Part shown: positions 1-64,000 of the stretch, piece by piece
Numbering within the stretch: the first letter of the stretch is position 1
How the letters are laid out: the number at the start of each line of letters is the position of its first letter
From: an uncultured delta proteobacterium
GTDB taxonomy: Bacteria; Myxococcota; UBA727; VGSZ01
Length of the DNA stretch: 64,000 nt
Assembly: GCA_963775425.1 (NCBI GenBank)
Contig: CAVZJB010000009.1
Span: 80,616 to 144,615 of the forward strand
Direction of reading: 5' to 3'
Made by a program: the position numbers and the translations under genes
The notes under the pieces: model-generated
The model's input: the letters and a program-made list of their open reading frames with translations, nothing else
What the model was told of the DNA's origin: nothing
Databases searched by the model: none

Positions 1-1042
1 CGAGGACGTCGTCGAGGCCGGCGCCGGTGGCGGTGCTCATGAAGCCCAGCGGGACGCCGCGCTGCGCGAGGTGGGCTTCGAGCTTCGTCACCCGCGGGTG
101 CGCGCGGGGCTCGTCGAGCAGGTCGATCTTGTTGAGCACCACCACCTCGGGCACCGCCGACAGCGCCGGGTTGAAGCGCGCGAGCTCCGAGCGCAGCGCC
201 TCGTAGCGCGCCACGAGGTCGACGGGCCCCCGGGTCGGGTCGTGCGTCCCGCCGCTGTCGTCGTCGGAAGGGGCGTCGGTGAGCTCGAGGGGCACCTCGA
301 TGAGGTGACACAGGACGCGCACGCGCTCGAGGTGCTTCAAGAAACGCACGCCGAGGCCGGCGCCCTCGGCGGCGCCTTCGATGAGGCCGGGGATGTCGGC
401 GACGACGAAGCTCGCGTGGTCGTCGAACGGCGAGCGCACCACGCCGAGCTGCGGGGCCAGCGTCGTGAAGGGGTAGCTCGCGATCTTCGGGCGCGCCGCG
501 CTCACGCGCGACAGGAACGTCGACTTGCCCGCGTTCGGAAAGCCGAGCAGGCCCACGTCGGCCATGAGCTTGAGCGAGAGCCGGATGCGCCGCTCTTCCC
601 CGGGGAGCCCGGGCTTGGCGAACTCCGGCGCCTGCCGCGACGGCGTGGCGAACCGCGAATTGCCGAAGCCGCCGCTGCCGCCCTTGCACACGACCACGCG
701 CTGGGCGTGGGCCGTGATGTCGGCGAGGAGCTCGCCGGTCTCGACGTCGAGGACCTGGGTGCCGATGGGCACCTTGGCAAGCGCCTCCGTGCCGCCCTCG
801 CCCGCCTGGCGCTTGCCGCGCCCGGGCTGGCCGTTTTTCGCGCGCAGGTGCGGGTTGTAGGTGAAGTCGAGCAGCGAGTGCACGCCTTCGTCGCCGACGA
901 GGACGACGTCGCCGCCGTCGCCGCCGTCGCCGCCCGCGGGTCCGCCGCGGGGCACGTGTGCCTCGCGGCGCCACGCGACTGCGCCGTTGCCGCCGTCCCC
1001 GGCCTTGGCCTGCAGGACGACCTCGTCGATGAAGGAAGACAC
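1..1042 (-). CDS. obg: GTPase Obg/CgtA. Its start is in the window and its C-terminus runs off the 5' edge. The start is a probable GTG near 1042.
   Basis: Reverse-strand translation gives (V/M)[40 protein letters not shown]...[32 protein letters not shown]...[16 protein letters not shown]. This is the Obg N-terminal fold plus G1–G4 motifs. The gene lies immediately downstream of rpmA, as in the conserved rplU–rpmA–obg operon. Confidence 0.85.
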
Positions 1043-1049
1043 GTCCCGC

Positions 1050-1307
1050 TCAGGCGGCGGGGACGATGGACACGCGCTTCTTGATCTTCGATTCCTGCTC
1101 GAACTTCACGTGGCCGTCCACGAGGGCGAACAGGGTGTGGTCGCGGCCGACGCCGACGTTCTTGCCCGGGTTCATCTTGGTGCCGCGCTGCCGCACGATG
1201 ACGTTGCCCGCCTTCACGAGCTCGCCGTCGCCGCGCTTCACGCCGAGGTACTTGGGGTTGGAGTCGCGCCCGTTGCGGGTGGACCCTTGGCCTTTTTTAT
1301 GCGCCAT
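1050..1307 (-). CDS. rpmA: 50S ribosomal protein L27
   Basis: [29 protein letters not shown]... is the canonical L27 N-terminus. The ORF is 85 aa. Confidence 0.95.
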
Positions 1308-1632
1308 GGTGGATCTTCTCGATCTTGATCATCGTCCACCGCTGCCGGTGGCCCTGGTGCTTGATGTAGTCGCCGGGGCGCCGCTTGAGCGGCCAGATCT
1401 TGTCGCCCTTTTTGCCCTGGCCGTCGGACCCGTTGTCGACGACGACCGCCTCGACCCTGGCCCCCGCCACCAGCGGCTGGCCGATGGTGTGCTTGCCCTC
1501 GTTTTCGACGAAGAGCACCTTGTCGAAGGTGAGCTTGTCGCCCTTTTGCTTGCCGGCGATGAGGTCGATGCGATGGGTCTCGCCCTCGGTGACCTTGTGC
1601 TGTCCGGCGCCGGCCGAAATGATCGCGTACAT
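1297..1632 (-). CDS. rplU: 50S ribosomal protein L21
   Basis: [27 protein letters not shown]... is an L21 signature. The gene lies directly upstream of rpmA with an 11-nt overlap. Confidence 0.93.
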
Positions 1633-1736
1633 GGCTTACGTCCTGAAGTAGAGGGCGGAGCAAATAGGCCCCTGGCGTCGCTGTCAACCCGGTCGCTCCC
1701 GTGGCCAGGGCGCCCGCGCCCGGATATGCCCGGGGC

Positions 1737-2147
1737 ATGCCGCACATCCGCGCCGTCGACCACATCGCCATCGCCACCGCCGACCTCGAGGAGAGCCTGC
1801 GCTTCTTCCGCGACGCCCTGGGCATCACCTGCGACCACGTCGAGGAGCTCCCCGAGCGCGGCATCAAGGTCGCCATGCTCCCCATCGGCGACACCCGCAT
1901 CGAGCTCGTGACCCCGCTGCGCGAGGGCTCCGAGGTGAGCGCCTTCCTGGACAAGCGCGGCGGGGGCATCCACCACATCGCCCTGCGCACCGACGACGTC
2001 GACGCCGACGCCGCCGCCCTCGAGGGCGCCGGCGTGCGCCTCGCCCAGGCGCCGTCCCCGGGCGCCCACGGCTGCCGCGTGGCCTTCGTGCACCCCAAGG
2101 CCTCGGGCGGCGTGCTGCTCGAGCTGTCGACGCCGCCGAAGGGCTAG
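1737..2147 (+). CDS. Methylmalonyl-CoA epimerase, a glyoxalase/VOC family protein
   Basis: [29 protein letters not shown]...[16 protein letters not shown]... has the VOC fold with Mce-like motifs. The start was chosen at the internal ATG. Confidence 0.7.
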
Positions 2148-2153
2148 CGGGCG

Positions 2154-3491
2154 TCAGCGGCGGCGCGCGAGGACGTGGGCGACGCGCACGCGCTTCTGGG
2201 AGTCCCCCACCGGGACGACGCCCTCGACGTCGAAGCCCTGCTGCTCGAGCCAGCGCTCGAGCTTCTGGATGTCGTAGCGCCGCGAGTACAGCATGGTGCA
2301 CGCGCGCCGCTCCGACTTGAGCACGAGGTCGTGGCAGAAGTTGAGGGAGCCGGGGACGCGGCAGGTCTCGTCGTCCTCGCGCAGCCAGACGCGGGTGACG
2401 AGCTCCGTCGATCGCCCGCCGCGCGCGACCTCCCAGCGCCGGTAGGGGCCCTCGAGGAGCAGGCGGCGGTTGGCCTCGGGGGCGGTCAGCGCGCCGTCGG
2501 GGGTGAGCGTCATGGTGTAGAGCGGATCGTCCTCGATGCGCTCGAGGCGCGTGGCCACCTCGATCCACAGGAAGTCCCCGGGGCGCACCACCTCGACCAG
2601 GCGCTCCCGGAGCAAGGCCTCCTCGTCGCGCACGTTGCCGAAGACGTTGCCGAGCATCATCACCAGGCGCACGCCGCCGTCGTTCTTCGTCGACGGCAGC
2701 CGGTGCAGGAACGCGAGCCCGCCCTCCTCGAAGTCGGCGCAAAACGGCAGCACCGCCGCCTCGCGCGTGCGCGCGAGCAGGCCGCGGCACGCCTTGGCGC
2801 CCTTGAGCACCAGCGGGATGGACACGTCGACGAGCGCCAGCGACAGCCACGCGAGCTTCTGCTGCGCCCGCTCCTCCTCGGCGAGCAGCGTCTTCAGGAG
2901 CAGCGCCTCCTTCGACGCCTCGCCCGGCCCGAGGGAGACGAGGTCGAGGCCGCGGGCGGCGCCGCGCCGCAGGCCGAGCGCGCGCGCGAGCGGCCCCCTG
3001 GGCCCGTCCTTCGTCGTCTCGAAGAACTGCTGGGCGCACGCCTCGACGCCCGCGAGCCAGCAACCCTGGTCGTAGCCGCCCTTCATCAGGTTCTCCCAGG
3101 CGAGGGCGCCCTGGGGCTCGAAGTAGAGGAAGCGGTGCCCGAGGTAGTCGTAGCTCACGCGGTCGTGGAACTGCCGCTGCAACGACGACGGCGACGCGTC
3201 CTCCTCGATCTCGAGCGCGAGCAGCCCGAGGTCGTGGGCGGCCTCCACCACGCGCGCCCGCTCCTTCAAGGCGTGCACGCGCGCGGCCAGGCCCTCCTTC
3301 ACCGACGCCAGCGTCTGTCCCTTCAGCTCCTGCGACGCCCCGCTCTTCCAGTTGTCGACGTTGTCGACGCTGACGCCCGCGAGGCTCGCCAGGTCGCGAT
3401 CGCTCTCGACGTCGAGCAGGCCGGCGACATGGAGCAGAAGATCCATCACCTGGCTCCGGGCGTCCCTCTGCTTCTTCGTGGCCACGGCCAC
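2154..3491 (-). CDS. EgtD-like SAM-dependent methyltransferase of the L-histidine N-alpha-methyltransferase family, with a ~110-aa N-terminal extension
   Basis: Several blocks resemble EgtD: YFEPQGALAWENL, DLVSLGPGEASKEALLL, FCADFEEG...LVMMLGNVFGN, and VVRPGDFLWIEV. These correspond to the motifs seen in the EgtD Methyltransf_33 domain. Confidence 0.55.
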   Translation of the reverse strand: MAVATKKQRDARSQVMDLLLHVAGLLDVESDRDLASLAGVSVDNVDNWKSGASQELKGQTLASVKEGLAARVHALKERARVVEAAHDLGLLALEIEEDASPSSLQRQFHDRVSYDYLGHRFLYFEPQGALAWENLMKGGYDQGCWLAGVEACAQQFFETTKDGPRGPLARALGLRRGAARGLDLVSLGPGEASKEALLLKTLLAEEERAQQKLAWLSLALVDVSIPLVLKGAKACRGLLARTREAAVLPFCADFEEGGLAFLHRLPSTKNDGGVRLVMMLGNVFGNVRDEEALLRERLVEVVRPGDFLWIEVATRLERIEDDPLYTMTLTPDGALTAPEANRRLLLEGPYRRWEVARGGRSTELVTRVWLREDDETCRVPGSLNFCHDLVLKSERRACTMLYSRRYDIQKLERWLEQQGFDVEGVVPVGDSQKRVRVAHVLARRR

Positions 3492-3747
3492 GGTCTACGG
3501 CCTCGGACGAGGCTTGGCGACGGGGTCCCCGTCGCCACCGCCCGCGGGCGCCCCGGGCCGGGGGCGCGCCCGGCAGTGGTGCCGCGCGACCCAGATGACC
3601 GTGATGTGCGACGCCTCCGTCGTGCTCACCCGGCTCGCCCCGCGCAGGTCGACGATGTCGGCGGTGTTGTCGTCGAGGACGTCGTCGACGGCGTCGAACG
3701 CGCCGGTGCTGACGGCGGCGAACGCGGCGAGGGCCACGGCCAGCACG

Positions 3748-4399
3748 TCACCACCCCCCGCCGGGCGTGCTCACCCCGCCGTGGGTGCCGCCGCCGGCGG
3801 CGCCGCTGCCGCCGCCGGCGCTGGAGCCCGACGACGTCGAGCCGCCCGCGCCGTCGCCGGAGCCGCCGGAGCCGGGGCCGGTGCCGGGGCCGTCGACGCC
3901 GCTGCCGTCGTGCGGGCAGCCGCTCTCGACGCCGTCGGGGCTCTCCTCGTTGGCGGTGTCGCGCGTCCGAAGCGACTCGCAGTACGACGGGCAGACGCAC
4001 ATCCCGCCGTCCTCGCAGTCGCCGTAGCACTTCATGGCGCACGCGGCGGGCAGCGCGCCGAACGCGTCGGTGATGAGGAAGGGCCCGCCGCCGGTCACGT
4101 CGACGCTGGTGGCGCGCCACGCGGCCTGCAGCACCTGATCGAGCTCGTCGCCGCGGCCGGGGCCTTGGATGCGGATGCGATCGGTGGGCAGCGCCGCGGC
4201 CGGATCCTGGAACCGGTAGACGGCGGGGCGCGTGAGAATCGACGACGTAGTGCGCGACCGCGAGGTCGGCGGCGGCGACGTCGACGACGGCGGGGCCCTC
4301 GTCCCCGTGGCGCTCCGCCGCGGGCGCGCCGGCGCCGGCGTCGGGGGCGCCGCACGCAGCGGCGAGGAGAACGAAGGGAAAGAGGGCACGGGAGCTCAT
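3748..4399 (-). CDS. Cys/Gly-rich lipoprotein with an apparent frameshift near 4225–4245
   Basis: A signal peptide with lipobox (MSSRALFPFVLLAAAC) is encoded in one frame. The high-GC3 coding signal then moves to the adjacent frame (…VYRFQDP…CAMKCYGDCEDGGMCVCPSYC…GGSGDGAGG…). The switch lies at a C-run, gcgccccgcc. Confidence 0.4.
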
Positions 4400-4514
4400 C
4401 AACACCTCCACGCGCATCGTGCCCGTCCGGCGGGCGCCGGCGCAGCAGGAGAAGGGAGGGCGCCCCGGGGAAAATCCCGCGCGTCGTCCGGAAAACCGCC
4501 GGCGTCCGTCGGGC

Positions 4515-5057
4515 TCAGGCCGCGACGGCGGGGGCGGCAGCGACGTCCACGGTCTTGCGGGCGCGGGCGCGCGCGAGGTCGTCGCGGTGCTTGTCGGTGC
4601 CCAGGTACTTCTCGCGCGTGCCCATGACCCAGTCGAACAGCGGGTGGGTCACGCACCAGTTCTTGTGCTGGTTGGGGCCCATGTGGTGATCGACGTGCCA
4701 GGGCAGGTGCTCCTTGGCCCACTCGGGATCGACGTGCGCCTTCCTGTGCACGCGGTAGTAGTTCGCCGCCGAGAACCACACGCCGAGCGTGAACCCCGGC
4801 GCCACCGGCAACAGCGGCGCGTGGATGGCGGCGCCGCCGAGGAGCGCCACGATCTCCTTGGTCTTGGGTCCCCAGGTGAGCAGGCTCGCGTGGTAGTCGT
4901 CGTCGAGCATGTCCCGCTTGCGCGCGCTCTGGTGGTGGTCGTGCCAGTGGAACGCCCAGAAGCTCTTCTTGTTCTTGCCGAGCCCGTGCAGCACGTGCTT
5001 GTGGATGACCCACTCCATGGCGTTGGCGTAGACGAGACCGAGGGGAAATCCAATCAT
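4515..5057 (-). CDS. Fatty acid hydroxylase superfamily protein, a small carotene-hydroxylase-like di-iron membrane enzyme
   Basis: It carries the histidine boxes HKHVLHG, HWHDHH, HRKAH and HVDHH. At 180 aa it matches the FA_hydroxylase/CrtZ-like architecture. Confidence 0.55.
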   Translation of the reverse strand: MIGFPLGLVYANAMEWVIHKHVLHGLGKNKKSFWAFHWHDHHQSARKRDMLDDDYHASLLTWGPKTKEIVALLGGAAIHAPLLPVAPGFTLGVWFSAANYYRVHRKAHVDPEWAKEHLPWHVDHHMGPNQHKNWCVTHPLFDWVMGTREKYLGTDKHRDDLARARARKTVDVAAAPAVAA

Positions 5058-5233
5058 GTGACCACCTGGTCACAGTATGTCGCACGCGGCGCCGGGTGGC
5101 AAGCGGATCCGGCCGTTCCGGCCGGCGGGCCGGTGGAACGGCGGGAACGGCCGGCGATCGCGGTGTGATGCCGTGCGGGCGGCGGCACGCGGGCTGCGAA
5201 GGGGAGGGCACCGCGAAACACAAGGAGCCCGCC

Positions 5234-6586
5234 ATGCCCATCGACACCAAGAACCGCCCCTCCCCCTCCCCCGCCCCCGCGACCTCCAGCCCCTCCGCCG
5301 CCGCGCCCGCCGGCGCCGCCGCCGCGCCGCCGACCGACGAGGGCACGGACGTCGACGACATCGCCATGCTCGCCAAGGTCAACAACGGCATCGCCTGGTT
5401 CACCGAGCACGTCTCGCCGCAGGGAATGATCGCCACCACCGCGCACGACGCGTTCGTGTTGTCGCGCGGCGCGCGCGCCGTCGTCGCCGACGTCACCGGC
5501 CTCGACAGCAACGCCCCGCTCACCAAGCTGGCCCCGGGCGAGCGGCGGGTGATGGGCTTCGACGCCCACGTGAGCCCCACCGGCGAGGGCCTCGTCGCCA
5601 CCGCCAAGGCCCGGTTGCAGAGCACGCGCAACGAAGACGGCAGCTACGACGTCCAGGCCGACACCGAATTCGGCGCGGGCGTGAAGGGCGAGATCGGCGA
5701 GGTCGAAGGAGAGATCACCGGCCACGCCGCGCTCCACGTCGAGTTCGACGCCGCGACCCCCGCGGAGGCCGACGAGCGTGCCGAGGACTCGAAGCAGCTC
5801 GCCTCGTCGTTCACCAAGAACCTCATCAGCGGCACCGCCGCCACCGCCGGCGTCGTCCACGGCGACGACGCCAAGCTCCTCGAGCGCGCCAAGCTCGTGA
5901 AGGTCTCCCTCGGCGTCGACACCGAGGGGCTCGTGTCCCTCGGCGAAAACCCCGCGCTCTCCGCGGAGCTGAAGCTCGAGGGCGCCGCCGGCGCCTCCGT
6001 CGCCGTGAAGAACGAGAACGGCAAAAAGACCGCGATCGTCGAGGTGCGCTACGGCGGCGCCGGCGAGGCCGAGCTCGCCGTCGGCGGCGGCGGCGAAGCC
6101 AACAAGCTGCAGGTCGGCGCGCTCAAGGTCGGCGTGGACGCCACCGTCATCCGCCGCGAGGCCTTCGAGCTGCCCGACGACTTCCCGATGAGCCTCGCCG
6201 GCAACCCGCAGGCCGTGATGATGGCCGTGCGCGGCGCGGGCGAGGTCTCCTACGCTGTGGAGGCGGCGGACGACTTCGGGCCCGTGCACGTGCAGGGCGA
6301 GATCGAGGTCGAGGGCGGCCTCGCCGAAGCGCAGAAGGTCGCGTCCGCCCTCGTCCACGGCACCGACACGGACGTCCCCGTCCACGGCGAGATCAAGACG
6401 TTCATCGGCAACGACCCCACGCTCAAGGCGAAGGCCGGCCCGTTCGCGCGTGGCAGCGTCGAGAGCTACAAGCTGCGCCTCGACAGCGAGCGCGAGATCA
6501 ACAGCCTGGAAGACTTGCGAAACCTGCCGAAGCCCGCCGCGCGGAAGGAGCCCGATGTCTCGTCCCTCCGCGTCGTGGGCCGCTAG
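5234..6586 (+). CDS. Hypothetical protein with a Pro/Ala/Ser-rich N-terminus
   Basis: The ORF is long and has high GC3. An AGGAG sits 12 nt upstream of the ATG (acaaggagcccgccATG). I recognise no domain. Confidence 0.5.
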   Translation: MPIDTKNRPSPSPAPATSSPSAAAPAGAAAAPPTDEGTDVDDIAMLAKVNNGIAWFTEHVSPQGMIATTAHDAFVLSRGARAVVADVTGLDSNAPLTKLAPGERRVMGFDAHVSPTGEGLVATAKARLQSTRNEDGSYDVQADTEFGAGVKGEIGEVEGEITGHAALHVEFDAATPAEADERAEDSKQLASSFTKNLISGTAATAGVVHGDDAKLLERAKLVKVSLGVDTEGLVSLGENPALSAELKLEGAAGASVAVKNENGKKTAIVEVRYGGAGEAELAVGGGGEANKLQVGALKVGVDATVIRREAFELPDDFPMSLAGNPQAVMMAVRGAGEVSYAVEAADDFGPVHVQGEIEVEGGLAEAQKVASALVHGTDTDVPVHGEIKTFIGNDPTLKAKAGPFARGSVESYKLRLDSEREINSLEDLRNLPKPAARKEPDVSSLRVVGR

Positions 6587-6647
6587 GAGATCCTGCCGCG
6601 TGCACGACGGCCGCCGTCCGCGCCGGGTGCCCGGCCGGACGGCGGTT

Positions 6648-6657
6648 GCGCATGCGC
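6648..6657. promoter_or_regulatory. Candidate TetR operator, the 10-bp palindrome GCGCATGCGC
   Basis: It is a perfect palindrome about 25 nt upstream of the TetR start. TetR regulators usually bind palindromes in their own promoters. Confidence 0.3.
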
Positions 6658-6680
6658 GCAGATCCGAACATGCAGTCCCC

Positions 6681-7382
6681 GTGACCCTCGCCTCCGCCTC
6701 CTCTCGCAAGAAGAAGGCCCCCATCGCCGACCGGGCCAAGGTGCCGAGCGAGCGCCCGGGCCAGCCGGGCGGGCGGCGCGACACCAACCGGAAGGAGCGC
6801 ACCAAGGCGCTCGCCGACGCCGCCCTCGCGCTCTTCCTCGAGCGCGGCATCGAAGCGGTCACCATCGAGGACATCACGTCCAAGGCGGGCGTGGCCAAGG
6901 GCAGCTTCTACCGGTACTTCGACGACAAGGTCGCGCTTGTCGAGAGCCTGTTCTCGCCGGTGTCCGAGGAGATCGCCCAGACCTTCGAGCGCTCGCTCGA
7001 GCGCATCAAGAGCGCCACCACCAAGGAGGAGGCGTTCTCGAGCTACGAGGTCATCGGCGAGGGGCTCGCGCGCCTCCTCATGAGCCACGCCGACCACGTC
7101 CTGCTCTACCTCCAGGAGAACAAGGCCCCCGCCGGCGGCGCGCGGGGCCCCGCCCGCAAGCTCGCGCAGCTCGTGTCCGCCAAGGCCATCGAGCACACGG
7201 AGCACGCGCGCGAGCACGGGCTCCTGCGCCCGTTCCCCGCCGAGGTCTCCACCCTCGCCGTCATCGGCGCCGCCGAGCGGCTCTTGTTCGCGGTGCTCGC
7301 CGGCGAGCAGGTCGGTGAGCCGCTCGAGATCCCGGGCGCGCTCATCTCGTTGATGCTCGACGGCATTCGAGCTCCCGGATGA
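6681..7382 (+). CDS. TetR/AcrR family transcriptional regulator with a GTG start
   Basis: The N-terminal HTH (RKERTKALADAALALFLERGIEAVTIEDITSKAGVAKGSFYRYFDDK) is the TetR_N signature. Confidence 0.8.
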   Translation: MTLASASSRKKKAPIADRAKVPSERPGQPGGRRDTNRKERTKALADAALALFLERGIEAVTIEDITSKAGVAKGSFYRYFDDKVALVESLFSPVSEEIAQTFERSLERIKSATTKEEAFSSYEVIGEGLARLLMSHADHVLLYLQENKAPAGGARGPARKLAQLVSAKAIEHTEHAREHGLLRPFPAEVSTLAVIGAAERLLFAVLAGEQVGEPLEIPGALISLMLDGIRAPG

Positions 7383-7840
7383 ACGCATCGCGCCGCCGCC
7401 ACGAGCGCTTCAGCGCGGACATCCCGTGCCGGATCTACGTGCCGGGCGGCAAGCGCGGCGAGGTGCGCTTCGAGGCGTTCCTGCGCGTGCGCGACCTGTC
7501 CTTCGGCGGCGCGTTCGTCGAGAGCCAATTCCAGCTCAAGGGAGACCCCGAGATCCACGTCGAGCTTGCGCTCCCCGACGAGAAGGTGCCGGTCAAGGGG
7601 CGCGTGGTGCGCAAGGCCGACGGCGGCATGGGCATCGCCTTCGAAGAGATGCCCACCAAGGCGCGCGCCGCCCTGCTGCGCCACTTCGTGCCCGAGTCGC
7701 ACAAGAGGTTCCACGCGTCGATCAAGGGCCTGGTGCCAAAGCTCGAGGTCGATCGCGTCTCGCTCCTGCTGCACCTGTGGGAGGAGTGGAAGCGCGACGC
7801 CGAGCCCGACGTCAAACCGGCCCGAGGAAGCCGCGGATGA
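7379..7840 (+). CDS. PilZ domain protein, a putative c-di-GMP receptor
   Basis: RRHERFSADIPCRIY…GRVVRKADGGMGIAFEE contains the RxxxR and DxSxxG-like PilZ motifs. Its ATGA start overlaps the TetR stop. Confidence 0.7.
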   Translation: MNASRRRHERFSADIPCRIYVPGGKRGEVRFEAFLRVRDLSFGGAFVESQFQLKGDPEIHVELALPDEKVPVKGRVVRKADGGMGIAFEEMPTKARAALLRHFVPESHKRFHASIKGLVPKLEVDRVSLLLHLWEEWKRDAEPDVKPARGSRG

Positions 7841-8183
7841 CGCCGGGCAGCGCGCGAGTGTCGATGGGCTTGGTCACGTAGCCGTCGCAGCCGGCGGCGC
7901 GGGCGCGCTGTTCGTCACCCTTCATCGCGTACGACGTCACGGCCACGATGGGGATGTCCTTGAAGCGCGCGTCGGCCTTGAGCTTGCGGGTGAGGGTGAG
8001 GCCGTCGACGCCGGGGAGCTGCAGGTCCATGAGGATCACCCGGGGCAGGCGCGCATCGAGCGCGCGCAGGGTCTCGTCGGCGTTGTGCGCGATGTCCAGC
8101 TCGTAGCCCTCCCCGTGCAGCACGAGCTGCAGCAGCTTGACGTTGGTGGGGTTGTCGTCGACGACGAGGATGGGGCCCTTCAT
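7812..8183 (-). CDS. Single-domain response regulator (receiver only)
   Basis: MKGPILVVDDNPTNVKLLQLVL…MDLQLPGVDG…KPI has the receiver-domain Asp pocket and conserved residues. Its start overlaps the stop of the histidine kinase gene. Confidence 0.85.
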   Translation of the reverse strand: MKGPILVVDDNPTNVKLLQLVLHGEGYELDIAHNADETLRALDARLPRVILMDLQLPGVDGLTLTRKLKADARFKDIPIVAVTSYAMKGDEQRARAAGCDGYVTKPIDTRALPGVIRGFLGPV

Positions 8184-10165
8184 GTGCGATGCACCTTGGG
8201 GAGGATGGCGAAGAACGTGCTGCCGGTGCCGGGCGCGCTGCGCACGCCGACCGCGCCGCCTTGCGCCTCGACGATGCGCTTGGTGAGCGCGAGCCCGAGG
8301 CCCGTGCCTTCGTGCGTCTTGGTCATGCCGGCGTCGAGCTGTGAAAACTCGATGAACAGCTTGCCGTGGTCCTGCTCGCGGATGCCGACGCCGCTGTCCT
8401 CCACCTCGACGCGGAAGCGCTGCTCGTCTTCGCTCTTCGCGCGCACGATGACCCGGCCACCCTCGGGCGTGAACTTGAGCGCGTTCGACAGGTAGTTGAA
8501 CAGCACCTGTTTGAGGCGCGCGGCGTCGAGCACCACTTCGTCGATGCCGTCGCCGACATCGACGTCGATGCGCAGCCGCTTGCGCGCCGCGAGCGCGCGC
8601 ACGACGTCGGTGACCTCCACCACCAGCGCCTGCAGCTTCAGCGGCTCCGGGACCAGCTCCATGCGTCCCGACTCGACCTTGGCCAGGTCGAGCATGCCGT
8701 TGATGAGCATGAGCAGGTGGCGGCCGGAGGCGAGGACGTCGGTGAGGCAGTCGCGCTGCTCGGACGAGACGGCCCCGATCTTTCCGTCGTGCAGCAGCTC
8801 GGCGAAGCCGAGGATGGCGTTGAGCGGTGTGCGCAGCTCGTGAGACATGTTCGCGACGAACTCGCTCTTCAGGCGGTTGGCGGCCTGGATGAGCCGGTTC
8901 TCCTCGAGGAGGGCCGTGGACTGCCGGCGCAGCTCCTCCGCCTGCTTGCGCTCGGTGACGTCGATGAAGCTGGCGCGCACCTGCATGCCGGCGCCGGGGA
9001 GCCGCACGAGGCGGATCTCGCACGGGATGTGCCGCCCCTCCTTGTCGACACAGGTCCACTCAAAGACGGGGCTCTCGCCGCCGATGGTGCGCGCGATGTG
9101 CTCGGCGGCGCCCTCCCACGACAAGCGGCCGTCGGGCTGCTTCGGCGGGCTCACCTCGAGCGGACCGATGTGCAAGAGCTCCTCACGGCTGTAGCCGAAC
9201 AGGCGCAGCGCGTTGCCGTTGGCCTCGACGAAGCGGCCGATGTCCACGTCGAGGGTGACGATGGCCTCGGGCGCGTGCTCGAACTGCGTGCGGTACCGCG
9301 CCTCGCTCTCGCGCAGCGCGGTCTCGGTGCGGCGGCGCTCGGCCTCCGCCACCTTCTTCTCCGCCGCCGCCCGTCGCTCCGGCGTGACGTCGCGGTAGAC
9401 GAGCACGACGCCGCAGACGCCGCCGACGTTGCGGATGGGCGCGGCGCTGGCCGCCACCGCGCGCTCGACGCCGCCGCGGGAGACGAGCACGGTCTCGGGG
9501 AGGAGCTCGACGTTGCGCGCCTCGCGCAGGGCGGCGACCGCGGGCGACGGGAGCGGCGCGCGCGACTTGCCGTCGATGATGCGGAAGATCTCGTCGAGCG
9601 GGCGGCCGCGCGCCTCTCCGAGAGAGAACCCCGTGGTGCTCTCGGCCACCGGGTTCATGCGCACCACGTTGCCGGCGATGTCGGTGGCGATGACGCCGTC
9701 GCCGATGGACAGGAGCGTGGCCTCGAGGCTCTGCTCTCCGGCCCGCAGCGCCTCGAGCACCCGGGTCTCCTGCGTCATGTCGCGCGACACCGAGAGCACG
9801 TGGGTGACGACGCCTCGCTCGTCGATGATGGGGCTCACGTGCACGAGCGCCGAGATGTGCTTGCCGCGGTATTCGGTGTGCTCCTCGAAACGCACCGCGC
9901 GTGCGTCCCGGGCGACGATGCTGCACGCGTCGCGAAACCGGCTCGGCCGCTCGGGGTGGTCGGCGATGTCGAGCAGGAGGCGGCCGACGGCGTGCGCGGC
10001 GGGCATGCCGGTGGCGGCGGTGAAGGCCGGGTTGACGGCGGCGACGCGCAGCCCGCCCGGCTCCACGCCGACGAGCATGATGGCGTCGGAGACGGACTCG
10101 TAGATGAGCGCGAGCTGCTCCGCCGTGGGCCGGGGCCTGGCGAGCAAAGCCGTTTGAACGTTCAT
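8180..10165 (-). CDS. PAS-domain sensor histidine kinase
   Basis: It has multiple PAS repeats, a HisKA H-box (FVANMSHELRTPLNAILGF) and HATPase_c N/G boxes (…DSGVGI…GTGLGLAL…). Confidence 0.85.
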   Translation of the reverse strand: MNVQTALLARPRPTAEQLALIYESVSDAIMLVGVEPGGLRVAAVNPAFTAATGMPAAHAVGRLLLDIADHPERPSRFRDACSIVARDARAVRFEEHTEYRGKHISALVHVSPIIDERGVVTHVLSVSRDMTQETRVLEALRAGEQSLEATLLSIGDGVIATDIAGNVVRMNPVAESTTGFSLGEARGRPLDEIFRIIDGKSRAPLPSPAVAALREARNVELLPETVLVSRGGVERAVAASAAPIRNVGGVCGVVLVYRDVTPERRAAAEKKVAEAERRRTETALRESEARYRTQFEHAPEAIVTLDVDIGRFVEANGNALRLFGYSREELLHIGPLEVSPPKQPDGRLSWEGAAEHIARTIGGESPVFEWTCVDKEGRHIPCEIRLVRLPGAGMQVRASFIDVTERKQAEELRRQSTALLEENRLIQAANRLKSEFVANMSHELRTPLNAILGFAELLHDGKIGAVSSEQRDCLTDVLASGRHLLMLINGMLDLAKVESGRMELVPEPLKLQALVVEVTDVVRALAARKRLRIDVDVGDGIDEVVLDAARLKQVLFNYLSNALKFTPEGGRVIVRAKSEDEQRFRVEVEDSGVGIREQDHGKLFIEFSQLDAGMTKTHEGTGLGLALTKRIVEAQGGAVGVRSAPGTGSTFFAILPKVHRT

Positions 10166-10455
10166 CGTGCCGCGTCCGTTGGCATTGTTCGCGCCCCCTT
10201 CGCGCTCATGCTTCGGCGATCGAGTCGCGCGAGCTCCTCGCGGGGCCTCGCGCGATCACAGGCGGGGCCTCCGGGGATTTCCCGACCGCCCCCCCGGCGA
10301 TTTCGTCGCCCGCGCGCTCGCCGAAATGGATTTGCGCGCCTTCACCGGTCGCATCGACCGGCAGCCCGCGGTCGCCACCGACGCGGCGGCCGACGTCGCT
10401 CACGAACCGTTCCCCGCGGTTGTCTCCGACGTGGAGAGGGTTGTTGTCCACGGGC

Positions 10456-11268
10456 ATGGCCCCGTATATCGCGAACGCGATGGATTTGGTCTCACTCCTC
10501 GAGGGTGTCCTCAGCGGTCGAATTGCGCTCGACGATGCCGTCCGCCGCCTCGCCCACGCGCCGTACGAGGACCTCGGCTACGCGCGCGTCGACCACCACC
10601 GCGCCGCGGTGCAGGGCGCGGCGGAGGTGATCTACGGCGAGGGCAAGACGCCGGACGAGGTCGCCGGCGTGGCGAGGGCGCTGCTCGATCGCGGCGCCGC
10701 CGCCCTCGTCACGCGCGCCTCGCCCGCGCACCACGCCGCCGTCTCCGCCGCCGCCTCGGGCGCCGGCGTCAGCTATCACGAGCGCGCGCGGGTGATCGTG
10801 GCGCGCGCCGTCGACGCGCCCACCGCGCCGGCGCTCGGCACGGCGGCGCTGTTGTGCGCCGGCACCAGCGATCTCCCCGTGCTCGAGGAGTGCGAGGTCT
10901 GCTGCCGCGCGTGGGGCATCGACACCGAGCGCTTCGTCGACGTGGGCGTCGCGGGCCTGCACCGGATCCTGTCCGTGCGCGAACGCGTGGACGCCTGCGA
11001 CGTGGTCGTCGTGGTCGCGGGCATGGAGGGCGCGCTCGCGTCGGTGGTGGCCGGCCTCACCAGGAAGCCCGTCATCGCCGTGCCAACGTCGGTGGGCTAC
11101 GGGGCGAGCCTCGGGGGCATCGCCGCGCTGCTCGCGATGCTCTCGGCGTGCGCGAGCGGCGTCACCGTGGTCAACATCGACAACGGCTTCGGCGCCGCGG
11201 CCGCCGCGCGGCGCATCCTCGGCGCACGCGTCACATCGAGACTCGCGCCGCCGCCCGAGGTGCGCTAA
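10456..11268 (+). CDS. larB: LarB-like PurE-fold carboxylase, the nickel-pincer cofactor P2CMN synthase family
   Basis: AGTSDLPVLEE…VGVAGLHRIL…VVVVAGMEGALASVVAGL…PVIAVPTSVGYGASLGG…VVNIDNGFGAA matches the LarB/PurE-like signature. Alternative starts exist at TTG 10420 and ATG 10480. Confidence 0.65.
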   Translation: MAPYIANAMDLVSLLEGVLSGRIALDDAVRRLAHAPYEDLGYARVDHHRAAVQGAAEVIYGEGKTPDEVAGVARALLDRGAAALVTRASPAHHAAVSAAASGAGVSYHERARVIVARAVDAPTAPALGTAALLCAGTSDLPVLEECEVCCRAWGIDTERFVDVGVAGLHRILSVRERVDACDVVVVVAGMEGALASVVAGLTRKPVIAVPTSVGYGASLGGIAALLAMLSACASGVTVVNIDNGFGAAAAARRILGARVTSRLAPPPEVR

Positions 11269-11277
11269 GCCCTCCGC

Positions 11278-12456
11278 ATGCCGAAGCAACGCTCGCGGCC
11301 CCCTTCGGGCCTCCGCCTGCTCCTCGCCGTACCCGCGCTCGTCGCCCTCGCGGCGTGCGAGCGCTGCGGCGAGATCCCGTGCACCGTCGACGACGATTGC
11401 GGGACGGGGGGGGCCTGCGCCGCGGGCTTCTGCGTCGAAGGGCCGCCGGGCGAAGGGGAAGGCGAGGGCGAGGGCGAGGGTGAGGGTGAGGGTGAGGGTG
11501 AGGGCGTGGCGCCGGTGGTCGACAGCGCCACCGTCGAGTTTCCCGATCGCCCCGACACCGCCCACGCCGTCTTGCAGTTCCACGACGACGACAACGACGT
11601 CGACCACGTCACCATCGACTGGGGAGACGGCACGAGCGACGTCATCCCGGTGCTCTCCACCGACACCTCGGTCGCCAAGGACCACCTCTACACCGCCAGC
11701 TTCACCGGCCCCGTCGGCTTCGCCGTCTTCGACGACGGCGGCCACGAGACCGACACCCAGGTCAACGCCATCGCCACGGCGTTCCCCGGCGCCGGCGACC
11801 TGCTGTCCATCCCGGTGGAGGGCGACGTCGTCGAGGACGTGGTGTCACCGCCCTCCACCGTGACCACGAGCGGCGAGCTCACGTTCGTGCCGAGCGACGC
11901 GCCCGGCTCCGCCGAGGGCGTCAGCCTCGACGGCAACGTCCCCGGGCTCCTGTCGGTGCCCGACGTCACCGGCGGCGACTTCACCATCTCCCTCTGGCTC
12001 GACGCCACCAACGGCTCGTTCAACAACAACACCGTGCGCCTGGCGGGCGAAGGCGACGGCTTCGCGCTGTACGCCACCGGCGGCACGGTGCGCTTCGGCA
12101 AGATCCAGGGGGGCGGGCCCACGCCCGAAGACCCCTTCGCCGACTCCACCGTCGCGCTCAGCTCGAACGCGTGGCACCACCTCGTCGGCGTCGTCAGCGC
12201 CGGCCGCGCGACGGTCACGCTGTTCATCGACGGCGCGCAGGTGGCCACCGCCGACAGCGCGAGCGGCGTCCTCGGCGACAACGCGTGCCTGTTCTACATC
12301 GGCGGCATGGGCCAGGGCGGGGACAGCGGTTGCACGGGGACCCAGACCGACGACGTCAGCCAGAACACGCACGCGGCCTTCGATCAAATCGACGTGTACG
12401 GGCGCGCGCTCAGCCTGAACGAGGTCCGTGAGCTCTTCCTCGGACCGCCGTCGTGA
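11278..12456 (+). CDS. Lipoprotein with a Myxococcus-type Cys-rich repeat, a (GE)n linker and a C-terminal LamG / concanavalin-A-like domain
   Basis: The lipobox is LVALAAC. The Cys-rich motif is CERCGEIPCTVDDDCGTGGACAAGFC. The linker is (GE)9. The LamG-like block is …ISLWLDATNGSF…VRLAGEGDGFALYATGGTVRFG…WHHLVGVV…LFIDG. Confidence 0.65.
   Translation: MPKQRSRPPSGLRLLLAVPALVALAACERCGEIPCTVDDDCGTGGACAAGFCVEGPPGEGEGEGEGEGEGEGEGEGVAPVVDSATVEFPDRPDTAHAVLQFHDDDNDVDHVTIDWGDGTSDVIPVLSTDTSVAKDHLYTASFTGPVGFAVFDDGGHETDTQVNAIATAFPGAGDLLSIPVEGDVVEDVVSPPSTVTTSGELTFVPSDAPGSAEGVSLDGNVPGLLSVPDVTGGDFTISLWLDATNGSFNNNTVRLAGEGDGFALYATGGTVRFGKIQGGGPTPEDPFADSTVALSSNAWHHLVGVVSAGRATVTLFIDGAQVATADSASGVLGDNACLFYIGGMGQGGDSGCTGTQTDDVSQNTHAAFDQIDVYGRALSLNEVRELFLGPPS
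11449..11506 (+). repeat. Hexanucleotide tandem repeat (GGCGAG/GGTGAG) of about 9 units encoding (GE)n
   Basis: The repeat is visible directly in the sequence: ggcgaaggggaaggcgagggcgagggcgagggtgagggtgagggtgagggtgagggc. Confidence 0.9.
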
Positions 12457-13184
12457 TCGCGCTCGCCGCCCTGCTCCTCGTCGCGACACCGGCCCCCGCC
12501 GGCACGGCGGAGGCGCAGCACAAGACCAAGGTCCTCGTGCTCGACTTTCGCGACGACGGCGTCGGCGCCGACGCCGTGCACATCATCCACGACACGCTGG
12601 CGTCGCACCTGTCCCAGGACCCGCGCCTCGAGGTGTTGTCCACCGACGACGTGCGCCGCGCGCTCGACGTCGACGCGCAGAAGCGCGCGCTCGGCGATTG
12701 CAGCGACGAGAGCTGCCTCGCGGAGGTCGCGGACGCGTTGGGGGCGCAGCTCACGGTGTACGGCACCGCGGGAAAGCTCGGCGGCACCTTTGTCGTCAAC
12801 GTCAGCCTGTTCGACGCGCAAGCCGCCAGGTCCGTGGGTCGGGAGACCATGGAGGCCAGGACCCTCGACGAGCTGCCGGCGCGGTTGCGTGAGGCGGGGG
12901 ACGCGCTGGTGGCGAAGCTGCCGGGGCTCAGCCCGGCGTCGTCCTCGGGCCTCGGTCCCATCGGGTGGACGGGCGTCGCCGTCGGCGGCGCCGGCGTCGT
13001 CGCGGCCGGCGTGTTCGGCGTCTTCGCGGCCGCCAGCTACATCGACGTCGGCAATGAGGCCGCCTTCGCGGACAAGAAGGTGGCACAGCAAAGCGGCGAT
13101 ACGCTCGGCAGCATCGCGCTCGCGGGCGCGGGCCTCGCGGTCGTGGGCGCCGGCGTGCTTGTCGCGGGGCTCATCCTCGAGTAG
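12453..13184 (+). CDS. Hypothetical exported protein with an N-terminal signal peptide and a C-terminal Gly/Ala-rich transmembrane anchor
   Basis: Its GTG start overlaps the upstream stop (GTGA). It has high GC3, a signal peptide (ALAALLLVATPAPAGTAEA) and a C-terminal hydrophobic segment. Confidence 0.5.
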   Translation: MIALAALLLVATPAPAGTAEAQHKTKVLVLDFRDDGVGADAVHIIHDTLASHLSQDPRLEVLSTDDVRRALDVDAQKRALGDCSDESCLAEVADALGAQLTVYGTAGKLGGTFVVNVSLFDAQAARSVGRETMEARTLDELPARLREAGDALVAKLPGLSPASSSGLGPIGWTGVAVGGAGVVAAGVFGVFAAASYIDVGNEAAFADKKVAQQSGDTLGSIALAGAGLAVVGAGVLVAGLILE

Positions 13185-13195
13185 TCGATCGAGCC

Positions 13196-14503
13196 ATGAT
13201 CGACCTCAAGGCGCTCGAGAACGACCCCGACGGTTTTGCCTACGCGCTCGAGCGGCGCGGCGCGGTGCCCAACCTCGACGAGGTCATCGCCCTGTCCCGG
13301 GAGCGCCGCGAGATCATCGGCTCGCTCCAGGGCCTTCAGGAGGAGCGCAACAAGCTGAACGAGGGCATGAAGAAGGCCACGCCCGAGACGCGCGAGCAGA
13401 ACCGCGAAAAGATGCGCGCCCTCGGCGACCGGGTCAAAGACCTCGAGGCGCGCCAGCGAGACGTGGAGGACAAGCGGGACGCGCTCGCCCTCGTCATCCC
13501 GAACGTCCCCCAAAAGGACGTCCCCGAAGGCGTCGACGAGCACGGCAACGTCGAGGTCAGGAAGGTCCTCGAGCCACGCACCTTCGACTTCGAGCCGCGC
13601 GATCACGTCGACATCGGGCAGGAGCTCGGGCTCCTCGACATCGAGCGCGCCGCCAAGATCTCCGGCGCGCGCTTCGCCTTCCTGAAGGGGCAGGGGGCGC
13701 GCCTCGAGCGCGCGCTCGCGCAGTTCATGCTCGACTTCCACCTCGCGCAGGGGGACGTGGAGCTCGCGCCTCCGTACCTGGTGACGTCGAAGACGCTCAT
13801 GGGCACCGGGCAGCTCCCCAAGTTCGCCGACGACCTCTTCTCCGTCTCCTTCGGGGCGCCCGCGGACCCGGCGGCGCTCTACCTGATCCCCACGAGCGAA
13901 GTCCCCATCACCAACTACTACGCCGGGGAGATCCTCGACGAAGCGGCGCTGCCGCAGCGCTTCTGCGCGCTGTCGGCGTGCTTTCGCGCGGAGGCGGGGT
14001 CTGCGGGCCGCGACACCCGCGGGCTCATCCGCCAGCACCAGTTCGACAAGGTGGAGATGGTGCGCTTCTGCGCGCCCGACCAGGCCGACGCCGAGCTCGA
14101 AGAGATGGTGCAGCGCGCGAGCGACATCATGACCGCGCTGGAGCTGCCGCACCGGGTGATGTTGTTGTGCGCCGGCGACATGGGCTTCGCGGCGGAGAAG
14201 ACCTACGACCTCGAGGTGTGGCTGCCCGCGCAGGGGACCTACCGGGAGATCTCCTCCTGCTCGACGTGCGGGTCCTTCCAGGCGCGCCGCGCGGCCATCC
14301 GCTGGCGGCCGGCGGCGCCCAAGGCCAAGCCCGCCCCGCTGGCCACGCTGAACGGCTCGGGGCTCGCGGTGGGGCGGACGTGGATCGCCCTGCTCGAGAA
14401 CCACCTGCAAGCCGATGGATCGGTCCGTATACCCGAACGGTTGCGCCCCTATCTCGGGGGTGTCGACGCGTTGCGTAAAGACGGGACGATCGCGATCCCC
14501 TAG
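13196..14503 (+). CDS. serS: Seryl-tRNA synthetase
   Basis: It has the N-terminal coiled-coil arm plus class II motifs (FRAEAGSAGRDTRGLIRQHQFDKVE, GSGLAVGRTWIALLEN). Confidence 0.95.
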   Translation: MIDLKALENDPDGFAYALERRGAVPNLDEVIALSRERREIIGSLQGLQEERNKLNEGMKKATPETREQNREKMRALGDRVKDLEARQRDVEDKRDALALVIPNVPQKDVPEGVDEHGNVEVRKVLEPRTFDFEPRDHVDIGQELGLLDIERAAKISGARFAFLKGQGARLERALAQFMLDFHLAQGDVELAPPYLVTSKTLMGTGQLPKFADDLFSVSFGAPADPAALYLIPTSEVPITNYYAGEILDEAALPQRFCALSACFRAEAGSAGRDTRGLIRQHQFDKVEMVRFCAPDQADAELEEMVQRASDIMTALELPHRVMLLCAGDMGFAAEKTYDLEVWLPAQGTYREISSCSTCGSFQARRAAIRWRPAAPKAKPAPLATLNGSGLAVGRTWIALLENHLQADGSVRIPERLRPYLGGVDALRKDGTIAIP

Positions 14504-14853
14504 GATCTATGGCACTGGTTGAAGTGAAGAACGTATCTACTCGACGGACCACGGGAATCGAGCGGTTGGGCGCGGCGTTGGCCGAGGGGGATTCGGCCCC
14601 AGACCACTCTTACCTACATGGGCCTCGCATTTTTCGACCGATGTGATATGTCCCGGGCAACCTTTTGCTGCGCACTGCGTCGCAACCGTCTGTCTGGATT
14701 GGGTAAGGAGGAAGTAAACCCCTGGAAAAAAAGCGGGATCGAGTCCATCGCCGAGATCGCGTGGGAAACGCGTGGAGCTCCGGCACTTTTCTCGATCGCC
14801 CGCTCGCGAAAGCTGAAGCTGAACGTGTTCCCGCTCACGAAGGGTGAACTGCT

Positions 14854-15882
14854 GTGGCGTTGAATTCCTCGCGGACGAAGAAGAACTCCAAGGTCGAGAG
14901 CTCGAGAGGGGTGCGAGCCCGCTTGACCACCAGCACGAAAGCGAACGTCAAGAAGAGCGCCAAGGCGGCCGTGGCCCTGCCCGCGCCCGCCGTCCCGGCC
15001 CTGCGGACCTCGGTGAAGGCGCAGGCGAAGCCTGTGGCGCCCAAGGTCCACGTCAAGCCCGTGGTGTCGTCGTCGCGCAAGGCGCACAAGCCCGTGCGGG
15101 CGCGCCGCGTGGCGCGCACCGAGCTCGTCGCCTCCGAGATCGCGCAGGCGATGCTCGGCGAGATGGAGAGCTACGGCGAAGACTCGGTGCTGCAGCGCCA
15201 GGCCCTGCGCGGCCAGCGCGAGCGGGACCTGCTGTCGCGGCTCGCGGTGTCCATGTGCCGCAGCGACGACATGCCCAACCTCGAGCTCGCCGCCGACCTC
15301 GTCCTCAACGAGGACGAAGAAGCGGTGGGCCTGCTCGTCGGCGTCATCGAGCGCCACGACACCGAGCACGCGCCCGACACCGCGCGCGTCCTGTGCGAGG
15401 TCGGCGTGCGCGCGCCCGAGCTTTTGCTCGAGCACGCCGAGCGCCTGCTCGCGCTCTGTGACGAGACCCAGCGCGACGTCCTCGCCTGCACCATGTACGC
15501 GCTCTCGCCGGTGGCCCACCACCACGCCGAGGCGCTGTGGGACATGCGCGATCTGTTCTGGTCGGCCCTCGCGGACCTGACGCAGCCCGCGGACATGGCG
15601 CAAGCCGGCGCGGTCCGCCTGCTGTCGGCGCTGTGCGCCGCCGGCCCCGACTACGCGCGCACGCTGGCGGGCGGTCTCGTGGACCTGCTCGGCAAGTGCA
15701 TGCCCAAGGACGTGGCGTTCTTCGCGGAGAGCGTGCTTCCGGCGCTCGGCACGGCGCACTCGCACCGCGCCAAGCCGGTGCTCGACCGCCGCATGAAGGA
15801 GCTGATGCCCGCCGAGGTCGCCCGGCTCCGCCGCGCGGTCCGCGCCGCCCAGACCGGGCAGCCGCTGTTCGCGGCGGCGTAG
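14854..15882 (+). CDS. Hypothetical protein with a Lys/Ala/Pro-rich (histone H1-like) N-terminus and an alpha-helical C-terminal domain
   Basis: GC3 is high from a GTG start. The N-terminus has KK, AKA and PV repeats. I recognise no enzymatic motif. Confidence 0.5.
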   Translation: MALNSSRTKKNSKVESSRGVRARLTTSTKANVKKSAKAAVALPAPAVPALRTSVKAQAKPVAPKVHVKPVVSSSRKAHKPVRARRVARTELVASEIAQAMLGEMESYGEDSVLQRQALRGQRERDLLSRLAVSMCRSDDMPNLELAADLVLNEDEEAVGLLVGVIERHDTEHAPDTARVLCEVGVRAPELLLEHAERLLALCDETQRDVLACTMYALSPVAHHHAEALWDMRDLFWSALADLTQPADMAQAGAVRLLSALCAAGPDYARTLAGGLVDLLGKCMPKDVAFFAESVLPALGTAHSHRAKPVLDRRMKELMPAEVARLRRAVRAAQTGQPLFAAA

Positions 15883-15907
15883 CCCTCCATCACCGTGCAG
15901 ACCCGGC

Positions 15908-15942
15908 GGCCCGCAACGAGAGTTGCGGGCCGTCGCGTTTTC
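15908..15942 (+). terminator. Candidate intrinsic terminator: a 9–10 bp GC stem (ggcccgcaac…gttgcgggcc) followed by gtcgcgTTTT
   Basis: A perfect inverted repeat with a T-run lies about 26 nt downstream of the stop of the 14854..15882 gene. Confidence 0.45.
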
Positions 15943-15970
15943 GCCGACAACGCCAGCGAAGGGGGCTCCC

Positions 15971-16216
15971 ATGGCGGACCTGAAGCCGACGTCGAAGAAG
16001 ACCCTGCAGAACGCGTTCGCCGAGATGGGCGACCGCAAGCTCATCCTGGTCGGCCCGGGCAACGCCCGCGTGCAGGACTCGCGCTTTGCCATCTCCGACG
16101 CCGCCGTGGACCACGTGGTCATCAAGCTGCTCGGGGAGGAGGTCCTCGTGATTCCGTACGCCTCCATCGGCTCCATGAAGGTGGAGCGGCAGCAGGTCAC
16201 GATCAGCTATCGTTGA
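15971..16216 (+). CDS. Small hypothetical protein of 81 aa
   Basis: ATG start with high GC3, beginning MADLKPTSKKTLQNAF…. It lies 4 nt upstream of the next lipoprotein gene. Confidence 0.45.
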   Translation: MADLKPTSKKTLQNAFAEMGDRKLILVGPGNARVQDSRFAISDAAVDHVVIKLLGEEVLVIPYASIGSMKVERQQVTISYR

Positions 16217-16219
16217 GCC

Positions 16220-16573
16220 ATGCGCACCCGCAGCGTTCTTGTGCTCGCCGTGCTCGGGGCCGCCCTGGCCGCGGCGAGCTCATGCGACGTCCTCGACCCG
16301 AAGGGCGAGGTGGTCACCTGCACCCAGCAGCAGTTGTGCGGTGAGGACGTCGCCACCGATCCGGTGACGGACACCTTCTGCACGGATCCCACCGACGCCG
16401 ACCGCGCCAGCCAGATCAAGCAGTACGAGAAGGACTACGCCGACACCTGCGCGGGCGCCCGCCTCACCTGCACCGGCGGCGCGCTCGACAACCAGCCCGC
16501 GGACTGCACCGCCAAATGCGTCACCGGCGGCGCGTGCGACTTCAACCCCGTCCCGCAGGCCGTCACGCTGTAG
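16220..16573 (+). CDS. Small Cys-rich lipoprotein
   Basis: It has a signal peptide with lipobox (LGAALAAASSC) and 8 Cys in the mature part. Confidence 0.55.
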   Translation: MRTRSVLVLAVLGAALAAASSCDVLDPKGEVVTCTQQQLCGEDVATDPVTDTFCTDPTDADRASQIKQYEKDYADTCAGARLTCTGGALDNQPADCTAKCVTGGACDFNPVPQAVTL

Positions 16574-16608
16574 CGATCGGCGCGGCCGCTCCCTCCGGTC
16601 GCTTGATC

Positions 16609-17031
16609 TCACGGCTCCTTCTTGGTGAGCGCCGGCGCCGAGAACCGCGCCATGGGGCCCGCGGCGACGGTGCCGGCAGGGGCCGGGGCGGTGCGCTCGA
16701 GGGCGCCGGCGACGCGCGGGCCGGCGCCGAGGGCGCGGGCGGCGTCGCGGATCTGCTCGGGGTCTTCCTGAAACGCGGCGAGCAGGCGGCGCCAGACGGC
16801 GGCGTCGACGCCGGTCTTGGCGAGCCACGCATCGACGGCGCGGGCGCGCGCGTCGTCGTCGCCGGCGTCGTCCCAGCCCACGGCGTGGATGAACGCCTCG
16901 ACGGCGGGGCGCAGCCGCGCGGGCACGGCGCCGTCGGGCGAGAACATCAAGACCGCGAGCGGGAGGACGCCAGCGAGCTGTGCGTCGGGGAGCGCCTCGA
17001 GCTCGTCGAGGAAGCGCGTCAGCGCGCTCAC
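16609..17031 (-). CDS. Hypothetical protein of 140 aa
   Basis: It has high GC3 and is translationally coupled (ATGA) to the upstream gene. It is the last gene of the DUF971–DUF2058–lipoprotein operon. Confidence 0.45.
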   Translation of the reverse strand: MSALTRFLDELEALPDAQLAGVLPLAVLMFSPDGAVPARLRPAVEAFIHAVGWDDAGDDDARARAVDAWLAKTGVDAAVWRRLLAAFQEDPEQIRDAARALGAGPRVAGALERTAPAPAGTVAAGPMARFSAPALTKKEP

Positions 17032-17294
17032 GCGCGGAGGTTCCGGATCTGCGTCATCGCGCGGTCGTGCAGCAGGCCCATGCGCCGCATCGCCATCTCG
17101 GTCTCCGCGAGCGAGAGGGCTTCGAGGTTGCCGCCGATGAGCGTGTGCAGGCGCGAGACGAGCTCGCCGCCGACGTCACCGCGCTGCAAGAGCACGCTCA
17201 GCTCGCCGTAGGCGCGGGTGCGGCGCTCCTCGGTGCGCCGCATCCTCAGGGCCTCGCCGGGGGACACGGACTTCGTCGCGTTCAGCTTCACCAT
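17028..17294 (-). CDS. Hypothetical small protein of about 88 aa. An alternative start is at 17330.
   Basis: High GC3. It begins MVKLNATKSVSPGEALRMRR…. Confidence 0.4.
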   Translation of the reverse strand: MVKLNATKSVSPGEALRMRRTEERRTRAYGELSVLLQRGDVGGELVSRLHTLIGGNLEALSLAETEMAMRRMGLLHDRAMTQIRNLRA

Positions 17295-17352
17295 GGGGGC
17301 GACCCTAGCGGGCGCGCGCGGATCCGACAAAGACGCCGGTCACGCCGCGGGC

Positions 17353-18495
17353 CTACTGGCGGACGATCTCGGAGTCGAAGCGCGGCTGCAGTTGGTAGCG
17401 GATCACGCCGTTCACGGTGAACTCGGAGAGCACGCCCGTGATGGTGGCGAACGAATCGAGCGCCGAGACCGCCGGGTCCGAGGTCATCAGGAAGTTGCTC
17501 ACGAACAGCGTGTCGCCGGCGAAGTCGTCGATGGTGAAGTCGCCGTTCACCGACGGCTCGGACGCCTCGACGTTTTCGACGGTGACGAGCACGCCCTCGA
17601 ACGTCTCCGCGAGCACGCCGGGCTGAAGCTCCGCCACGGTGTGCACGTCGGCGAGCGGGTCCGAGCCGCACCCGGTGTCGACGTGGAATTCGCTGAGGTT
17701 GGCGAGCTGCGTCTGGCCGTTGAACTCACCGACCTTGCCCGTGAGCGTCACGCAACTGCCCACGGAGACGGTGGCGACATCGGGAAACTGCGATGCGATC
17801 GACGCCGGGACGAACACGCTGACGCCGGCGAATTCGGGGTAGGCGTGGCCGCCGCTGGTGACGCCCTGCGCTTCCTGCACGAACAGCGAGCGGTTCTGGT
17901 TGGCGCTCACCTCGGTGCCCGTCACGACCACCCGCGCGATGCGCACGCTGGCCTGCTGCGACACCGTGCCGTCCTCGATGTCCTGGATGTGCACCTGGCC
18001 GGCGTCGCACGCGGGGTCGCCGGCGCAGCCGCCGTCGGCGCAGTCGATGCGGCCGTCGCCGTCGTCATCGACGCCGTTGGCGCAATTCTCGGCGCAGTGG
18101 GAGTCGAGATCGCAGGCGAAGTCGCGGCAGTCGGCGAAGCCGTTGCCGTCGTTGTCGACGCCGTCGTTGCAGATCTCGGCGCTCTCGCCTTCGCCTTCAC
18201 CTTCGCCTTCGCCTTCGCCTTCGCCTTCACCTTCGCCCTCGCCGCCGGCGCGGACGCAGCTCCCGTCGTCGGAGCAGGTCTCGCCGTTCGCGCAGTCGCC
18301 GTCGCGCTCGCACTCGACGCAAACGCCGCCGGAGCAGGTCTCGGCGCCGTGGCAGTCGCTGTCGACGACGCACTCGTCGGCCGGCGGGCAAGCGCCGAGC
18401 GCCAGCGCTCCGGCGAGGAGCGCCAACGCGCCCGCGGCGGACAAGGCGGTGCGTCGCGCGGGCACCCAGGCGGTGAGCGGGGATGTCTGGCTCAT
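17353..18495 (-). CDS. Lipoprotein with Myxococcus-type Cys-rich repeats, a (GE)n linker and putative metal-binding CxDxxDxDGNG-type motifs
   Basis: The lipobox is LALGAC. The Cys-rich repeats are CVVDSDCHGAETCSGGVCVEC and ERDGDCANGETCSDDGSC. The linker is (GE)11. The metal-binding-type motifs are CNDGVDNDGNGFADCRD and DDDGDGRIDCAD. Its ATGA start overlaps the DUF2058 stop. Confidence 0.65.
   Translation of the reverse strand: MSQTSPLTAWVPARRTALSAAGALALLAGALALGACPPADECVVDSDCHGAETCSGGVCVECERDGDCANGETCSDDGSCVRAGGEGEGEGEGEGEGEGEGEGESAEICNDGVDNDGNGFADCRDFACDLDSHCAENCANGVDDDGDGRIDCADGGCAGDPACDAGQVHIQDIEDGTVSQQASVRIARVVVTGTEVSANQNRSLFVQEAQGVTSGGHAYPEFAGVSVFVPASIASQFPDVATVSVGSCVTLTGKVGEFNGQTQLANLSEFHVDTGCGSDPLADVHTVAELQPGVLAETFEGVLVTVENVEASEPSVNGDFTIDDFAGDTLFVSNFLMTSDPAVSALDSFATITGVLSEFTVNGVIRYQLQPRFDSEIVRQ
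18184..18240 (-). repeat. Hexanucleotide tandem repeat (GGCGAA/GGTGAA on the minus strand) encoding (GE)n
   Basis: The plus strand reads ttcgccttcaccttcgccttcgccttcgccttcgccttcaccttcgcc. Confidence 0.9.
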
Positions 18496-19124
18496 GTGCC
18501 CTCCTTGTCGCCCGCTGCGGGCGCCGCGTCCACCGGCGGCGCGGGGCTGTCGTCGTCGGCGGGGCTGTCGGCGGCGGGGCTGGCGGGGGCGGGGCTGTCG
18601 GGGGCGGGGCCGTCGGGGGCGGGGCCGTCGGGGGCGGGGCCGTCGGGGGCGGGGCTGTCGTCGGCGGGCGTGACGCCGGCCAGGAAGCGCAGCCACTCGG
18701 CCCTCACGTGGGCGATGTCGCGGGCCAGATCCACGGGAACGACGGCGTGCTCGAGGCCGTTGTGCCCCATGAACGCGATGATCCCCGCCTCGCCCGCCGA
18801 GAGCTTCTGCTGCACCTCGGGCTCGAGCGTGACGTGGCCGATGGCGCCGTCGCCCTTGTCGAAGTGGAAGCGACCGGCGTTCTCCGACGGCACCGCGGTC
18901 TTGTTGTCGAGCCGGTGGCGCACCACCCAACCGCGGATGACGTCGTACTGCTCGCTCTTGCCGGCCGCCCTCAGCTCGTCGAGCCGCTTGCGCCAACCGG
19001 CTCCCGCGTCCTCGGCGGCGCCCTTCCTCTTCTTGCCGCGGGAGGCCTGCTCCTCCTCCACCTTCTTGACCTGCTCCTCGGTGACCAGGCCGGCCTTGAG
19101 GAGCTTTGCCTTCAAGTCGAGCAC
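18492..19124 (-). CDS. DUF2058 family protein with a C-terminal (PAPDG)n repeat
   Basis: MLDLKAKLLKAGLVTEEQVKK… is the DUF2058 N-terminal signature. The C-terminal SPAPDGPAPDGPAPDGPAPDSPAP is encoded by a 15-bp tandem repeat. Confidence 0.6.
   Translation of the reverse strand: MLDLKAKLLKAGLVTEEQVKKVEEEQASRGKKRKGAAEDAGAGWRKRLDELRAAGKSEQYDVIRGWVVRHRLDNKTAVPSENAGRFHFDKGDGAIGHVTLEPEVQQKLSAGEAGIIAFMGHNGLEHAVVPVDLARDIAHVRAEWLRFLAGVTPADDSPAPDGPAPDGPAPDGPAPDSPAPASPAADSPADDDSPAPPVDAAPAAGDKEGT
18543..18668. repeat. 15-bp tandem repeat (gggggcggggc[ct]gtc) of about 6–8 units
   Basis: Visible in the sequence. It encodes the Pro/Ala/Asp-rich tail of the DUF2058 protein. Confidence 0.85.
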
Positions 19125-19125
19125 G

Positions 19126-19476
19126 TCACGGCCTCCCGATGCTCTCGGGGGGACCCCAGCGCTCGGCCTCCTCGGGGTCGAGGCGGCGCAGCATGTCCCA
19201 GCGGTAGATCCCGGTGTTGTGCGCGTCGGCGAACTTGAAATTCACCGCGTAGCGCCCGACCAGCTCCACGTCGAAGATGGCGGCGACGTTGTTGTCGATG
19301 TGCTTGAGCCCGCCCACCTCGTGTCCTTGACAGAGCGCACAGGGGCAGTAGCCGCGCAGACGCTGAACGGGGTAGACGCTCGTATGGCCGTCCCCCCACT
19401 TGACGACGACGCGCGACTTCTCGTTTTCGACCTTCACGTCGAGGGGGATGATCTCTTTTCCCGTGGGGACTGGCAT
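19126..19476 (-). CDS. DUF971 family protein (gamma-butyrobetaine hydroxylase-like N-terminal domain)
   Basis: PLDVKVENEKSRVVVKWGDGHTSVYPVQRLRGYCPCALC matches the DUF971 consensus. Confidence 0.6.
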   Translation of the reverse strand: MPVPTGKEIIPLDVKVENEKSRVVVKWGDGHTSVYPVQRLRGYCPCALCQGHEVGGLKHIDNNVAAIFDVELVGRYAVNFKFADAHNTGIYRWDMLRRLDPEEAERWGPPESIGRP

Positions 19477-19511
19477 CGCGCCCCTTGTCGTACGCCGGCG
19501 CGGGCGGCGCA

Positions 19512-20528
19512 ATGACTGCCCCCACGCCGGCCCCCGCCCCCACGCCGGCCCCCGCCCCCACGCCGGCCCCCGCCCCCGTCACCTCCGGCGTCGCCGCCGT
19601 CTCGTCCCGCGGCCTGAAGAAGTCGTTCGGCAGCGTCCAGGCCGTCGCCGGCATCGACCTCGACGTCCCCGCCGGCGCCTGCTTCGGCCTCATCGGCGAA
19701 AACGGGGCCGGCAAGACCACGTTCATCAAGATGCTCCTCGGCATCACGCGCCCCGACGACGGCGACATCGCCGTGCTCGGCGGCTCCCCCGACGACGTCG
19801 CCGTGCGCAAGCACATCGGCTACCTCCCGGAGCGCCTGCACATCCCCGAGGCGTTCTCGCCGCTGCGCTTCCTGGCGAGCGTCGGGCGCATGAAGGGGCT
19901 GCTGCCCGCCGAGATCCCCGTCGAGAGCGAGCGCGTGCTCGAGCAAGTCAAGCTCGATCGCGCCGCGTGGAAGCGAAAGACCGGCGGCTTCTCCAAGGGC
20001 ATGAAGCAGCGCACCGGCCTCGCCGCCTCCCTCGTCGGCAGGCCGCGGCTGCTCGTGCTCGACGAGCCCACCGACGGCATCGACCCGCTCGGCCGCGCAC
20101 AGATCCGGGACGTCATCGTCGACGCCGTCCACGCCGGGGCCACGGTGTTTTTGAACAGCCACCTGCTCGCGGAGACCGAGAAGATCTGCGACCACGTCGC
20201 GGTGCTGTCCAAGGGCAGGGTCGTGCAAGCGGGCGCGCTCGACGTCCTCAAGCGCAAGGACGCCTCGCGCGTGCGCTTCCTCAAGGCCGACGACGACGCA
20301 GCCCGCGCCGCCCGCTGCGGCTTCGCGCTGCTCGAGGGCGACGGCGTCGCTCCCGAGCCGCCCGACGCCGAGCAGCGCACCTATCGCTGGACCGGCGGCG
20401 GGCCGCACGAATTGTCCAAGGCCCTCGCCGCCGCCCTCGCCGACGGCCTCGTCGTCGTCGACGTCACGCCCGAGCTCAAGGACCTCGAGACCATCCTGCG
20501 CGAGTCCATCGCGGCGAGGCCGGCATGA
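19512..20528 (+). CDS. ABC transporter ATP-binding protein, ABC-2 type
   Basis: It has Walker A (GENGAGKTT), the Q-loop, the signature motif (FSKGMKQR), Walker B (LLVLDEPT) and the H-loop. The N-terminus carries a (PTPAPA)3 repeat. Confidence 0.9.
   Translation: MTAPTPAPAPTPAPAPTPAPAPVTSGVAAVSSRGLKKSFGSVQAVAGIDLDVPAGACFGLIGENGAGKTTFIKMLLGITRPDDGDIAVLGGSPDDVAVRKHIGYLPERLHIPEAFSPLRFLASVGRMKGLLPAEIPVESERVLEQVKLDRAAWKRKTGGFSKGMKQRTGLAASLVGRPRLLVLDEPTDGIDPLGRAQIRDVIVDAVHAGATVFLNSHLLAETEKICDHVAVLSKGRVVQAGALDVLKRKDASRVRFLKADDDAARAARCGFALLEGDGVAPEPPDAEQRTYRWTGGGPHELSKALAAALADGLVVVDVTPELKDLETILRESIAARPA
19521..19574 (+). repeat. 18-bp tandem repeat ×3 (cccacgccggcccccgcc)
   Basis: Visible in the sequence. 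It encodes PTPAPAPTPAPAPTPAPA at the ABC ATPase N-terminus. Confidence 0.85.
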
Positions 20529-21373
20529 ACCCGCGCAGCGTCATGAACGTCGCGCTCGACGTGCTGCGGGAGGCGGCTGCGTCGAAGTACCTCATCGTGC
20601 TGTTCGGCCTCATCCTGCTCGGCATCATCTCGCTCGCGCTGGCGCTCGACCTCGAGGTGGTGAACGGGGCCATCGCGGCCGGCAAGCTCTTCGGCGGCAG
20701 CATCGTCGGTAAGGGCAAGACGGTGGGAGTGGAGGAGTTCCTCGCGCCCTTCCTCGAGGTCATCGTCTACAACACCTTCGGCTGGGGTCTGTTGTTCCTC
20801 GTCGTCGCCGTCGCCGACATCGCGCCCCGGATGCTGGCGCCCGGCCGCGTGGAGCTCCTGCTCGCGCTGCCGCTTCGCCGCACCGAGCTCGTCCTGGGCA
20901 TCTACCTCGGCGTGATCCTCATCGGCGCGCTCGCCACGTTCACGGCCGTGGGCGGCGGCGCGCTCGTCTTGTTCATCAAGGCCCACTTCTTCACCTTGGC
21001 GCCGCTCATCGGCGCGCTCACGGCGCTCGTCGGCTTCATCACGCTGTACGGCGTGATGCTCGCGGTGGCGTCGGTGGCGCGGTCGGCGGCGCTGTCGGCG
21101 GGGGCCGCGATCTTGATCGGCATCGCCGGCGCGGCGACGTCGAACCGCGCGTCCGTGCTCGGCTTCTTCCGCCACGGCGCCTCGCGCGAGATCGCCTCGG
21201 TGATCATGGGACCGCTGCCGCGGTTGGTGACGCTCGCCAAGGCCGGCGGCGCCGCCGCGGTGCACCACCCCGTGAACTGGGGCGAGACGTCGGCCGTCAT
21301 CGGCGGCTGCGCGGCGTTCGGCCTCTTCTTCGTCGTCGTCGCCTGCATCGTCGTCAGCATGAAGGACTATTGA
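20525..21373 (+). CDS. ABC-2 family transporter permease
   Basis: It has six predicted TM segments. Its ATGA start overlaps the ATPase stop. Confidence 0.7.
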   Translation: MNPRSVMNVALDVLREAAASKYLIVLFGLILLGIISLALALDLEVVNGAIAAGKLFGGSIVGKGKTVGVEEFLAPFLEVIVYNTFGWGLLFLVVAVADIAPRMLAPGRVELLLALPLRRTELVLGIYLGVILIGALATFTAVGGGALVLFIKAHFFTLAPLIGALTALVGFITLYGVMLAVASVARSAALSAGAAILIGIAGAATSNRASVLGFFRHGASREIASVIMGPLPRLVTLAKAGGAAAVHHPVNWGETSAVIGGCAAFGLFFVVVACIVVSMKDY

Positions 21374-21402
21374 ACGCGGCCGCTCCCCCCGGTCGCCCCC
21401 AG

Positions 21403-22545
21403 ATGGAGCGCAAGATGTCCAGGCGCAACAGTGTCGTCGCCCTCGCCGTCGCCGCAGTGGTCCTGCTGGTGCTCGCCTTCATCTTGTCGCGCAGCTCCGC
21501 CGACGCTTCGTCGTCGCCGGACGCCGGGCCGTCGTCGTCGGCGCCCGCCAGGAGCGCGCGCAAGGCGCCGCTCGTGTTCCCCCGCGACCGCGCCCGGCTC
21601 GCGGCGGCCACGCACACGGCGCCCGCGCAGCCGACGCCCGACGACAAGCCGCGGCTCGACGCCATGCAACGCGCGCTGTTCGGTCCCGGGAACAAGGGCG
21701 CCATCTTCGTCGAGGCCAACGCCATCCGCCACGCGCCGCTCATGGAGAAGATCCTGCGCTGCCGCCAGGCCGACAGCGCCGACGGCCTCGCCCGCATGAA
21801 GGCCGAGCTCGGCATCGACCCGATGGAGGACATCGACCGCGTCGGCTTCGACGGCGACGTCTTCGTCGCCAGCGGCTTCTTCGACAAGCTCAAGCTGCCG
21901 CCGGAGATCGGCGACGGCGACGCCTACGGTGACGGCGGCCGGCTGTGGCAGGTGAAGGACGACAAGGGCAAGGACATGTGGTTCGGCGAGGTGGGTGACG
22001 GCATGCTGCTCACCGCCAGCGACGAGGCCCTCTTGAAGTCCGCCATGGATCGCGCCGAGGGCCGCGGCGCCGTCGCGGTCAGCGGCCTGCCGGCCGGCTT
22101 CGGCGAGGGCGAGGTCTACGGCACGGTCGGCGCCGCGTTCCTCAAGTCGGTGCTCGGCGGCAGCCAGGACCCCGTGGCGCAGACCATCGCGACCATGGTG
22201 ACGTCGTCGACGGTGCGCATGAACCTCGACGAGGACGCCGCGCTCTCTTTGGACCTGCAGGCCGTCGACGAGAAGTCCGGCGACGACCTCGCCAAGGCGG
22301 TGGGCGGCGTGCTCGCCGGGCTTCACGCCAAGGCGCAGCAGCAAGGCGACGCCGAGCTGGCGCAACTGCTCGAGCAGGCGCGCGTGTCGCCGCTGCCCGG
22401 CGGCCGCTTCAACCTCGACGTCGCCGTCCCGGGCGACACGCTCCTGCGCGGCATGGGCTGCGGGCCCGACGGCACCCCGCTCGGCGCGCCCCCCGCTCCG
22501 CCGGCGAGCGCGCCGCCGGCGCCGCCGGCGCCCGCGCCGCAGTGA
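21403..22545 (+). CDS. Hypothetical membrane-anchored periplasmic protein. It is a possible accessory component of the ABC system.
   Basis: It has an N-terminal TM (VVALAVAAVVLLVLAFIL) and a soluble domain. The last 23 residues (GAPPAPPASAPPAPPAPAPQ) form a Pro/Ala-rich tail. Confidence 0.45.
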   Translation: MERKMSRRNSVVALAVAAVVLLVLAFILSRSSADASSSPDAGPSSSAPARSARKAPLVFPRDRARLAAATHTAPAQPTPDDKPRLDAMQRALFGPGNKGAIFVEANAIRHAPLMEKILRCRQADSADGLARMKAELGIDPMEDIDRVGFDGDVFVASGFFDKLKLPPEIGDGDAYGDGGRLWQVKDDKGKDMWFGEVGDGMLLTASDEALLKSAMDRAEGRGAVAVSGLPAGFGEGEVYGTVGAAFLKSVLGGSQDPVAQTIATMVTSSTVRMNLDEDAALSLDLQAVDEKSGDDLAKAVGGVLAGLHAKAQQQGDAELAQLLEQARVSPLPGGRFNLDVAVPGDTLLRGMGCGPDGTPLGAPPAPPASAPPAPPAPAPQ

Positions 22546-22549
22546 GCGC

Positions 22550-23692
22550 TCACCCCTCGGTCTTCTGCGTGGCCGCGATGAGGGTGTCGACGAAGCTCTC
22601 GCTGCAGATGCTGCCGCCCGTGAGCGCGACGTCGTCCTGCAGCTCGAAGTAGCGCGACCCCGCGTCGGCGGTGCAGCACGGCGTGTCGAGCGTGGCGTCG
22701 CAGGGCTCGCCCGGCCCGGTGAAGTTGGAGAGGCCGTGGCTCGGCCGGCACTGGCCCGGCAGGAGCGCGGCGCCCTTGTCGCAGCCGGCGGCGATGAAGC
22801 CGCCGCCCGCCGGGATGGCCCCGGCGATGACGACGACGCTGACGTCGTCGGCGCGGTTCGGGCCCTTCACGGCCGCGAGCCGCTCGGCGTAGCGCCGGAC
22901 GGGCGTGAGCGCGGCGGCGTCGTCGTAGCAGTCGTCGGGACGGTGCTCGGTGACGATGCTCTCGCCGGGACCGCAGGTGGTGAGGGTCTCGTCGGGGAAG
23001 TCGCTGCCGTCATGGCTGCAGTCGTCCTCGTCGGTGACGAACACGACCATCAGTTGGGCCTCGTCGCGCAGGAACAGGTCCCGATCGCCTTCGCAGCCGT
23101 CGGCGACCCAGGAGTCGCCGCCGAGGAAGACGTCGGCGGCGTCGAGGCCGCGCTCGAAGGGGGAGCCGAAGGTCCCGACGTTGTCGAGCAGCTCGCGGAA
23201 CTTGCCGGCGACGTCGACGTCGTCGCGCGCGATGATCTTCTGACCCGTCGAGGGCACCGGCTGGAGGCAGCCGCGCTGCGGGCGGTACCCCCACGCGTCG
23301 TTGTCCGTGGCCTCGGACAGCGCGTTGTCGCACGCGTCGACGTCCGTGGTGATGACGCCGACGCGGAAGTCGCGGTCGTAGGCGGCGAGGATCTGGGAGA
23401 AGCCGCAGACGGTGGAGAGCTCCTCGAGGACGCCGGGCGCGGGATCGAGGAGCGCCTCGGGCACGTGCTCCAGGTCGGTGATCGGGCACTCGGGCTTGTA
23501 GATGGTGCGCGCCAGCGCCGCCTGCTCCTCCGCCATCGACCCCGAGTTGTCGACGACGAACAGGATGTCGATGGGCTTGTCGGCCGGCTCCGTCGACGAC
23601 ACGAGCGGCTGCCCCGGGGCGGAGCCGACGCCGTAGTCGATGACGCAGCCGGCGAGACCTGCCGCTCCGATGGCGAGCCAGAAGACGCGCAT
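22550..23692 (-). CDS. von Willebrand factor A (VWA) domain lipoprotein
   Basis: It has a lipobox (AGLAGC), a MIDAS motif (DILFVVDNSGSM) and an AGGTGA RBS 6 nt upstream of the ATG. Only the C-terminal 380 aa of the 821-aa tool ORF are real. Confidence 0.7.
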   Translation of the reverse strand: MRVFWLAIGAAGLAGCVIDYGVGSAPGQPLVSSTEPADKPIDILFVVDNSGSMAEEQAALARTIYKPECPITDLEHVPEALLDPAPGVLEELSTVCGFSQILAAYDRDFRVGVITTDVDACDNALSEATDNDAWGYRPQRGCLQPVPSTGQKIIARDDVDVAGKFRELLDNVGTFGSPFERGLDAADVFLGGDSWVADGCEGDRDLFLRDEAQLMVVFVTDEDDCSHDGSDFPDETLTTCGPGESIVTEHRPDDCYDDAAALTPVRRYAERLAAVKGPNRADDVSVVVIAGAIPAGGGFIAAGCDKGAALLPGQCRPSHGLSNFTGPGEPCDATLDTPCCTADAGSRYFELQDDVALTGGSICSESFVDTLIAATQKTEG

Positions 23693-23718
23693 AGGTGACC
23701 TCCGGCCGGGGTTTGGGC

Positions 23719-24438
23719 TCACGGCGCGGATCCGTCTCGCGCTCCGTCGTCGACGGCCGCGCGCACCATCTGCAGGAAGAGGCTCGTGGGGTACTCCCGC
23801 GTGAACGCGCCCGCCGCCGCGCGGGCGCGCTCGGTGTCGCCGCGCTGCGCGAACGCCACCACGGTGAGCGCGCGCCGCTCCTCGACGAGGGTGCCGTGCG
23901 GGAACGCGCGCGCGTGCGCCTGCAGGCGCTTGAGCGCGAGGTCGGCGTCGCCGATGGCGAGCGCCTCGCGCGCGCCCTCGATGATCTTGCCCTCGGAGGG
24001 GGCCTCGCCCCTCGACGCCGCGGGGCGCGACTCCGCGGGGGACGCGCGGTCGTCGACGGCGGCGGGCGCGACGGCGTCGTCGAGCGCGGGCGCGACGCCG
24101 GCGGGCGCATGCGGGACCCCGGGCGCGGCGGGCGCGGGGGCGGCGCGCGGGGCGACGGTCGCGGGCGCGGTGGCCGCGTCGACGGCGGCGGGCGCGCGCG
24201 CCCGGGAGGCCGCGACGACGACGCCGGTGCCGACGACGGCGACGGCGACGACGGCGGCGACCACCTTGGCGGCGCCGGCGCCGAACGCGAGGCCGCCGGC
24301 GGCGGCGGGGACGGCGACGCTGGCGGTGACCTTGGCGAGCACGGCGGCCTCGACGCCCGGCGGCGGCGGCGGCGCGCCCGCCTGCGCCTTGTGCAGGAGC
24401 GCCTGGAGGTCGTCGGGGAGGGGCGGCAGATCGTTCAT
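23719..24438 (-). CDS. Anti-sigma factor with one transmembrane segment and a periplasmic TPR-like domain
   Basis: It lies immediately downstream of the ECF sigma gene with an ATGA overlap. It has an N-terminal cytoplasmic segment, a TM (VVAAVVAVAVVGTGVVVAA) and a Pro/Ala-rich linker. Confidence 0.55.
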   Translation of the reverse strand: MNDLPPLPDDLQALLHKAQAGAPPPPPGVEAAVLAKVTASVAVPAAAGGLAFGAGAAKVVAAVVAVAVVGTGVVVAASRARAPAAVDAATAPATVAPRAAPAPAAPGVPHAPAGVAPALDDAVAPAAVDDRASPAESRPAASRGEAPSEGKIIEGAREALAIGDADLALKRLQAHARAFPHGTLVEERRALTVVAFAQRGDTERARAAAGAFTREYPTSLFLQMVRAAVDDGARDGSAP

Positions 24439-25058
24439 GTCGTGCTCGAGCGGCGCCCGGGCGCACGGCGGACGGCGGCCACGAAGGCTTCGCGCGCCAG
24501 GCGCAGGCGGGAGTAGAGGGTGTTGAGCGGCGCGTCGACGACGCGGGCGATCTCGGGCATCGACAAGCCCTCGAGCTCGTGCAGCACGAACACCGCGCGC
24601 TTGTCGAGGTCGAGCCCGTCGAGCGCACGCATGACCTCCTCGTGCGCCTCGCGCGCCTCGACGACGTCGTCGGCGGGGCGGTCGCGGGCGGGCACGCGGT
24701 CGCCGGCGCCCTCCACCAGGGACTCGCGGAAGCTCGAGGCCTTGCGCTTCTTGTCGAGCGCCACGCGAAAGCAGATGCCGAACAGCCAGGGCTTGGCGGG
24801 CCGCGCGGGGTCGTAGTCGCCGAGCTTTCGGTGCACGACGACGAACACGTCGTGGGCCAGGTCCGGCAGGTCCGCGTCCGGGATGCCGAGCCGGCGCAGC
24901 GAGCGCCACACGTACCCGAAGTGCTCCTGGTACAGCGCCGTGAACGAGGCCGCCGCGCGCACGTGCGCCGCGTCCGTCGGCGGCGGCAGCGGCAGAGGCT
25001 CGGTGATGGCGGCACCGTCCACCGCGGGGGTTTGGGGCAGGGCGCCGGTCTCCGTCAC
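24435..25058 (-). CDS. ECF-subfamily RNA polymerase sigma-70 factor
   Basis: It has region 2 (ALYQEHFGYVWRSLRRLG…DLAHDVFVVVH) and region 4 (DKRAVFVLHELEGLSMPEIARVVDAPLNTLYSRLRLAR). Confidence 0.85.
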   Translation of the reverse strand: MTETGALPQTPAVDGAAITEPLPLPPPTDAAHVRAAASFTALYQEHFGYVWRSLRRLGIPDADLPDLAHDVFVVVHRKLGDYDPARPAKPWLFGICFRVALDKKRKASSFRESLVEGAGDRVPARDRPADDVVEAREAHEEVMRALDGLDLDKRAVFVLHELEGLSMPEIARVVDAPLNTLYSRLRLAREAFVAAVRRAPGRRSSTT

Positions 25059-26131
25059 CGGATCTGCACCTCGGCGCCGATCCCCAGATCCCAGCCGACG
25101 AGCGCGGGCTCCGCGTACACCTCATGCGACACGTCGTCGATCAGGCGAGGCCGGATGAGCGGCGACAGGAGGTCGCCCTGCACCACCAGGCCAAGCTCCG
25201 GCCAGATGTGCATGTCGACGGCTCCGCGGGCGCCCACGGCCACCCAGGGCGCCGTCACGGCGCGGCTGTTGTCGAGGCCGATGCCGCGCGCGTTCAGGGC
25301 GCCGGCCTCGATGTCGCCGCAGCCGCGCAGCCCGACGAAGGCGTCGGGGTCCCACTCGAGACAGGCCGAGCCGTCGAGCGCGAGGAGCGCGACGTCGAGG
25401 AGCGCCCCGTTGCCCACCGGGTAGCGCGAGGGGAGGTCGAAGCGGACGCCCGCGTCCACGTCGACCACGCCGTAGCCGAACGAGGCCTGCCCGCGCAGCG
25501 ACGGCGTGGCGATGACGCCCACGCCCGACGCCACGAGGAGCAGCGCGCGCCCCGACACCGACGCCGGCGCGGGGACGCCGGAGCCTGCGTCCGCCGCCGC
25601 CGGGGGCAGGCTCGCGCTCGCGCTCGCGTCTGCGGCGTCCGTCGCCGTCGGCGCGTCGACGGGCGCGGCGAACGTCAGACGCGCGGCGTCGGCAGCGTCG
25701 GCGCCACCGTCGGCGGGGCTCGCGCGCGCGTGCGTGGGCGGACGCCGGGGAGGAGCAGGGGGCCGGCGGCGCACGAGGAGGAGGGGATCGATGGCGATGG
25801 CGACGGCGAGGACGAGGTCGTCGGCGAGGGAGCGGCAGTCGGCATCGCCGTGGAGCACGCGCAAGCCGAGCCGGGTGCCGCTCGGCGAAAACAGGACGAT
25901 GCGCGCGACGAGCTCGTCGCCGTCGCCGTCGCGGGCGACGCCGACGCGCACCTCGCGGGCGTCGTCGGCTTCGCGGAACGGCTCGCTGCCGATCCGGGCG
26001 CGCACGCGCGCGGCGAGCGCGGCGTCGGCGGGGCAGCGTTCGGCGCCGTCGCCGCGGACGATGCGCAGGCGGACGCGGTCTTCGTCGGCGAGGCCGGCGA
26101 CGTGGACGGCGAGGACCACGCCGAGGATCAC
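25055..26131 (-). CDS. Hypothetical secreted protein with a GTG start
   Basis: It has a GGAAACGAGGG RBS, a GTG start, a signal-peptide-like N-terminus and high GC3. It is translationally coupled on both sides. Confidence 0.45.
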   Translation of the reverse strand: MILGVVLAVHVAGLADEDRVRLRIVRGDGAERCPADAALAARVRARIGSEPFREADDAREVRVGVARDGDGDELVARIVLFSPSGTRLGLRVLHGDADCRSLADDLVLAVAIAIDPLLLVRRRPPAPPRRPPTHARASPADGGADAADAARLTFAAPVDAPTATDAADASASASLPPAAADAGSGVPAPASVSGRALLLVASGVGVIATPSLRGQASFGYGVVDVDAGVRFDLPSRYPVGNGALLDVALLALDGSACLEWDPDAFVGLRGCGDIEAGALNARGIGLDNSRAVTAPWVAVGARGAVDMHIWPELGLVVQGDLLSPLIRPRLIDDVSHEVYAEPALVGWDLGIGAEVQIR

Positions 26132-27009
26132 CCTCGTTTCCTGGCGTGCGCCACGTACATCGCGCCGTAGAGGTCCCGGCGGTCCTTGACGTAGCGATCG
26201 CGCAGATCGCTCGCGGTGGCGATCTCCACGACGTCGAACCCGAGCGACGAGAAGAACGGCACCGCGTCTTCGGGGTGGATACCGAACAGCACGGGCTCCC
26301 CGAGGAGCGCGAGCAGGTTGGCGCTCAGGCGGTGCGCCGACGCGCGAAGGTCGGGCGCGTCGAGGAGGAACCAGAAGTCGCAGCACAGCTCGCTGCCGCG
26401 GCCGCCGAGCCTCTCGATGAGAGAGAGCGTCTGCTTCACCGCCGCGCGCGTGAGGTACATCGACACGCCCTCCCACACGAAGAACGTGCGCGCGCCCTCG
26501 ACGAACCCCGCTCGCACGAGGGGGCCGTCGAAGGTCTCGGCCAGGAAATCGACCTCGACGCGGCGGACCACGCTACCCGGGAGATCCTTCGCGTGCTTGC
26601 GCACGAGGTCGTCCTTGCGCCGCCCCGTCGACGGGAAGTCCACCTCGAACACCGGCCGGCCCTTCAAGGCACCGGCGAAGCGGTAGGCGCGCGTGTCGTA
26701 GCCCGCCCCGAGGAGCACCACCTGGGCGACGGGCTCGCCGCCGTCGGTGGAGAGCGCGCGCGAGAGGGCGTCGTCGATGAAGCGGTGGCGGGCGATGACG
26801 AAGTTGCCGACGCCGGGGAGCAAGCGCGTGGGGATCTCGACCAGCGGCCCGGCGGCCTCGGCGGCGCGCAGCGCCGTCCTCAGGCTCCTGCCGAGGAAGA
26901 GGCGCGCGTACGGGTCGTCGACGATGCGCGCGGCGGGATCGCGGAGCCGCTCGAACGCGCGAAAGAAGCAAACGGCCTCGGCGGTCTTCGACGGCGCGCT
27001 CTCCTGCAT
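26128..27009 (-). CDS. Class I SAM-dependent methyltransferase of the leucine carboxyl methyltransferase / putative O-MTase family
   Basis: The motifs are VVLLGAGYDTRAYRF, VFEVDFPS and WEGVSMYL, which are LCM / TIGR00027-like. Confidence 0.65.
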   Translation of the reverse strand: MQESAPSKTAEAVCFFRAFERLRDPAARIVDDPYARLFLGRSLRTALRAAEAAGPLVEIPTRLLPGVGNFVIARHRFIDDALSRALSTDGGEPVAQVVLLGAGYDTRAYRFAGALKGRPVFEVDFPSTGRRKDDLVRKHAKDLPGSVVRRVEVDFLAETFDGPLVRAGFVEGARTFFVWEGVSMYLTRAAVKQTLSLIERLGGRGSELCCDFWFLLDAPDLRASAHRLSANLLALLGEPVLFGIHPEDAVPFFSSLGFDVVEIATASDLRDRYVKDRRDLYGAMYVAHARKRG

Positions 27010-27088
27010 GCGACGACTCTACGACGGCCGCTCCGGCCGTGGGTCGGCGCGCCCCTGGGAGCGGCGTCGGGGGCGATGCGCGCTGGCG

Positions 27089-27139
27089 CGTCGTCGTCGC
27101 CGTCGTCGTCGTCGTCGCCGTCGCCGTCGTCGTCGTCGG
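27089..27139. repeat. Trinucleotide microsatellite (GTC)n with GCC interruptions, about 17 units, intergenic
   Basis: The sequence is cgtcgtcgtcgccgtcgtcgtcgtcgtcgccgtcgccgtcgtcgtcgtcggg. No coding frame with GC3 support covers it. Confidence 0.7.
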
Positions 27140-27179
27140 GCTCACGAGGGCCGGAGCCCGCGCAATCCCGTGCGGAGGG

Positions 27180-27494
27180 TCAGCGCTTCTTTTTGCCCGC
27201 GGCCTTCTTCGCCGGGTGCTTCTTGGCGGCTCTCGTCGACGACGGCTTCTTCGCCGGGGTCGCCTTCGCCGGCTTCTTCTTCGACGGCGCGCTGTGCGCG
27301 GGCTTGGCGGCTTTGGCCGGCGCCTTGGCCGGCTCGGCCTTGGGCGGCTCGACGACCGGCGCCGCGGGGCGCGGCGCGTCGCCCTTCAGGATGGGCTTGG
27401 CGCCGCCGACGAAGCAATCGCTGCGCTCATGGTGCTTGGGCTCCTCGACGGGGCGCACCAGGCGCTCGTCGTCGAGGAACTTGGAGCGCAGCAC
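27180..27494 (-). CDS. Small basic Lys/Ala/Pro-rich protein, histone H1-like
   Basis: It has a GTG start, a GGGAG RBS and very high GC3. The C-terminus has AKAPAKAAKP…KKPAKATPAKKP…AKKAAGKKKR repeats. Confidence 0.55.
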   Translation of the reverse strand: MLRSKFLDDERLVRPVEEPKHHERSDCFVGGAKPILKGDAPRPAAPVVEPPKAEPAKAPAKAAKPAHSAPSKKKPAKATPAKKPSSTRAAKKHPAKKAAGKKKR

Positions 27495-27512
27495 GTTGGG
27501 CTGGCGCTCCCG

Positions 27513-28766
27513 TCAATCCATGGGGTTGTCGTCGTCGTTTTCGCCGAGGCGAAACACGGGCTCCTTGCCGAGCGGCCACAAAAACGCAGCCGCCGGCCGC
27601 TCCGACAAGGGCGCGGGGAGCGCGCGCTCGATGACGCGCACGTCGCGCGCGCCGGCGACGACGGCGAGCTGCCCCGCGTGCGTCTCCGCGGCGAGGCGCA
27701 CGGCGTTCAAGCGATTGGCGTAGGGCTCGAAGATGTGGAACTCGAGCGCGATGGAGTCGCTGTCGCGGAACTGCCACAGGCCGATGCAGCGCCCCTCCTC
27801 GATGATGATCGAGGTGGTGTTGCCGGCGGGGTCGTAGACCCAGGGAGCGAAGCGCGGCTCGACGACGCGGGTGCGGTCGCGCCAGCCGAGTGGGTACGCG
27901 TCCCACAACGGCAGGAACAGGATGCGCTCGGGTTGCCCGCCGCCCTTGCGCGTCTGGTCGGCGACCTCCCGCAGAGTGACGAGGCCCTCGCCGAGCCCGT
28001 CGACGGGGAACTTCACGACCTCGCGGCCGAGCACCTCGAGCACGCGGCGCACGTCGGCCATGGGCAGGCCCGTCCACCAGGCGGCGTCCTCGAGGCGGGC
28101 GGGGCCGTACGTGCGCAGATAGCGGCGAACGACCTCGACGCGGGCCTGCTCCACCTGCTCCGGGATGAGCGACGCGCCCTCGAGCCACTGCTCGGCGAGC
28201 GCGTAGTTGAACTGGTTGCCCTTCCAGCCCTTGGACGTGGTGCGGACGAGCACGCCGATGTCGCAGAGCTTGCGCAGCAGCAGGCGCTCGATGTCGACGC
28301 CGGGGCGGCGCTCCTTGCCGGGGTACAAAAGCGCGATGACCTCGCTCTCCTGCCGCGGCATGGTGAACGCCTCGGAGCGCAGCTTCTCGGCGAAGCGCTG
28401 AAGCTGGAGCTCGTCGATGCCCTCGGAGCGCAGGCGGGACATGCCCGTCGTCGACAGCGTGTCGTACAGCGCGCGGAAGTAGAGCGGGTAGTCCTCGCTC
28501 GCGAGCAGGAACAGCGACCCGCGAAACGCCGTGGCGCGCACCAACGACCAATCGTTGACGAGCGCCTCCTCGAGGTCCCCGAGGGTGAGCGTCGGGCGCC
28601 GGGCCATCAGCGAGAGGTACGCGATGGGGTTCGGGCCGTAGATGCCGGGTCTTCTGTGGATGGCTTCCACCAGGGTCTCGCCGTCCCCGAACGCGTTCAG
28701 CGTGGTGTGGTGGTAGCGCTGCAGTTGCTTGAGGGGCGTGGCCTCGAAGGTGCCCTTGGCCGGCAT
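27513..28766 (-). CDS. YcaQ/AlkZ-family winged-helix protein, a DNA glycosylase-like enzyme for interstrand-crosslink repair
   Basis: VRRYLRTYGPARLEDAAWWTGL plus the length and overall pattern match YcaQ (DUF1006). Confidence 0.65.
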   Translation of the reverse strand: MPAKGTFEATPLKQLQRYHHTTLNAFGDGETLVEAIHRRPGIYGPNPIAYLSLMARRPTLTLGDLEEALVNDWSLVRATAFRGSLFLLASEDYPLYFRALYDTLSTTGMSRLRSEGIDELQLQRFAEKLRSEAFTMPRQESEVIALLYPGKERRPGVDIERLLLRKLCDIGVLVRTTSKGWKGNQFNYALAEQWLEGASLIPEQVEQARVEVVRRYLRTYGPARLEDAAWWTGLPMADVRRVLEVLGREVVKFPVDGLGEGLVTLREVADQTRKGGGQPERILFLPLWDAYPLGWRDRTRVVEPRFAPWVYDPAGNTTSIIIEEGRCIGLWQFRDSDSIALEFHIFEPYANRLNAVRLAAETHAGQLAVVAGARDVRVIERALPAPLSERPAAAFLWPLGKEPVFRLGENDDDNPMD

Positions 28767-28872
28767 CGGAGCTCCGTGTTCGCTGTCGTCGTCGAGGGCC
28801 TACCCCGGCGCCCCGACACAAACAACCGCGGTTCCGTGCGGCCCGGCTTCCCGTCGGACGGTTCACGGCGGA

Positions 28873-29040
28873 TCAGGGGGCGGCGGTGGGGACGGGCGTG
28901 TCGGGCGTCTTGCGCTCGGCAAACCAGATGGCGATGCCGAGGGCGACCGCGGAGATCACGAGGACCACGACCAGGTGGCGGCCCACCCCGGTGGGCCGTG
29001 GCAGCCGCGTGCCGAACATGGAGCGCTCGGCGGTCACCAT
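28873..29040 (-). CDS. Possible small membrane protein of 55 aa
   Basis: It has high GC3 and a single hydrophobic helix (LVVVLVISAVALGIAIWF). Confidence 0.3.
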   Translation of the reverse strand: MVTAERSMFGTRLPRPTGVGRHLVVVLVISAVALGIAIWFAERKTPDTPVPTAAP

Positions 29041-29225
29041 CTGGTCGGGGTCATGTGGCTCGGGCACGCCCCGAGGCTACCGCATCCGGAGCCACCCGAA
29101 GCAAGCGCGGGGGCGCCGCGCCCGGGAGCCCCGGTTCGTGGCGGACGGGCGGTCAAGCCCCAAAAGGAGCGCGGCGGAAGCTGCCGCCGGAGTCGTCCGC
29201 CGCTCCGGGCGCGCGGAGCGCGCGG

Positions 29226-29290
29226 CTGTTCGTGAGCGTCAGCGAACAAAAAAGGGAGCCGTCGCCGGCGTTGAAACAACGCCGACGACG
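29226..29290 (-). terminator. Candidate intrinsic terminator downstream of sctT
   Basis: The minus strand reads cgtcgtcggcgttg-ttt-caacgccggcgacg, a 13-bp stem, then ggctcccTTTTTTgtt. Confidence 0.35.
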
Positions 29291-29468
29291 ACCGAAAGCG
29301 GCGACCTCTCCCGTCGACGCCCGGACACAGCGTTTCCCCCCTCGGCTCGCCTCGCGGCGGGCCGTCACCTGATGCCCCCCGAGCTCCGCTGTGTCCGACC
29401 CCGACGCTGAACCTAACGAGGACGCGGCCGCGCGCAGGGCTCGCGTGTGGATCGATCACGCGTGCGCC

Positions 29469-30290
29469 TCAGCTGAGGAGCTTGATGATGTCGTCGACGT
29501 GGCCCAGCATGATCACCGAGTTCTTCAGCATGGTCTGGATGAACAGGTCGATGCAGAGGAAGAACACGATGCAGCCGCCGATGACCTTGGCGGGCATGGC
29601 CATGAAGTACGCGTTGATCTGCGGGGCCACGCGGTTGATGAGGCCGAAGGACGTCTCGAGCGTCAGCGTGACGATGCCGATGGGCATGGCGAGGAGCACC
29701 GCGATCTCGAGGATCTCGGCGGTGAGCCGCGCGTTGTACTCGACGAAGGCGGCGTAGCCGGCGTGGAAGTGCGGGAAGTCGTTGATGGGGACCGCGACGA
29801 AGCTCTCGAACAGCGACGCCAGGAACGGGTGGTGCAGATCCAGCGCCAGGAACAGGGCGAGCAGCAACTGGTACTGCAGCGTGCCGAACGCCGACGAGCG
29901 CTCCTCGATCTCGGGCACCTGCAACTGGATCTGGTTGGCGCCGCGCAGGATGTCGATGAGCTGGCCGGCGATCTCCACGGTGTAGAACACCTTGGACGCG
30001 ACGAAGCCGATGACGAGGCCGACGAAGGTCTCCTTCATCATCATGAGCGTGAACCCGATGGGCGTGATGGGCAGCCCGTGCTCCGGGCTGACGTTGGCGA
30101 GCACCGTGGGCCACAGCAGGATGGTGAGCGTGACGCCGACGCCCATCTTCACCTCGACGGGCGCGTTCTTGCCGCCGAGGAACGGCACGAGGACGACCAT
30201 GGCCATGATCCGCGCCATGATCAGCGCGAACACGACGATGGTCTTCGTCATGTCGAGCTGCTGCGCGAGTGCAGCCATGAAGTTCTGCAC
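29469..30290 (-). CDS. sctT: Type III secretion export apparatus protein SctT (FliR/YscT family)
   Basis: At 273 aa it is a polytopic membrane protein with the FliR/SctT pattern (…FLASLFESFVAVPINDF…MPIGIVTLTLETSFGLINRVAPQINAYFMAMP…). Confidence 0.8.
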   Translation of the reverse strand: MQNFMAALAQQLDMTKTIVVFALIMARIMAMVVLVPFLGGKNAPVEVKMGVGVTLTILLWPTVLANVSPEHGLPITPIGFTLMMMKETFVGLVIGFVASKVFYTVEIAGQLIDILRGANQIQLQVPEIEERSSAFGTLQYQLLLALFLALDLHHPFLASLFESFVAVPINDFPHFHAGYAAFVEYNARLTAEILEIAVLLAMPIGIVTLTLETSFGLINRVAPQINAYFMAMPAKVIGGCIVFFLCIDLFIQTMLKNSVIMLGHVDDIIKLLS

Positions 30291-30298
30291 GGCCGCTC

Positions 30299-30571
30299 CT
30301 AGTGGATCACGTCGGGGATGCTCCCGAGGCAGAGCGTCGCGAAGCGAAGCATCGTGGCCCCGAGCCAGCCGCCGGTGGCGGCGAGCACCGCGAAGACGGC
30401 GATCATCTTCGGGACGAAGGAGAGCGTCTGCTCCTGGATCTGCGTCGTCGCGGAGAACACCGCGACCAGCACGCCGATGAGCAGGCTCAACAAGATGGGG
30501 GGCATCGACACCACGATGGTGATGAGGATGGCCTCGTTCGTGATTTGAACGATGAAGTCCTGGACGGTCAT
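30299..30571 (-). CDS. sctS: Type III secretion export apparatus protein SctS (FliQ/YscS family)
   Basis: The 90-aa product MTVQDFIVQITNEAILITIVVSMPPILLSLLIGVLVAVFSATTQIQEQTLSFVPKMIAV is the typical FliQ hairpin. Confidence 0.8.
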   Translation of the reverse strand: MTVQDFIVQITNEAILITIVVSMPPILLSLLIGVLVAVFSATTQIQEQTLSFVPKMIAVFAVLAATGGWLGATMLRFATLCLGSIPDVIH

Positions 30572-31437
30572 TGGTACCCCAAGACGAGGCCGCGGGTGAT
30601 GAGGTACCACCCGTCTACGAGGACGAAGAGCAATATCTTGAACGGCAGCGAGATGGTTGTCGGCGACAGCATCTGCATGCCGAGCGCCATCAATATGTTC
30701 GACACCACCATGTCGATCACCAGGAACGGCACGAAGATGATGAAGCCTATCTGGAAGGCCTTGGTGAGCTCGCTGATGACGAACGCGGGCGTGATGATCA
30801 CGAGGTCGTCGGGCTGAAGCGACGCGCGGTCCTCCTCGGCGCGCAGCCGATAGGCGACGCGATAGAGCATCTGGCGGTTCTTCTCATTGCTGTTTTTGAG
30901 GAGGAACGCCTTGATGGGCTCCTTGGCCTGCTTGAGCGCGTCGACGATGATGTCGACGTTCTCCTTCTGCAGGAGGTCGCCGCCGCGTCTTATCTCGATG
31001 AGGCGGTCGACGCGGTTGTAGATCTGCAGACCCACGGGCTGCATCACGTACGCGGTGAGGATGATGGCCATGCCCGTGATGACGGTGGTGGGCGGCGCCT
31101 GCTGCGTGCCGATGGCCTGGCGGGTGATGGACAGGACCACCGCGATCTTGACGAAGCTCGTCACCATCATCCCGACGAAGGGGATGAGGGCGAGGCCCGC
31201 CATGGCCGTCATGAGGATGAGCGGGCGGTTGGAGATGGAGTCGTTGCCGAGGAGGTCGACGCCGCCGACGGTGGCGCCGTGGGCGATGCCGCGACCCTTG
31301 GCCAGGGCGACGCACGGCGCGAGCGACACGACGAAGAAGACGAACGTGGCCCAGCCCACCCCGCGGGCGAAGCGCAGGGTGCGCGGCTCGTCCTTGTGGT
31401 GTCCGAAGCAGGAGCGGAGGGCTTCGCGGAGCTTCAT
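30568..31437 (-). CDS. sctR: Type III secretion export apparatus protein SctR (FliP/YscR family)
   Basis: It has the conserved FliP core (PLILMTAMAGLALIPFVGMMVTSFVKIAVVLSITRQAIGTQQAPP…FVPFLVIDMVVSNILMALGMQMLSP). Confidence 0.85.
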   Translation of the reverse strand: MKLREALRSCFGHHKDEPRTLRFARGVGWATFVFFVVSLAPCVALAKGRGIAHGATVGGVDLLGNDSISNRPLILMTAMAGLALIPFVGMMVTSFVKIAVVLSITRQAIGTQQAPPTTVITGMAIILTAYVMQPVGLQIYNRVDRLIEIRRGGDLLQKENVDIIVDALKQAKEPIKAFLLKNSNEKNRQMLYRVAYRLRAEEDRASLQPDDLVIITPAFVISELTKAFQIGFIIFVPFLVIDMVVSNILMALGMQMLSPTTISLPFKILLFVLVDGWYLITRGLVLGYQ

Positions 31438-32153
31438 GCGGTGGCCTTCTCGTCGTCGTTCGTCTTCTTGGCGTCGCGGCGCCTGAGGGCGTCCATGAAG
31501 GACGGCGGCGGCGCCGCCGCGGCCTTGGTCTCCACGTCCTTCAGGAGCGTGACGCCGCCCTCGCCGGCGGCGAGCAGCATCTGCTTGCCGTCGACCTCGA
31601 CGAGGAAGAGCGAGCGCTTGGCGTCGAGGCCGACGCGCTCGACCACCTTGACCCGCCTGCCGAGGTTCTGGCGCTCGACGAGCTTGCCGAGCCCCTTGGA
31701 CAGCGTGAGGTACACGAGCCCGAGGACGATGCAGAGCATCAAGATGGTCTTCAAGAGCGGCCCGACGAGGTCGCCGAGCCCCGACTGCGGCGCCGGCAGC
31801 GGCTTGAGCGCGTCCGGATCCGGCGGGGGCGCCGGGGGCACCTGCGGCGCGGCGTGTGCCGCCGGGTTTGCCGCTGCGTCCCCGTCGTCCGCGCGCGCGG
31901 CGGCGACGTCCGCGCCGGTCGCGGGCGCCGCGTCGTCGTCGCCGGCGGGGTCGTCGCCGACGCCCGGCGGCGGCAGAACGAGCTTCACGGCGTCGTCGGC
32001 CGTGGCGTCGTCGTCGGCGGCGTGCGCGGCGGCGGTGCCGCCGAACGGCGCGCTGTCGCCGGCGTTGTCGGCGAGCGCGGGGCCGGCGAGCGCGAGCCCG
32101 ACGACGACGAGCATGGGCGACGGGAGGGAGCCACGCTGGAGCTTGCTGATCAC
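31434..32153 (-). CDS. FliO-like export-gate accessory protein with an N-terminal signal peptide and an Ala/Asp-rich spacer
   Basis: The TM and C-terminal region (LLKTILMLCIVLGLVYLTLSKGLGKLVERQ…RSLFLVEVDGKQMLLAAGEGGVTLL) follow the FliO pattern. Its stop overlaps the sctR start. Confidence 0.5.
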   Translation of the reverse strand: MISKLQRGSLPSPMLVVVGLALAGPALADNAGDSAPFGGTAAAHAADDDATADDAVKLVLPPPGVGDDPAGDDDAAPATGADVAAARADDGDAAANPAAHAAPQVPPAPPPDPDALKPLPAPQSGLGDLVGPLLKTILMLCIVLGLVYLTLSKGLGKLVERQNLGRRVKVVERVGLDAKRSLFLVEVDGKQMLLAAGEGGVTLLKDVETKAAAAPPPSFMDALRRRDAKKTNDDEKATA

Positions 32154-32263
32154 GGCCGCAGCTTAGCGCGCCGCGCTCCAGGCGTGGCGAGCGCCCCCGT
32201 CCGCGCGTGGGGCCGGGCCTACATCCGCGCCGGACCCCGGGCGGACGCCACGCGGGTGCCGGG

Positions 32264-33727
32264 TCATTTGACGAGGGAGAGGATCCGGACGCCCAGCTCG
32301 CCGTCGATCTCGACGAGCTCGCCCTTGCCGACGCGCTTGCCGTCGACGACGAGGTCCACGGGCTCGCCGGGGGCGCGCGACAGCTCGATGACCTGGCCCG
32401 CGCGCAGTTGGACGACGTCGGCGGCGGAGACCATCACGCGGCCGAGCTCGACGACCATCGCCACGGTGATGTCGTCGAGGAGGCCCGCGGCCTCGGGCGA
32501 GGGCTCGTCCTCGGGCTCCTCTTCCCCGTCGGAGTGCTCGGCCCCCGGCTCGTCGTCGACCGCGGTGCCACCCGGGAGCGGCGCGCCCCCGCCGGCGTCG
32601 TCGATGGGGGCGGCGACGCGGTCGGCGGCCTCCCGGCGCAGCCGGGACCCGAAGGCGTCGGCGTCGACGAGACCCGCAGCGGACAGCCGCTTGGCGTTTT
32701 CTTCCATCTCCCCGCCTTCTACCTCGCCGAAGCCCTCGTGGAACAGATGCGCCTTTGCGCGCGGCTCGCCCGCGGGCGAGATGGCCTCGATCTGGACCTC
32801 GTAGCGCCCGCTGTCGCCGACGACGAGCGCGCCGGAGATGACGCCGCGGTGCCCGTCGCCGAGCCGGCACTGCACGCGGCCGCTCAGCGTTTGCGGCTGG
32901 TCCTCGTCCTCGGGCGGCACGATCGTCACTTCGCTCTCCTCGACGAGGATGATGTCGTCGATCTCGAGGGACTCCACGTCCGCCATCTGCAGACCGATGC
33001 GGCCTACCTCGACCACGAGCGGCGCCGTCAACAGCCGCACCACGTCGATGCGCTCGTCGAGCCGGCGGAGCCAGCGCGACAAGGCCGGGCCCTCCGCGGG
33101 GACGTCGGGCGAAAACGCGTCGCGCACGAAGCTCTCCGGCAAGTAGACGCGGCAGAAGCCCACCTTGACGTCGAAGAACAGCCGGAAGCTCAGGCACAGC
33201 AGGGGCGCGTCGACCGGGAAGCGCTCCGCGAGCGACGCCATGGTCCCGTGGACCCCCTCGAGCTTCAACGCCACGTCCTTGTCGGCGGCCCCCTCCTGCA
33301 GGAGCTGCAGCACGCGCAACAGCACGAAGGAGAACACGCCGTCCTCGATCTCCGACAGCGGCCTTTGTCCGTCGGCGTCCTCGGCGTTCCCCCCGAGGAG
33401 CTTGTCGATGGCCTGCTGCGCCACGGTGAGATCCACCTCGAGGAGCGCCTTCTCGGTGCGCGGCGGCAGCCCGATGACGGCGGCGCACGTGGGCTCCGCG
33501 AGGACCTGCGCGAGCTCTCCGTCGCCGAGCGCGCGCACGCCCTCGAACCACAGCTCGACGTCCGCGTGGACGAGCGGCCCGAGCATGTCCTTGAGCCAAT
33601 CCTTGAAGTCGCTCTCGAACGCCGTCTGCGGTAGGTGACACAACAGCGCGTTTTGCACCTGCACCTGCCGGCGGCTGATGCGGGGGAGCGTTCCCTGCAG
33701 CTTGAACTTGCGGAGCTTCCTCGCCAT
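32264..33727 (-). CDS. sctQ: Type III secretion cytoplasmic-ring protein SctQ, with a SpoA (FliN/YscQ) C-terminal domain
   Basis: The C-terminal ITVAMVVELGRVMVSAADVVQLRAGQVIELSRAPGEPVDLVVDGKRVGKGELVEIDGELGVRIL is a SpoA domain. Confidence 0.7.
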   Translation of the reverse strand: MARKLRKFKLQGTLPRISRRQVQVQNALLCHLPQTAFESDFKDWLKDMLGPLVHADVELWFEGVRALGDGELAQVLAEPTCAAVIGLPPRTEKALLEVDLTVAQQAIDKLLGGNAEDADGQRPLSEIEDGVFSFVLLRVLQLLQEGAADKDVALKLEGVHGTMASLAERFPVDAPLLCLSFRLFFDVKVGFCRVYLPESFVRDAFSPDVPAEGPALSRWLRRLDERIDVVRLLTAPLVVEVGRIGLQMADVESLEIDDIILVEESEVTIVPPEDEDQPQTLSGRVQCRLGDGHRGVISGALVVGDSGRYEVQIEAISPAGEPRAKAHLFHEGFGEVEGGEMEENAKRLSAAGLVDADAFGSRLRREAADRVAAPIDDAGGGAPLPGGTAVDDEPGAEHSDGEEEPEDEPSPEAAGLLDDITVAMVVELGRVMVSAADVVQLRAGQVIELSRAPGEPVDLVVDGKRVGKGELVEIDGELGVRILSLVK

Positions 33728-34803
33728 CAGTCCTCGAAGACCTCGCGGATATCTTCCTTGATCTCGTCCACGGCTTCCTTTTTCTTGCCGGGGAAAAGCA
33801 GGCTGAGCCCGATCCCGGCCCCCAACAATCCACCCACGACGACGAGTGACAACGGGGTCGGCACGTGGGTCGGCGCCTCGGGCCACACCCAGGCGAGGAG
33901 CGGCAGGCACATCTTGGCCCCGATGAAGCCGAGCACCAAGCCGAGCGCCGGCTTGAGGAACCGGAGCCCCCACAGCGCGCCCGACAGCAGGAAGAACAGC
34001 GACCGCAGGCCCAGGATGGCGAAGATGTTCGAGGTGTAGACGATGAACGGGTCCAGGGAGATGCCGAACACGGCGGGGATGGAGTCGAGCGCGAAGACCA
34101 CGTCGCTGAGCTCGACCGACACGAGGACGAGCAGGAGCGGCGTGGCCTTCCTGACGCCCTCTTTGAGCGTGAAGAAGCGGTGGCCGTCGTAGCTGTCGGT
34201 GACGCGGACGAAGCGGCGGGCGAGCTTGACGACGCGGTTGTCCTTGACGTCGCCTTCGTCGTCGCCGCCGCGCTCGACGATGAGCTTGATGCCGCTGTAC
34301 AGGAGGAACGCGCCGAAGACGTAGATGAGCGCGTGCACCGTGGACAGAAGCGCGGTGCCGCCGATGATGAACACGCCGCGCAGGACGACGGCGCCGAAGA
34401 TGCCCCAGAACAGCACGCGGTGCTGGTAGGCGTCGGGGACCTTGAAGGCGTGAAACAGGAGCAAGAAGACGAAGAGGTTGTCGACGGACAGCGAGTACTC
34501 GATGACGTAGGCCGAGAAGAACTCGAGGCCGCTCTCACGGTCCGACAGCACGAGGACGGCGACGCCGAACCCGCAGCCGAGCGTCACCCACACGATGGTC
34601 CACGCGAGCGCCACGCGCTTCTTCATCGGCGCGTCGCTGCGGCTCCCGATCCACAGGTCCACCGCCAGCACCACGACGACGATGGCCGTGAACGCGATCC
34701 ACAGCGCCGGGGTGCCGATGGAGTGCACCCGGGGGAAGTACCCGCTGAGGGGACGGGTGCCAAGCAAGACCCGCGGCGCAGCGATGCGCGGGCGCGCGCC
34801 CAC
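33727..34803 (-). CDS. TerC family integral membrane protein. The start is uncertain; a GTG near 34724 is possible.
   Basis: It has the TerC signature YSLSVDNLFVF plus repeated TM topology. Its stop overlaps the sctQ start (TGATG). Confidence 0.75.
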   Translation of the reverse strand: MGARPRIAAPRVLLGTRPLSGYFPRVHSIGTPALWIAFTAIVVVVLAVDLWIGSRSDAPMKKRVALAWTIVWVTLGCGFGVAVLVLSDRESGLEFFSAYVIEYSLSVDNLFVFLLLFHAFKVPDAYQHRVLFWGIFGAVVLRGVFIIGGTALLSTVHALIYVFGAFLLYSGIKLIVERGGDDEGDVKDNRVVKLARRFVRVTDSYDGHRFFTLKEGVRKATPLLLVLVSVELSDVVFALDSIPAVFGISLDPFIVYTSNIFAILGLRSLFFLLSGALWGLRFLKPALGLVLGFIGAKMCLPLLAWVWPEAPTHVPTPLSLVVVGGLLGAGIGLSLLFPGKKKEAVDEIKEDIREVFED

Positions 34804-34809
34804 GCTTCG

Positions 34810-35715
34810 TCAGCGGGTCTCGAGGCGGGCCAGCGACAGGCCCTTCTTGTCGAGGCGGCGCATGAGGTCTCCCTTGGAAGCCTCGATGAGCCGCTTGCTG
34901 TTCTGATCGAGGTTCTCGAAGCGCAGCGAGACCTTGCCGTCCTCGGCGGACACGCGCATGCGCGCGCCCTTGAGCGGGCCGTCCTTCAGCTCGATCTGGA
35001 ATTCCTTGAGGCCCTTGTCGTTGACGGCGAGGTGCACGGCGCTGACGAGCTTGTCGAGGAGCTCGGCGGGGATCTGCTTGACCTCGTGCGCCGGCGCCGC
35101 CCCCTGCGCCGCCTGCAACTGAGCGGCCTTGACGGCGCCGAGCGCGCCGGCGCCCTCGCGGCCGCGCCCGTCGGACTCGCCCTTGCCGTCGGCGTCGATG
35201 GCGGCGTTGGGCAATGCGGCGTTGCGAGCGTCGAGCTGCACCGCCTCCGCGTCCATCTCCTTGGCCGTCTCCTTCTTGTCGAGGTCGACCTTGCGATCGT
35301 CGCGCTCGACGCGGTCGTGCTCGACGCCCTGCTGGCGCCGCACGAAGCGGCCCGTGTCCGCCGACTGCGTCGCCGTGGCGTTCTTGTTGAGCACGCCCTG
35401 GAAGCCCTTGGCCTGCTGCATCGCGCGCGTCTGCTTCTGGATGCCGCTCCTGGCGAGGCGCGCGGCCTGGGCCTCGCTGTGGGCCTCCTTGGCGACGTGC
35501 TCGCCCTCCTGCTCGGCGTGGTGCTCCTCGTGCTGCGCCTTGAGCGCCTTGTCCTTCGTCGTCTCGGCGGTGCGCTGCCCGGCGCGCACCAGCTTGCCGA
35601 ACGCCGCACGGTTCTTCTCGGTGGACTTGGCGTCGCGGGCGTTCTTGTCGAGCTTCTTCTGGAGCCGCTCAGCCTCCGCCCTTTTGTGGGCGTCTTCTTC
35701 GACACGCGTGGACAT
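34810..35715 (-). CDS. sctP: Hook/needle-length control protein, FliK/SctP-like with a Flg_hook C-terminal domain
   Basis: The N-terminus is a charged coiled-coil. The C-terminus (…LLDKLVSAVHLAVNDKGLKEFQIELKDGPLKGARMRVSAEDGKVSLRFENLDQNSKRLIEAS…) matches the FliK C-terminal domain. Confidence 0.6.
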   Translation of the reverse strand: MSTRVEEDAHKRAEAERLQKKLDKNARDAKSTEKNRAAFGKLVRAGQRTAETTKDKALKAQHEEHHAEQEGEHVAKEAHSEAQAARLARSGIQKQTRAMQQAKGFQGVLNKNATATQSADTGRFVRRQQGVEHDRVERDDRKVDLDKKETAKEMDAEAVQLDARNAALPNAAIDADGKGESDGRGREGAGALGAVKAAQLQAAQGAAPAHEVKQIPAELLDKLVSAVHLAVNDKGLKEFQIELKDGPLKGARMRVSAEDGKVSLRFENLDQNSKRLIEASKGDLMRRLDKKGLSLARLETR

Positions 35716-35802
35716 GAAAAACCCCGGTGAAAAGCATCGCGGAGTGTATCGGCGCCGCCGCCGACGGGGGTGCGACCCCGTCATGACGCGGCGCGCCGTC
35801 CG

Positions 35803-36054
35803 TCAGCGACGCGCGGCGGCGAGCTCCTCGCGGAGCTTTTCGATCTCCTCGCGGAGCTTCTCGTTTTCGCGCTGGACCTCGTCGGCCGTGGGCGGCGGCG
35901 GGTCCTCCTTGGCGGCGGCCCCGTCGCGCGGCCCCAGGCGCTTTTTCATGTGCGCGCCGGCGACCTTGGCGATCTCCACGCCGACGCCCGCCAAAAGCGC
36001 CTTCCCCAGCGTGCGCCCGAGCTCCGCGATGACCTTTCCCACGGAGGCGTTCAT
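35803..36054 (-). CDS. Small coiled-coil protein of 83 aa
   Basis: High GC3. Its start overlaps the sctO stop. The C-terminus reads ENEKLREEIEKLREELAAARR. Confidence 0.4.
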   Translation of the reverse strand: MNASVGKVIAELGRTLGKALLAGVGVEIAKVAGAHMKKRLGPRDGAAAKEDPPPPTADEVQRENEKLREEIEKLREELAAARR

Positions 36055-36563
36055 GCGTCACCGAGCTCCTCGAGGAGCTTCTGGAAGTACTGGGCCTGCG
36101 CGATGTCCTCGGCGGCCATCTCTTCCTTCAGCATGCGCTCGCGCTTCACCTGCTTGAGCCACTTTTCCTTGTGCTTCTCGAGGGCTTTGAAGTCCTGCGT
36201 ACATTTCACGACAACTTCCATGGCTTCGGCGGCGATGCGCTCGGCTTCCTGAACGCGCTCTTGCTGCCTGTCGATGTCCACCTGGTAGGCCTCTTCCTGC
36301 TGCTTGAGTCGCTCGATGTGCCGGTCGTTTTGCTGGATCTGGCTCACGGTGTACTCGCCCATGCGGGTGCGCTCGGCGTACTCGGCCTTCTTGTTCTGGC
36401 GCATCTGCACCATCTCTCTGAGCTTCTGGCGCATCTCGTCGAGCTTGCGCTCCTCCTCGACGACCTTCCTGCGCTTCTCCGCGTAGGCCTCCTCGGCCTC
36501 CTTCTTCTTCTTCTCCCGCATCTCGTAGAGGACCTGCAGGCGGTACGCCGGCGACTTGGCCAT
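36051..36563 (-). CDS. sctO: SctO/FliJ-like stalk protein, all coiled-coil, 170 aa
   Basis: Its size, all-helical Lys/Glu/Arg-rich composition and position (downstream of the ATPase, upstream of sctP) match SctO/FliJ. Confidence 0.5.
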   Translation of the reverse strand: MAKSPAYRLQVLYEMREKKKKEAEEAYAEKRRKVVEEERKLDEMRQKLREMVQMRQNKKAEYAERTRMGEYTVSQIQQNDRHIERLKQQEEAYQVDIDRQQERVQEAERIAAEAMEVVVKCTQDFKALEKHKEKWLKQVKRERMLKEEMAAEDIAQAQYFQKLLEELGDA

Positions 36564-36637
36564 ATGGGATGAGATTACCGTCTGCTCGCGGCGGCGTCAT
36601 TGCACAGGCCGCTTCCGGGCGTGGTACGTGCTGCTCT

Positions 36638-38417
36638 GTGTCGCTCCCGGGCACGGCGCTCTTCTTCGCCCTCCTCGCGGTCGTCGTCGCGGGCGTGGCA
36701 GGCGCCCTGCGGCGCCTGCAGGCCGGCCGGCCTTCCACCGCGGCCGCGGCGGCGCTGGCCGTCCTGGCGGTGGGCCCGGACCTGCTCGGGCGCCCCTTTC
36801 ACGACGTCGGCGCCGGCCTGTGTCTCACTTCAGTCCTGTGCGCGCCGGGCGTCCTCTTTTTGCGCCGCCCCGCCCCGGCGCGGACGGGCGACCCGCGCGC
36901 GCCGGGCCCTCCGCTCGACGCGCTCGCCGCCGCCCTCGCGCTCCTCCTGTTCGCGGGCATCGCCTGGGTGACGCTCACGACGTTCCTCTGGGACGAGCGC
37001 AGCACGCACTTCGGGCTCGCCTCCGTCGTCGCCAGGGGCGGGTTGCCGGTGTTTCACCCCGAGTTCCCCGGCGCGGCGTTTTCGTACCACGCGGGCTTCG
37101 ACGTCATCGCCGGCGCCGTCCGGCGCTTCACGCGGCTGCCCATCGAGCGCTGCATCGACGTCGTCGGCCTCGCCGCCGCGGCGTCGCTGCTGTGGACGCT
37201 CCTCGACATCGGCCGCGACCTCGGCGGACGCGCCGGCGCGCGCCTCGCCCCCGCGCTCGCGCTGCTCGCCTACGGCCCGCTCTCCCTGTGCACCGGCGTG
37301 GTCTACGGCCTCGATCCCGCGTGCAGCGCCCTGTTCCCCGCGTCGTGGCAGCACACGGCCTGGCTGCCGGCGCCGGTGATTCTCGAATTTCTTCCAACAC
37401 CCGCAGGCCCTCGGCATGGCGGTCGTCCTGCCCGCGCTCGTCCTCGGCAGCGACGACGACCAAAAGCGCTTCGGCGCCGGCGTCGCCCTGCTCGCGCTGG
37501 CGTCACAGGCGCACGTGGTGCTCTTCGGGCTCGCCGGCCTCGGCCTCGCCGCCGTCGTCGTCGCGCGCACCGTGCGCACGCGGGCCGTGGCCGCCGGCGC
37601 CGTCCGCGGCGCCGCGCTCCTGGGCGCGCTCGCGTTCGCGCTCCTCGCCGGCGGCTTCTTCCATACGCCGGAGGCGCCCGCGCGCTTCCTGTGGGTCGGG
37701 CACTTCCGCGCCGCGTTCCACGCCGGCGTCCTCGGGAGCATCGCGCTCAACCTGGTGCTGTTCGCGCCCGCCCTCGCCACGCTGCCGTTCGCGGTCTTTC
37801 GCGCGCGAGCCGGCGGGCTGCGCCTCGCGCTCGTCGTCGCCGCCGCCGCCGGGTTCATCGCCGGCAACGTCGTCAGCTACGAGCGGAGCTGGGACATCGT
37901 GAAGCTCTTCGGGGCCGCCGCCTTCTGCGCCAACCTGCTCCTCGCCGACGTGCTGGCGGCCGCCGTCGCGCGCGTGCGGCCCGCCGTCGTCGCCTGCGTC
38001 GCCGCCGCCTGCGCCGTCGCCGGCGGCGTGTGGCTCGTGCGCTTCGGCCCGCTCAACGGCGCCATCGCCCCGCGCTACACCGAGCGCGCGCCCGCGCCGC
38101 TCGCGCGCGACCTCGACGCGCGCTTCGGCGACGTCGTCGGCCTCGCGCCCGTCCTCACCGACGCGCCGCAGATCCAGGAGCTCGGCTTCGCCCTCGTCGG
38201 GTTCGACTGGCGCGACGCCAGCGTCGGCTTCCTCGTCGACCGCGACCGCCGCGACGCCCTCACCAAGCTGCGAGACCGCGCGCTCACGTCGCTGTCGCTC
38301 GCCGACGTGCGCGCCACGGGAGCGCGCTTCGTGCTCGTGCGCGCCGGGCGCGCCGTGGACCCCGCGCTCGAGCGCGTCGGCGACGTCGACGACCACGCGC
38401 TCTACCGCGTGCCCTGA
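36638..38417 (+). CDS. Polytopic integral membrane protein with a large C-terminal soluble domain, possibly GT-C-like, and an apparent +1 frameshift near 37375–37395
   Basis: GC3 support covers two adjacent frames (36638→~37385 and ~37380→38417). The switch lies in an unusually AT-rich stretch, gtgattctcgaatttcttccaacac. Confidence 0.45.
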
Positions 38418-38421
38418 TTCT

Positions 38422-39855
38422 TCAGTCCTGGGCGTCCGCGAACATCTCCACCAGCGCCTGCACCGTGTCCTCGAACGCGGAGGCCTCCGTGGTGCCCTGC
38501 TTGAGGAACGTCTCGACCTCTTCGATCTTGTCGATGGCGTAGTCGACCTGCGGATCGGTGCCGTACTGGTACGCGCCGAGGAGGATGAGGTCGCGGTTCT
38601 TCTCGTAGGTGGCCATCACCTGCCGCATCTTGGACGCGGCCTTTTTGTGCTCGTCGGCGGCGATGCCGGTCATCACGCGGGACAGCGACGGCAGCACGTC
38701 GATGGCGGGCCAGTGGTTTCGCGCGCCGAGCTCGCGGTTGAGGATGACGTGGCCGTCGAGGATGCCGCGCACCTCGTCGGCGATGGGCTCCTCCATGTCG
38801 CCGCCTTGCACGAGGATCGTGTACATCGCGGTGATGGAGCCGATGTGGTTGTTGCCGGTGCGCTCCATGAGCTTCGGGATGAGCGCGAACACGCTCGGCG
38901 GGTAGCCCTGGCGCGCAGGCGGCTCGCCGAGCGCGAGGCCGATCTCGCGCTGCGCGCGGGCGAAGCGGGTGGAGCTGTCCATCATGAACAGGACGTCCTT
39001 GCCCTCGTCGCGGAACCACTCCGCCACCGCCGTGGCGACGAAGCAACACTTGAGGCGCACGAGCGAGGGCTGGTCCGACGTGGCGCACACGACGACGGAG
39101 CGCTTGAGGCCCTCTTCGCCGAGGGAGTCGTGGATGAACTCGAGCACCTCGCGACCGCGCTCGCCGACCATGCAGACCACGACGATCTCGGCGGAGGTCT
39201 GCCGCGCGATCTGTCCCATCAACGTCGACTTGCCGACGCCGGAGCCCGCGAACAGGCCGACGCGCTGGCCGCGGCCGACGGTGAGCAGGCCGTCCCACGC
39301 GCGCACGCCGAAGGAGATGACGCGATCGACGGGTTGGCGCGTGTAGGGATCGGGGCACTCGCGCTCGACGGCCCAGTCCTCGAGGCCCTCGATCTCCTCG
39401 ATGGAGCCGAGGCCGTCGATGGGCTCGCCGGTGCCGGAGAGCGTTCGGCCGAGCAGGCCGTAGCCGCACTTGATCTGGAACGGCTTGCCGCTCGGGATGA
39501 CCTCGCTCTCGGGGCCGAGCCCGGCGTTCTTGGGATTGCCGAGCGGCATCAAGAAGACGGCGCCGTCCTTGAAGCCGACGACCTCGGTCTTGAGCGCGCC
39601 GACGTCTTCCTTGGGCGACGTCACGTAGCACATCTCGCCGATGCGCACGCCCGGCACCGCAGCCTTGATGATGAGGCCGGTGACCTCGGTGACGCGGCCG
39701 CGGACGCGGTACGGCTTGGCCTCGCGGATCTCCTCGATGGCCCGACGCAGCTCGATGACCTTGCCCTCGGGGACGCCGTCGACGTGGGGCGCGGGCTCGC
39801 CGACGAGGTTCTCCTCAAGGGCGTCGAAGTCCGGCTTCTTGCGCGTGGTGGTCAT
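38422..39855 (-). CDS. sctN: Type III secretion ATPase SctN (FliI/YscN family)
   Basis: It has Walker A (GLFAGSGVGKSTL), Walker B (VLFMMDSSTRFA) and the F1/T3SS ATPase fold. It is 477 aa. Confidence 0.9.
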   Translation of the reverse strand: MTTTRKKPDFDALEENLVGEPAPHVDGVPEGKVIELRRAIEEIREAKPYRVRGRVTEVTGLIIKAAVPGVRIGEMCYVTSPKEDVGALKTEVVGFKDGAVFLMPLGNPKNAGLGPESEVIPSGKPFQIKCGYGLLGRTLSGTGEPIDGLGSIEEIEGLEDWAVERECPDPYTRQPVDRVISFGVRAWDGLLTVGRGQRVGLFAGSGVGKSTLMGQIARQTSAEIVVVCMVGERGREVLEFIHDSLGEEGLKRSVVVCATSDQPSLVRLKCCFVATAVAEWFRDEGKDVLFMMDSSTRFARAQREIGLALGEPPARQGYPPSVFALIPKLMERTGNNHIGSITAMYTILVQGGDMEEPIADEVRGILDGHVILNRELGARNHWPAIDVLPSLSRVMTGIAADEHKKAASKMRQVMATYEKNRDLILLGAYQYGTDPQVDYAIDKIEEVETFLKQGTTEASAFEDTVQALVEMFADAQD

Positions 39856-42026
39856 TGGCCCTTGAGGATCGCCCTCACCTTGGAGGCGTCCTCCGCGTCG
39901 GGCTTGAGCTCGAGGTACTTCCGGTAGTGCTTGCGCGCGAGATCGTTCTTCTTGAGCTTGGCGTAGGCCACGCCGAGCGTGCGGTGCACGTTGGCGTTGT
40001 TGCCGTTGACGTAGGGCGCGAGCTCGCTCACGGCGGCGCCGGGATCGCCCGCGAAGATCTTCTGGGTGGCGCTGCTCAGCGCCTTGTTGATCTCGGCCTG
40101 CTTGTTGTGGTGCGTGACGCGGGGCTCGTCGGTCTTGCGCTTGTGCTTGGGCTCCGCTCGCACGGCGTGCCCGCCGCTGTCGCCCGCGGCGTCGTCGGCG
40201 GCGGCGAGGGCGGCGTCGTCGTCCGCGCCCGCGGCGGCGCCGTCGTCATGCGCGTCGCCCGGGGCGGCGTCGTCGTGCGCGGCGGCGTCGTCTGCGCCCG
40301 CGGCGGCGGCGGCGGCGGCGGGCGCGTCGTCCCCGGTGGGGCCGACGTCGGGCTTGGCGCCGCTGCCGTCCGGGACGGGCGCCGTGTCGGGCGTCGTCGG
40401 CGTCGGTGAGGCCGCGGCGGTGGGTGGGGGCGGCGTGGGCTTGTCGTCGCCGCCGCTCGTGGCGACGAGCACGGCGATCACCGCGAGCAGCGCGATGACG
40501 ACGACGACGCCGATGACGATGATGTTCGGGCGGCCGCTCGGCTGCGAGAAGCCCTCGAACGGCGCCGCCGACACCGCGTCCGCCTGCTTCTTGCGAACGG
40601 GGTTGGTGACCCCGGTGCCGGCGTCCTGCTCGAAGTCGTCGCCGGCGGTGTCGGCGATGCGGGCGCGCTCGATCTCCTCGGGGGAGACGGCGAAGCGCTC
40701 GCCGATGGCGACGAAGCGAAGGCGGACGCGGCCGAGCTCGACGACGTCGCCGGGCTTCAACACGGCCTGCTCGACCTCCTCGTTGTTGACGAGGACGCCG
40801 TTGGCGCTCTTGAGATCGAGGATGCGCACGCGATCGCCCTCGCGCACCACCTTGGCGTGGTTTCGCGAGACCGACTTGTGCTCGATGGTGATGTCGTTGT
40901 CCTCGGTGCGCCCGAGCACCGCCTCCGCCGCACGCAGCGAGAAGGTGCTGCCCGCGAAGATGGTGTTGAGCACCACCAGGCGCGGGTACACCACGTCCTC
41001 GGCGCCGGGCGCGGCGCGCATGGCCTCGGTCTGCTCCTCGAGGGCGGTGCGTGCGTCGTTGGGACGCGCCGGCGCCGCCGGCGTCCCCGGCGCGCGCCCG
41101 TTGTCCGGCGACGGCGTGGCCGGCCGCGCGTCGGGGGCGCGGTCCTGCGCCCGCGGCTCGGGCTTGGTCTCGAGCACCCCGACGTGGCCGCCGATCTCGG
41201 GCACCGCCGCCGTCGGCGATCCCTCCGCCTTGTGCGCCACCGCCTTGTGCGCCGCCGGCGGCGGCGCGGGCGGCATGGTGATGGGCGGCGGCGACGTCGC
41301 CTGGCGCACCGTGGGCTCGAGCTCGGCCTCGCGCTGTCGCGACGGCAGCGCCGCGGCGTCCACAGTGGGCGCCTCCATGGCTTCGAGCATCTCCATGGTG
41401 ACGCGCTCGGTGTCGCCGCCGTCGGGATCGAAGCCGCTCCGCGCGTTGCTGCCGTTTTCCGGCGCCGGCTGCGGCGCGGGCTGCGCCCCCGCGACCGCGG
41501 GCGACGGCACCGTGCGCTCGTCGCTGAGCGGGTGATCTTCCTGGGTGGCGAGCCCGGGCACCGACAGCGCGGGTCCGCCCTGCGGAGGCTCCCAACGCTG
41601 CGTGTCGCCGGCGAACTCGTCGTCGTCGGGGCCGTGGGGAGCGGTGTCGCGGTGCAGCGGCTGCGTGGCCTGGGCGCCCTCGGCCGCGCCGTTGTGCGGG
41701 TGTTGCGGCGCGGTCACGCCGAGGGTGTCCTGCGCGTGAAGCGCGAGGTGGTAGTCGCCGATCTGGATGGTGTCGCCCTCGTGGACGTGCACCCGGCCGT
41801 CGATGCGATCCCCGTTGAGCTTGATGCCGTTGAAGCTCTTCAGGTCCTCGATCAGGACGTGGCCGTTCTCCTTCGAGAGCTTGGCGTGGTTGCGGGAGAC
41901 GTTCCGCTCCGTGAGCCGGATGGTGTTCCCTTCTTTACGCCCGATGGTGATGACGTCGCGCGTGAACGGCACGACGATCTGCTTGCCCGCATCGTCTTCG
42001 ATGATCAGCTTCCAGGTCGAAGGCAT
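39852..42026 (-). CDS. Membrane protein with two FHA domains, one TM helix, a Pro/Ala/Asp-rich periplasmic region and a C-terminal TPR-like motif
   Basis: The two FHA cores are (ITIGRKEGNTIRLTERNVSRNHAKL…NGIKLNG) and (FSLRAAEAVLGRTEDNDITIEHKSVSRNHAKV…NGVLVNN). The TM is IIVIGVVVVIALLAVIAVLV. Its stop overlaps the sctN start (ATGA). Confidence 0.7.
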   Translation of the reverse strand: MPSTWKLIIEDDAGKQIVVPFTRDVITIGRKEGNTIRLTERNVSRNHAKLSKENGHVLIEDLKSFNGIKLNGDRIDGRVHVHEGDTIQIGDYHLALHAQDTLGVTAPQHPHNGAAEGAQATQPLHRDTAPHGPDDDEFAGDTQRWEPPQGGPALSVPGLATQEDHPLSDERTVPSPAVAGAQPAPQPAPENGSNARSGFDPDGGDTERVTMEMLEAMEAPTVDAAALPSRQREAELEPTVRQATSPPPITMPPAPPPAAHKAVAHKAEGSPTAAVPEIGGHVGVLETKPEPRAQDRAPDARPATPSPDNGRAPGTPAAPARPNDARTALEEQTEAMRAAPGAEDVVYPRLVVLNTIFAGSTFSLRAAEAVLGRTEDNDITIEHKSVSRNHAKVVREGDRVRILDLKSANGVLVNNEEVEQAVLKPGDVVELGRVRLRFVAIGERFAVSPEEIERARIADTAGDDFEQDAGTGVTNPVRKKQADAVSAAPFEGFSQPSGRPNIIVIGVVVVIALLAVIAVLVATSGGDDKPTPPPPTAAASPTPTTPDTAPVPDGSGAKPDVGPTGDDAPAAAAAAAGADDAAAHDDAAPGDAHDDGAAAGADDDAALAAADDAAGDSGGHAVRAEPKHKRKTDEPRVTHHNKQAEINKALSSATQKIFAGDPGAAVSELAPYVNGNNANVHRTLGVAYAKLKKNDLARKHYRKYLELKPDAEDASKVRAILKGQ

Positions 42027-42110
42027 CCGCGAGTGCGCACTCCTGGCCGGCATCATACGTCGACGAACAGGCCGGCCGCCAAGCCGTGACCGGCGCTGTG
42101 TTTGGAGACC

Positions 42111-43373
42111 CTATCGCACACCGCGGGCGATGTTCTTGCCCGCCGGCCACCGCCGGATGACGTCCAGGGCGGCGGCCACCTGCGGATCCCGCTTGACCCG
42201 CTCCGCCCCGTGGATGCCCGGCGGCAGATCCGCGGCCGGACGCACCGGGACGTCCGGCTCGATGCCGACGTCCTGGATGGAGCGCCCGCTCGGGGTGAAG
42301 TAGCGGGCGATGGTGAGCTTCAGCCCGGCGCCGTCGTCGAGCCCGAACAGCGTCTGCACCGATCCCTTGCCGAAGGTGCGGGTGCCGACGACCACGGCGC
42401 GCTTGTGGTCCTGGAGCGCCCCGGCGACGATCTCGCTCGCCGACGCGGTCCCGTCGTTCACGAGGAGCACCAGCGGGTAGTCCGGCTCCGTCCCCTCCGG
42501 CCGCGCCACCTCCCGCTCCGTGTTCCTCGGGTTCCTGCCCTGGGTGGTGACGATCAGGCCGTCTTTGAGGAAGCGGTCCGCCACGCGCACGCCCTCGTCG
42601 AGGAGGCCCCCGGGGTCGTCGCGCAGGTCGAGCACCACGCCCGCCGGCTGCTGTTTGCCGAGCGCCCGCGCCCGCTTGCGCGCCCCCGCCAGCGCGTGCG
42701 CCAGCTCCTGGTCGGTGCGCTCCTGGAACGCGCGGATGCGGACGTAGGCGATGTCGTTGCCGAGGTCGTCGTCGTCGACGGAGGGCACGCGCACCTGCCG
42801 GCGCACGAGCGGGATGTCCCGCGCATGATCCCAGCCCTTGCGCGCCACAGTGAGGACCACGCGGGTGCCGGGGACGCCGCGCATGAGCTTGACGCTGGCC
42901 TCGAGCGGCTGGCCGCGCATGCTCTCGCCGTCGACGGCGAGGATCTTGTCACCGGGCTTCAAGCCCGCGTGCGCTCCCGGGCTGTCCGCGTGCACGACCT
43001 CCACCTGGATGACGTCGCCGCCGGGCTCTTTGTAGGGCCCCACCTCGATGCCGAGCCCGCCGAACTCGCCCGCGGTGTCCTCGCGGAGCTTCTCGTACTC
43101 GGCGGGGCGCATGAAGGTCGTGTGGGGGTCGAGGCCGGAGAGCATGCCCGTGATGGCGTCGTAGACCAGCTCGTCCGGGTCGAGCTCGTCCACGTAGTTC
43201 TGCTGCACGTACGTGAGCACCTGCGAAAACACCCGCAGCTTCTTGTACGTGCCGTCGACGCCGCCGGCGTACGCGACGCCTGCGCCGCCGGCGAGGACGA
43301 CGCCGCACAACAGTCCTGCGACGAACGCAGCGAGGGAAGGCGTGCGGAACAGCGGGGGACGGCGCATGGACAC
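42111..43373 (-). CDS. Carboxyl-terminal processing protease, S41 family, with a PDZ domain
   Basis: It has the PDZ segment (GLKPGDKILAVDG), the S41 catalytic region (…LLVNDGTASASEIVAGALQD…GTRTFGKGSVQ) and an N-terminal signal/anchor. Confidence 0.85.
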   Translation of the reverse strand: MSMRRPPLFRTPSLAAFVAGLLCGVVLAGGAGVAYAGGVDGTYKKLRVFSQVLTYVQQNYVDELDPDELVYDAITGMLSGLDPHTTFMRPAEYEKLREDTAGEFGGLGIEVGPYKEPGGDVIQVEVVHADSPGAHAGLKPGDKILAVDGESMRGQPLEASVKLMRGVPGTRVVLTVARKGWDHARDIPLVRRQVRVPSVDDDDLGNDIAYVRIRAFQERTDQELAHALAGARKRARALGKQQPAGVVLDLRDDPGGLLDEGVRVADRFLKDGLIVTTQGRNPRNTEREVARPEGTEPDYPLVLLVNDGTASASEIVAGALQDHKRAVVVGTRTFGKGSVQTLFGLDDGAGLKLTIARYFTPSGRSIQDVGIEPDVPVRPAADLPPGIHGAERVKRDPQVAAALDVIRRWPAGKNIARGVR

Positions 43374-43404
43374 CTCGGGTTGCCGAGTCTATAGCGACCG
43401 GCCC

Positions 43405-45156
43405 ATGAGCATGACCGTCGCCGCCGCCAGGAAGTTCCTCGCCGAAGACCCCGACGCGGACACCCGCGCCGAGCTCACCGCCCTCCTCGAGCGCGTCGAA
43501 GCCGGCGACGCCGCGGCGCGCGCGGATCTCGACGAGCGGTTCTCGGGCACCCTCGAGTTCGGCACCGCGGGGCTGCGCGGCAAGGTCGAGGCGGGCACCA
43601 TGCGCATGAACCGCGTCGTCGTCATCAAGGCGACGTGGGGCCTCGGCACGTATCTGCTGGAGAACGTCGAGGGCGTGCCCACGCGAGGCGTGGTGATCGG
43701 CTTCGACGGCCGGTTGACCTCGCGCCAGTTCGCCGAGGACGCGGCGGCGGTGCTCGCGGCCCTGCGCATCCCGGTGCACATCGCGGTGGACCCGATCTCC
43801 ACGCCGCAGTGCGCGTTCACCGTCGAGAAGCTGAAGGCGGCGGCGGGCATCATGGTCACGGCGTCGCACAACCCGCCCGCGGACAACGGCTACAAGGTCT
43901 ATTGGGGCAACGCCGCCCAGATCATCCCGCCCCACGACACCGGCATCGCCGCGTGCATCGCGCGGGCGCCGGCGTGCAACGAGATCGAGCGCACGTCGCC
44001 GCCCGACGCAGCGGGCAAGGGCCTGCGCCGCCTGCTGTCCGACGATGTCGAGCGCGCGTACCTCGACGGCGTCCGCGCCCTGGCTTGGCACAAGCCGGCG
44101 GCCCCGCTGTCGTCGGGCGGGAAGCCGTTGACGGTGCGGGCCGGGGACCCGGTGCCGCTGCGCATCGTGTACACGGCGATGCACGGCGTCGGACACCGCT
44201 GCGCCATTCGCGCGCTCCACGAGGCCGGCTTCGACGGCGTCGTCGACGTGCCGAAGCAGGCGGACCCCGACGGCACGTTTCGCACGGTGGCGTTCCCGAA
44301 CCCCGAGGAGAAGGGCGCCCTCGATCTCGCGCTCGCGCTCGCCAAGGAGAGCGACTCCGAGATCATCCTCGCCAACGACCCCGACGCCGACCGCCTCGCC
44401 GTGTGCGTGCGCGAGGAGGGCCGCTGGCGGATGCTGACGGGCAACGAGATCGGCATCCTGCTCGCCGCGGATGCGCTCGACCACGCTCCCGTGCCGGACG
44501 GCGCGAAGAAGCTCGTGATCACCACCATCGTGTCGTCGACGTTCCTGTCGCGCATGGCCAAGGACAAGGGCGCGGCGTACGCGGAGACGCTGACGGGCTT
44601 CAAGTGGATCGCCAACAAGGCGATGGAGCGCCTGAGCGAAAACGAGGTCTTCGTGTGCGGCTACGAGGAGGCGCTCGGCTACTCCCTCGGGCCGCTGGTG
44701 CGCGACAAGGACGGCATCGGCGCCGCGGTGCGCTTTGCGGAGATGACGCGCTCGCTGAAGGCGCAGGGCATCACGCTCGGGCAGCGCCTCGACGCGCTCG
44801 CCGTCGCCCACGGCCTGTCCCACGCCGTGAACTGGTCGGTGACCATGCCGGGCGCGGCGGGCATGGAGAAGATCAAGGGCGCCATGGCGTCCTTGCGCAA
44901 GGAGCCCATCCAGTCGCTCGACGGCGAGGCGGTGGAGCGCTTCGTGGATCTCTCGCCGGGCGCCGACGTCGTCGTGTTCCACACGAAGGACGGCGCGCGG
45001 CTGACGGTGCGGCCGTCGGGGACGGAGCCGAAGATCAAGATGTACTTCGAGATGGTGGCGCGGGTGCCGCACGAAAAAGAGATCGCGCCGGCGCGCGCGC
45101 GCCTCGAGGAGCGCGGGCAGCGCGTGAAGGCCGAGGTCAACAAGCGCCTGTTCTGA
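43405..45156 (+). CDS. Phospho-sugar mutase of the phosphoglucomutase/phosphomannomutase family
   Basis: It has the active-site Ser loop (TASHNPPADNGYKV), the metal-binding loop (DPDADR) and the sugar-binding loop (CGYEEALGY). Confidence 0.8.
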   Translation: MSMTVAAARKFLAEDPDADTRAELTALLERVEAGDAAARADLDERFSGTLEFGTAGLRGKVEAGTMRMNRVVVIKATWGLGTYLLENVEGVPTRGVVIGFDGRLTSRQFAEDAAAVLAALRIPVHIAVDPISTPQCAFTVEKLKAAAGIMVTASHNPPADNGYKVYWGNAAQIIPPHDTGIAACIARAPACNEIERTSPPDAAGKGLRRLLSDDVERAYLDGVRALAWHKPAAPLSSGGKPLTVRAGDPVPLRIVYTAMHGVGHRCAIRALHEAGFDGVVDVPKQADPDGTFRTVAFPNPEEKGALDLALALAKESDSEIILANDPDADRLAVCVREEGRWRMLTGNEIGILLAADALDHAPVPDGAKKLVITTIVSSTFLSRMAKDKGAAYAETLTGFKWIANKAMERLSENEVFVCGYEEALGYSLGPLVRDKDGIGAAVRFAEMTRSLKAQGITLGQRLDALAVAHGLSHAVNWSVTMPGAAGMEKIKGAMASLRKEPIQSLDGEAVERFVDLSPGADVVVFHTKDGARLTVRPSGTEPKIKMYFEMVARVPHEKEIAPARARLEERGQRVKAEVNKRLF

Positions 45157-45248
45157 GGGCCCGCCGACGTGCTTCGCCACGTTGTCCGCACGGCCCCTTG
45201 GGCGGCTCCGCCGCGCGCTGCTCCGAGCGCGTTGGTTGCGTCAGCCCG

Positions 45249-46874
45249 TCACTCCTTCGGCTTGGGCGGGACGGGCTCGAGGATGAGACCGAGGTCCTCG
45301 GCGCTCGGGATGGGCGCGGCGATGCCGGGCTGGATGCGCGTCCTCTCCTCGGGCTCCTCGTCGACGTCCTCTCTGCGCCGACGCATGGGCAGGCCGACGG
45401 GGATCACCGGGATCACCGGGACGACGGGCACCGCCGACGCCGCGCCGCGACCGGCGATCGGTGACGCGCCGCGGATGCCGGCGGCGGACCTCATCTTCGC
45501 GGGCGGAGCGGCGGCCGCGGCCGCGGCCTGCAGCAGCGCGGGGTCGGCGATCGTGGTCATCTCGACGCTCTCGTCGCGGAGCTGCGGGAAGGCGGCGCCG
45601 GGGGGCGGCTCGAGGTCGTCGACGGGCGGTGGCGCGGCGCGTGGCGCGAAGCCGCGCGGCGTCACCGCGGGCGGCTCCGGCTCGGCTTGCGCCTCCGCCG
45701 CGGCGAGGAGCATCGCGGCGTCGGCGACCATGGTCATGTCGATGCCGTCGTCGTGGACGTCGTCGAACACGGCGCCGGCGCCCGCGTCGACCTCGATGTC
45801 GGCGTAGGCGTCGGGGGCGCGCGCGGCGGGCGCGTCCTTCGGCTGCGGCCCGCCACGGTACACGCCGGTGTCGTCGCGAGGCCGCACCACGGGCGACGGC
45901 GCGGGGGGCTCGGAGATCTCGTCGAGCAGACGGTCGCGCGCCGGGCTCGTGTGCACCTCGTCGGTGCGCTCGCTGTCCTCGAAGGACGCGCCGTCCGTGT
46001 GGATGTCGAGGTCGAGCTCCGGCACCTGCGGCTGCTTCGGCGCGGGCATCGACAGGCCGCGCAGCGCGCGCTCGATGCACTCGAGCGCCTCCGCGTGGGT
46101 CTTCACGCGCTTGCTGCGGTCCTTCTCCAGGAGGCGATCGACGAGGTCGACGAGGCCCTGCGGACCCGGCACCGACGCGGCCAGCGACGGCGGCGGCGTG
46201 CTCACCTGCGCATGCAGGAGCGACGCGGGGCTCCCCACGAACGGCGTCTTGCCCGTGACGCACTCGTACAGGACGCAGCCCAGCGCGTAGAGATCGCTGA
46301 GCGGGTCCGGCGGCGTGCCGACGAGGATCTCCGGCGCCAGGTACGCCGGCGTGCCGCGCACCGACTCCGTGCCCTCCACCGGCGCCGGCAGCAGGAAGTC
46401 GCCGAGCTTGGCGCGGCGCAGGTCGCCCTCGGGCAAGAGCACGTTGCGCGGCTGGACGTCGCCATGCGCGAGGCCGACCGACCAACCCGCCTGTAGCCCG
46501 AGGCAGATCGCGCGCGCCACCTCGAGGGCCTCGGCGCTCTTGAGCGGGCCGCGCTCGAGGCGCGCGGCGAGGCTCTCGCCCTCGACGAGCTCCATCACGA
46601 CGTACGGCACGTTGTTGTAGACGGACACGTCGTTCACGCGCACGACGTGCGGTGAGCTGATCTTCTCCACGAGCAAACGGTCGCGCATCAAGCGGTCGCC
46701 GGCCGCGGCGCGCCTGGTGCGCAGCACCTTGATGGCGACCTGCGCGTCGTCGGCGTCGAGGTCCGCGAGGCGGCAGACGAAGACACGTCCGACGGCGCCG
46801 CCTCCAATGAGGCGCACGATGCGGTGCTTCCCGATGGTCGCACCGAGGACCGTGGAGCTCTTGGCGTCGGCCAT
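45249..46874 (-). CDS. Hanks-type Ser/Thr protein kinase-like protein with non-canonical catalytic motifs (possible pseudokinase) and a long Pro/Ala-rich C-terminal tail
   Basis: The Gly-loop (GGGAVGRVF), VAIK and APE (PAYLAPE) motifs are present. The HRDLKPxN motif is replaced by HGDVQPRN and DFG by DFL. Confidence 0.7.
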   Translation of the reverse strand: MADAKSSTVLGATIGKHRIVRLIGGGAVGRVFVCRLADLDADDAQVAIKVLRTRRAAAGDRLMRDRLLVEKISSPHVVRVNDVSVYNNVPYVVMELVEGESLAARLERGPLKSAEALEVARAICLGLQAGWSVGLAHGDVQPRNVLLPEGDLRRAKLGDFLLPAPVEGTESVRGTPAYLAPEILVGTPPDPLSDLYALGCVLYECVTGKTPFVGSPASLLHAQVSTPPPSLAASVPGPQGLVDLVDRLLEKDRSKRVKTHAEALECIERALRGLSMPAPKQPQVPELDLDIHTDGASFEDSERTDEVHTSPARDRLLDEISEPPAPSPVVRPRDDTGVYRGGPQPKDAPAARAPDAYADIEVDAGAGAVFDDVHDDGIDMTMVADAAMLLAAAEAQAEPEPPAVTPRGFAPRAAPPPVDDLEPPPGAAFPQLRDESVEMTTIADPALLQAAAAAAAPPAKMRSAAGIRGASPIAGRGAASAVPVVPVIPVIPVGLPMRRRREDVDEEPEERTRIQPGIAAPIPSAEDLGLILEPVPPKPKE

Positions 46875-46978
46875 CTCACCGGTTGTATCCCCCCACCTGC
46901 GACGAGGAAAGAACGCGAACGATGTGGCTCGACCGTTTTCGCGCTCGTGCGCGGCCTTTTTGTTCGTATGCTGCACCC

Positions 46979-47839
46979 ATGGACGATCGCGCGCGGGGCA
47001 TCCAGTTCGTCCTCGTCGTCACCCTGGTGCTGAACGTCGCCGTCGCGCTCTCCAAGATCCTCTACGGCGTGTGGGCGGAATCGCTCTCCATCCGCGCCGA
47101 CGGCTTTCACTCCGCCACCGACGGCCTGAACAACGTGGTCCTGCTCGTGGGCACGTGGCTCGCCGCCCGGCCCCCCGATCGCGAGCATCCGTATGGGCAC
47201 AAGAAGCTCGAGGTGTTCGCCGCCGGCGCGGTGGGCATCGGCCTCCTCGTGGTCGCCGCCGACGTCGTCCGCGACGTCATCGGGCGCGTGCGCGGGACCA
47301 TGGAGCCCCCGCACATCAACGTGGGCGCCTTCGCGGTCCTCGGGGGCACGCTGGCGGTGAACGTCGGCGTCTCGCTGTGGGAGGCGCGGGTGGGCAAGCG
47401 GCTCATGAGCCCCGCCTTGCTGTCGGACGCGGCGCACACGCGCAGCGACGTCGTGGTCACCGTCGGCGTTTCGCTGTCGGCGCTGCTCGTGCGCTTCGGC
47501 TTCGTGTGGGTCGACGCCGTCGCCGGCGCCGCCGTCGCGGTCTTCATCGGGATCACGGGCGTGCGCATCGTGAAGGAGAACGCCAGCTACCTCATGGACA
47601 CCAACCTCGTCGACGTCGACCGCGTCGTCGCCCTCGCGCTCACCGTCGAGGGCGTGCGCGCCGCGCGCGACGTGCGCTCGCGAGGCTCGCCGGGCAACGT
47701 GTTCGTGGACATGGCCATCGCCGTCGACGGCGGCGTCCCCGTGGAGCGCGCACACAGCCTGGCCCATCGCGTCGAGGACAGCGTGCGCAAGGAGATCCCG
47801 GGGATCGCGGGCGTGCAGGTCCACGTGGAGCCCGCCTAG
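46979..47839 (+). CDS. Cation diffusion facilitator (CDF) family metal efflux transporter
   Basis: The TM domain carries HSATDGLNN and HxxxD-type motifs, followed by the C-terminal cytoplasmic domain (…VHVEPA). Confidence 0.8.
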   Translation: MDDRARGIQFVLVVTLVLNVAVALSKILYGVWAESLSIRADGFHSATDGLNNVVLLVGTWLAARPPDREHPYGHKKLEVFAAGAVGIGLLVVAADVVRDVIGRVRGTMEPPHINVGAFAVLGGTLAVNVGVSLWEARVGKRLMSPALLSDAAHTRSDVVVTVGVSLSALLVRFGFVWVDAVAGAAVAVFIGITGVRIVKENASYLMDTNLVDVDRVVALALTVEGVRAARDVRSRGSPGNVFVDMAIAVDGGVPVERAHSLAHRVEDSVRKEIPGIAGVQVHVEPA

Positions 47840-48085
47840 AGAAGTGACCGCATAGCCGCCGTGGAGGGCGGTCGCGCCCGTGACAAGGGCGTGCGCAACA
47901 ACGAGCTCGACCTGACCGCGCCGCGGCCGTGATCAACCTGCAAGAGATCGCCAAGCTCCGCCGCGCGGCGTCGCAGAGCCCGCGCCGGGTCCCGTCGTCG
48001 GTGCGCACGAGAGCCCTGCACATCGCCACGAAGTCGCCACAGCGACACCGCTCCAAATGCCGACAACGTCGTCACCGCGCCGCGC

Positions 48086-48601
48086 TCACGGGCATTGCAG
48101 GTCGGAAGCCGAGGGATCCGTCGTGGTGCACGCGCGGACGGCGACGTCGACGTCGCCGGTGCGCTGCAGCACCGTGACCGAGCGCAGGGCGAGGGGCCCG
48201 GCGCCGTGGCAGGTCTCGGAGGCGCTGGTGGCGACGACGAGGTTCGCGCCGACGGCGAACACCCCGTCGACGTCGACGGTGTCGAGGCGGTCGAGCACGA
48301 GGACCTCCTCGTTCGCGAAGTCGACGTCGACGCTGCCCGACGCGCAGGAAAACGAGTCGAGCAGCTCCTGCTCCGAGCCGAACACGTGCGCCTGCGTCGC
48401 CGACAGCTCCGCGGGGGCGGTGTCGGCGGAGCAGGCGGGGTCGAGGTCGGCGTGGAACGGGAGCCGCTCGACGGGATCGGCCTTGTCGACGCTGGGCCCG
48501 GTGCACGTCGTCTCCGGAGCCGGGGCAGGACCGCCGCACGCCCCAATGAGGGCGAGCACGACGGCGGCGGCGGCGATCGGGAGGGATCCGGGGAGGCGCA
48601 T
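48086..48601 (-). CDS. Small lipoprotein, hypothetical
   Basis: It has a lipobox (AAAVVLALIGAC) and high GC3. It is the real C-terminal part of the 619-aa tool ORF. Confidence 0.5.
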   Translation of the reverse strand: MRLPGSLPIAAAAVVLALIGACGGPAPAPETTCTGPSVDKADPVERLPFHADLDPACSADTAPAELSATQAHVFGSEQELLDSFSCASGSVDVDFANEEVLVLDRLDTVDVDGVFAVGANLVVATSASETCHGAGPLALRSVTVLQRTGDVDVAVRACTTTDPSASDLQCP

Positions 48602-48658
48602 CACCCGACGTTGCCAGGCGCGCGGCCTTCGTGCACCCTCCGGACCTCGGAGGTCTCC

Positions 48659-50104
48659 ATGAGCGTGCTCATCACCGGTGGCCGGGTGGTCACCGCCACC
48701 GACGACTACTTCGCCGACGTCTTCATCGACAACGACACCGTCACCGCCATCGGCAAGGATCTCGCCGGCACGCTGCCGGCGGCCAAGGGCGCCACCGTCG
48801 TCGACGCCAAGGGCAAGCTCGTCATCCCCGGCGGCATCGATCCGCACACGCACATGGACATGCCGTTCGGCGGCACCAGCTCGTCGGACGACTTCGAGAC
48901 GGGGACCATCGCCGCGGCGTTCGGCGGCACCACCACCATCGTGGACTTCGCCATCCAGCAAAAGGGCGAGTCCACGCTCAAGGGCCTCGAGAAGTGGCAC
49001 CAGAAGGCCGAGGGCAAGGCCACCATCGACTACGGCTTCCACATGATCATCACGGACATGCCCGACGAGCGGCTGCCCGAGATGAAGCGCCTCAGCGACG
49101 AGGGGCTCACGTCGTACAAGCTCTTCATGGCGTATCCCGGCGTGTTCTACGTCGACGACGGCACGCTGTACCGCACCTTCCGCCAGGCCGGGGAGAACGG
49201 CACGCGCATCTCGATGCACGCCGAAAACGGCATCGTCATCGACGAGATCATCAAGGCCGCGGTGAAGGACGGAAAGGTCCAGCCGAGGTTCCACGCCAAG
49301 ACGCGACCCACGCGCATGGAGGCGGAGGGCGTGCACCGCGCCATCGCCATCGCCGAGGTGGCGGGCGTGCCGCTGTACATCGTGCACTTGTCGTCGGCGG
49401 ACGCGCTCGAAGAGGTGAAGCTGGCGCGGATGCGGGGCGTGGACGTGCAGGCGGAGACGTGCCCGCAGTACCTCTTCCTCGACGAGACCTCCTACGACAA
49501 GGAGGGCTTCGAGGGCGCCAAGTGGGTGATGACGCCGGCCCTGCGCGAGAAGTGGAACCAGGACGTCCTGTGGCAGGGGCTCAAGTACAACCACCTCTCG
49601 GCGATCGCGACGGACCACTGCCCGTTCTGCTTCAACGGCGCGTGGAAGCCCGGTGACCCGGCGCCGGAGCGGCCGGGCAAGGAGCTCGGGCGCGAGAGCT
49701 TCACCAAGATCCCCAACGGCGCGCCCGGCGTCGAGAACCGCATGGCGCTCATGTACCACGGCGGCGTCGTCGAGGGCCGCATCTCGCTGAATCGCTTCGT
49801 GGAGCTGACGTCGACGTCGGCGGCCAAGACCTTCGGCTTGTTCCCGAAGAAGGGCACCATCGCGGTGGGCAGCGACGCCGACATCGTGGTCTTCGATCCC
49901 AACCGCACCGAGACCATCTCCATCAAGAACGACAAGACGCACCACATGCGGGTCGACTTCTCGGCCTACGAGGGCTTCACGGTGAAGGGCTACCCCGACA
50001 CCGTCATCTCCCGCGGCCGCATCATCGTCGACAAGGGCTCTCAGAAGACCAAGGGCGGCGGCCGCTTCATCAAGCGCGCCCGCGCGAGCGAGCTGCTTCG
50101 ATGA
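48659..50104 (+). CDS. Dihydropyrimidinase / D-hydantoinase, a cyclic amidohydrolase
   Basis: It has the metal ligands (GGIDPHTHMDMPFGG…, carbamylated-Lys region FKLFMAY) and hydantoinase-family conservation. A GGAGG RBS sits upstream. Confidence 0.85.
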   Translation: MSVLITGGRVVTATDDYFADVFIDNDTVTAIGKDLAGTLPAAKGATVVDAKGKLVIPGGIDPHTHMDMPFGGTSSSDDFETGTIAAAFGGTTTIVDFAIQQKGESTLKGLEKWHQKAEGKATIDYGFHMIITDMPDERLPEMKRLSDEGLTSYKLFMAYPGVFYVDDGTLYRTFRQAGENGTRISMHAENGIVIDEIIKAAVKDGKVQPRFHAKTRPTRMEAEGVHRAIAIAEVAGVPLYIVHLSSADALEEVKLARMRGVDVQAETCPQYLFLDETSYDKEGFEGAKWVMTPALREKWNQDVLWQGLKYNHLSAIATDHCPFCFNGAWKPGDPAPERPGKELGRESFTKIPNGAPGVENRMALMYHGGVVEGRISLNRFVELTSTSAAKTFGLFPKKGTIAVGSDADIVVFDPNRTETISIKNDKTHHMRVDFSAYEGFTVKGYPDTVISRGRIIVDKGSQKTKGGGRFIKRARASELLR

Positions 50105-51240
50105 CGAAGAAGCGTCCGTCGAAGAAGAAGCGCCCCGCGGCCAAGAAGGCCCGCGTGTCGAAGAAGAAGGCGCGGACGTCGTCGCAGAAGAAGAAGAAAG
50201 TGCGCACGTCGTCCAAGAAGAAGGCGCGGACGTCGTCGAAGAAGAAGAAGAAAGCGCGCGCGCCGTCGAAGAAGAAGGCGACGGCCGCGAAGCGGCGCGC
50301 GGGCACGAAGAAGCGCACCGCGAAGCGGACGGGCAGGCGCTCCCCCTCGAGGCCGGCGCGCGCGTATCGGATCGGCACGGCCGCCTGGTCGCGTGACGGC
50401 CGCGTGTTGGCCACGGCGGCGGGCAAGCGCATCTACGTCTGGGACGTGAGCCGCGCAGCGCCCAAGAAGATCGGGAGCTTCCTGACGCAGGTGGACGCGT
50501 CGCGCATCGCCGTCGACGCCGACGGCTCGCGCGTCGCCGCCGCCGTCGCCGGCTTCTCGGAGGTGCGGATCCGCGCGGCGTCCACCGGCGCGCTGCTGCA
50601 CGAGATCCACGCCCGCGGCGCCGTCACCTGCTTCGGCTTCGCCCCCGACGGCCGCTTCGTCCTCGGCGAGGTCGAGCGCATCGGCGAGCAGGGCCTTCAC
50701 GCGCGCAGCTACGTCACGCTCGTCGACCTCCTCACGGGCGCGGAGCTGTTCCGCACGGCGGTCATCGACCTGCCCATCCGCGAGATCGCGTTTTCGGCCG
50801 ACGGCCTGCTTTTGTTCCTCGGCTTCGGCGGGGGCATCGTCGTGGTCTTCGACCTCGAGGCGCGCCGCGAGCTGTTTCGCTTCCCGTCTCTCGACGAGCG
50901 CGAGATCGGCGCGCGCATCGCCGCCGCGTTCGCCTTCAGCCGCGACGGCCAGCGCGCCGCCATCGGCTACGACAACACCGTCGAGGTGTGGCCCATCGAC
51001 GGCGGCGATCGCCTCGCGCGCATCGACCTCGGGACCAAGGCGTGGTCCGTCGCGCTCACCGACCGCGGCGACGCCGTCATCGCCGGCGCCCCCGCGTCGG
51101 GCGTGTGGTCGCTGCAGGGCAAGAAGGTGGCGTCGCTCGACGTCGCCCACCCCGTGGTGGCCAGCCCCGACGGCAAGCGCGTGCTCGTCGGCGAGCGCAT
51201 CAACCTGAAGAAGGGCCCCGCGCTCGCCCCGGCCGCCTGA
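50101..51240 (+). CDS. WD40/beta-propeller repeat protein with an extremely Lys-rich (KKKAR)n N-terminal tail
   Basis: Its ATGA start overlaps the dihydropyrimidinase stop. The N-terminal ~85 aa are about 45% Lys. Repeated …DG..LA/…VW… blades follow. Confidence 0.6.
   Translation: MTKKRPSKKKRPAAKKARVSKKKARTSSQKKKKVRTSSKKKARTSSKKKKKARAPSKKKATAAKRRAGTKKRTAKRTGRRSPSRPARAYRIGTAAWSRDGRVLATAAGKRIYVWDVSRAAPKKIGSFLTQVDASRIAVDADGSRVAAAVAGFSEVRIRAASTGALLHEIHARGAVTCFGFAPDGRFVLGEVERIGEQGLHARSYVTLVDLLTGAELFRTAVIDLPIREIAFSADGLLLFLGFGGGIVVVFDLEARRELFRFPSLDEREIGARIAAAFAFSRDGQRAAIGYDNTVEVWPIDGGDRLARIDLGTKAWSVALTDRGDAVIAGAPASGVWSLQGKKVASLDVAHPVVASPDGKRVLVGERINLKKGPALAPAA
50118..50282 (+). repeat. Imperfect ~24–27-bp tandem repeats (tcgaagaagaaggcgcggacgtcgtc) encoding the KKKARTSS units
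   Basis: Visible directly in the sequence. Confidence 0.75.
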
Positions 51241-51344
51241 GTCGTCGCCGTCCCTGATCGCCCCGCGCGTTCGACGAGGACCGGCGCCGCTGACCCCGCG
51301 ACGGCGCGCTTGCATTCGTCCGCGAGATGCCTATCGTCCGGCCC

Positions 51345-51752
51345 ATGAAGCGCCTCATCCCCTTCGCTGTCGTCATCGCTGCTGCCGCACTCACGGGCCT
51401 CGCCGGCTGTCACCCCGAGGGCTCGAAGGACCAGGGGAGCGCCGGGGTCCCCGCCCGCGGCGAGGGCGGCTGGTACGACGGCCACGTGAAGCTGCCGGCC
51501 GCGGCGGACACCCCGCCCTCGGCGGAGCCGACGCCGTTCGACGCCGCCAAGGCCGCCGCCGCGCCGACGCTGCCTCCGGCCACCGTGGCCCCCGGTCCGT
51601 CGACGCCGACCGCCGCCGCCCCAGCCGCTGCCGCTCCGGCCGGCGCCGCTCCTGCGGCCGCTGCCGCTCCGGCAGGCGCCGCTCCGGCCGCTGCCGCCGC
51701 TGCGCCCCCGGCGGCGAAGCCCGCGACGCCGGCTCCGGCGGCGACGCCGTAG
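51345..51752 (+). CDS. Lipoprotein with an Ala/Pro-rich low-complexity C-terminus
   Basis: The lipobox is LTGLAGC. A repeated AAPAGAAPAAAAA block is encoded by a ~33-bp direct repeat. Confidence 0.5.
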   Translation: MKRLIPFAVVIAAAALTGLAGCHPEGSKDQGSAGVPARGEGGWYDGHVKLPAAADTPPSAEPTPFDAAKAAAAPTLPPATVAPGPSTPTAAAPAAAAPAGAAPAAAAAPAGAAPAAAAAAPPAAKPATPAPAATP

Positions 51753-51823
51753 CGACGCAGGCTCCGGCGACGCCGGAGCGACGCTGGCGATCAAGCGCGG
51801 CCGCTCCCTCCGGTCGCTGATCA

Positions 51824-51891
51824 GCGGCGGGAGCGATCACGCGGCGGGAGCGATCACGCGGCGGGAGCGCTCACGCGGCGGGAGCGCTCGC
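51824..51891. repeat. 17-bp tandem repeat ×4 (gcggcgggagcgatcac) overlapping the stop codon of the NCS1 gene
   Basis: Two copies are identical and two have 1–2 mismatches. The NCS1 stop codon (TGA, minus strand) lies inside the third copy. The last 6 codons of the gene are themselves repeat sequence. Confidence 0.85.
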
Positions 51892-53535
51892 GCGCGGCAT
51901 CAGCTTGGTCCCGATCAGGTAGATGCCGCCGGCGATCAAGAAGCCCGTGAACCAGGCGTAGGGATAGATGGCGTCGAAGAAGCCGCCGGCGCCGTCGATG
52001 ACGTGCGCGCTGGCGAGAAAGCCCGGCACGTTCGGCGCAATGCCGGCGACGAGCGCCACCATCGCCACCGGGTTCACGCCGGAGTAGCGGCCGGTGCGCA
52101 TGCCCTCGCGGCCGACGCTGCCTTCGAGGATGAAGGCCAGGAAGCGGACGACCGGGATGCGGCTCAGCACCCGCACGACCGAGGCCAGCACCGGCGTGCT
52201 CCCGGGCCGGTAGAGGTCGCCGACGTCGAGCTCGCGCTTCCGCACAATCCAGTAGTCGGCGATCATGATGCCGGCGATGGGCCCGAGGAGCGCCGAGTAG
52301 CCCACGAGCCAGTTGAAGATGTACGTGTCCGCCGACGCCAGCAGCTTCCACGGCATGAGCAGGATGCCGAGCACGCCGGTGATGAGCCCGCCCATCTTGA
52401 ACGAGATGTGCTTCGGCGCGAGGTTGGCGAAGTCGTTGGCGGGGCTGACGACGTTGGCGGCGATGTTCACCGACACCGTGGCGATGCCGACGCCGACCAG
52501 CGACACCACCGCGACCAGCAGGCGCACCCCGTCGGACGCGATGAGCGGAGCCTCGAGGCCGGCGGGCGCCGTGCTCGACGTGATCTGCGAGAGCACGAAC
52601 ACCGGGTCCCACAGCTTGCCCGGGTCCACGCCGGTGAGGAGCGCCTGCGACGCGCTCGTCACGACGACGCCCATCGCCGAAAACGCGATCATCGTCGTCG
52701 GCAGGCCCAGCACCTGGCCGAGCATCTGTTCTTTCTGGCCTTTGCCGAAGCGCGTGAAGTCCGGGATGTTCAACGAGAGCGTGGCCCAAAAGCCAATCAT
52801 GCCCGTCAGCGACGGGATGAAGACCTTCCAGAACGCGCCGACGGTCTCGAACTTGGACGGCTGCGTCAGCATCGGCCCGAGGCCGCCCGCCTTGACGACG
52901 ACGAAGGCGAGCAGGCCGCCGGCCAGGACGAGGACGATGGGCGCCGCCCAGTTCTCGAAGACGCGCACCGCGTTCATGCCGCGGAAGATGATGAAGACGT
53001 TCAGGCCCCAAAACAGGAAGAACGTGATGGCCGACGGCAGCGTGAGGCCGGCGAACGACGCGCCGCCGCCGAGGTTGGCGTATCCGGGCCACAGGGCTTC
53101 CACGAAGGTCTTCACGGCTTCGCCGCCGATGAACGTCTGGATGCCGAACCAGCCGCACGCGACGATGGCGCGCAGGACGGCGGCGACGTTGGCACCGGCG
53201 GTGCCGAACGAGGCGCGCGCGAACACGGGGAACGGGATGCCGTAGCGGGTGCCCGCGTGCGCGTTCAGCAGGATGGGCACGAGCACGATGATGTTGCCGA
53301 GCCCGACCGTGAAGAGCGCCTGCCACCAGTTCATGCCCGCGGCGACCAGGCCGCCGGCGAGCATGTACGTGGGGATGCAGTGCGCCATGGAGATCCACAG
53401 GGCGGCGAAGTTGTACGTCGTCCACGTCCGGCGCGACGCGGGCACCGGCGCCAGGTCGGGGTTGAACAGCGGGCTGTCCTTGACGTCGGCGGGGAGACCT
53501 TCGAGCGCCTCCGCCACGAATGCGGGATCGTGCAT
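51871..53535 (-). CDS. NCS1 family nucleobase:cation symporter (hydantoin/allantoin/cytosine/uracil permease type)
   Basis: It has 12 TM helices and NCS1 signature blocks (…WQALFTVGLGNIIVLVPILLNAHAGTRYGIPFPVFARASFG…). Confidence 0.85.
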   Translation of the reverse strand: MHDPAFVAEALEGLPADVKDSPLFNPDLAPVPASRRTWTTYNFAALWISMAHCIPTYMLAGGLVAAGMNWWQALFTVGLGNIIVLVPILLNAHAGTRYGIPFPVFARASFGTAGANVAAVLRAIVACGWFGIQTFIGGEAVKTFVEALWPGYANLGGGASFAGLTLPSAITFFLFWGLNVFIIFRGMNAVRVFENWAAPIVLVLAGGLLAFVVVKAGGLGPMLTQPSKFETVGAFWKVFIPSLTGMIGFWATLSLNIPDFTRFGKGQKEQMLGQVLGLPTTMIAFSAMGVVVTSASQALLTGVDPGKLWDPVFVLSQITSSTAPAGLEAPLIASDGVRLLVAVVSLVGVGIATVSVNIAANVVSPANDFANLAPKHISFKMGGLITGVLGILLMPWKLLASADTYIFNWLVGYSALLGPIAGIMIADYWIVRKRELDVGDLYRPGSTPVLASVVRVLSRIPVVRFLAFILEGSVGREGMRTGRYSGVNPVAMVALVAGIAPNVPGFLASAHVIDGAGGFFDAIYPYAWFTGFLIAGGIYLIGTKLMPRASAPAA

Positions 53536-53941
53536 GGCGTCACTGGTAGCGGCGCCGACCTCGGTTGCAAACCGCCTCGCCGCCGGCCACAAGGAGGACG
53601 TGCTCGCCGCGCTCCTCATCACGGGCCTCGCCGTCGTCTCTCCCGGGCGCGCGACGCCCCGCGTCGAGCTCGCGCACGCAACCCGCCCGCTGCCGACGTC
53701 GGCGCAGGCCGGCCTCGAGCTCGCGGGCGCCGGCGCCGCGGTCTTGTGGATCCGCCACGTCGTCGTCGACGCGCGCACGCGCGGGCAGGAGGCGGAGGCC
53801 GTCGACCTCGTCACCGGTCCTTTGCCCTTCGGCGCCTTCCCGGCGGTCATCGTTCCGCTCGCGCGCGCGGCGCACCTGTTGCCGTCGGAGTAGCGGGGAC
53901 AGCCCGGTTGATTCTTCGCGGGGTCGACGTAGAACGCGACC

Positions 53942-55255
53942 ATGAAGACCGGCTCGAACCTCTCCGCCGCCGACATCGCGCACAACTTCGCCGAGATCGC
54001 GCCCGCGCTGAACAAGGCGGAGGCGTTCGCGGAGAGCAACCGCTGCCTCATGTGCTACGACGCGCCTTGCACCATCGCGTGCCCGACGCACATCGACGTG
54101 CCCGCGTTCATCAAGAAGATCCACAACGACAACCTCAAGGGCGCGGCCCGCGTCATCCTCGACGCCAACCCCATGGGGCACTCCTGCGCGCGCGCGTGCC
54201 CGGTGGAGGCGCTGTGCGAGGGCAGCTGCGTGATGAACCACCAGCAGATGAAGCCCATCGAGATCGCGCGGCTGCAGCGCTATGCCACGGACGCCGCGCT
54301 CGAAAACGACTGGAAGCTCTTCGAGCCCGGCCCCGCCACGGGCAAGAGCATCGGCATCGTCGGCGCCGGCCCCGCCGGGCTGTCGTGCGCGCAGGACCTG
54401 CGCCGCGCCGGCCACGCCGTCGTCGTGTACGACGCCAAGCAGAAGCCCGGCGGCCTCAACACCTACGGCATCGCGCAGTACAAGCTCACGCCGGAGACGG
54501 CGCTGGCCGAGGCCAAGATGGTCGAGGCGCTCGGCGTCGAGATCAAGACGGGCGTCGTCGTCGGCAAGGACGTCTCGTGGGACGACCTGTTGAAGAAGCA
54601 CGACGCGGTGTTCCTCGGCATGGGCCTCGGCGCCACGCAGAACCTGGGCATCCCCGGCGAGGACCTCACGGGCGTCGTCGACGCGCTCACCTTCATCGAG
54701 CACTTGAAGGAGAAGCCCTACGGGGCGTTCAAGGTGCAGGCGCGCGTGCTCGTCATCGGCGCGGGCAACACGGCGGTCGACGCCGCCACGCAGGCGCGCC
54801 GGCTCGGCGCGGAGCACGTGAGCTTCGTGTACCGGCGCGACGAGGCGGCGGCGCCCGCCTACGAGTACGAGCTCGACATCGCCAGGAAAGACGGCTGCGA
54901 GTTCATCTGGCGCACGGTGCCCGTGGCCGTCGAGGGCCAAAACGGCCGGGTCACCGGCCTTCGCTGCGTGCGCGTGAACGACAAGCTCGAGCCGCAAGAC
55001 GGCTCGGAGCACGTCATCCCGTGCGACCTCGTCATCAAGGCGCTCGGGCAGCAGAAGCGCAAGGCGATGCTCGGGCAGGTCCCCGGCCTGGTGCTCGACG
55101 GCGCCGGCCGCGTCGTCGTGCAGGCCAACGGGCAGACCACCAACGAGAAGGTCTTCGCCGGCGGCGACTGCATCAACGGCGGCAAGGAGATCGTGAACGC
55201 CGCCGCCGACGGCAAGCGCGCCGCCCACGCCATCGACGTGTTCCTGCGCGTGTGA
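53942..55255 (+). CDS. preT: NAD-dependent dihydropyrimidine dehydrogenase subunit PreT (glutamate synthase small-subunit-like)
   Basis: The N-terminal Fe-S Cys cluster (CLMCYDAPC…CP) is followed by two FAD/NAD Rossmann motifs (GIVGAGPAGLS, VLVIGAGNTAVD). Confidence 0.85.
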   Translation: MKTGSNLSAADIAHNFAEIAPALNKAEAFAESNRCLMCYDAPCTIACPTHIDVPAFIKKIHNDNLKGAARVILDANPMGHSCARACPVEALCEGSCVMNHQQMKPIEIARLQRYATDAALENDWKLFEPGPATGKSIGIVGAGPAGLSCAQDLRRAGHAVVVYDAKQKPGGLNTYGIAQYKLTPETALAEAKMVEALGVEIKTGVVVGKDVSWDDLLKKHDAVFLGMGLGATQNLGIPGEDLTGVVDALTFIEHLKEKPYGAFKVQARVLVIGAGNTAVDAATQARRLGAEHVSFVYRRDEAAAPAYEYELDIARKDGCEFIWRTVPVAVEGQNGRVTGLRCVRVNDKLEPQDGSEHVIPCDLVIKALGQQKRKAMLGQVPGLVLDGAGRVVVQANGQTTNEKVFAGGDCINGGKEIVNAAADGKRAAHAIDVFLRV

Positions 55256-55308
55256 GCTCGGCGCTTTTGACGGGTTGCACGGCGATGCGGCTTCGATAGC
55301 GTCGGGCC

Positions 55309-56625
55309 ATGGTCGACCTCACCGCCAACCTCGCCGGCATCGTGTCCCCGAACCCCTTCTGGCTTGCGTCGGCGCCGCCCACCAACACCTACGGGCAGGT
55401 CGCGCGCGCGTTCGACAACGGCTGGGGCGGCGCGGTGTGGAAGACCATCGGCCAGCCCATCATCAACGTCTACTCACGCTACGGCGGGCTCGACTCGGGC
55501 ACGCAGAAGCTCATCGGCCTCAACAACATCGAGCTCATCACGGACCGTCCCATCGAGGACAACATCAAGGAGATGAAGCTCGTCAAGAAGCGCTACCCCA
55601 AGCACGCGCTCATCGCGTCGCTCATGGTGGAGTCAAACCGCGAAGCGTGGCACGAGATCGTGAAGCGCACGCAGGGTGAGACCGGCTGCGACGGCTTCGA
55701 GCTCAACTTCGGCTGCCCGCACGGCATGAGCGAGCGCGGCATGGGCGCCGCCGTGGGTCAGGTGCCCGAGTACTGCCAGCAGATCGTGGAGTGGGTGAAG
55801 GAGGTCTCCTCCATCCCCGTCATCACCAAGCTCACGCCCAACGTCGCCGACGTCACCTATCCGGCCCGGGCCGCAAAGGCAGCCAAGACCGACGCCGTCA
55901 GCCTCATCAACACCGTCAACTCCATCATCAGCGTCGATCTCGACCTCATGGCGCCCAGGCCGAGCGTCGCGGGCAAGGGATCGCACGGGGGCTACTGCGG
56001 CCCGGCGGTGAAGCCCATCGCGCTCAACATGATCTCGTCCATCGCCGCGGACCCGGAGCTCGCCGGGCTCCCCGTCTCCGGCATCGGCGGCGTGTCCACG
56101 TGGAAGGACGCGGCGGAGTTCATCGCGCTCGGCTGCACCAACGTGCAGGTGTGCACGGCGGTCATGCACTACGGCTTCCGCATCGTCGAGGACATGATCG
56201 ACGGCCTCTCGTCGTGGATGGAGTCCAAGGGCTACTCGAAGCTCGCGGACTTCCAGGGCAAGGCCGTGTCCACCGTGCAGAAGTGGGAGAACCTCGACCT
56301 CAACTACTTCACCCGCGCGCACATCGACGAGGACAAGTGCATCGGCTGCGAGCTCTGCTACATCGCCTGCGAAGACGGCGCGCACCAGGCGCTGCGCCTC
56401 GTCACGCGCACGACGCCTGCCGGCGAGGCCCTGCGGCGCGTCGAGGTCAAAGAGGACATGTGCGTCGGCTGCAACCTGTGCTCGCTCGTGTGCCCCGTGC
56501 CGGACTGCATCAGCATGAAGCAAATCCCGAGCGGCGGCGCGCCCACCACCTGGAAGCAGTTCGCCGGGGGGCAGGGAAAGCTCGCCGAGCGCCCGCAGCA
56601 CTACACGGACGTCGACGAGGCGTAG
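55309..56625 (+). CDS. preA: Dihydropyrimidine dehydrogenase subunit PreA (DHODH-like TIM barrel plus 2×[4Fe-4S])
   Basis: It has the DHPD/DHOD fold (…GFELNFGCPHGM…) plus C-terminal ferredoxin motifs (CIGCELCYIAC, CVGCNLCSLVCP). Confidence 0.9.
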   Translation: MVDLTANLAGIVSPNPFWLASAPPTNTYGQVARAFDNGWGGAVWKTIGQPIINVYSRYGGLDSGTQKLIGLNNIELITDRPIEDNIKEMKLVKKRYPKHALIASLMVESNREAWHEIVKRTQGETGCDGFELNFGCPHGMSERGMGAAVGQVPEYCQQIVEWVKEVSSIPVITKLTPNVADVTYPARAAKAAKTDAVSLINTVNSIISVDLDLMAPRPSVAGKGSHGGYCGPAVKPIALNMISSIAADPELAGLPVSGIGGVSTWKDAAEFIALGCTNVQVCTAVMHYGFRIVEDMIDGLSSWMESKGYSKLADFQGKAVSTVQKWENLDLNYFTRAHIDEDKCIGCELCYIACEDGAHQALRLVTRTTPAGEALRRVEVKEDMCVGCNLCSLVCPVPDCISMKQIPSGGAPTTWKQFAGGQGKLAERPQHYTDVDEA

Positions 56626-56628
56626 CCC

Positions 56629-56853
56629 CTACGGCTCGGGGTCGCCCTCGGCGGAGTTGACGACCTCGTCGAAGAAGCCGGCGAACGCGGGGCGCTCGTC
56701 CTGCCGCACGACGCCTGCGCGCTTGAGCCACTGGATGGCCTCGAGCAGCTCGCCGTCCTGCTCGGTGTCAGGCTGGGTGTCAGGGCGAACGTCGTCGTCG
56801 TCCTCTGCGGGCAGGGGCGGCGGATGGGGCTTGTGCACGCTCATCGTGGTCAT
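56629..56853 (-). CDS. Small acidic hypothetical protein of 75 aa
   Basis: A GAGGGAA RBS precedes an ATG start. GC3 is high. The sequence is MTTMSVHKPHPPPLPAEDDDD…. Confidence 0.4.
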   Translation of the reverse strand: MTTMSVHKPHPPPLPAEDDDDVRPDTQPDTEQDGELLEAIQWLKRAGVVRQDERPAFAGFFDEVVNSAEGDPEP

Positions 56854-57088
56854 CGCTGTTCCCTCGAACGGACACTGAACCCGGTAGAAGCGAGAAACAT
56901 GCCCGACGCTCAACCCGAGAGCGACGACGCGTGTCACGCCGGATCCGCGCGGGGCGTGCGCGCGACACAGGCCGAAGGACGCGGCGATCGTGCGCGAAGC
57001 GATCGTTCGAATCGAGGCAACGGCTGTGTCGCCGTGCCCGCGGCCCGCGAATTTCTGCGTGTACGTGTGAGTGGCAGCTCGCGGGCCG

Positions 57089-57952
57089 TCAGGCGCGCGT
57101 GGCGAGGAGGGCGCGGATGGCGCCGGCGACGTCGGCGGGGCGCTCGACATGGAGGTGGTGCGCCCCCTTGAGGGTCTGCAGGCGCGCCTGCTTCATGGCC
57201 GCGAGGCGCGCGTCGGTGGTCTCGCCCTCGGGGACGTAGCCGTCGCTCGCCCGCAGCACGAGGACGGGCATCCTCATGCGCGCGGCGGTGGCGAGCCACA
57301 TGGACTCCGGCCAGCGCACGGGGGTGGGCCCGCGCAGCCGCGGGTCGAACGGGAAGGCGAGGCGGCCGTCGCCGGCGTCGACGAGCACGTGCCGCACCAT
57401 GCGCAGCGCGCCCTCCCTGGACAGCCCCGGGTTCTGCTGGCGGACCTTGTCGGCCGCGTCGTCGACGCTGGCGACGGTGGAGAAGGGGCGCTTGTCCGCG
57501 AGCACGCTCTTCACCACCTCGGCGAGGCGCTCGGGGGCCTCCGCCGGGTCTTCGGGCGGCCCGCCCACCGAGTCGATGAGCAGCAGCCGCGGCACCATCG
57601 CCGGGACCGCGCCCGCGAGCAGGGTCGCGACGTTGCCCCCCATCGAGTGCGCGACGAGGACGTCGACGGCTTCGCCGCTCTTCTTCAGCGTGTCGATGAC
57701 GACGGCGACGTCCTTCAGGTGATCGAGCAGGTGATAGCTGCCGCCGGCGCCGACGCGCTCGCTCTGCCCGTGGCCGCGGAGGTCGAGCGCGAGGCAGCGC
57801 ACGCCGTCGAGGGCGTCCGCGACCGCGTCGAAGGAGCGACCGGTGTCCAGGTAGCCGTGCACGAAGAGCGCGACCGGTCCTGCGCCGGCGTGATCCCACA
57901 AGCGCAGCTTGAGGCCGTTGGCTTTGACGACGCGAGCGACCGGTGACGCCAC
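57089..57952 (-). CDS. Alpha/beta-hydrolase fold protein
   Basis: HGYLDTGRSF has the oxyanion HG. The nucleophile elbow is GHSMGG (VLVAHSMGGNVA). The C-terminal His lies in GAHHLHVERP. Confidence 0.75.
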   Translation of the reverse strand: MASPVARVVKANGLKLRLWDHAGAGPVALFVHGYLDTGRSFDAVADALDGVRCLALDLRGHGQSERVGAGGSYHLLDHLKDVAVVIDTLKKSGEAVDVLVAHSMGGNVATLLAGAVPAMVPRLLLIDSVGGPPEDPAEAPERLAEVVKSVLADKRPFSTVASVDDAADKVRQQNPGLSREGALRMVRHVLVDAGDGRLAFPFDPRLRGPTPVRWPESMWLATAARMRMPVLVLRASDGYVPEGETTDARLAAMKQARLQTLKGAHHLHVERPADVAGAIRALLATRA

Positions 57953-57966
57953 CGCGCGGGTCTAGC

Positions 57967-59928
57967 ATGACGCCGGTGGGCCGGCGGGCCTCCGTCGCCG
58001 ATTCCGCCCGCGTCGCCGCCCGGCTACGCTCGGGCGTGACCGACGACATCCTGCAGCGTCTCCTCTCCGACCCAGACGTCATTGCCGACCCCGTCGCCGT
58101 GGAGCTCGCACACGTCGTCAGCGCGCCCACGGGCCTGTCGTCCGCGGGCTTTCCGTACCTGAGCGACGACGCCTTCGCGCGCTTTCGCGACCGCGTGCCG
58201 CACATCCTCGCCATGGGCCCGCGCGCGCTCGCCGCGCTCGACGTCGTCACCGCCGCCGCGCGCCGCGCCGGCGCCGACGTCGCCGCCGCCGCCAGGGTGG
58301 TGCGCGGCTGCGTCCTCACCGCCGCCGTCACCGCGCCGCCCGACCTGTGGCTCGTTCGTCACGTCGCCGGGTGCCTCGCGCGCACGGGCGTGGTGCAACG
58401 CCTCCTCGCCGGCGAGACCGTCGACGCGAGCGCATGCGACGTCGTCGTCGCCGGCGGCACGCACCGCGCCGATGCGCGCGAGCTCGAGGCCGACCTCACG
58501 CTCCTCGTGTCACGCGGCCTGGTCCAGGTCGCGCCGTCCGTCGACGGTGAGCGCCGCGCGCGCTTCGTGGCCCCGCGTCACCCGCGTGCGCGAGAGACGC
58601 TCGCCGCGCTTTCGCCGCTGCCGCCGTCGTGGCCGGCCGACGTCTCTCGCCTGTGGTGGCTCGCGTTCGCGGACGCAGCCGAGCGAAGCGCCGGTGGCCG
58701 CTCGACGATGTCGGGGCTCGCCGTGCGCCCCCTCGACGACGACGAGCGCGCGGTGCTCGTCGAGCTCGGCGCGAGCGCGCGCACCCGCACCGACGCCGCG
58801 CAGGACACGTGGATCCCCACGGCCGTCGAGGTCGAGGTCGGCTTTCGCCTCGTCCCCGTCGTGCTTGGCCTGCGCGCCGCCGGGATGCACGCGCGGCTCG
58901 CCGAGGGCGCCGCCCTCGACGCCGCCGCGCTGTGCCCGGGCGAGCCCGCGGTGGGCGCCGCGGCGCTGGCGATCCTCGAGGCGGCCGGCGTCGTCATGAA
59001 GGCCGGCGGGGACGGCGGCGGCGGTCCGCGGTTCCTGCCCACGGCCACGGGCAAGCGCGTCGGCGACAAGGGCGCCGGGCCCATGGGCATCATCGAGGCG
59101 TACCACCCGTACATGGCCCACCTCGACGACATCCTCGTGCACGGCCGCGGCGGCGCCGCGTGGGTCACGCGCGGCGCGAACATCGCCGCCAGCCAGGACG
59201 CCAACCGCGACACCTTCCAAAGGGCGAACGACGCCCTCGACGCGTACTGCGCGGACACCGGCTTTTCGTACGAGGTGTACATCGAGCACGCCATCGGCCG
59301 CGGTGAGGCCACGCGGCAGCGCTTCGAGAAGGACGGCGAGCGCGTGCGTTACTTCGGCGCCGACCTCGAGGACGCCGCCATCGACGCGTGCCTCGAGGAG
59401 CAGGCGCGCGGGGTGCTGCCCAGGAACATGGTGTTCGTGCGCCACGCCGACATCGGCGACCCGCAGCCGCTCGTCGACGCCGTCCGCAAGGCCGGCTGCT
59501 CCACGGAGGGCGCGGTGATGATCGTCGGCAACGGCTTTCACGAGGTGCGGGGCAAGGACGACGACGGCATGGTCGGCGTCTTCCGCGCCTACTGCGACGC
59601 CGGCATCGTGTTGCTCTTCACCGAGGAGAACGCGCTGCGCGTCGACGACCTCCTGGCCACGGCGTGGAACACCTACCACGCGGGCTTCCGTTACGTGCAC
59701 GACAAGTCCGGGCAGGGGCTCCGGCCCGCCGAGCCCGCGCTCCCGTCGACGGTGGGCCGCTCGCTGCACAGCTCGTGGCGCGAGTGCGCCGAGCGCGCGG
59801 GCTACGTGCGCATGGACAAGTACTCGTCCAAGTCGCGCACGGTCTACCCGCTGGCGAGGAAGGGACGCGCCAACCCCACCATCAGCGCGAGCCACTTCTG
59901 CGTTCCGGCGCGGCTCGTCCGGGCATAG
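57967..59928 (+). CDS. Hypothetical protein of about 650 aa. An alternative start is at 57943.
   Basis: It is a long ORF with high GC3. I recognise no domain. Confidence 0.45.
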   Translation: MTPVGRRASVADSARVAARLRSGVTDDILQRLLSDPDVIADPVAVELAHVVSAPTGLSSAGFPYLSDDAFARFRDRVPHILAMGPRALAALDVVTAAARRAGADVAAAARVVRGCVLTAAVTAPPDLWLVRHVAGCLARTGVVQRLLAGETVDASACDVVVAGGTHRADARELEADLTLLVSRGLVQVAPSVDGERRARFVAPRHPRARETLAALSPLPPSWPADVSRLWWLAFADAAERSAGGRSTMSGLAVRPLDDDERAVLVELGASARTRTDAAQDTWIPTAVEVEVGFRLVPVVLGLRAAGMHARLAEGAALDAAALCPGEPAVGAAALAILEAAGVVMKAGGDGGGGPRFLPTATGKRVGDKGAGPMGIIEAYHPYMAHLDDILVHGRGGAAWVTRGANIAASQDANRDTFQRANDALDAYCADTGFSYEVYIEHAIGRGEATRQRFEKDGERVRYFGADLEDAAIDACLEEQARGVLPRNMVFVRHADIGDPQPLVDAVRKAGCSTEGAVMIVGNGFHEVRGKDDDGMVGVFRAYCDAGIVLLFTEENALRVDDLLATAWNTYHAGFRYVHDKSGQGLRPAEPALPSTVGRSLHSSWRECAERAGYVRMDKYSSKSRTVYPLARKGRANPTISASHFCVPARLVRA

Positions 59929-59955
59929 CGCGGGCGCCGCCGGGCCGGGCTGCGT

Positions 59956-61170
59956 TCAGGCGCGCCACACGGGGTGGCGGCGGAAGCCGGCGGCCATGAC
60001 GACGACGCCGAGCGCGGAGACGGCGCCGACGAGGAGGAAGTGCGGGCCGTAGCCGAAGGCCTGGGCGGAGACGCCGGAGAGCCAACTGCCGACGAGCTGT
60101 ACGAGCACGACGGCGCAGGCCTGCACGGTGTAGTCGGTGCCGCCGGTCTTCGGGTCGCACACGTCCATCATCGCCGTGAACAGCGCGACCGTGGCGACGC
60201 CGCCGGTGAAGTGCTCGATGACGACGAGCGTGGCCACGACGCCGGGGCCGGTGGCGGCGAACGCCGGCCACGCGTAGCCGGCGAGGAGGAGCGTGTGCAC
60301 GGCGCCGCCGGCGACGAGGGCGAAGAGCCGGCCGCGCTTGGCGAGCGCGCCGCCGGTCATGGCGCCGAGCAGGCCGGCCCCCGAGCCCCACAGCGCGAAC
60401 AGCGAGCCGATCTGGGAGAGCGAGTACCCCTTGTCGACGAGCATGGTCTTGGCCATCGGCCCGGGCAGCGCGTCGCCGAGCTTGTAGACGGCGACGAGCG
60501 CGAGCCACACGAGCACGTCCTTGCGCTTGAGGAACGCCACCGCGGCGGTCCACGTCACCGGCCCCCCTTCCTGTGTCGCGCCGACGAGCGGGCGCTCGCG
60601 GAACCACAACACCGGCAGCGTGGCGGCGGCGAGGACGGCAGCCATGGCGACGAAGGTCGCGTGCCAACCGAGCCGATCGAAGACCCACACGAGGACGGCG
60701 CCGCCGATGATCATGCCGACGCGGTACGCGGCGACCTGCACGCCGTTTCCGTGGCCGCGCTCGGCGGGCGTGAGGAGGTCCACGGCGAGGCCGTCGGTGG
60801 CGATGTCCTGTGTGGCCGCCAGCGCGTTCATCACCAGGAGGCCCACGGCCATGACGCCGACGAGCGAGGAGCCGCCGAACGCGCCTTGCGCGCCGGCGAG
60901 CGCGAGGGCCATCGCCACCGTCAGCGCCTGCAGCGGGACGATCCAGCCCCGGCGCCGGCCGAGCGGTGAGCCAGTGAAGCGGTCCACCACGGGCGCCCAC
61001 AGGAACTTCAGCGCCCACGGCGCCGCCAACACCGCGCTCGCCCCGATGAGCGCCAGGGAGATCTTTTCCTTGCGCATCACCACCGGCAACGCCGTCGTGA
61101 AGAAGCCGTAGGGGAGCCCCTGTGAGAGATACAGGGAGGTCAAGAGCCCCAGCTTCGCGGGCGTGCGCAC
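59956..61170 (-). CDS. MFS transporter, AmpG-like (PAT family)
   Basis: It has 12 TMs. The N-terminal LYLSQGLPYGFFTTALPVVMR…LKFLWAPVVDR matches the AmpG family motif. Confidence 0.65.
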   Translation of the reverse strand: MRTPAKLGLLTSLYLSQGLPYGFFTTALPVVMRKEKISLALIGASAVLAAPWALKFLWAPVVDRFTGSPLGRRRGWIVPLQALTVAMALALAGAQGAFGGSSLVGVMAVGLLVMNALAATQDIATDGLAVDLLTPAERGHGNGVQVAAYRVGMIIGGAVLVWVFDRLGWHATFVAMAAVLAAATLPVLWFRERPLVGATQEGGPVTWTAAVAFLKRKDVLVWLALVAVYKLGDALPGPMAKTMLVDKGYSLSQIGSLFALWGSGAGLLGAMTGGALAKRGRLFALVAGGAVHTLLLAGYAWPAFAATGPGVVATLVVIEHFTGGVATVALFTAMMDVCDPKTGGTDYTVQACAVVLVQLVGSWLSGVSAQAFGYGPHFLLVGAVSALGVVVMAAGFRRHPVWRA

Positions 61171-61235
61171 CCGCGCAATCTAGCCGGCGGCGGGGGCCTT
61201 TCAACCGCCCGCCGCGTTCGCTATCTCGTCGAGCC

Positions 61236-62606
61236 ATGAAGCGTTACGCCAACATCGCCCTCACCGTCGTCGTCGTGGTCTTGGCGATCCTCGTCGGCTG
61301 GATGGTGGCGAGCAAGTTCGGCCTGGTGGCGCCGCCCATCAAGCAGTCGAAGATCGATCGGCTCATCCGAACCACCACCGGCAACCCCAAGCACAAAAAC
61401 GCCTACCTCTCCGTCGACGACCCCACCATCAAGGTCGACGACCTCGGCCCGCGCAAATGGAAGATCATCGACGTCCATGAGCACCTCAAGGGCGAGCCCG
61501 AGGCCAAGATGCTCCTCAAGGAGATGGACAAGCTCGGCATCCAGCGCACGTCGCTCATGGGGTCCACCACGTACACGCTGACGCTCAACCCCATCTACGG
61601 CTTCGAAGGGTGGAAGGACAACAACGAGTCCTTGTTGAAGGTGAAGAAGGCGCACCCGGGGCGCTTCGCGGTGTTCGTCACGTTCGATCCGTGTGACGAC
61701 GAGGACAAGGTCGCCCTCGTGAAGGACTACCTCGCTCGCGGCGCCGACGGCGTGAAGCTCTACCTCGGCCACGGCGCGCACACGCCCAAGTTCGCGTTTC
61801 ACTGCGAGCCCATCGACGCGCCCAACATGGAGCCGTTCTTCGCGTTCGCCGAGGACGCGCAGATCCCCATCGTCCTGCACGTGAACCTCGGGAAGTACTG
61901 GGACGAGATGCTCGACGTCCTCGAGAAGCACCCCTATCTGCGTGTGAACATGCCGCACTTCGGCCTGTCGAAGAACTCGGGCCAGAAGCTCAAGCGGCTC
62001 GCGTTCCTGCTCAACCGCTACCCGTACGCCTACACCGACGTGAGCTTCGGCTACTACACCTACCAGCTCGACGGGTACGAGAACCTGGCGATGTGGCGCT
62101 CGCGCAGCAAGGAGTGGCTCACGCAGGAGCGGGACAAGGTCATGTTCGCGTCGGACATGGTGCTCGAGCCGTCCAAGGACCAGCCGTACATCGAGAACAC
62201 CCTGCGCGCGTACATGCAGTTCCTCGAGAAGGAGCGCTGGCGTGTGTTCCTCGTGCCGTCCAAGACCATGCACGGCATGGGGCTCGACGACGAGACGCTG
62301 CACCACATCTACGAGGTCGCGCCGCACAACTTCCTGCTCATGGACGACAAGGGCAACCTGCCGGACCGCACCAAGGACCCGCGCGTCGAGGTGCCGCGCC
62401 CGCCCGTCCCGCCGCTCACGCCCGACATGATCCCGCCGTTGCGCTTGCCGCGCGGCGGCGCCGTGCCGGCGCACGGCGCGGCCGACGCCGGTGTCGCCGC
62501 CCCCGTCGACGCGGGCGCCCAGCAGGGCTCGAGCGAGCCCGAGGGCGACGACGAGGGCGAGATCGACGACGACGTCGGTGGAGGAGCCGGCGCGACGGCC
62601 GAGTGA
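61236..62606 (+). CDS. Membrane-anchored metal-dependent amidohydrolase (amidohydrolase_2 / TIM-barrel hydrolase)
   Basis: It has an N-terminal TM and an HxH metal motif (IIDVHEHL). Further His/Asp ligands are spaced as in amidohydrolase_2. The C-terminus is acidic low-complexity. Confidence 0.55.
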   Translation: MKRYANIALTVVVVVLAILVGWMVASKFGLVAPPIKQSKIDRLIRTTTGNPKHKNAYLSVDDPTIKVDDLGPRKWKIIDVHEHLKGEPEAKMLLKEMDKLGIQRTSLMGSTTYTLTLNPIYGFEGWKDNNESLLKVKKAHPGRFAVFVTFDPCDDEDKVALVKDYLARGADGVKLYLGHGAHTPKFAFHCEPIDAPNMEPFFAFAEDAQIPIVLHVNLGKYWDEMLDVLEKHPYLRVNMPHFGLSKNSGQKLKRLAFLLNRYPYAYTDVSFGYYTYQLDGYENLAMWRSRSKEWLTQERDKVMFASDMVLEPSKDQPYIENTLRAYMQFLEKERWRVFLVPSKTMHGMGLDDETLHHIYEVAPHNFLLMDDKGNLPDRTKDPRVEVPRPPVPPLTPDMIPPLRLPRGGAVPAHGAADAGVAAPVDAGAQQGSSEPEGDDEGEIDDDVGGGAGATAE

Positions 62607-62639
62607 CGGCGGCGGGGCCACACCCGCTGCCCGCGTCGT

Positions 62640-63992
62640 CTACTTGGGCAGGCCGATGGGCATGCCCGAGGGCGGCGGGCCCTGCTTGTCGTCGTCGCCG
62701 CCGAAGACCTCGGCCCACTTCACGCGCGCGGTGAGTTGCATCAGCACGAACAGCGTGAGGGTGGCGCCGACCGCGATGGACAGGCCCGTCTGCCCTTCGA
62801 CGAAGAACGCGCACGAAAAGAGCACGAGGAACACGAGCTGCGCCGCCGCCGCCTGGAGCCACGCCGCCTTGCTGCCCATCACGATGCGCAGGTAGCTCAC
62901 CACCAACGCGACGCTGGCGACGGCGGAGATGGCGAACGCGGTGGCGATGTCGACGACGTCGACGAGGTAGGCCAGCAGCAGGTGGAACGCGAAGAACCCG
63001 GCCGCGAGGAAGAAGTAGTTCATCGGGTGCAGGCTCTTGCCGCGCACCACCCCGAGGATCACCATCACGGTGAAGAAGAACAGCAGGCTCACGGGCGCGA
63101 AGAACGAGATGCGCGCCGCCACCGGTCCCGGGTTCAAGCGGCTCGGCAGCTCCACCGCGATGCGCTGGCCGGTGACGAGGTTGGCGAACTTCCACGTGAG
63201 GAGGGCGCCGTCGCCGGCGGCGGCCTTCGCCGACGGCGACATCGAGCCCGACGGGAAGTCCACGTCGGCGACGTTGGTGGAGAGCGCGAGCGCGAAGTCG
63301 CGCACCTGCGAGACGCCGTCGCCGAACACGTAGCTCCACGTGCCGATGCCGCGTGAGCGGTAGGCGACGTCGACGTCGACGGCGTCGCCGGGGTGGAGCT
63401 CGAGGCGCACCACGGCGCCGCGCGACAGATCCGTGACCGCCGGCGCCTCCTTGCCGTTCACCTTGAAGACGAAGCCGTCGTAGATGCCCTCGGTGGAGGG
63501 GAACGAGAAGCCGACCTCGGCGTCGCCGACGTCGTTGGTCTGGTTCTCGAAGCGATAGTGCCCGGCGAAGCCGACGCCGTAGGTGGGGAACCACAGCAGG
63601 CCCTTCCGGCGGTGCTGGAGATCGAGGGAGACGCGGACGTCGCTCTTCACGAGCGAGACGGATTCGCCGCGGGTGTTGCCCTGCACGAGCGACTCACGGA
63701 CGCGCTCGACGTGCTCGCCAACCTTCTTGCCCTTGTCGTCTCTGTCGACGACGTTGCGCGTGACGTCGTGGGTGACGAGCCACGCCTCCGGCGCCCGCTG
63801 CACGTGCTCACCGCCCCAGAGCCGCTCCACCTCGGCGCGCAGGGTGCCGTCGGCCTCGCCGCTGCGGTTGGTCACGGTAGCGCCGAGGATCATCCACGCG
63901 ACCGTCGTGCATACGAAGATGAACCCAATGGCGAACAGGCGGAGCGGTGTCACGCGAGCCTCCCTCACGTCGAGCGCGTGGTGTGGAGGCAC
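62640..63992 (-). CDS. CreD-like inner membrane protein (cell envelope integrity)
   Basis: The topology is one N-terminal TM, a ~250-aa periplasmic domain and 4–5 C-terminal TMs, at about 450 aa. This architecture and length fit the CreD family. Confidence 0.45.
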   Translation of the reverse strand: MPPHHALDVREARVTPLRLFAIGFIFVCTTVAWMILGATVTNRSGEADGTLRAEVERLWGGEHVQRAPEAWLVTHDVTRNVVDRDDKGKKVGEHVERVRESLVQGNTRGESVSLVKSDVRVSLDLQHRRKGLLWFPTYGVGFAGHYRFENQTNDVGDAEVGFSFPSTEGIYDGFVFKVNGKEAPAVTDLSRGAVVRLELHPGDAVDVDVAYRSRGIGTWSYVFGDGVSQVRDFALALSTNVADVDFPSGSMSPSAKAAAGDGALLTWKFANLVTGQRIAVELPSRLNPGPVAARISFFAPVSLLFFFTVMVILGVVRGKSLHPMNYFFLAAGFFAFHLLLAYLVDVVDIATAFAISAVASVALVVSYLRIVMGSKAAWLQAAAAQLVFLVLFSCAFFVEGQTGLSIAVGATLTLFVLMQLTARVKWAEVFGGDDDKQGPPPSGMPIGLPK

Positions 63993-64000
63993 AAAGCCGC

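Follow-up and report, generated by a model that had tools for sequence, protein, structure and literature searches.

A Myxo kind of type III secretion system (T3SS), without secretin and needle, has been described (Abby and Rocha, 2012; PMC3459982). In M. xanthus, the T3SS* locus spans MXAN_2434-2464 and the T3SS(2) locus MXAN_5643-5654 (PMC3459982, PMC12075869, PMC10196010), with T3SS* functioning in predation (PMC12075869). FliO has been found in the non-flagellar T3SS of Myxococcota (PMC12248157), and in Bradymonabacteria the T3SS export genes are scattered (PMC7460792). The window—that is, the whole 64-kb stretch of DNA analysed here—belongs to a Myxococcota lineage of freshwater and groundwater that is uncultured and high in GC, and carries a minus-strand cluster of export genes that probably constitutes one part of a secretin-less, needle-less type III machine of the sort known from myxobacteria.

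Gene content and boundaries of the cluster

The features of the locus are as follows.

29247..29293, minus strand: intrinsic-terminator-like hairpin (stem-loop 29293-29257; 17-bp stem, 11 GC pairs, 3-nt loop)
29469..30290, minus strand: SctT/FliR export-gate subunit, 273 aa, encoded last in the cluster (Pfam Bac_export_1, E 6e-52)
30299..30571, minus strand: SctS/FliQ export-gate subunit, 90 aa (Pfam Bac_export_3, E 2e-25)
30568..31437, minus strand: SctR/FliP export-gate subunit, 289 aa (Pfam FliP, E 3e-67)
31434..32153, minus strand: FliO-like factor for SctR/FliP pentamer assembly (Pfam FliO, E 3e-11, 43.5 bits, cut-off 22)
32264..33727, minus strand: SctQ sorting-platform/C-ring protein, 487 aa (Pfam FliMN_C, E 3e-18; FliM, E 4e-10)
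33727..34803, minus strand: TerC-family integral membrane protein (Pfam TerC, E 4e-49)
34810..35784, minus strand: SctP/FliK-like protein (predicted structure, orthologue domain matches)
35803..36054, minus strand: small protein, 83 aa, with a C-terminal coiled coil (tblastn conservation)
36051..36563, minus strand: SctO/FliJ-like coiled-coil stalk protein, 170 aa (Pfam YscO-like, E 1e-18)
36569..38417, plus strand: frameshifted gene (1.86 kb) for a polytopic membrane protein of about 600 aa, unnamed family (frame-specific GC3, homologues)
38422..39855, minus strand: SctN/FliI-family export ATPase, 477 aa (Pfam ATP-synt_ab, E 3e-84; T3SS_ATPase_C, E 1e-26)
39852..42056, minus strand: FHA-FHA-TM-TPR membrane scaffold, 734 aa (Pfam FHA, E 1e-33; Yop-YscD_cpl, E 1e-29)
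42111..43373, minus strand: S41 C-terminal processing protease, PDZ + Peptidase_S41 (Pfam Peptidase_S41, E 4e-55)

All 11 genes named in a preliminary description of this DNA were recovered on the minus strand by Pfam and NCBIfam matches or, for the FliK-like gene, by predicted structure and, for the small coiled-coil gene, by tblastn conservation. The cluster does end at sctT, as that description held, and 176 nt separate the sctT stop codon from the strong terminator-like hairpin, the stem of which is followed by T6 (letters after the loop/stem, CCCTTTTTTG); the small membrane ORF (28873-29067) and the AlkZ/YcaQ glycosylase gene (27513-28766) reported beyond it are also present. The array is, however, less compact than had been claimed. 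The genes of the ~12.8-kb minus-strand run are there, but a plus-strand gene splits sctN from sctO, and where most junctions had been given as 1–4-nt overlaps, only 5 of the 10 overlap, the others leaving gaps of 6, 8, 18, 110, and 1858 nt. The overlaps include 4 nt between the FHA gene stop and the sctN start, between the 83-aa ORF and sctO, and between the fliO stop and the sctR start, as well as 1 nt between terC and sctQ.

On the upstream side, the boundary placed earlier at 42026 falls on a Met inside the FHA ORF, from which the S41 protease gene, correctly noted before, is spaced by 54 nt. The S41-FHA pair is kept in L008, L082-L084, L014, and L020, in the last of which it comes after ftsE-ftsX-M23, and the protease is probably a housekeeping Ctp retained through synteny. 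A Ser/Thr kinase gene is present in the window at 45249-46874; kinase genes also adjoin the cluster in L009, L010, L018, L030, and L036.

The plus-strand gene between sctN and sctO, a pseudogene overlooked in the preliminary description, has a GC3 of 0.96-0.98, and one extra T (+1) near 37377 disrupts its reading frame. Frame A (36569-~37378) matches residues 6-234 (52% identity) and frame B (~37380-38417) residues 255-565 (50%) of the homologue P0379; homologues are 565-660 aa long, and the family consensus PPVISNFFQHPQ runs across the break. The gene was not found in any related locus compared, and its product lies outside the secretion system.

With respect to the core proteins, SctN retains both Walker motifs intact (A, AGSGVGKS; B, LFMMDS), and the database has more than 120 clusters of proteins that match it at 68-90% identity. 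The SctO-like protein matches FliJ weakly (NCBIfam), and its gene lies directly 3′ of sctN in relatives. The adjoining 83-aa ORF belongs to no family; it is conserved at 49-58% identity in L001 and L084-L086 (tblastn), and a 90-aa gene has been called at the equivalent position in L085. In the SctP/FliK-like protein, a long helix at the N-terminus is followed by a disordered middle part and, at the C-terminus, a T3S4 (substrate-specificity switch) domain (aa ~235-324). The FliK-type Flg_hook domain claimed for it earlier stays below the Pfam threshold (HpaP/Flg_hook) in the window protein, but its fold is borne out by the AlphaFold2 model (pLDDT ~90 in this domain), the best Foldseek matches of which are FliK-C (2rrl, E 9e-5) and the PscP switch domain (5cuk, E 3e-4, TM 0.69). 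Flg_hook/HpaP is matched in 5 of 13 orthologues, in the alignment of which the C-terminal block is conserved. SctQ combines a FliM-like N-terminal part with a C-terminal FliN/SpoA domain (FliN_C), and fliO has an alternative start at 32114 (226 aa), called on an identical public contig (L081). SctT is of normal length, and therefore carries no FlhB fusion. Purifying selection acts on the core genes, with dN/dS values of 0.16-0.35 for sctN, sctO, sctR, sctS, and sctT (versus L085 and L001).

The FHA membrane protein and TerC

Each of the two FHA domains (aa 39-82 and 382-420) carries the GR..SxxH..NG residues of the canonical phosphothreonine-type domain, and they are followed by a single TM helix (aa ~506-538), which a periplasmic linker, acidic and rich in Pro/Ala, joins to a C-terminal TPR. 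The closest solved structures are GarA, OdhI, and FhaA, and the NCBIfam match to TagH is weak. An FHA-TM gene is also found upstream of sctN in L008, L082, and L084, and it takes the slot that fliH/sctL holds in sister clades, a correspondence missed in the preliminary description. In type VI secretion, Fha1/TagH acts with PpkA/PppA in control by threonine phosphorylation. By analogy, the window protein, with its two phosphothreonine-binding domains and its gene translationally coupled to sctN, would, on signalling by Ser/Thr kinases, tether or gate the ATPase complex at the membrane.

The terC gene sits in an equivalent slot in L001, L002, L004-L006, L042, L085, L090, L094, and L095. In L025, L013, and L016, IpgD-like, Kup, or Mo-oxidoreductase genes stand there instead; the slot is thus a place of differing cargo genes among lineages. 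The dN/dS of terC is ~0.3. TerC proteins have been linked to metalation during secretion (PMC10550928), and an embedded TerC would supply metal to exported enzymes.

Distribution of the export genes

Within the 64 kb, local HMM and tblastn searches did not find FlhA/SctV, FlhB/SctU, FliH/SctL, SctJ/FliF, or FliG, and a Pfam scan of ~50 called genes, which took in every gene of at least 150 aa and left out ~11 ORFs of <150 aa, gave no match to a secretin or further T3SS family. The N-O-P-Q-FliO-R-S-T order ending at sctT is shared by ~15 related loci of uncultured Myxococcota, here termed clade A (neighbour-joining bootstrap of 100 without L014 and L020, and of 70 with them); dozens of contigs show the order independently, which is therefore no chance pattern. 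In clade-A loci, flhB/sctU and flhA/sctV were not found in the 3.5-29 kb downstream of sctT, and searches of clade-A genome sequences recovered no sctU, sctJ, or sctL. Sister clades are more complete: fliH precedes sctN in L017, L018, L021, L023, and L025; sctU follows sctT by 0-4.5 kb in L016, L017, L024, L025, and L051; sctV lies a few kb downstream in L017 and L024; and clade C has SctJ-size FliF-like and FliG-like genes. In a 6.98-Mb relative (L082), the sctO-T block is missing from the equivalent site, which could reflect loss instead of relocation.

The split apparatus suggested in the preliminary description, with the U, V, and J genes elsewhere, is supported in part: sctV is on a separate contig in one clade-A MAG, but no clade-A sequence yielded sctU or sctJ. 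In this MAG (GCA_030685175.1), JAUXRK010000030 encodes an SctN 87.3% identical to that of the window and JAUXRK010000041 carries a lone sctV, with a tetranucleotide correlation of 0.988 between the two stretches; the direct link is this one MAG, in which mis-binning or a second T3SS is possible. In sister clades, the SctV proteins P0148, P0168, and P0143 are encoded on the contigs that carry the R-S-T loci of L015, L018, and L051, but beyond the 10-kb flank, and related MAGs contain an orphan sctV (L088) and an orphan sctJ next to rpsB-tsf (L089); L087 and L114 have a solitary sctN. The known target of T3S4 domains is the C-terminal domain of SctU/FlhB, and that of SctO/FliJ is SctV/FlhA. Retention of the T3S4 protein and SctO therefore implies the missing SctU and SctV partners.

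Overall, these sequence comparisons favor the locus being part of a dispersed Myxococcota-type ("Myxo"/T3SS*) inner-membrane export apparatus whose other subunits are encoded elsewhere in the genome, and the cluster is proposed to stop at sctT because the lineage scatters the genes of the machine around its genome. The cluster would supply the ATPase SctN with its stalk SctO, the T3S4 switch protein, the SctQ platform, FliO, and the SctR-SctS-SctT gate core, while the rest of the gate (SctV and, by inference, SctU), together with any ring of the SctJ type, would be encoded at other sites. Such a system would transport proteins out through the inner membrane, and may pass them to a second envelope machine, as in the model proposed for the M. 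xanthus T3SS* and Kil/Tad pilus. The antisense pseudogene between sctN and sctO counts against this reading, as it bears on how sctO-sctT is transcribed.

It is less likely, at perhaps a modest minority of the probability, that the apparatus is truly reduced, clade A having lost SctL, the SctJ/SctD-type rings, and perhaps SctU, so as to leave a minimal SctRST(+SctV) gate, with the FHA-TM protein keeping the ATPase at the membrane; if so, the inner-membrane exporter would be ring-less and phospho-regulated. Consistent with such a reduction, fliH/sctL, sctJ, fliG, and sctU were not found beside any clade-A locus, the FHA-TM gene occupies the exact fliH position, sctV is the sole missing subunit seen elsewhere in a clade-A genome, and purifying selection indicates that the remaining parts are in use. 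However, the view extends over 10-kb flanks, where a missing neighbour is not a gene missing from the genome; the T3S4-domain protein is kept although its known partner is SctU/FlhB; a related MAG has the orphan sctJ; and no T3SS is known to function without SctU.

Improbable to a greater degree is a decaying remnant, that is, a T3SS-like locus breaking up into leftover genes that form no working machine. Insertions at the N|O junction do differ among relatives (the pseudogene in the window, a PMT_2-like gene in L084-L086, and, in L082, a Bat/MoxR operon of 9 kb), foreign genes separate sctQ from fliO in L001 and sctS from sctT in L085, the orphaned sctN genes of L087 and L114 fit the same picture, and the M. 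xanthus loci were formerly annotated as relics (PMC3459982). Against decay, the window core genes are all undisrupted and constrained at the dN/dS values given above, SctN is 83-90% identical over many contigs with its Walker motifs intact, gene order is held across a deep clade, and the sole pseudogene is the unrelated inserted membrane protein.

The mixture of flagellar traits and T3SS gene order noted previously is real, but FliO was already published for Myxococcota T3SS, and N-O-P-Q-R-S-T is the order common to flagella and injectisomes, fliI-J-K-M/N-O-P-Q-R. NCBIfam scores are close for SctN (SctN 587 bits versus FliI_clade2 575 bits, each slightly below cut-off) and SctT (FliR 144 bits and SctT 134 bits, neither reaching cut-off), whereas SctR (226 bits for yscR, above cut-off, versus 192 bits for fliP, below), SctS (SctS 81 bits, above, versus FliQ 80 bits, below), and SctQ (SpaO_YscQ 101.4 bits versus a cut-off of 100.8) clear Sct equivalog cut-offs only. 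Placement within a flagellar locus, raised earlier as the contrary outcome, was not observed: SctR+SctT grouped with Hrp-type non-flagellar systems (L046, L049), apart from all flagellar sequences, in 100/100 neighbour-joining bootstraps. A fragment of a canonical flagellar locus in a flagellated organism is accordingly very hard to credit, since the flagellar-operon order, FliO, the FliM domain in SctQ, the higher score of SctR on FliP than on SpaP among solved structures (160 versus 124 bits), and the slightly higher score of SctT on the FliR model are opposed by this grouping, by the equivalog cut-offs, by the known occurrence of FliO in non-flagellar systems (PMC12248157), and by rod, hook, filament, FliF, FliG, and Mot genes not being found in the 64 kb or in relatives' flanks.

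Comparison with known systems

The flagellar export apparatus (FliHIJ, FliOPQR, FlhAB) shares with the window its gene order, FliO, a FliM/FliN-type SctQ, a FliK-type T3S4 domain, and a FliP that in gammaproteobacteria is ~41-46% identical to the window SctR; it differs in having FliF, FliG, and FliH as well as genes for rod, hook, filament, and motor, none of which was found in the window, and the window SctR+SctT group with non-flagellar systems. Dispersed systems of Chlamydiales and Bradymonabacteria likewise retain core genes over several loci (PMC3459982, PMC7460792), with five export-gate genes of Bradymonabacteria bearing unlinked locus tags and being induced during predation (PMC7460792). 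The chlamydial T3SS, however, is a complete injectisome with secretin and needle, neither of which was found in the window.

The FHA protein resembles SctD (YscD/PrgH) in its N-terminal FHA-fold cytoplasmic domain, one TM helix, and periplasmic part, in line with the Yop-YscD_cpl match, but has two FHA domains, is closest to pThr-binding FHA proteins, and shows in Pfam no periplasmic ring-building domains, just the low-complexity linker and TPR. Like Fha1/TagH, it is a predicted canonical pThr-binding protein encoded beside a secretion ATPase with a Ser/Thr kinase gene nearby, although the secretion system is a different one and the window protein has two FHA domains, a TM helix, and a periplasmic TPR.

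The closest match is the Myxo non-flagellar T3SS, also of Myxococcota hosts, which has the same SctN/O/P/Q/R/S/T core and FliO (PMC12248157), the same lack of secretin, needle, and translocon genes, and a position on the non-flagellar side close to the flagellar root, the likeness to the MXAN clusters being drawn from published descriptions. The published short and long loci differ in holding the whole secretion apparatus plus SctJ (and, in the long loci, SctD), whereas the window locus is without U, V, and J; their hosts are Cystobacterineae instead of an uncultured freshwater/groundwater lineage. FliO in Myxococcota T3SS and the secretin-less Myxo kind are already known; the FHA-FHA-TM-TPR gene standing in for fliH/sctL before sctN and the embedded TerC are specific to this lineage.

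Gene content and junctions of the cluster

In the window (GC ~71%), gene calling relied on the GC content of third codon positions, and every minus-strand gene named in the preliminary description was confirmed with Pfam and NCBIfam models.

Genes of the type III secretion cluster and the preceding S41 protease gene (window coordinates; basis of assignment in parentheses)
42111-43373, minus strand: S41 protease (Pfam/NCBIfam)
39852-42056, minus strand: FHA-FHA-TM-TPR protein, 734 aa (Pfam/NCBIfam)
38422-39855, minus strand: SctN (Pfam/NCBIfam)
36051-36563, minus strand: YscO-like protein, SctO (Pfam/NCBIfam)
35803-36054, minus strand: coiled-coil ORF, 83 aa
34810-35784, minus strand: SctP/FliK-like protein
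33727-34803, minus strand: TerC (Pfam TerC, 167 bits)
32264-33727, minus strand: SctQ with FliM and FliN_C domains (Pfam/NCBIfam)
31434-32153, minus strand: FliO (Pfam FliO, 43.5 bits)
30568-31437, minus strand: SctR (Pfam/NCBIfam)
30299-30571, minus strand: SctS (Pfam/NCBIfam)
29469-30290, minus strand: SctT (Pfam/NCBIfam)

The Walker motifs of SctN are intact. Overlaps of 1–4 nt, previously ascribed to most junctions, were found at five of the ten, including those of the FHA gene stop with the sctN start (4 nt), terC with sctQ (1 nt), and fliO with sctR, whereas the others have gaps of 6, 8, 18, 110, and 1858 nt. The terminator-like feature after the array is a 17-bp hairpin followed by T6, located 176 nt past the sctT stop, and the genes beyond it are indeed unrelated, namely a small membrane ORF and an AlkZ/YcaQ glycosylase gene. 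Just past AlkZ, a tight minus-strand run (24435-27009) contains genes for an ECF-type sigma factor and a leucine carboxyl methyltransferase-family protein, together with a gene that overlaps the sigma-factor gene by 4 nt and whose 358-aa product matched nothing in Pfam. Farther away, ~19 kb past sctT (7379-10165), a PilZ-domain protein, a 123-aa ORF (receiver-like by eye), and a triple-PAS histidine kinase are encoded.

The SctP/FliK-like protein scored below threshold for both HpaP (22.3 bits) and Flg_hook (16.6 bits) in Pfam, and 5 of 13 orthologues matched Flg_hook/HpaP. The alignment of these orthologues showed one conserved C-terminal block, modeled with a pLDDT of ~90 by single-sequence AlphaFold2, and Foldseek returned only two significant PDB matches for the model: FliK-C (2rrl, E 9e-5) and the PscP switch domain (5cuk, E 3e-4, TM 0.69). 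Two features of SctP/FliK are therefore present in the window, namely the T3S4 (substrate-specificity switch) fold and the conserved gene position between sctO and sctQ. The S41 protease was also considered as a dedicated component of the system, a proposal weakened by the related locus L020, where the S41 gene follows ftsE-ftsX-M23 as part of an ftsE-ftsX-M23-ctp block; the protease is probably a housekeeping Ctp.

The array is not uninterrupted, as had been thought, but is broken by a plus-strand gene for a ~600-aa protein (36569-38417; GC3 0.96–0.98), which separates the end of sctN (38422) from the beginning of sctO (36563) and whose annotated start lies ~5 nt from that of sctO, in antisense. 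Its homologues are polytopic membrane proteins of 565–660 aa belonging to no Pfam family; the family comprises 66 representative clusters, with one member showing a faint DUF2298 match. The inserted gene is split over two frames, A matching residues 6–234 (52%) and B residues 255–565 (50%) of the database protein P0379, and the family consensus PPVISNFFQHPQ bridges the break, indicative of a single extra T near 37377. Among all loci examined, this gene was found in the window genome only. A PMT_2-like protein at the same junction in locus L085 was tried as its homologue, which would have implied an inversion, and was rejected (tblastn null; hhalign probability 0.6%).

Related loci and the dispersal of export genes

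A scan with SctR, limited to a single genome for each species, yielded 80 loci, and a metagenome scan with SctT returned 22 more, the contig Ga0558120_00002 not being among them. The closest SctR relatives (at most 82% identity) are all from uncultured MAGs labeled "Myxococcota/Myxococcales/Deltaproteobacteria," with flagellar FliP at 41–46% identity in the same scan. On the basis of tblastn synteny and a neighbor-joining tree of SctR plus SctT (100 bootstraps), three clades were defined. Clade A, with a support of 100, consists of the window, L001, L002, L005-L011, L019, and L042, and is joined by L014 and L020 at a support of 70. Clade A invariably shows the gene order N-O-(cc)-P-[slot]-Q-FliO-R-S-T, ending at sctT; neither FlhB nor FlhA was detected in the 3.5–29 kb past sctT in ~15 clade-A loci, and no clade-A locus has fliH before sctN. 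Clade B (support 89) has fliH immediately 5′ of sctN, with sctU 0–4.5 kb past sctT in five loci and sctV in L017 and L024. Clade C has, in addition, SctJ-size FliF-like and FliG-like genes. These sister arrangements, which show what left the locus, imply the ancestral order fliF-G-H-I-J-K-M/N-O-P-Q-R-flhB...flhA, relative to which the outer parts have been lost from the clade-A locus. The stop after sctT is thus a stable, clade-wide feature.

The genes directly after sctT in L005, L008, L009, and L010 were considered as truncated sctU and rejected, the FlhB model giving no match and the genes resembling neither those of the window nor one another, except for the L009/L010 pair; judged by eye, two may be NAD-dependent epimerases and another is a candidate TlyA-type methyltransferase. 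An AAA_14/DUF4143 ATPase gene lies between sctQ and fliO in L001 (6294-9033), the closest species-level relative of the window, and a gene of the same type directly follows sctT in L022 (11907-13040), suggesting a mobile gene that has landed repeatedly in these clusters.

The missing components were sought by several means. No match in the 64-kb window was obtained for FlhA or FlhB with local HMMs built from flagellar loci and one relative, nor for FliH, FliG-like, or SctJ/FliF-like proteins with jackhmmer profiles, and tblastn with clade-specific SctU, SctV, SctJ, and FliH gave a best E of 0.13 there. This agrees with the preliminary description, in which U, V, and J are missing from the locus. 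Among the window genes scanned with Pfam (all of at least 150 aa), no secretin, needle, translocon, or flagellar rod, hook, or motor gene was found, with the proviso that a needle-size (~80-aa) gene could be among the ~11 shorter ORFs outside that scan; the same categories were also absent from the relatives' flanks by local HMM. The other Pfam-scanned window genes are housekeeping or unrelated (Obg, SerRS, a PAS histidine kinase, an ECF sigma factor, phosphoglucomutase, a Ser/Thr kinase, a CDF transporter, and a cytosine/purine permease).

Dispersal of genes is typical of the group. Solitary sctN genes occur in L087 and L114, and orphan sctV genes in L088 and L113. Three SctV proteins (P0148, P0168, and P0143) share their contigs with clade-B R-S-T loci (L015, L018, and L051) but are encoded beyond the fetched flanks. 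A candidate pairing of SctN MBI5496603 with SctV MBI5510807 was set aside, since their accession numbers differ by 14,204 and they probably come from different MAGs. The sctN|sctO junction holds a different insert in each lineage: the pseudogene in the window, a PMT_2-like gene in the orientation of the cluster in L084-L086, and, in L082, a Bat/MoxR operon of 9 kb. In the last of these (6.98-Mb JGI contig Ga0558120_00002), an opposite-strand BatD/VWA/DUF58/MoxR operon (11420-20337) follows sctN, and the two flanks of the window cluster (AlkZ/small membrane orf64 and PGM-S41-FHA-sctN) are adjacent, with sctO-T absent from the site, so the sctO-T block has been moved or lost in that genome. The core genes of the window are constrained: dN/dS values of 0.16–0.35 were obtained for N, O, R, S, and T versus L085 and L001, although extreme GC3 bias depresses dS and inflates the ratios, which are thus a qualitative sign of constraint only.

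In L088 (5676-13399), sctV is flanked by genes for a PP2C phosphatase, a methyl-accepting chemotaxis protein, and a sigma-70-family factor that weakly resembles those adjoining flhA in flagellar loci, and is followed by a co-oriented gene for a 416-aa membrane protein of no known family. In L089 (8782-11907; a Myxococcaceae MAG), an orphan sctJ, encoding a 275-aa YscJ_FliF protein, and a 203-aa gene lie directly after rpsB-tsf, ~6.5 kb from sctN-sctO-sctP.

The most direct view of dispersal comes from the MAG GCA_030685175.1, in which a clade-A sctN, 87.3% identical to that of the window, lies on JAUXRK010000030 (L114), and a lone sctV, 72–76% identical to clade-B SctV, lies on JAUXRK010000041 (L113); no other pair compared had a tetranucleotide correlation as high as that of these two stretches (0.988). 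T3S4 domains act on the C-terminal domain of SctU/FlhB, and SctO/FliJ acts on SctV/FlhA. The retention of a T3S4 protein and SctO in the window therefore argues that U and V exist in its genome. The simplest explanation for the end of the cluster after sctT is that sctU and sctV have been dispersed, as seen for sctV in one close relative and inferred for the window genome. Overall, a split system is the probable reading; of the earlier proposal of an apparatus with U, V, and J elsewhere, the placement of sctV on another contig was borne out in one clade-A MAG, but in the window itself none of the three was found within 64 kb. The main rival, a truly reduced, ring-less apparatus, would fit the absence of ring genes from the window, and we consider it unlikely given the retained T3S4 protein.

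The FHA protein and the sctP-sctQ slot

In the window, the FHA gene occupies the position that fliH holds in clades B and C, and the FHA-sctN arrangement is common to L008, L082, and L084. Both FHA domains carry the motif GR..SxxH..NG and most closely resemble those of GarA, OdhI, and FhaA, which read phosphothreonine. SctD (YscD/PrgH) contains one FHA-fold domain, which does not bind phosphopeptides, together with a TM segment and periplasmic ring-building domains. The window protein shares with SctD the FHA fold and TM helix, but has two canonical FHA domains, and its periplasmic part consists of a low-complexity linker and TPR without any ring-building domain; thus, it is not a canonical SctD. 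Kinase genes adjoin several related clusters. A Ser/Thr kinase gene in the window (45249-46874, minus strand), located between the PGM and CDF transporter genes and lacking in the otherwise syntenic L084, is a candidate writer for the two phosphothreonine-binding domains, and the PP2C phosphatase beside the L088 sctV is consistent with this FHA/kinase theme. By analogy with Fha1/TagH in type VI secretion, the FHA protein may dock or gate the ATPase complex in a phospho-dependent manner.

The position of TerC between sctP and sctQ is fixed within an inner subgroup of clade A (bootstrap 83), and in other lineages the slot holds genes for an IpgD-like phosphatase (L025), Kup (L013), or a molybdopterin oxidoreductase (L016). 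These large genes had been candidates for sctV, which their identities dismiss. IpgD is an inositol-phosphate phosphatase effector. The IpgD-like gene of L025 (5234-7393; Pfam E 3e-29), a locus labeled Bdellovibrionales, lies between sctP and sctQ, and its product may be a T3SS substrate that is built into the cluster and targets a eukaryote. Exported enzymes of Bacillus receive their metal from TerC proteins (PMC10550928), which suggests an accessory role for the TerC of the cluster. Two lipoprotein-like proteins in the window (11278-12456, plus strand, and 17353-18465, minus strand) share a Cys-rich motif at the N terminus and, after it, a long (Gly-Glu)n repeat; one of them carries Laminin_G_3, and a protein of the same type with thrombospondin-like Asp repeats is encoded between sctS and sctT in L085 (9983-11494).

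On a more speculative reading, clade A would lack SctL, the SctJ/SctD rings, and perhaps SctU, and the FHA-TM-TPR protein would dock SctN/SctO/SctQ on a bare SctRST-SctV gate, yielding a kinase-switched, ring-less exporter with TerC metal-loading its substrates; we regard this as quite improbable and retain the split system as the preferred reading. The replacement of FliH by an FHA protein and the sctP-sctQ cargo slot are testable leads on the regulation and substrates of these machines.

Placement among flagellar and non-flagellar systems

Canonical flagellar placement, which would have spoken against the preliminary description, was not recovered: in a neighbor-joining tree of SctR and SctT only, every one of the 100 bootstraps set the Myxococcota group and two Hrp-type NF-T3SSs apart from all the flagellar sequences. 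SctR, SctS, and SctQ passed the Sct but not the Fli cut-offs of NCBIfam and SctN and SctT fell below both, in agreement with this placement, albeit at borderline scores. Against solved structures, SctR is closer to FliP than to SpaP, and SctN is equidistant from FliI and EscN. Taken together, these results point to an intermediate position, as already described for "Myxo" systems (PMC3459982).

With more than 120 SctN database clusters 68–90% identical to the window SctN, the secretin-less kind is widespread among uncultured freshwater and groundwater Myxococcota; the closest named record is a Myxococcaceae MAG (SctN 70% identical). Secretin-less Myxococcota T3SSs are thought to be living intermediates between the flagellum and the injectisome, and in M. 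xanthus such a system is needed for prey lysis. The FliG-like and SctJ-size genes of the sister clade bear on which parts were kept in that transition. Given the extreme gene dispersal that the system tolerates, detectors that look for clusters of co-located core genes will under-call it; scattered T3SS export genes have also been reported in Bradymonabacteria (PMC7460792).

Compared with a flagellum, no FliF MS ring, FliG, FliH, rod/hook/filament, or Mot gene was found in the window; compared with an injectisome, no Pfam families for the SctC secretin, SctF needle, or SctD/SctJ rings were detected among the scanned window genes. Secretin-less, needle-less T3SSs are known in Myxococcota (PMC3459982; hereafter Myxo/T3SS*); they contribute to the lysis of prey alongside the Kil/Tad pilus (PMC12075869, PMC10849154) and include FliO (PMC12248157). 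Unlike a complete Myxo/T3SS*, the window locus does not encode SctU, SctV, or SctJ, which are absent, at the locus level, from the window and all clade-A flanks. Like Myxo/T3SS*, it encodes SctN, Q, R, S, and T homologues on the non-flagellar branch and carries its fliO gene within the operon, as reported for both M. xanthus systems (PMC12248157). The cluster is thus best filed as a dispersed architectural variant of the known Myxo kind, its likeness to the M. xanthus systems MXAN_2434-2464 and MXAN_5643-5654 being judged by published description, with an FHA protein at the fliH position and TerC, from an abundant uncultured lineage.

What the first reader, a model, noticed from the sequence alone, without database searches (positions are those of the whole stretch)
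31434..32153. FliO-like gene and FliK-type Flg_hook domain in a non-flagellar lineage
Seen in sequence: a gene between sctQ and sctR encodes a signal peptide, an Ala/Asp-rich spacer, a TM helix and a FliO-like tail, and overlaps the sctR start. The ruler-like protein (34810..35715) ends with a FliK C-terminal-type domain.

Established knowledge: FliO is regarded as flagellum-specific, and the taxon inferred from gene content (Myxococcales) is not flagellated.

Inference: the locus may descend from, or be an intermediate of, a flagellar export apparatus. This is relevant to the evolution of T3SS from flagella.
Basis: partly seen in the sequence, partly recalled or inferred. Interest (0 to 1): 0.5.

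Follow-up and report, generated by a model that had tools for sequence, protein, structure and literature searches.

The report
FliO gene in myxobacterial T3SS operon
A real FliO-family gene sits just before sctR in a needle-less, non-flagellar type III secretion operon of an uncultured myxobacterium, but a 2025 paper already reported FliO in such operons, so this is one more example and not a discovery.

Summary
The gene at 31434..32153 (minus strand) is real and is a FliO-family member. It scores 43.5 bits on Pfam FliO (gathering cut-off 22), and the match lies in the domain after the membrane helix, not in the helix or the low-complexity part. It has a signal-peptide-like N-terminus, a 97-residue Ala/Asp/Pro spacer, one TM helix and a four-strand beta sheet. 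Its stop overlaps the sctR start (ATGA).

It lies in a tightly coupled operon: FHA protein, sctN, sctO, an 83-aa gene, sctP, terC, sctQ, fliO, sctR, sctS, sctT. That order recurs in uncultured Myxococcota genomes.

The "FliK-type" claim for the ruler is weaker. Flg_hook scores 16.6 bits (cut-off 29.8), HpaP scores higher, and the best fold match is the injectisome ruler PscP, ahead of FliK. It is the generic T3S4 switch domain shared by both kinds of ruler.

Abby and Rocha (2012) described Myxococcales T3SS as surviving flagellum-to-injectisome intermediates. Andrianova et al. (2025) reported FliO homologs in Myxococcota non-flagellar T3SS.

The most likely role, inferred and not shown, is an assembly chaperone for SctR. 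Novelty is low. A conserved TerC gene inside the operon is the most unusual side observation.

The parts
31434..32153 (-). FliO-family gene. It encodes a signal-peptide-like N-terminus, an Ala/Asp/Pro-rich periplasmic spacer, one TM helix and a cytoplasmic four-strand beta sheet. An alternative start is ATG 32114.
   Evidence: Pfam PF04347 scores 43.5 bits against a cut-off of 22. TIGR03500 scores 44.4 against a cut-off of 55.25. The AF2 model is and the hydropathy analysis. More than 180 homolog clusters were found; every one of the 120 listed except P0222 carries PF04347.
30568..31437 (-). sctR (FliP family), 289 aa. It has a conserved N-terminal extension of about 80 aa containing a signal-peptide-like segment at residues 27-46.
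   Evidence: Pfam FliP scores 227 bits. NCBIfam yscR scores 226.3, above its cut-off of 208.6, while fliP scores 191.9, below its cut-off of 217.45. The start overlaps the fliO stop.
30299..30571 (-). sctS (FliQ family), 90 aa from ATG 30571. Its start overlaps the sctR stop by 4 nt.
   Evidence: Bac_export_3 scores 89 bits. NCBIfam SctS scores 80.5, above its cut-off of 76.5. The junction is shown.
29469..30290 (-). sctT (FliR family), 273 aa. It is the last T3SS gene of the operon.
   Evidence: Bac_export_1 scores 176.9 bits. fliR scores 144.2 and SctT 133.8, both below their cut-offs.
32264..33727 (-). sctQ, 487 aa, with a FliM-like N-terminal domain and a FliN/SpoA C-terminal domain.
   Evidence: Pfam FliM scores 40.7 (cut-off 27) and FliMN_C scores 66.6. 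TIGR02551 SctQ scores 101.4 against a cut-off of 100.8. The start is ATG 33727.
33727..34803 (-). TerC-family integral membrane protein gene embedded in the operon. Its stop overlaps the sctQ start by 1 nt.
   Evidence: Pfam TerC scores 167.3 bits. The gene is conserved at this position in L002-L006, L008, L010 and L013.
34810..35715 (-). sctP-like ruler, 301 aa. It has two long helices, a disordered linker and a C-terminal T3S4 domain (residues 217-300).
   Evidence: HpaP scores 22.3 and Flg_hook 16.6 bits, both below their cut-offs. Foldseek gives 5CUK PscP at E 4e-4 and 2RRL FliK-C at E 5e-3.
35803..36054 (-). Conserved 83-aa protein of unknown role between sctO and sctP.
   Evidence: No family match was found. 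Homologs sit at the same position in L002 and L005.
36051..36563 (-). sctO (YscO-like stalk protein), 170 aa.
   Evidence: Pfam YscO-like scores 68.4 bits. FliJ scores only 20.1 bits.
38422..39855 (-). sctN, the T3SS ATPase, 477 aa.
   Evidence: ATP-synt_ab scores 282 bits and T3SS_ATPase_C 92.8 bits. SctN scores 587.3 and FliI 575.5 bits.
39852..42056 (-). A 734-aa protein with two FHA domains, one TM segment and a C-terminal TPR. It is the first gene of the cluster and may be an SctD-like cytoplasmic-domain analogue.
   Evidence: FHA scores 115.8 and Yop-YscD_cpl 102.9 bits. A homolog lies upstream of sctN in L002.

Best explanation
The ORF is a genuine FliO-family gene kept inside a non-flagellar, needle-less 'Myxo-type' type III secretion operon of an uncultured Myxococcota bacterium.

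The protein is made with a Sec signal peptide. A variable acidic Ala/Asp/Pro spacer faces the periplasm, a single TM helix crosses the inner membrane, and a small beta-sheet domain faces the cytoplasm.

By analogy with flagellar FliO, it most likely acts early and transiently as a membrane chaperone or scaffold. In that role it would protect newly inserted SctR (FliP family) from degradation and promote formation of the SctR/SctT/SctS export-gate core, without staying in the finished machine. Translational coupling to sctR through the ATGA overlap would keep the two proteins co-expressed.

Shown here: family membership, architecture, operon position and conservation. Inferred: the chaperone function and the vertical retention of fliO from a flagellar ancestor.
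For: - Family membership: Pfam FliO scores 43.5 bits (cut-off 22) on residues 161-222, outside the TM helix. TIGR03500 is the only NCBIfam hit, E 1.3e-11.
- Architecture: the AF2 model shows a TM helix at 126-162 followed by four beta strands at 168-207. This matches the conserved FliO core described in PMC12403147, section 8. Topology is supported by 6 K/R after the TM helix and an acidic spacer before it.
- Conservation: more than 180 homolog clusters were found, and all but one of the 120 listed carry PF04347. NCBI and JGI name some of them FliO. dN/dS of the core is 0.23-0.66.
- Link to the wider FliO family: a profile of this clade retrieves 2813 representatives at E<=1e-3. All ten of the distant ones that were sampled hit only TIGR03500, and two of them pass its equivalog cut-off.
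- Context: the sctQ-fliO-sctR-sctS-sctT order is conserved in about ten Myxococcota MAG loci. Start/stop overlaps link fliO to sctR and sctR to sctS.
- Non-flagellar identity of the operon: YscO-like scores 68 bits against FliJ at 20. The SctQ, SctR and SctS NCBIfam equivalogs are passed while their flagellar counterparts are not. No flagellar rod, hook, MS-ring or motor family was found among about 60 ORFs scanned in the window.
- Literature: FliO homologs in Myxococcota vT3SS (PMC12403147). Myxococcales NF-T3SS as basal intermediates (PMC3459982). FliO protects FliP and promotes FliP-FliR assembly (PMC5542435).
Against: - The protein does not reach the NCBIfam flagellar-FliO equivalog cut-off (44.4 against 55.25).
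- No experiment on any T3SS-associated FliO was found. The chaperone role is extrapolated from Salmonella.
- sctU, sctV and sctJ are not in the window, so it is not shown that this genome can build a complete export gate.
- No phylogeny was built, so vertical retention and secondary acquisition of fliO were not distinguished.
- SctR is, pairwise, closer to solved FliP chains (160 bits) than to SpaP (124 bits). The flagellar versus non-flagellar assignment of the gate proteins is therefore not clear-cut.
Confidence: 0.8

Rival explanations
1. The resemblance to FliO is an artefact of a TM helix plus low-complexity composition. The ORF would then be an unrelated small membrane protein, or not a gene at all.
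For: More than half of the protein is low-complexity Ala/Asp/Pro sequence that aligns poorly among homologs. The genome is 70% GC, so long spurious ORFs are common.
Against: The Pfam match lies on residues 161-222, after the TM helix, at E 3.4e-11 and twice the gathering score. GC3 is 0.96 in this frame. The core is conserved, with 22 invariant columns across 26 homologs, and dN/dS is below 1. The clade profile retrieves proteins that pass the FliO equivalog cut-off.
Confidence: 0.02
2. The operon is the export gate of a true flagellum in a flagellated Myxococcota lineage. Under this reading, fliO is simply an ordinary flagellar gene.
For: The gene order fliI/J/K-(x)-fliM/N-fliO-fliP-fliQ-fliR equals flagellar order. 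SctQ passes Pfam FliM. SctT scores slightly higher on fliR than on SctT. SctR is closer to solved FliP chains than to SpaP. Whether the lineage is flagellated was not tested.
Against: SctO matches YscO-like (68 bits) and not FliJ (20 bits). The SctQ, SctR and SctS non-flagellar equivalogs are passed and the flagellar ones failed. No fliE/F/G/H, flg or mot genes, and no flhA/flhB, were found in 64 kb or in the 20-kb flanks of related loci, where the neighbours are housekeeping genes. The published Myxo systems have the same character (PMC3459982).
Confidence: 0.08
3. fliO was acquired secondarily by this T3SS lineage from a flagellar operon, or it has been repurposed for a job unrelated to SctR. 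One such job would be anchoring the machine to the cell wall through its periplasmic extension, as suggested for LysM- and AMIN-bearing FliOs.
For: PMC12403147 reports FliO in scattered Pseudomonadota vT3SS and in non-T3SS contexts, and speaks of repurposing. The periplasmic spacer here is long and lineage-specific.
Against: The gene holds the ancestral position directly upstream of sctR and is translationally coupled to it. The spacer contains no recognisable domain and is poorly conserved. The conserved part is the TM helix plus the cytoplasmic sheet, which is the canonical FliO core.
Confidence: 0.1

Closest known systems
FliO homologs of Myxococcota non-flagellar T3SS (e.g. M. xanthus WP_020477618.1 and WP_216608840.1; Andrianova et al. 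2025, PMC12403147)
   Same: They belong to the same phylum-level group. They are Pfam FliO proteins encoded inside a secretin-less, needle-less T3SS gene cluster and share the TM-plus-beta-sheet core.
   Different: The window comes from an uncultured lineage whose closest relatives are MAGs. No cultured Myxococcus protein appeared among the best 120 hits. The periplasmic part is a domain-less acidic spacer, not the LysM or AMIN domains noted for some Myxococcota FliOs. The M. xanthus sequences could not be fetched for direct alignment.
Flagellar FliO of Salmonella/E. coli (assembly chaperone of FliP; Fabiani et al. 2017, PMC5542435)
   Same: It is a bitopic membrane protein with a cytoplasmic domain. 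Its gene lies directly upstream of fliP and belongs to the same Pfam family. The likely role, stabilising FliP/SctR and nucleating the gate core, is the same.
   Different: The window gene is in a non-flagellar operon. It has an added signal peptide and a periplasmic spacer of about 100 aa. It scores below the TIGR03500 equivalog cut-off. Its function is untested.
'Myxo' NF-T3SS short/long loci (Abby and Rocha 2012, PMC3459982), including M. xanthus T3SS* (MXAN_2434-2464) and T3SS(2) (MXAN_5643-5654)
   Same: They lack a secretin, needle, tip and translocon genes. They retain the ATPase, the C-ring protein and gate genes, and their sequence character lies between flagellar and injectisome systems.
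   Different: The published loci include sctU, sctV and sctJ. Here none of these is within 64 kb, and in some relatives sctQ-fliO-sctRST stands alone among housekeeping genes. A TerC gene is embedded in the operon.
T3S4 substrate-switch domain of T3SS rulers (PscP/YscP/HpaP and FliK C-terminus)
   Same: The ruler's C-terminal alpha/beta domain matches PscP (5CUK, TM-score 0.69 normalised to the target) and FliK-C (2RRL). Upstream it has a long helical or disordered 'ruler' part.
   Different: The sequence is below the curated cut-offs of both Pfam models. It is no closer to FliK than to the injectisome rulers.

Membership tests
FliO (Pfam PF04347) | HMM score at or above the Pfam gathering cut-off, on the domain itself | tested here: met
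   The score is 43.5 bits against 22, E 3.4e-11, on residues 161-222.
FliO (Pfam PF04347) | Single TM helix followed by a small cytoplasmic antiparallel beta sheet (core described in PMC12403147) | tested here: met
   The AF2 model has a helix at 126-162 and strands at 168-177, 180-187, 190-197 and 200-207. Six K/R follow the TM helix.
FliO (Pfam PF04347) | Gene immediately upstream of fliP/sctR in the export-gate operon | tested here: met
   The fliO stop and sctR start overlap as ATGA. The order is conserved in related loci.
Flagellar FliO (NCBIfam TIGR03500 equivalog) | Score at or above the equivalog cut-off of 55.25 | tested here: not met
   The score is 44.4 bits. More distant FliOs found by the clade profile score 44-57.5 bits.
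Flagellar FliO (NCBIfam TIGR03500 equivalog) | Encoded among flagellar genes (fliM/N, fliP/Q/R, flhB/A, rod and hook genes) | tested here: not met
   The operon partners score as non-flagellar T3SS components. No flagellar-specific family was found in the window.
Flagellar FliO (NCBIfam TIGR03500 equivalog) | Stabilises FliP and promotes the FliP-FliR complex; not part of the finished basal body | not testable with these tools
   This is known for Salmonella (PMC5542435). It needs genetics and biochemistry in a myxobacterium.
Flg_hook / FliK C-terminal domain (Pfam PF02120) | HMM score at or above the gathering cut-off of 29.8 | tested here: not met
   The score is 16.6-16.8 bits. Only 10 of 35 family members match at E<=0.1.
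T3S4 ruler domain (HpaP PF09483 / PscP / FliK fold) | C-terminal alpha/beta fold shared by T3SS rulers, after a long extended N-terminal part | tested here: met
   Foldseek gives 5CUK at E 4e-4 (TMt 0.69) and 2RRL at E 5e-3. pLDDT of the domain is 81-91. HpaP scores 22.3 bits against a cut-off of 23.8, and 23 of 35 homologs match it.
Myxo-type NF-T3SS (Abby and Rocha 2012) | Lacks secretin, needle, tip and translocon, and lacks flagellar rod, hook and motor genes | tested here: inconclusive
   None was found in the 64-kb window or in the flanks of related loci. The rest of the genome was not available.
Myxo-type NF-T3SS (Abby and Rocha 2012) | Locus holds the gate genes sctRSTUV plus sctN and sctJ | tested here: not met
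   sctU, sctV and sctJ are absent from the window. Only sctN, O, P, Q, R, S, T and fliO are present. They may lie elsewhere in the genome.
Myxo-type NF-T3SS (Abby and Rocha 2012) | Basal phylogenetic position between flagellar and other NF-T3SS, in Myxococcales | not tested
   Only indirect evidence is available. Flagellar and non-flagellar model scores are mixed, and the relatives are Myxococcota MAGs. No tree was built.

The most novel reading that the evidence does not exclude
This uncultured Myxococcota clade may carry a further-reduced, dispersed derivative of the Myxo T3SS. Its conserved unit is a five-gene sctQ-fliO-sctRST module, with no sctU, sctV or sctJ nearby. In many members this module is coupled to a TerC-family metal transporter at the position that fliL occupies in enterobacterial fliLMNOPQR operons. 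If TerC works with the gate as it does with SecYEG in Bacillus, this would be a T3SS-type export gate that metalates its cargo, or a gate used for a purpose other than classical type III secretion.
Probability: 0.1. Interest if true: 0.6.

Novelty: already known. Interest (0 to 1): 0.2.

Why it matters
FliO was long used as a marker separating flagella from injectisomes. Its presence in the deepest-branching, needle-less myxobacterial T3SS supports the view that these systems are living intermediates of the flagellum-to-injectisome transition. It also suggests that FliO was lost later, on the injectisome line.

That point has already been made in print (2012 and 2025). This window adds only another, uncultured lineage showing the same arrangement, together with a few further flagellum-like traits: a FliM-type SctQ N-domain and a signal peptide on SctR.

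The experiment that still matters is whether a T3SS-associated FliO stabilises SctR. It is feasible in M. xanthus.

Tried and rejected
- TM or low-complexity artefact: rejected, because the Pfam match lies outside the TM helix and the spacer.
- Solved FliO structure for comparison: the clade profile finds none in the PDB; the only hit was FixH at E 1.3.
- Foldseek against afdb50 to link the model to named FliOs, including M. xanthus: the library was not available.
- Profile of the ruler family against PDB sequences: no hit. The link to PscP and FliK came only from the fold search.
- Naming the organism: exact look-up gave NCBI/ENA records with no names. The genome-contig scan returned only MAG relatives, not the source genome and no cultured Myxococcus.
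- Supplementary datasets of PMC12403147 searched for Myxococcota and M. xanthus accessions: nothing was held as text.
- Rfam scan of the window: no RNA family.
- Search of the window for sctU, sctV, sctJ, sctC, sctF and flagellar genes by Pfam on about 60 ORFs: none found.
- Literature link between TerC and T3SS: none found.
- No phylogeny was attempted, because labelled flagellar and injectisome reference sequences could not be obtained.
Full report
**1. What is at the coordinates**

The window is about 70% GC, so long spurious ORFs are common. Third-position GC was used to pick real frames.

The minus-strand ORF 31434..32153 has GC3 of 0.96. It is 239 aa from GTG 32153. The public gene call (P0001, 226 aa) starts at ATG 32114.

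- a hydrophobic segment at residues 10-28 ending ...PALA|D, which looks like a signal peptide;
- a 97-residue spacer with 30% Ala, 19% Asp, 18% Pro and net charge -15;
- a strongly hydrophobic segment at about 126-151;
- six Lys/Arg in the next 20 residues, which puts the C-terminus in the cytoplasm.

The stop codon overlaps the ATG of the next gene as ATGA.

**2. Is it FliO?**

Pfam FliO (PF04347) scores 43.5 bits against a gathering cut-off of 22 (E 3.4e-11). The match covers residues 161-222, after the TM helix. The resemblance is therefore not a composition artefact.

NCBIfam TIGR03500 (flagellar FliO equivalog) is the only hit in that library. It scores 44.4 bits, below its strict cut-off of 55.25.

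An AlphaFold model built on 26 homologs gives a short N-terminal helix, a disordered stretch at 23-125, a long helix at 126-162, four beta strands at 168-207 and a short helix. A single TM helix followed by a small cytoplasmic beta sheet is exactly the conserved FliO core described by Andrianova et al. 2025 (PMC12403147, section 8).

Homolog evidence:
- Searches found 29 and then more than 180 clusters. All 29, and all but one of the 120 listed in the second search, carry PF04347, and some are already named FliO by NCBI or JGI.
- The core has 22 invariant columns among 26 homologs, while the spacer is variable in length and sequence.
- dN/dS of the core against five relatives is 0.23-0.66.
- A profile of the clade retrieves 2813 representatives at E<=1e-3 from 1.84 billion proteins.
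- Ten of the more distant hits match only TIGR03500, and two pass its cut-off. The clade is therefore connected to the general FliO family.
- No FliO structure exists in the PDB for comparison.

**3. The surroundings**

On the minus strand, the genes from upstream to downstream are listed below. Pfam results are, NCBIfam results.

| Coordinates | Gene | Main evidence |
|---|---|---|
| 39852..42056 | 734-aa protein with two FHA domains, one TM segment and TPR | FHA 115.8 bits |
| 38422..39855 | sctN | ATP-synt_ab 282 bits, T3SS_ATPase_C 92.8 bits |
| 36051..36563 | sctO | YscO-like 68 bits; FliJ only 20 bits |
| 35803..36054 | conserved 83-aa gene | no family match |
| 34810..35715 | ruler (sctP-like) | see section 4 |
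| 33727..34803 | TerC-family membrane protein | TerC 167 bits |
| 32264..33727 | sctQ | FliM 40.7 and FliMN_C 66.6 bits; SctQ equivalog 101.4 vs 100.8 |
| 31434..32153 | fliO | see section 2 |
| 30568..31437 | sctR | yscR 226.3 > 208.6; fliP 191.9 < 217.45 |
| 30299..30571 | sctS | SctS 80.5 > 76.5; fliQ 79 < 88.9 |
| 29469..30290 | sctT | Bac_export_1 176.9 bits |

Start/stop overlaps link five pairs: the FHA gene with sctN, sctO with the 83-aa gene, terC with sctQ, fliO with sctR, and sctR with sctS.

No sctU, sctV, sctJ, sctC, sctF or any flagellar rod, hook, MS-ring or motor family was found among about 60 ORFs scanned across the window.

The same gene order recurs in metagenome-assembled genomes labelled Myxococcales, Myxococcota or Deltaproteobacteria: S41 peptidase, FHA protein, sctN, sctO, small gene, ruler, terC, sctQ, fliO, sctR, sctS, sctT. 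In others, only sctQ-fliO-sctR-sctS-sctT is kept, among housekeeping genes (L009, L014, L015).

**4. The ruler**

For the window protein, Flg_hook scores 16.6-16.8 bits (cut-off 29.8) and HpaP scores 22.3-22.4 bits (cut-off 23.8). Among 35 homologs, 23 match HpaP (best E 1.6e-6) and 10 match Flg_hook (best E 1.5e-4) at E<=0.1.

The AlphaFold model has two long helices, a disordered linker and a confident alpha/beta domain at residues 217-300.

The best fold matches are the substrate-switch domain of the Pseudomonas injectisome ruler PscP (5CUK, E 4e-4, TM-score 0.69 normalised to the target) and then the FliK C-terminal domain (2RRL, E 5e-3).

This is the T3S4 domain common to all type III rulers. 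It is not evidence for a specifically flagellar heritage.

**5. How it most likely works**

In Salmonella, FliO protects FliP from degradation, promotes a stable FliP-FliR complex and is not part of the finished basal body (PMC5542435).

Three features of the window gene fit that picture: the conserved TM-plus-sheet core, its position immediately upstream of sctR, and its translational coupling to sctR. The best-supported reading is therefore that it is an assembly chaperone or scaffold for the SctR/SctT/SctS gate core. This step is inferred, not shown.

SctR here carries a conserved N-terminal extension of about 80 residues with a signal-peptide-like segment. From my own knowledge, flagellar FliP has such a signal peptide and injectisome SctR does not.

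Other flagellum-like traits support vertical retention from a flagellar ancestor:
- the sequence-detectable FliM domain of SctQ;
- the higher pairwise similarity of SctR to solved FliP chains (160 bits) than to SpaP (124 bits);
- the flagellar position of fliO between the fliM/N-type gene and fliP.

No tree was built to test this.

**6. Comparison with what is known**

- Abby and Rocha 2012 (PMC3459982) placed the Myxococcales NF-T3SS at the base of all non-flagellar systems. They described them as descendants of an intermediate that lacks secretin, needle and flagellar motility parts. FliO is not mentioned in that paper.
- Andrianova et al. 2025 (PMC12403147) state that FliO is frequently encoded in the vT3SS of Myxococcota, that both M. 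xanthus systems have one, and that this contradicts the older view of FliO as flagellum-specific.
- One M. xanthus system, T3SS* (MXAN_2434-2464), is needed for prey lysis.

Both the observation and its evolutionary reading are therefore already in the literature, and automated annotation already calls close homologs FliO.

The window differs from the described cases in four ways:
- it comes from an uncultured lineage;
- sctU, sctV and sctJ are absent from the locus;
- its periplasmic spacer has no domain, unlike the LysM or AMIN domains reported for some Myxococcota FliOs;
- a TerC gene is embedded in the operon.

**7. Verdict**

- Novelty: already known. Interest: low (0.2).
- The most unusual unexplained feature is the conserved TerC gene inside the operon. 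TerC proteins metalate exported enzymes at SecYEG in Bacillus (PMC10550928), and no link to T3SS was found in the literature searched.

Noticed in passing
window 33727-34803 (-): A TerC-family membrane protein gene (167 bits) sits inside the T3SS operon between the ruler gene and sctQ, and its stop overlaps the sctQ start. It is conserved at this position in L002-L006, L008, L010 and L013, but absent in L009, L014 and L015. TerC proteins metalate exoenzymes at SecYEG in Bacillus (PMC10550928). No paper linking TerC to T3SS was found.
   Followed up: partly
window 36569-38417 (+): A hydrophobic membrane-protein gene on the opposite strand interrupts the operon between sctN and sctO. The coding frame switches near 37340, which suggests a frameshift, pseudogene or assembly error. 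It has no Pfam match. The insertion is absent in L002, where sctN and sctO are 4 nt apart.
   Followed up: partly
window 30568-31437 (-), residues 1-80 of SctR: SctR has a conserved N-terminal extension of about 80 aa with a signal-peptide-like segment (residues 27-46...APCVALA|KG). This resembles flagellar FliP more than injectisome SctR. Pairwise, SctR is closer to solved FliP chains than to SpaP.
   Followed up: partly
window 32264-33727 (-): The N-terminal domain of SctQ passes the Pfam FliM model (40.7 bits, cut-off 27), while the whole protein just passes the SctQ equivalog (101.4 against 100.8).
   Followed up: no
window 39852-42056 (-): The first gene of the cluster encodes a 734-aa protein with two FHA domains, a long disordered linker, one TM segment, an Ala/Asp-rich stretch and a C-terminal TPR. 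Its 4-nt overlap with sctN suggests a functional link. It could replace the SctD cytoplasmic domain (Yop-YscD_cpl 102.9 bits), or it could be a regulator.
   Followed up: no
window 29469-42056 and flanks: No sctU, sctV, sctJ, sctC or sctF lies anywhere in the 64-kb window. In relatives L014 and L015 the five genes sctQ-fliO-sctRST stand alone among housekeeping genes. The T3SS genes of this clade are therefore dispersed or reduced compared with the published M. xanthus loci.
   Followed up: partly
L005 6311-9818: In this related MAG, about 3.5 kb carrying two ORFs (388 aa on the + strand, 414 aa on the - strand) is inserted between sctQ and fliO. This breaks the otherwise tight sctQ-fliO junction.
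   Followed up: no
window 35803-36054 (-): A conserved 83-aa protein lies between sctO and the ruler. It has an amphipathic N-terminus and a C-terminal coiled-coil-like stretch, and it matches no family. Its start overlaps the sctO stop by 4 nt, and it is present at the same place in L002 and L005.
   Followed up: no

Follow-up and report, generated by a model that had tools for sequence, protein, structure and literature searches.

We find a TerC/Alx-family gene (terC) next to sctQ in a T3SS-like locus, and the same terC-sctQ neighbourhood at 17 independent places carried by a deep clade of uncultured Myxococcota. According to the best reading of this linkage, which we hold tentatively and just short of probable, terC would encode a metal exporter that was recruited by the T3SS, i.e., one that is inherited and made together with the export apparatus and feeds metal outside the inner membrane. 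We infer any physical association with the T3SS, the metal carried and any effect on secretion alike from gene context and sequence. In the following, the window denotes the whole 64-kb stretch of DNA that was analysed, which is part of a contig of 394 kb.

The terC gene and its operon

The terC gene is encoded on the minus strand (33727..34803 as maximal ORF, i.e., 358 codons counted from the farthest GTG). Its product is a TerC/Alx-family protein: it matches the Pfam TerC profile PF03741 with E=3.7e-49 (167.3 bits vs. a cut-off of 27.8) and the NCBIfam model of the TerC/Alx subfamily, TIGR03718, with 370.6 bits (cut-off 246.4). The YkoY model yields just 65.7 bits (cut-off 138.5) and the YjbE model stays below its cut-off, too. 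The protein aligns over its full length with E. coli Alx (b3088) at 45% identity with matching N-termini, and it carries the motif YSLSVDNLFVF. Profiles and motif confirm the claim of an earlier note on this DNA that a TerC-family gene is placed between the FliK/SctP-like gene and sctQ. TerC-family models were the sole matches of the product in the profile search, which revealed no Sct or Fli homology. Since the GC3 of the ORF (0.95) equals that of the neighbour genes, terC is considered a native coding sequence. Recent horizontal transfer or an assembly artefact was rejected given this equality and the recurrence of the arrangement across independent assemblies.

The true start is probably the GTG at 34728, which gives a protein of 333 aa, because the N-terminal conservation among the homologues begins only at SIGTPALW and the start of E. 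coli Alx aligns there as well (MNTVGTPLLW vs. MHSIGTPALW). The spacer between the stop of the SctP-like gene and terC would therefore span about 79 nt and not 6 nt.

At its other end, terC overlaps sctQ in the way already reported in the earlier note: a direct reading of the sequence shows that, within TGATG (33725..33729, minus strand), the last base of the terC stop TGA (33729-33727) is also the first base of the sctQ start ATG (33727-33725). An identical 1-nt overlap is present in six other loci (L001, L002, L007, L011, L012, L013), such that, together with the window, 7/17 loci show it. The gap between terC and sctQ is at most 12 nt in 13/17 loci and 66-83 nt in three. With the 1-nt overlap restricted to these seven loci, operon membership is the conserved feature while strict translational coupling is not. 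As a side remark, stop/start-overlapped gene order within an operon can persist neutrally.

All T3SS-like genes of the window discussed here are located on the minus strand. Upstream of terC, sctO (36051..36563; Pfam YscO-like, E=9.7e-19) likely opens the transcription unit to which terC belongs, and directly upstream of it the coding signal switches to the opposite strand. It is followed by the SctP/HpaP-like gene (34810..35784), whose assignment is weak: both its matches, to HpaP (E=1.5e-4, 22.3 bits vs. a cut-off of 23.8) and to Flg_hook, i.e., the FliK C-terminal domain (E=0.007), are below cut-off, and we read it as SctP-like since its position after the YscO-like gene fits SctP. The equivalent of this gene in the distant locus L099 matches Flg_hook. 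Downstream of terC, sctQ (32264..33727) combines a FliM-like N-terminal with a FliN/SpoA C-terminal domain (Pfam FliM, FliMN_C) and reaches 101.4 bits for the SctQ model TIGR02551 (cut-off 100.8). The unit continues with a fliO-like gene (31434..32153; Pfam FliO, E=3.4e-11), sctR of the FliP family (30568..31437; Pfam FliP, E=2.5e-67), sctS (30299..30610 as maximal ORF; Pfam Bac_export_3, E=1.8e-25), whose homologues in related loci are called at 90 aa, and sctT of the FliR family as last gene (29469..30290; Pfam Bac_export_1, E=6.2e-52).

Farther upstream, and separated from sctO by opposite-strand coding sequence, we find the ATPase gene sctN (38422..39855; Pfam ATP-synt_ab and T3SS_ATPase_C) and an SctD-like gene (39852..42056) with two FHA/YscD-cytoplasmic domains and a C-terminal TPR (Pfam FHA, Yop-YscD_cpl, TPR). 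The T3SS part inside the window comprises sctD-like, N, O, P-like, Q, fliO-like, R, S and T. Among the scanned ORFs of the 64 kb, there is no sctU, V, J, L or C, nor any secretin, needle or translocon gene.

A terminator-like hairpin of 17 pairs followed by a T-run lies just past sctT (29257..29293, minus strand). It is the strongest of four overlapping minus-strand sites predicted within 29000-42500, which form two hairpins (~29260-29293 and 29171-29189) and are all located downstream of sctT. No terminator-like site is found on the minus strand from sctO to sctT. An in silico sigma-70 scan for an internal promoter upstream of terC was empty on the minus strand, and a sigma-54 consensus search returned fewer matches than shuffled sequence, with none inside the sctP-terC spacer. 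Based on this layout, we infer that sctO-sctP-terC-sctQ-fliO-sctRST are co-transcribed. The earlier note had derived co-expression from tight coupling. The kept operon position and the lack of an internal terminator-like site point in the same direction.

Retention of terC beside sctQ

In SctQ-seeded samples, terC is found immediately upstream of sctQ in 10/13 related loci; for the SctQ-seeded genome loci, the count is 9/10. The same order also occurs in L001-L004, at the P0042 place and in L096, L100 and L102. In total, there are 17 independent places with terC directly before sctQ, and one place beyond these (L095) where terC remains with sctO-sctP. Another 15 TerC/SctQ cluster pairs are located on contigs of exactly matching size. 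In at least five loci, terC heads the block of sctQ, fliO and the export-gate genes. The varied gene arrangements were dropped as strong evidence for selection, since one break on whichever side of terC inevitably leaves the gene with a T3SS neighbour.

No terC is found beside sctQ in the T3SS loci L010, L097 and L098, which belong to the same SctQ family, and in the distant L099, where sctP abuts sctQ. The gene is missing in two basal lineages and was lost in one nested lineage; the SctQ tree fits one gain of terC and one nested loss, and the pairwise distances of TerC and SctQ are correlated (r=0.81, Mantel 0/5000). The existence of such loci identifies terC as an accessory gene and not as a core T3SS component, and any role it has is dispensable or replaceable, since same-family T3SS loci function with no terC next to them. 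The carriers constitute a deep clade of uncultured Myxococcota: the SctQ family search returned only uncultured MAGs and no sequence of a cultured Myxococcus. Among the MAGs, JACOUT01, CAZONM01, VGSZ01 and the 7-Mb Ga0558120 contig are carriers, and JAHFED01 and Ga0213841 are non-carriers. Concerning synteny in related genomes, on which the earlier note had staked its proposal, terC is kept across this deep clade.

The linkage is also reflected in the phylogeny of TerC itself. One clade of 76 sequences (neighbour joining, bootstrap 197/200) contains every one of the 30 TerCs whose T3SS context is known, while none of the 81 TerC loci examined outside this clade, among the matches listed, has T3SS neighbours. 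As outgroup control we used 80 metagenome loci among the matches listed (43-53% identity), of which 36 offer at least 1.5 kb downstream. These TerC-seeded loci, all of which are outgroup TerCs among the matches listed, served as negative control and were not added to the positives. Furthermore, three predictions were made from the trees and then checked, and 3/3 held: P0077, inside the TerC clade, is T3SS-linked; P0089, outside the clade and also at 53% identity, is unlinked; and the deep SctQ P0218 has terC upstream.

Predicted transport site and cytoplasmic surface

Mn2+ export by E. coli Alx needs the acidic residues E86, D92, E213, D216 and D222 (PMC10197570). According to the alignment to Alx, all five are present in the window TerC. 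The TM3 motif E-Y-S-L-S-V-D-N (34477..34500, minus strand) provides E102 and D108, which correspond to Alx E86 and D92, and the TM6 motif E-L-S-D-V-V-F-A-L-D (34084..34113, minus strand) provides E231, D234 and D240, which correspond to Alx E213, D216 and D222. For E102, D108, D234 and D240, conservation reaches 90% or more in the T3SS-linked TerC clade as well as among the TerCs beyond it; in a second alignment, D234 and D240 are invariant and E231 is nearly so. We thus predict that terC encodes a working divalent-metal exporter of the Alx type, with Mn2+ as the most likely metal.

The AF2 model of TerC (pLDDT 85.8, pTM 0.84) shows nine long TM helices and a C-terminal helix. It adds only this helix number and the C-terminal helix. 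No relatives of solved structure were matched: the PDB holds no sequence match, and Foldseek gave no significant one (best E=0.07, TM below 0.32). Judged from its loop charges, which agree with the positive-inside rule, and from the topology predicted for E. coli Alx (PMC10197570), the protein is probably oriented N-out/C-in.

Compared to other TerCs, the members of the clade differ chiefly on the predicted cytoplasmic face and by a C-terminal helix motif. The predicted cytoplasmic face accounts for 28% of the protein and for 8 of the 13 clade-specific positions (p=0.011, a value uncorrected for the higher variability of loops). The motif, FPGKKP..AA.E[VI]K.D[IVL].E, was derived from the 76 clade members vs. 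outgroup TerCs, and the window copy is found in the predicted cytoplasmic C-terminal tail PGKKKEAVDEIKEDIREVFED (33730..33789, minus strand). In the AF2 model, this tail is predicted as a helix at residues 316-332 (333-aa numbering), where pLDDT is low. The motif is confined to the main subclade and missing in the deepest T3SS-linked branches, i.e., it is not needed for T3SS linkage. We consider the clade-specific cytoplasmic surface and the C-terminal helix candidate docking sites for T3SS components; on the loops, D203, D206, T212 and G279-P285 in loops 5 and 7 are the candidate positions.

Possible roles and known systems

For a recruited exporter, the following course of events would account for the observations. 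The terC gene would have been inserted once between sctP and sctQ in the ancestor of the uncultured Myxococcota clade and inherited since then within the sctO-sctP-terC-sctQ-fliO-sctRST unit; as a member of this transcription unit, it would be made together with the export apparatus. Proteins exported or assembled by the T3SS-like machine would then receive their metal from TerC at the outer face of the inner membrane. If that machine is needle-less, substrates would reach the periplasm in unfolded form and would have to be metalated there. Since substrates of the canonical T3SS skip the periplasm, this metalation model requires a needle-less system. Related myxobacterial T3SS-like systems are described as needle-less (PMC12075869, PMC10433427). 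The possible functional role put forward in the earlier note is partly supported: it would be an accessory and not a core role, and we read it from gene context. A bolder proposal, which we regard as unlikely, makes the clade TerC an accessory subunit that is physically part of a needle-less T3SS. Its cytoplasmic loops and its C-terminal helix would attach it to the export gate or the sorting platform, and the Mn2+ (or some other divalent cation) that it sets free on the periplasmic side of the exit would metalate the unfolded exports as they come out. If true, a type III export apparatus would for the first time have a metal-delivery partner dedicated to it, and this would imply that these ancestral-looking systems send metalloenzymes into the periplasm.

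Alternatively, a housekeeping Mn2+ exporter might have landed once in the T3SS operon and been kept by inheritance and the sctQ overlap without any T3SS function, which we consider plausible if rather doubtful. Such a passenger is expected to look like a fully ordinary Alx, and this is what identity (45%), transport residues, N-terminus and topology show; related T3SS loci without terC fit as well. The correlation of pairwise TerC and SctQ distances would be expected of any co-inherited gene pair, and each arrangement is explicable by a single breakpoint next to terC. Moreover, no second TerC was seen in the window, so this could be the sole copy; if the genomes hold no other TerC or MntP, it may just serve the cell as its general exporter of Mn. 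On the other hand, terC was kept over an SctQ divergence of up to 56% p-distance with one detected loss in about 20 sampled lineages, the linked TerCs form a distinct and strongly supported clade with conserved cytoplasmic features of its own, and no outgroup TerC locus among the matches listed is T3SS-linked. A general Mn-detoxification gene should furthermore respond to Mn, but neither the window nor 7 linked loci contain a yybP-ykoY riboswitch or any other cis-regulatory Rfam match. This absence does not discriminate, since 8 unlinked TerC loci have no yybP-ykoY riboswitch as well. Control by this Mn2+ riboswitch is typical of the 'R_switched' TerC subfamilies but does not strictly define them. 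If terC is a neutral passenger, it would represent a clean case of long-term operon hitch-hiking.

TerC could also aid the insertion, folding or metalation of the T3SS membrane parts (SctR/S/T, FliO, SctD-like) instead of substrates, in analogy to FliO, which chaperones FliP. We know of no metal requirement of SctRST or FliO, and same-family loci assemble the same gene set without terC, such that we judge this quite improbable despite the gene order, in which terC directly precedes sctQ, fliO and the export-gate block. A precedent is given by AtTerC, which interacts with ALB3 and is needed for membrane protein insertion in thylakoids, as summarised in PMC10550928. No sequence feature separates such an assembly aid from the substrate-metalation model. 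Highly improbable is an ion-coupling accessory, i.e., a TerC that energises or gates secretion by changing the proton gradient, the cation gradient or the pH in the vicinity of the export gate. It is well established that the proton-motive force drives T3SS export. The activity of Alx is pH-dependent, but the same study saw no obvious accompanying H+ transport (PMC10197570), the transport site does not differ from that of metal-exporting TerCs, and there is no precedent. For the proton-motive accessory suggested in the earlier note, we thus find nothing specific in support.

A conserved metal exporter in the core operon offers a concrete lead on the question of what needle-less myxobacterial T3SS-like systems export and where to (PMC3459982, PMC10433427): it points to a divalent-metal requirement, outside the cytoplasm, of substrates or components. 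In gene content, the locus resembles the 'Myxo' NF-T3SS (Abby and Rocha 2012, PMC3459982) and the needle-less T3SS* of M. xanthus (mxan_2434-2464; PMC12075869, PMC10433427): all have SctN/Q/R/S/T and an FHA-type SctD, with no secretin or needle gene seen nearby, for the window among the scanned ORFs of its 64 kb. In contrast to the window, the published descriptions of these systems make no mention of TerC. In agreement with the earlier note, which held that TerC is not part of known T3SS or flagellar apparatuses, our literature search found no published TerC within a T3SS or flagellar locus. Its claim that a role of TerC here would be new holds in so far as we found no published T3SS with TerC, but both the TerC-Sec partnership (PMC10550928) and a TerC in the HrpL regulon (PMC4149516) precede it.

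Within the family, E. coli Alx is similar to the window TerC in its predicted nine-TM N-out/C-in topology, N-terminus, five essential acidic residues and 45% identity. It differs in that alx is monocistronic behind a yybP-ykoY Mn/pH riboswitch (PMC10197570), whereas the window terC is part of a T3SS operon without riboswitch and its product carries, at the C-terminus, the cytoplasmic helix motif that sets the clade apart from outgroup TerCs. The TerC-family gene of the HrpL regulon, PSPTO_2691 of P. syringae DC3000 (about 50-fold by qRT-PCR; PMC4149516), is likewise co-regulated with a T3SS. This likeness is one by description: the gene is controlled by an hrp promoter at a separate locus instead of operon membership, and its host bears a canonical injectisome with needle. 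Taken together with the window, it suggests that TerC dependence in classical injectisomes is worth looking for. Arabidopsis AtTerC, also likened by description, works with the YidC-type insertase ALB3, i.e., with a machine for membrane protein insertion or translocation (PMC10550928), but within a eukaryotic thylakoid system and with another partner.

The closest parallel in proposed logic, i.e., Mn2+ delivery on the outer side for exported proteins, is provided by MeeF (YceF) and MeeY (YkoY) of B. subtilis, both of which co-purify with SecY and SecDF and on which the metalation of exoenzymes depends (He, Sachla and Helmann 2023, PMC10550928). Like the window TerC, they belong to PF03741 and are tied to a machine that exports unfolded proteins over the cytoplasmic membrane. 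Their partner is the SecYEG holotranslocon and not a T3SS export apparatus, their link was established by co-purification with genes located elsewhere, whereas that of the window TerC is a genetic one by shared operon, and they have 7 TM helices compared to the 9 of the Alx subfamily. If the recruited-exporter reading is true, the TerC-Sec partnership (PMC10550928) would extend to a second, unrelated export machine, and a translocon with a TerC metal feeder would suggest itself as a general design. By analogy, the linkage of terC to the T3SS operon suggests an export machine with its own metal-delivery partner, as is the case for Sec in Bacillus.

terC and its operon

The terC gene lies on the minus strand at 33727..34803, and its product, which contains the YSLSVDNLFVF motif, matches Pfam PF03741 (E=3.7e-49) as well as the NCBIfam TerC/Alx subfamily model TIGR03718 (370.6 bits, cut-off 246.4). 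Its third-position GC of 0.95 equals that of the neighbouring genes. The T3SS-like genes are likewise on the minus strand, beginning at high coordinates with an FHA/YscD-like gene (39852-42056; two FHA/YscD-cytoplasmic domains, a long low-complexity middle and a C-terminal TPR), whose stop overlaps the start of sctN (38422-39855). Opposite-strand coding sequence separates sctN from the YscO-like gene (sctO, 36051-36563). A weakly HpaP/FliK-like gene (34810-35784) directly precedes terC and sctQ (32264-33727) directly follows it; a fliO-like gene (31434-32153) stands between sctQ and sctR, and sctR, sctS and sctT follow in order up to 29469. That is, domain scores and gene order agree with the earlier note, which had placed a TerC-family gene between a FliK/SctP-like gene and sctQ, with the SctP-like assignment being a weak match. 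The TGATG overlap that it reported is also read directly from the sequence, i.e., the terC TGA (33729-33727) and the sctQ ATG (33727-33725) have one base in common.

The true start of terC is probably the GTG at 34728, since conservation among homologues begins at 'SIGTPALW', where E. coli Alx also begins; the protein would then be 333 aa long, and ~79 nt would separate its gene from the sctP-like gene upstream. Scanning 29000-42500 revealed no minus-strand terminator-like site between sctO and sctT. All sites found are downstream of sctT, the strongest being a 17-pair hairpin at 29293-29257, and we infer that terC would be co-transcribed with the sct genes. None of sctU, V, J, L and C was found among the window ORFs scanned.

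Some features of the layout are recorded here in their own right. The FliO-like gene, normally flagellar, is kept between sctQ and sctR in the window and all related loci, within a non-flagellar, T3SS-like operon. In the sctN-sctO interval (36569-38417, plus strand), the coding signal (GC3 >0.9) switches frame between 36600-37300 and 37375-38400, as if a multi-TM protein of ~615 aa were frameshifted or mis-assembled; this putative product has no match in Pfam or NCBIfam. The sctN-sctO distance is only ~400 nt in L005, the closest syntenic locus. A spacer of ~270-340 nt between sctO and the SctP-like gene is seen both in the window (35715-36051, minus strand) and in L005 (7536-7819), and two small ORFs (58 and 74 aa) take the sctP position in the related locus L102. 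Further away, an AlkZ-like DNA glycosylase gene (27513-28766, minus strand) follows the operon and its terminator-like hairpin, and a pyrimidine-catabolism-like cluster (amidohydrolase, cytosine/uracil-type permease, PreT/PreA-like dihydropyrimidine dehydrogenase subunits) occupies 47933-56625.

Conservation and history of the linkage

Species-representative genomes were scanned with an SctQ alignment as seed, such that the sample is not biased towards terC-bearing loci. This yielded 10 loci (SctQ 51-61% identical), all from uncultured Myxococcota or 'Deltaproteobacteria' MAGs, and terC is immediately upstream of sctQ in 9 of them. The synteny test proposed in the earlier note thus comes out in favour of a conserved position, also at further loci found by TerC matches, where the terC-sctQ junction recurs (L001, L002, L003/L004, the place of match P0042, L096 and L100). 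The tenth locus, L010, is a close relative without terC. A divergent pair of aminotransferase and cytidylate kinase genes lies directly before its sctQ (9835-10001). The same pair flanks terC in L001-L004, which suggests a clean deletion of terC in L010.

Three arrangements are observed, namely sctN-sctO-sctP-terC-sctQ-fliO-sctRST, terC-sctQ-fliO-sctRST with terC as first gene, and sctO-...-sctP-terC alone. L095 has sctO, two further genes (the second SctP-like) and then terC, with no sctQ downstream. The terC-sctQ gap is a 1-nt overlap at 7 loci, 3-12 nt at 6, 36 nt at one (L102) and 66-83 nt at 3. Another 15 TerC/SctQ cluster pairs lie on contigs of exactly equal size, none of them involving TerC matches ranked below P0073.

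Neighbour joining of 205 TerC sequences places 30/30 TerCs of known T3SS context in a single clade of 76 sequences (bootstrap 197/200), inside which no unlinked locus was found. Among outgroup TerCs (43-53% identity), none of the 80 metagenome loci listed in a TerC-seeded scan shows T3SS genes nearby, at least 1.5 kb of downstream sequence being available at 36 of the 80. Three predictions drawn from the trees were then checked and all held: P0077 (53% identity, inside the clade) is located in sctO-sctP-terC-sctQ-fliO-sctRST; P0089, also 53% identical and outside the clade, has sulfur and glycogen metabolism genes as neighbours; and terC lies 36 nt upstream of the SctQ P0218 (46% identity), which comes from a deep, poorly sampled branch.

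Within the same SctQ family, the more distant L097 (46% identity) and L098 (44%) do not have terC, and in the 30%-identical system L099 (fliH-sctN-sctO-sctP-sctQ) sctP adjoins sctQ without an intervening gene. In the SctQ tree, these two terC-less lineages are basal and L010 lies within the carriers; a single insertion and one later loss make the simplest history. From these terC-less relatives and tree positions, terC is accessory to one subclade of the T3SS family and not a core component. Pairwise TerC and SctQ distances correlate (r=0.81, Mantel 0/5000), in keeping with joint inheritance of the two genes since the insertion.

Several related T3SS loci also have zinc-peptidase genes within a few kb: M10 between sctN and sctO (L095 2580-4247), M23 (L001 4660-5709 and the place of P0042) and M15/VanY (L100 4085-4756; L102 2006-2908). 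These could be metal-dependent cargo or coincidence. Sigma-54 machinery (an FHA and sigma-54 activator gene, a large sigma-54 activator, rpoN) stands beside L098 (11611-13218), L100 (1-2340) and L102 (282-1949) and hints at sigma-54 control of these T3SS operons. In the window's T3SS operon, no match to the sigma-54 promoter consensus was found.

Transport residues and clade-specific features

The terC product is 45% identical to Alx over its full length. Mn2+ export by Alx depends on five acidic TM3 and TM6 residues (E86, D92, E213, D216 and D222; PMC10197570), to which E102, D108, E231, D234 and D240 of the window TerC align, all of them invariant or nearly so among relatives. An AlphaFold2 model (84 sequences; pLDDT 85.8, pTM 0.84) is confident and has nine long helices, a structured TM5-TM6 loop and, at lower confidence, a C-terminal helix. 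No relative was found in the PDB, neither by sequence nor by fold, and no yybP-ykoY riboswitch upstream of terC. Given the likeness to Alx, the intact acidic residues and the confident nine-helix model, the sequence gives no cause to doubt that TerC is a working metal exporter.

In the main subclade, TM9 is followed by a shared tail motif, FPGKKP-x(3-5)-AA-x-E[VI]K-x-D[IVL]-x-E, for which a cytoplasmic helix is predicted; the motif is missing from outgroup TerCs and from the deepest T3SS-linked branches. We observe 13 clade-specific positions (conservation of 85% or more within the clade, sharing with the outgroup of no more than 15%), 8 of which fall into predicted cytoplasmic segments, while such segments account for 28% of the protein (binomial p=0.011). 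A new cytoplasmic interaction surface would be expected to leave such a pattern, but the pattern is only suggestive, since loops are more variable than helices and the clade represents just one lineage.

Role of TerC beside the export machine

While the evidence that terC is associated with the T3SS is strong, that on its function is circumstantial. The main rival reading is neutral hitch-hiking, i.e., a housekeeping exporter gene carried along in the T3SS operon. The transport site is indeed that of an unremarkable Alx, and related T3SS systems manage without terC. Furthermore, any break beside terC, on either side, necessarily leaves a T3SS gene adjoining it, such that the three arrangements carry less weight than at first sight. 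On the other hand, three observations speak against hitch-hiking: terC has been retained to great depth, the linked TerCs form a clade of their own that has distinct cytoplasmic features, and the outgroup TerCs examined show no T3SS linkage. TerC possibly helps the assembly of T3SS membrane components or takes part in ion coupling, but neither role finds specific support.

Precedents come from AtTerC, which works with the ALB3 insertase (PMC10550928), and from P. syringae, where a TerC-family gene belongs to the HrpL T3SS regulon (PMC4149516); T3SS-like systems of myxobacteria are described as having neither secretin nor needle (PMC3459982; PMC10433427). Taken together, these lead us to propose that the window TerC would export a metal, presumably divalent, beside the T3SS export gate, and that this metal would serve proteins exported or assembled by the T3SS-like machine. 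TerC may also be physically associated with the machine and affect secretion.

Full-text literature searches returned no description of TerC in association with T3SS or Myxococcus, and TerC is absent from the text of key T3SS evolution and predation papers. Since the pairing of TerC with a protein-export machine is already known, the new part would be the T3SS as partner machine. The predicted exporter itself resembles Alx: its probable N-terminal start point is equivalent, the five acidic residues are retained, and the loop charges fit an N-out/C-in topology, the same as predicted for Alx.
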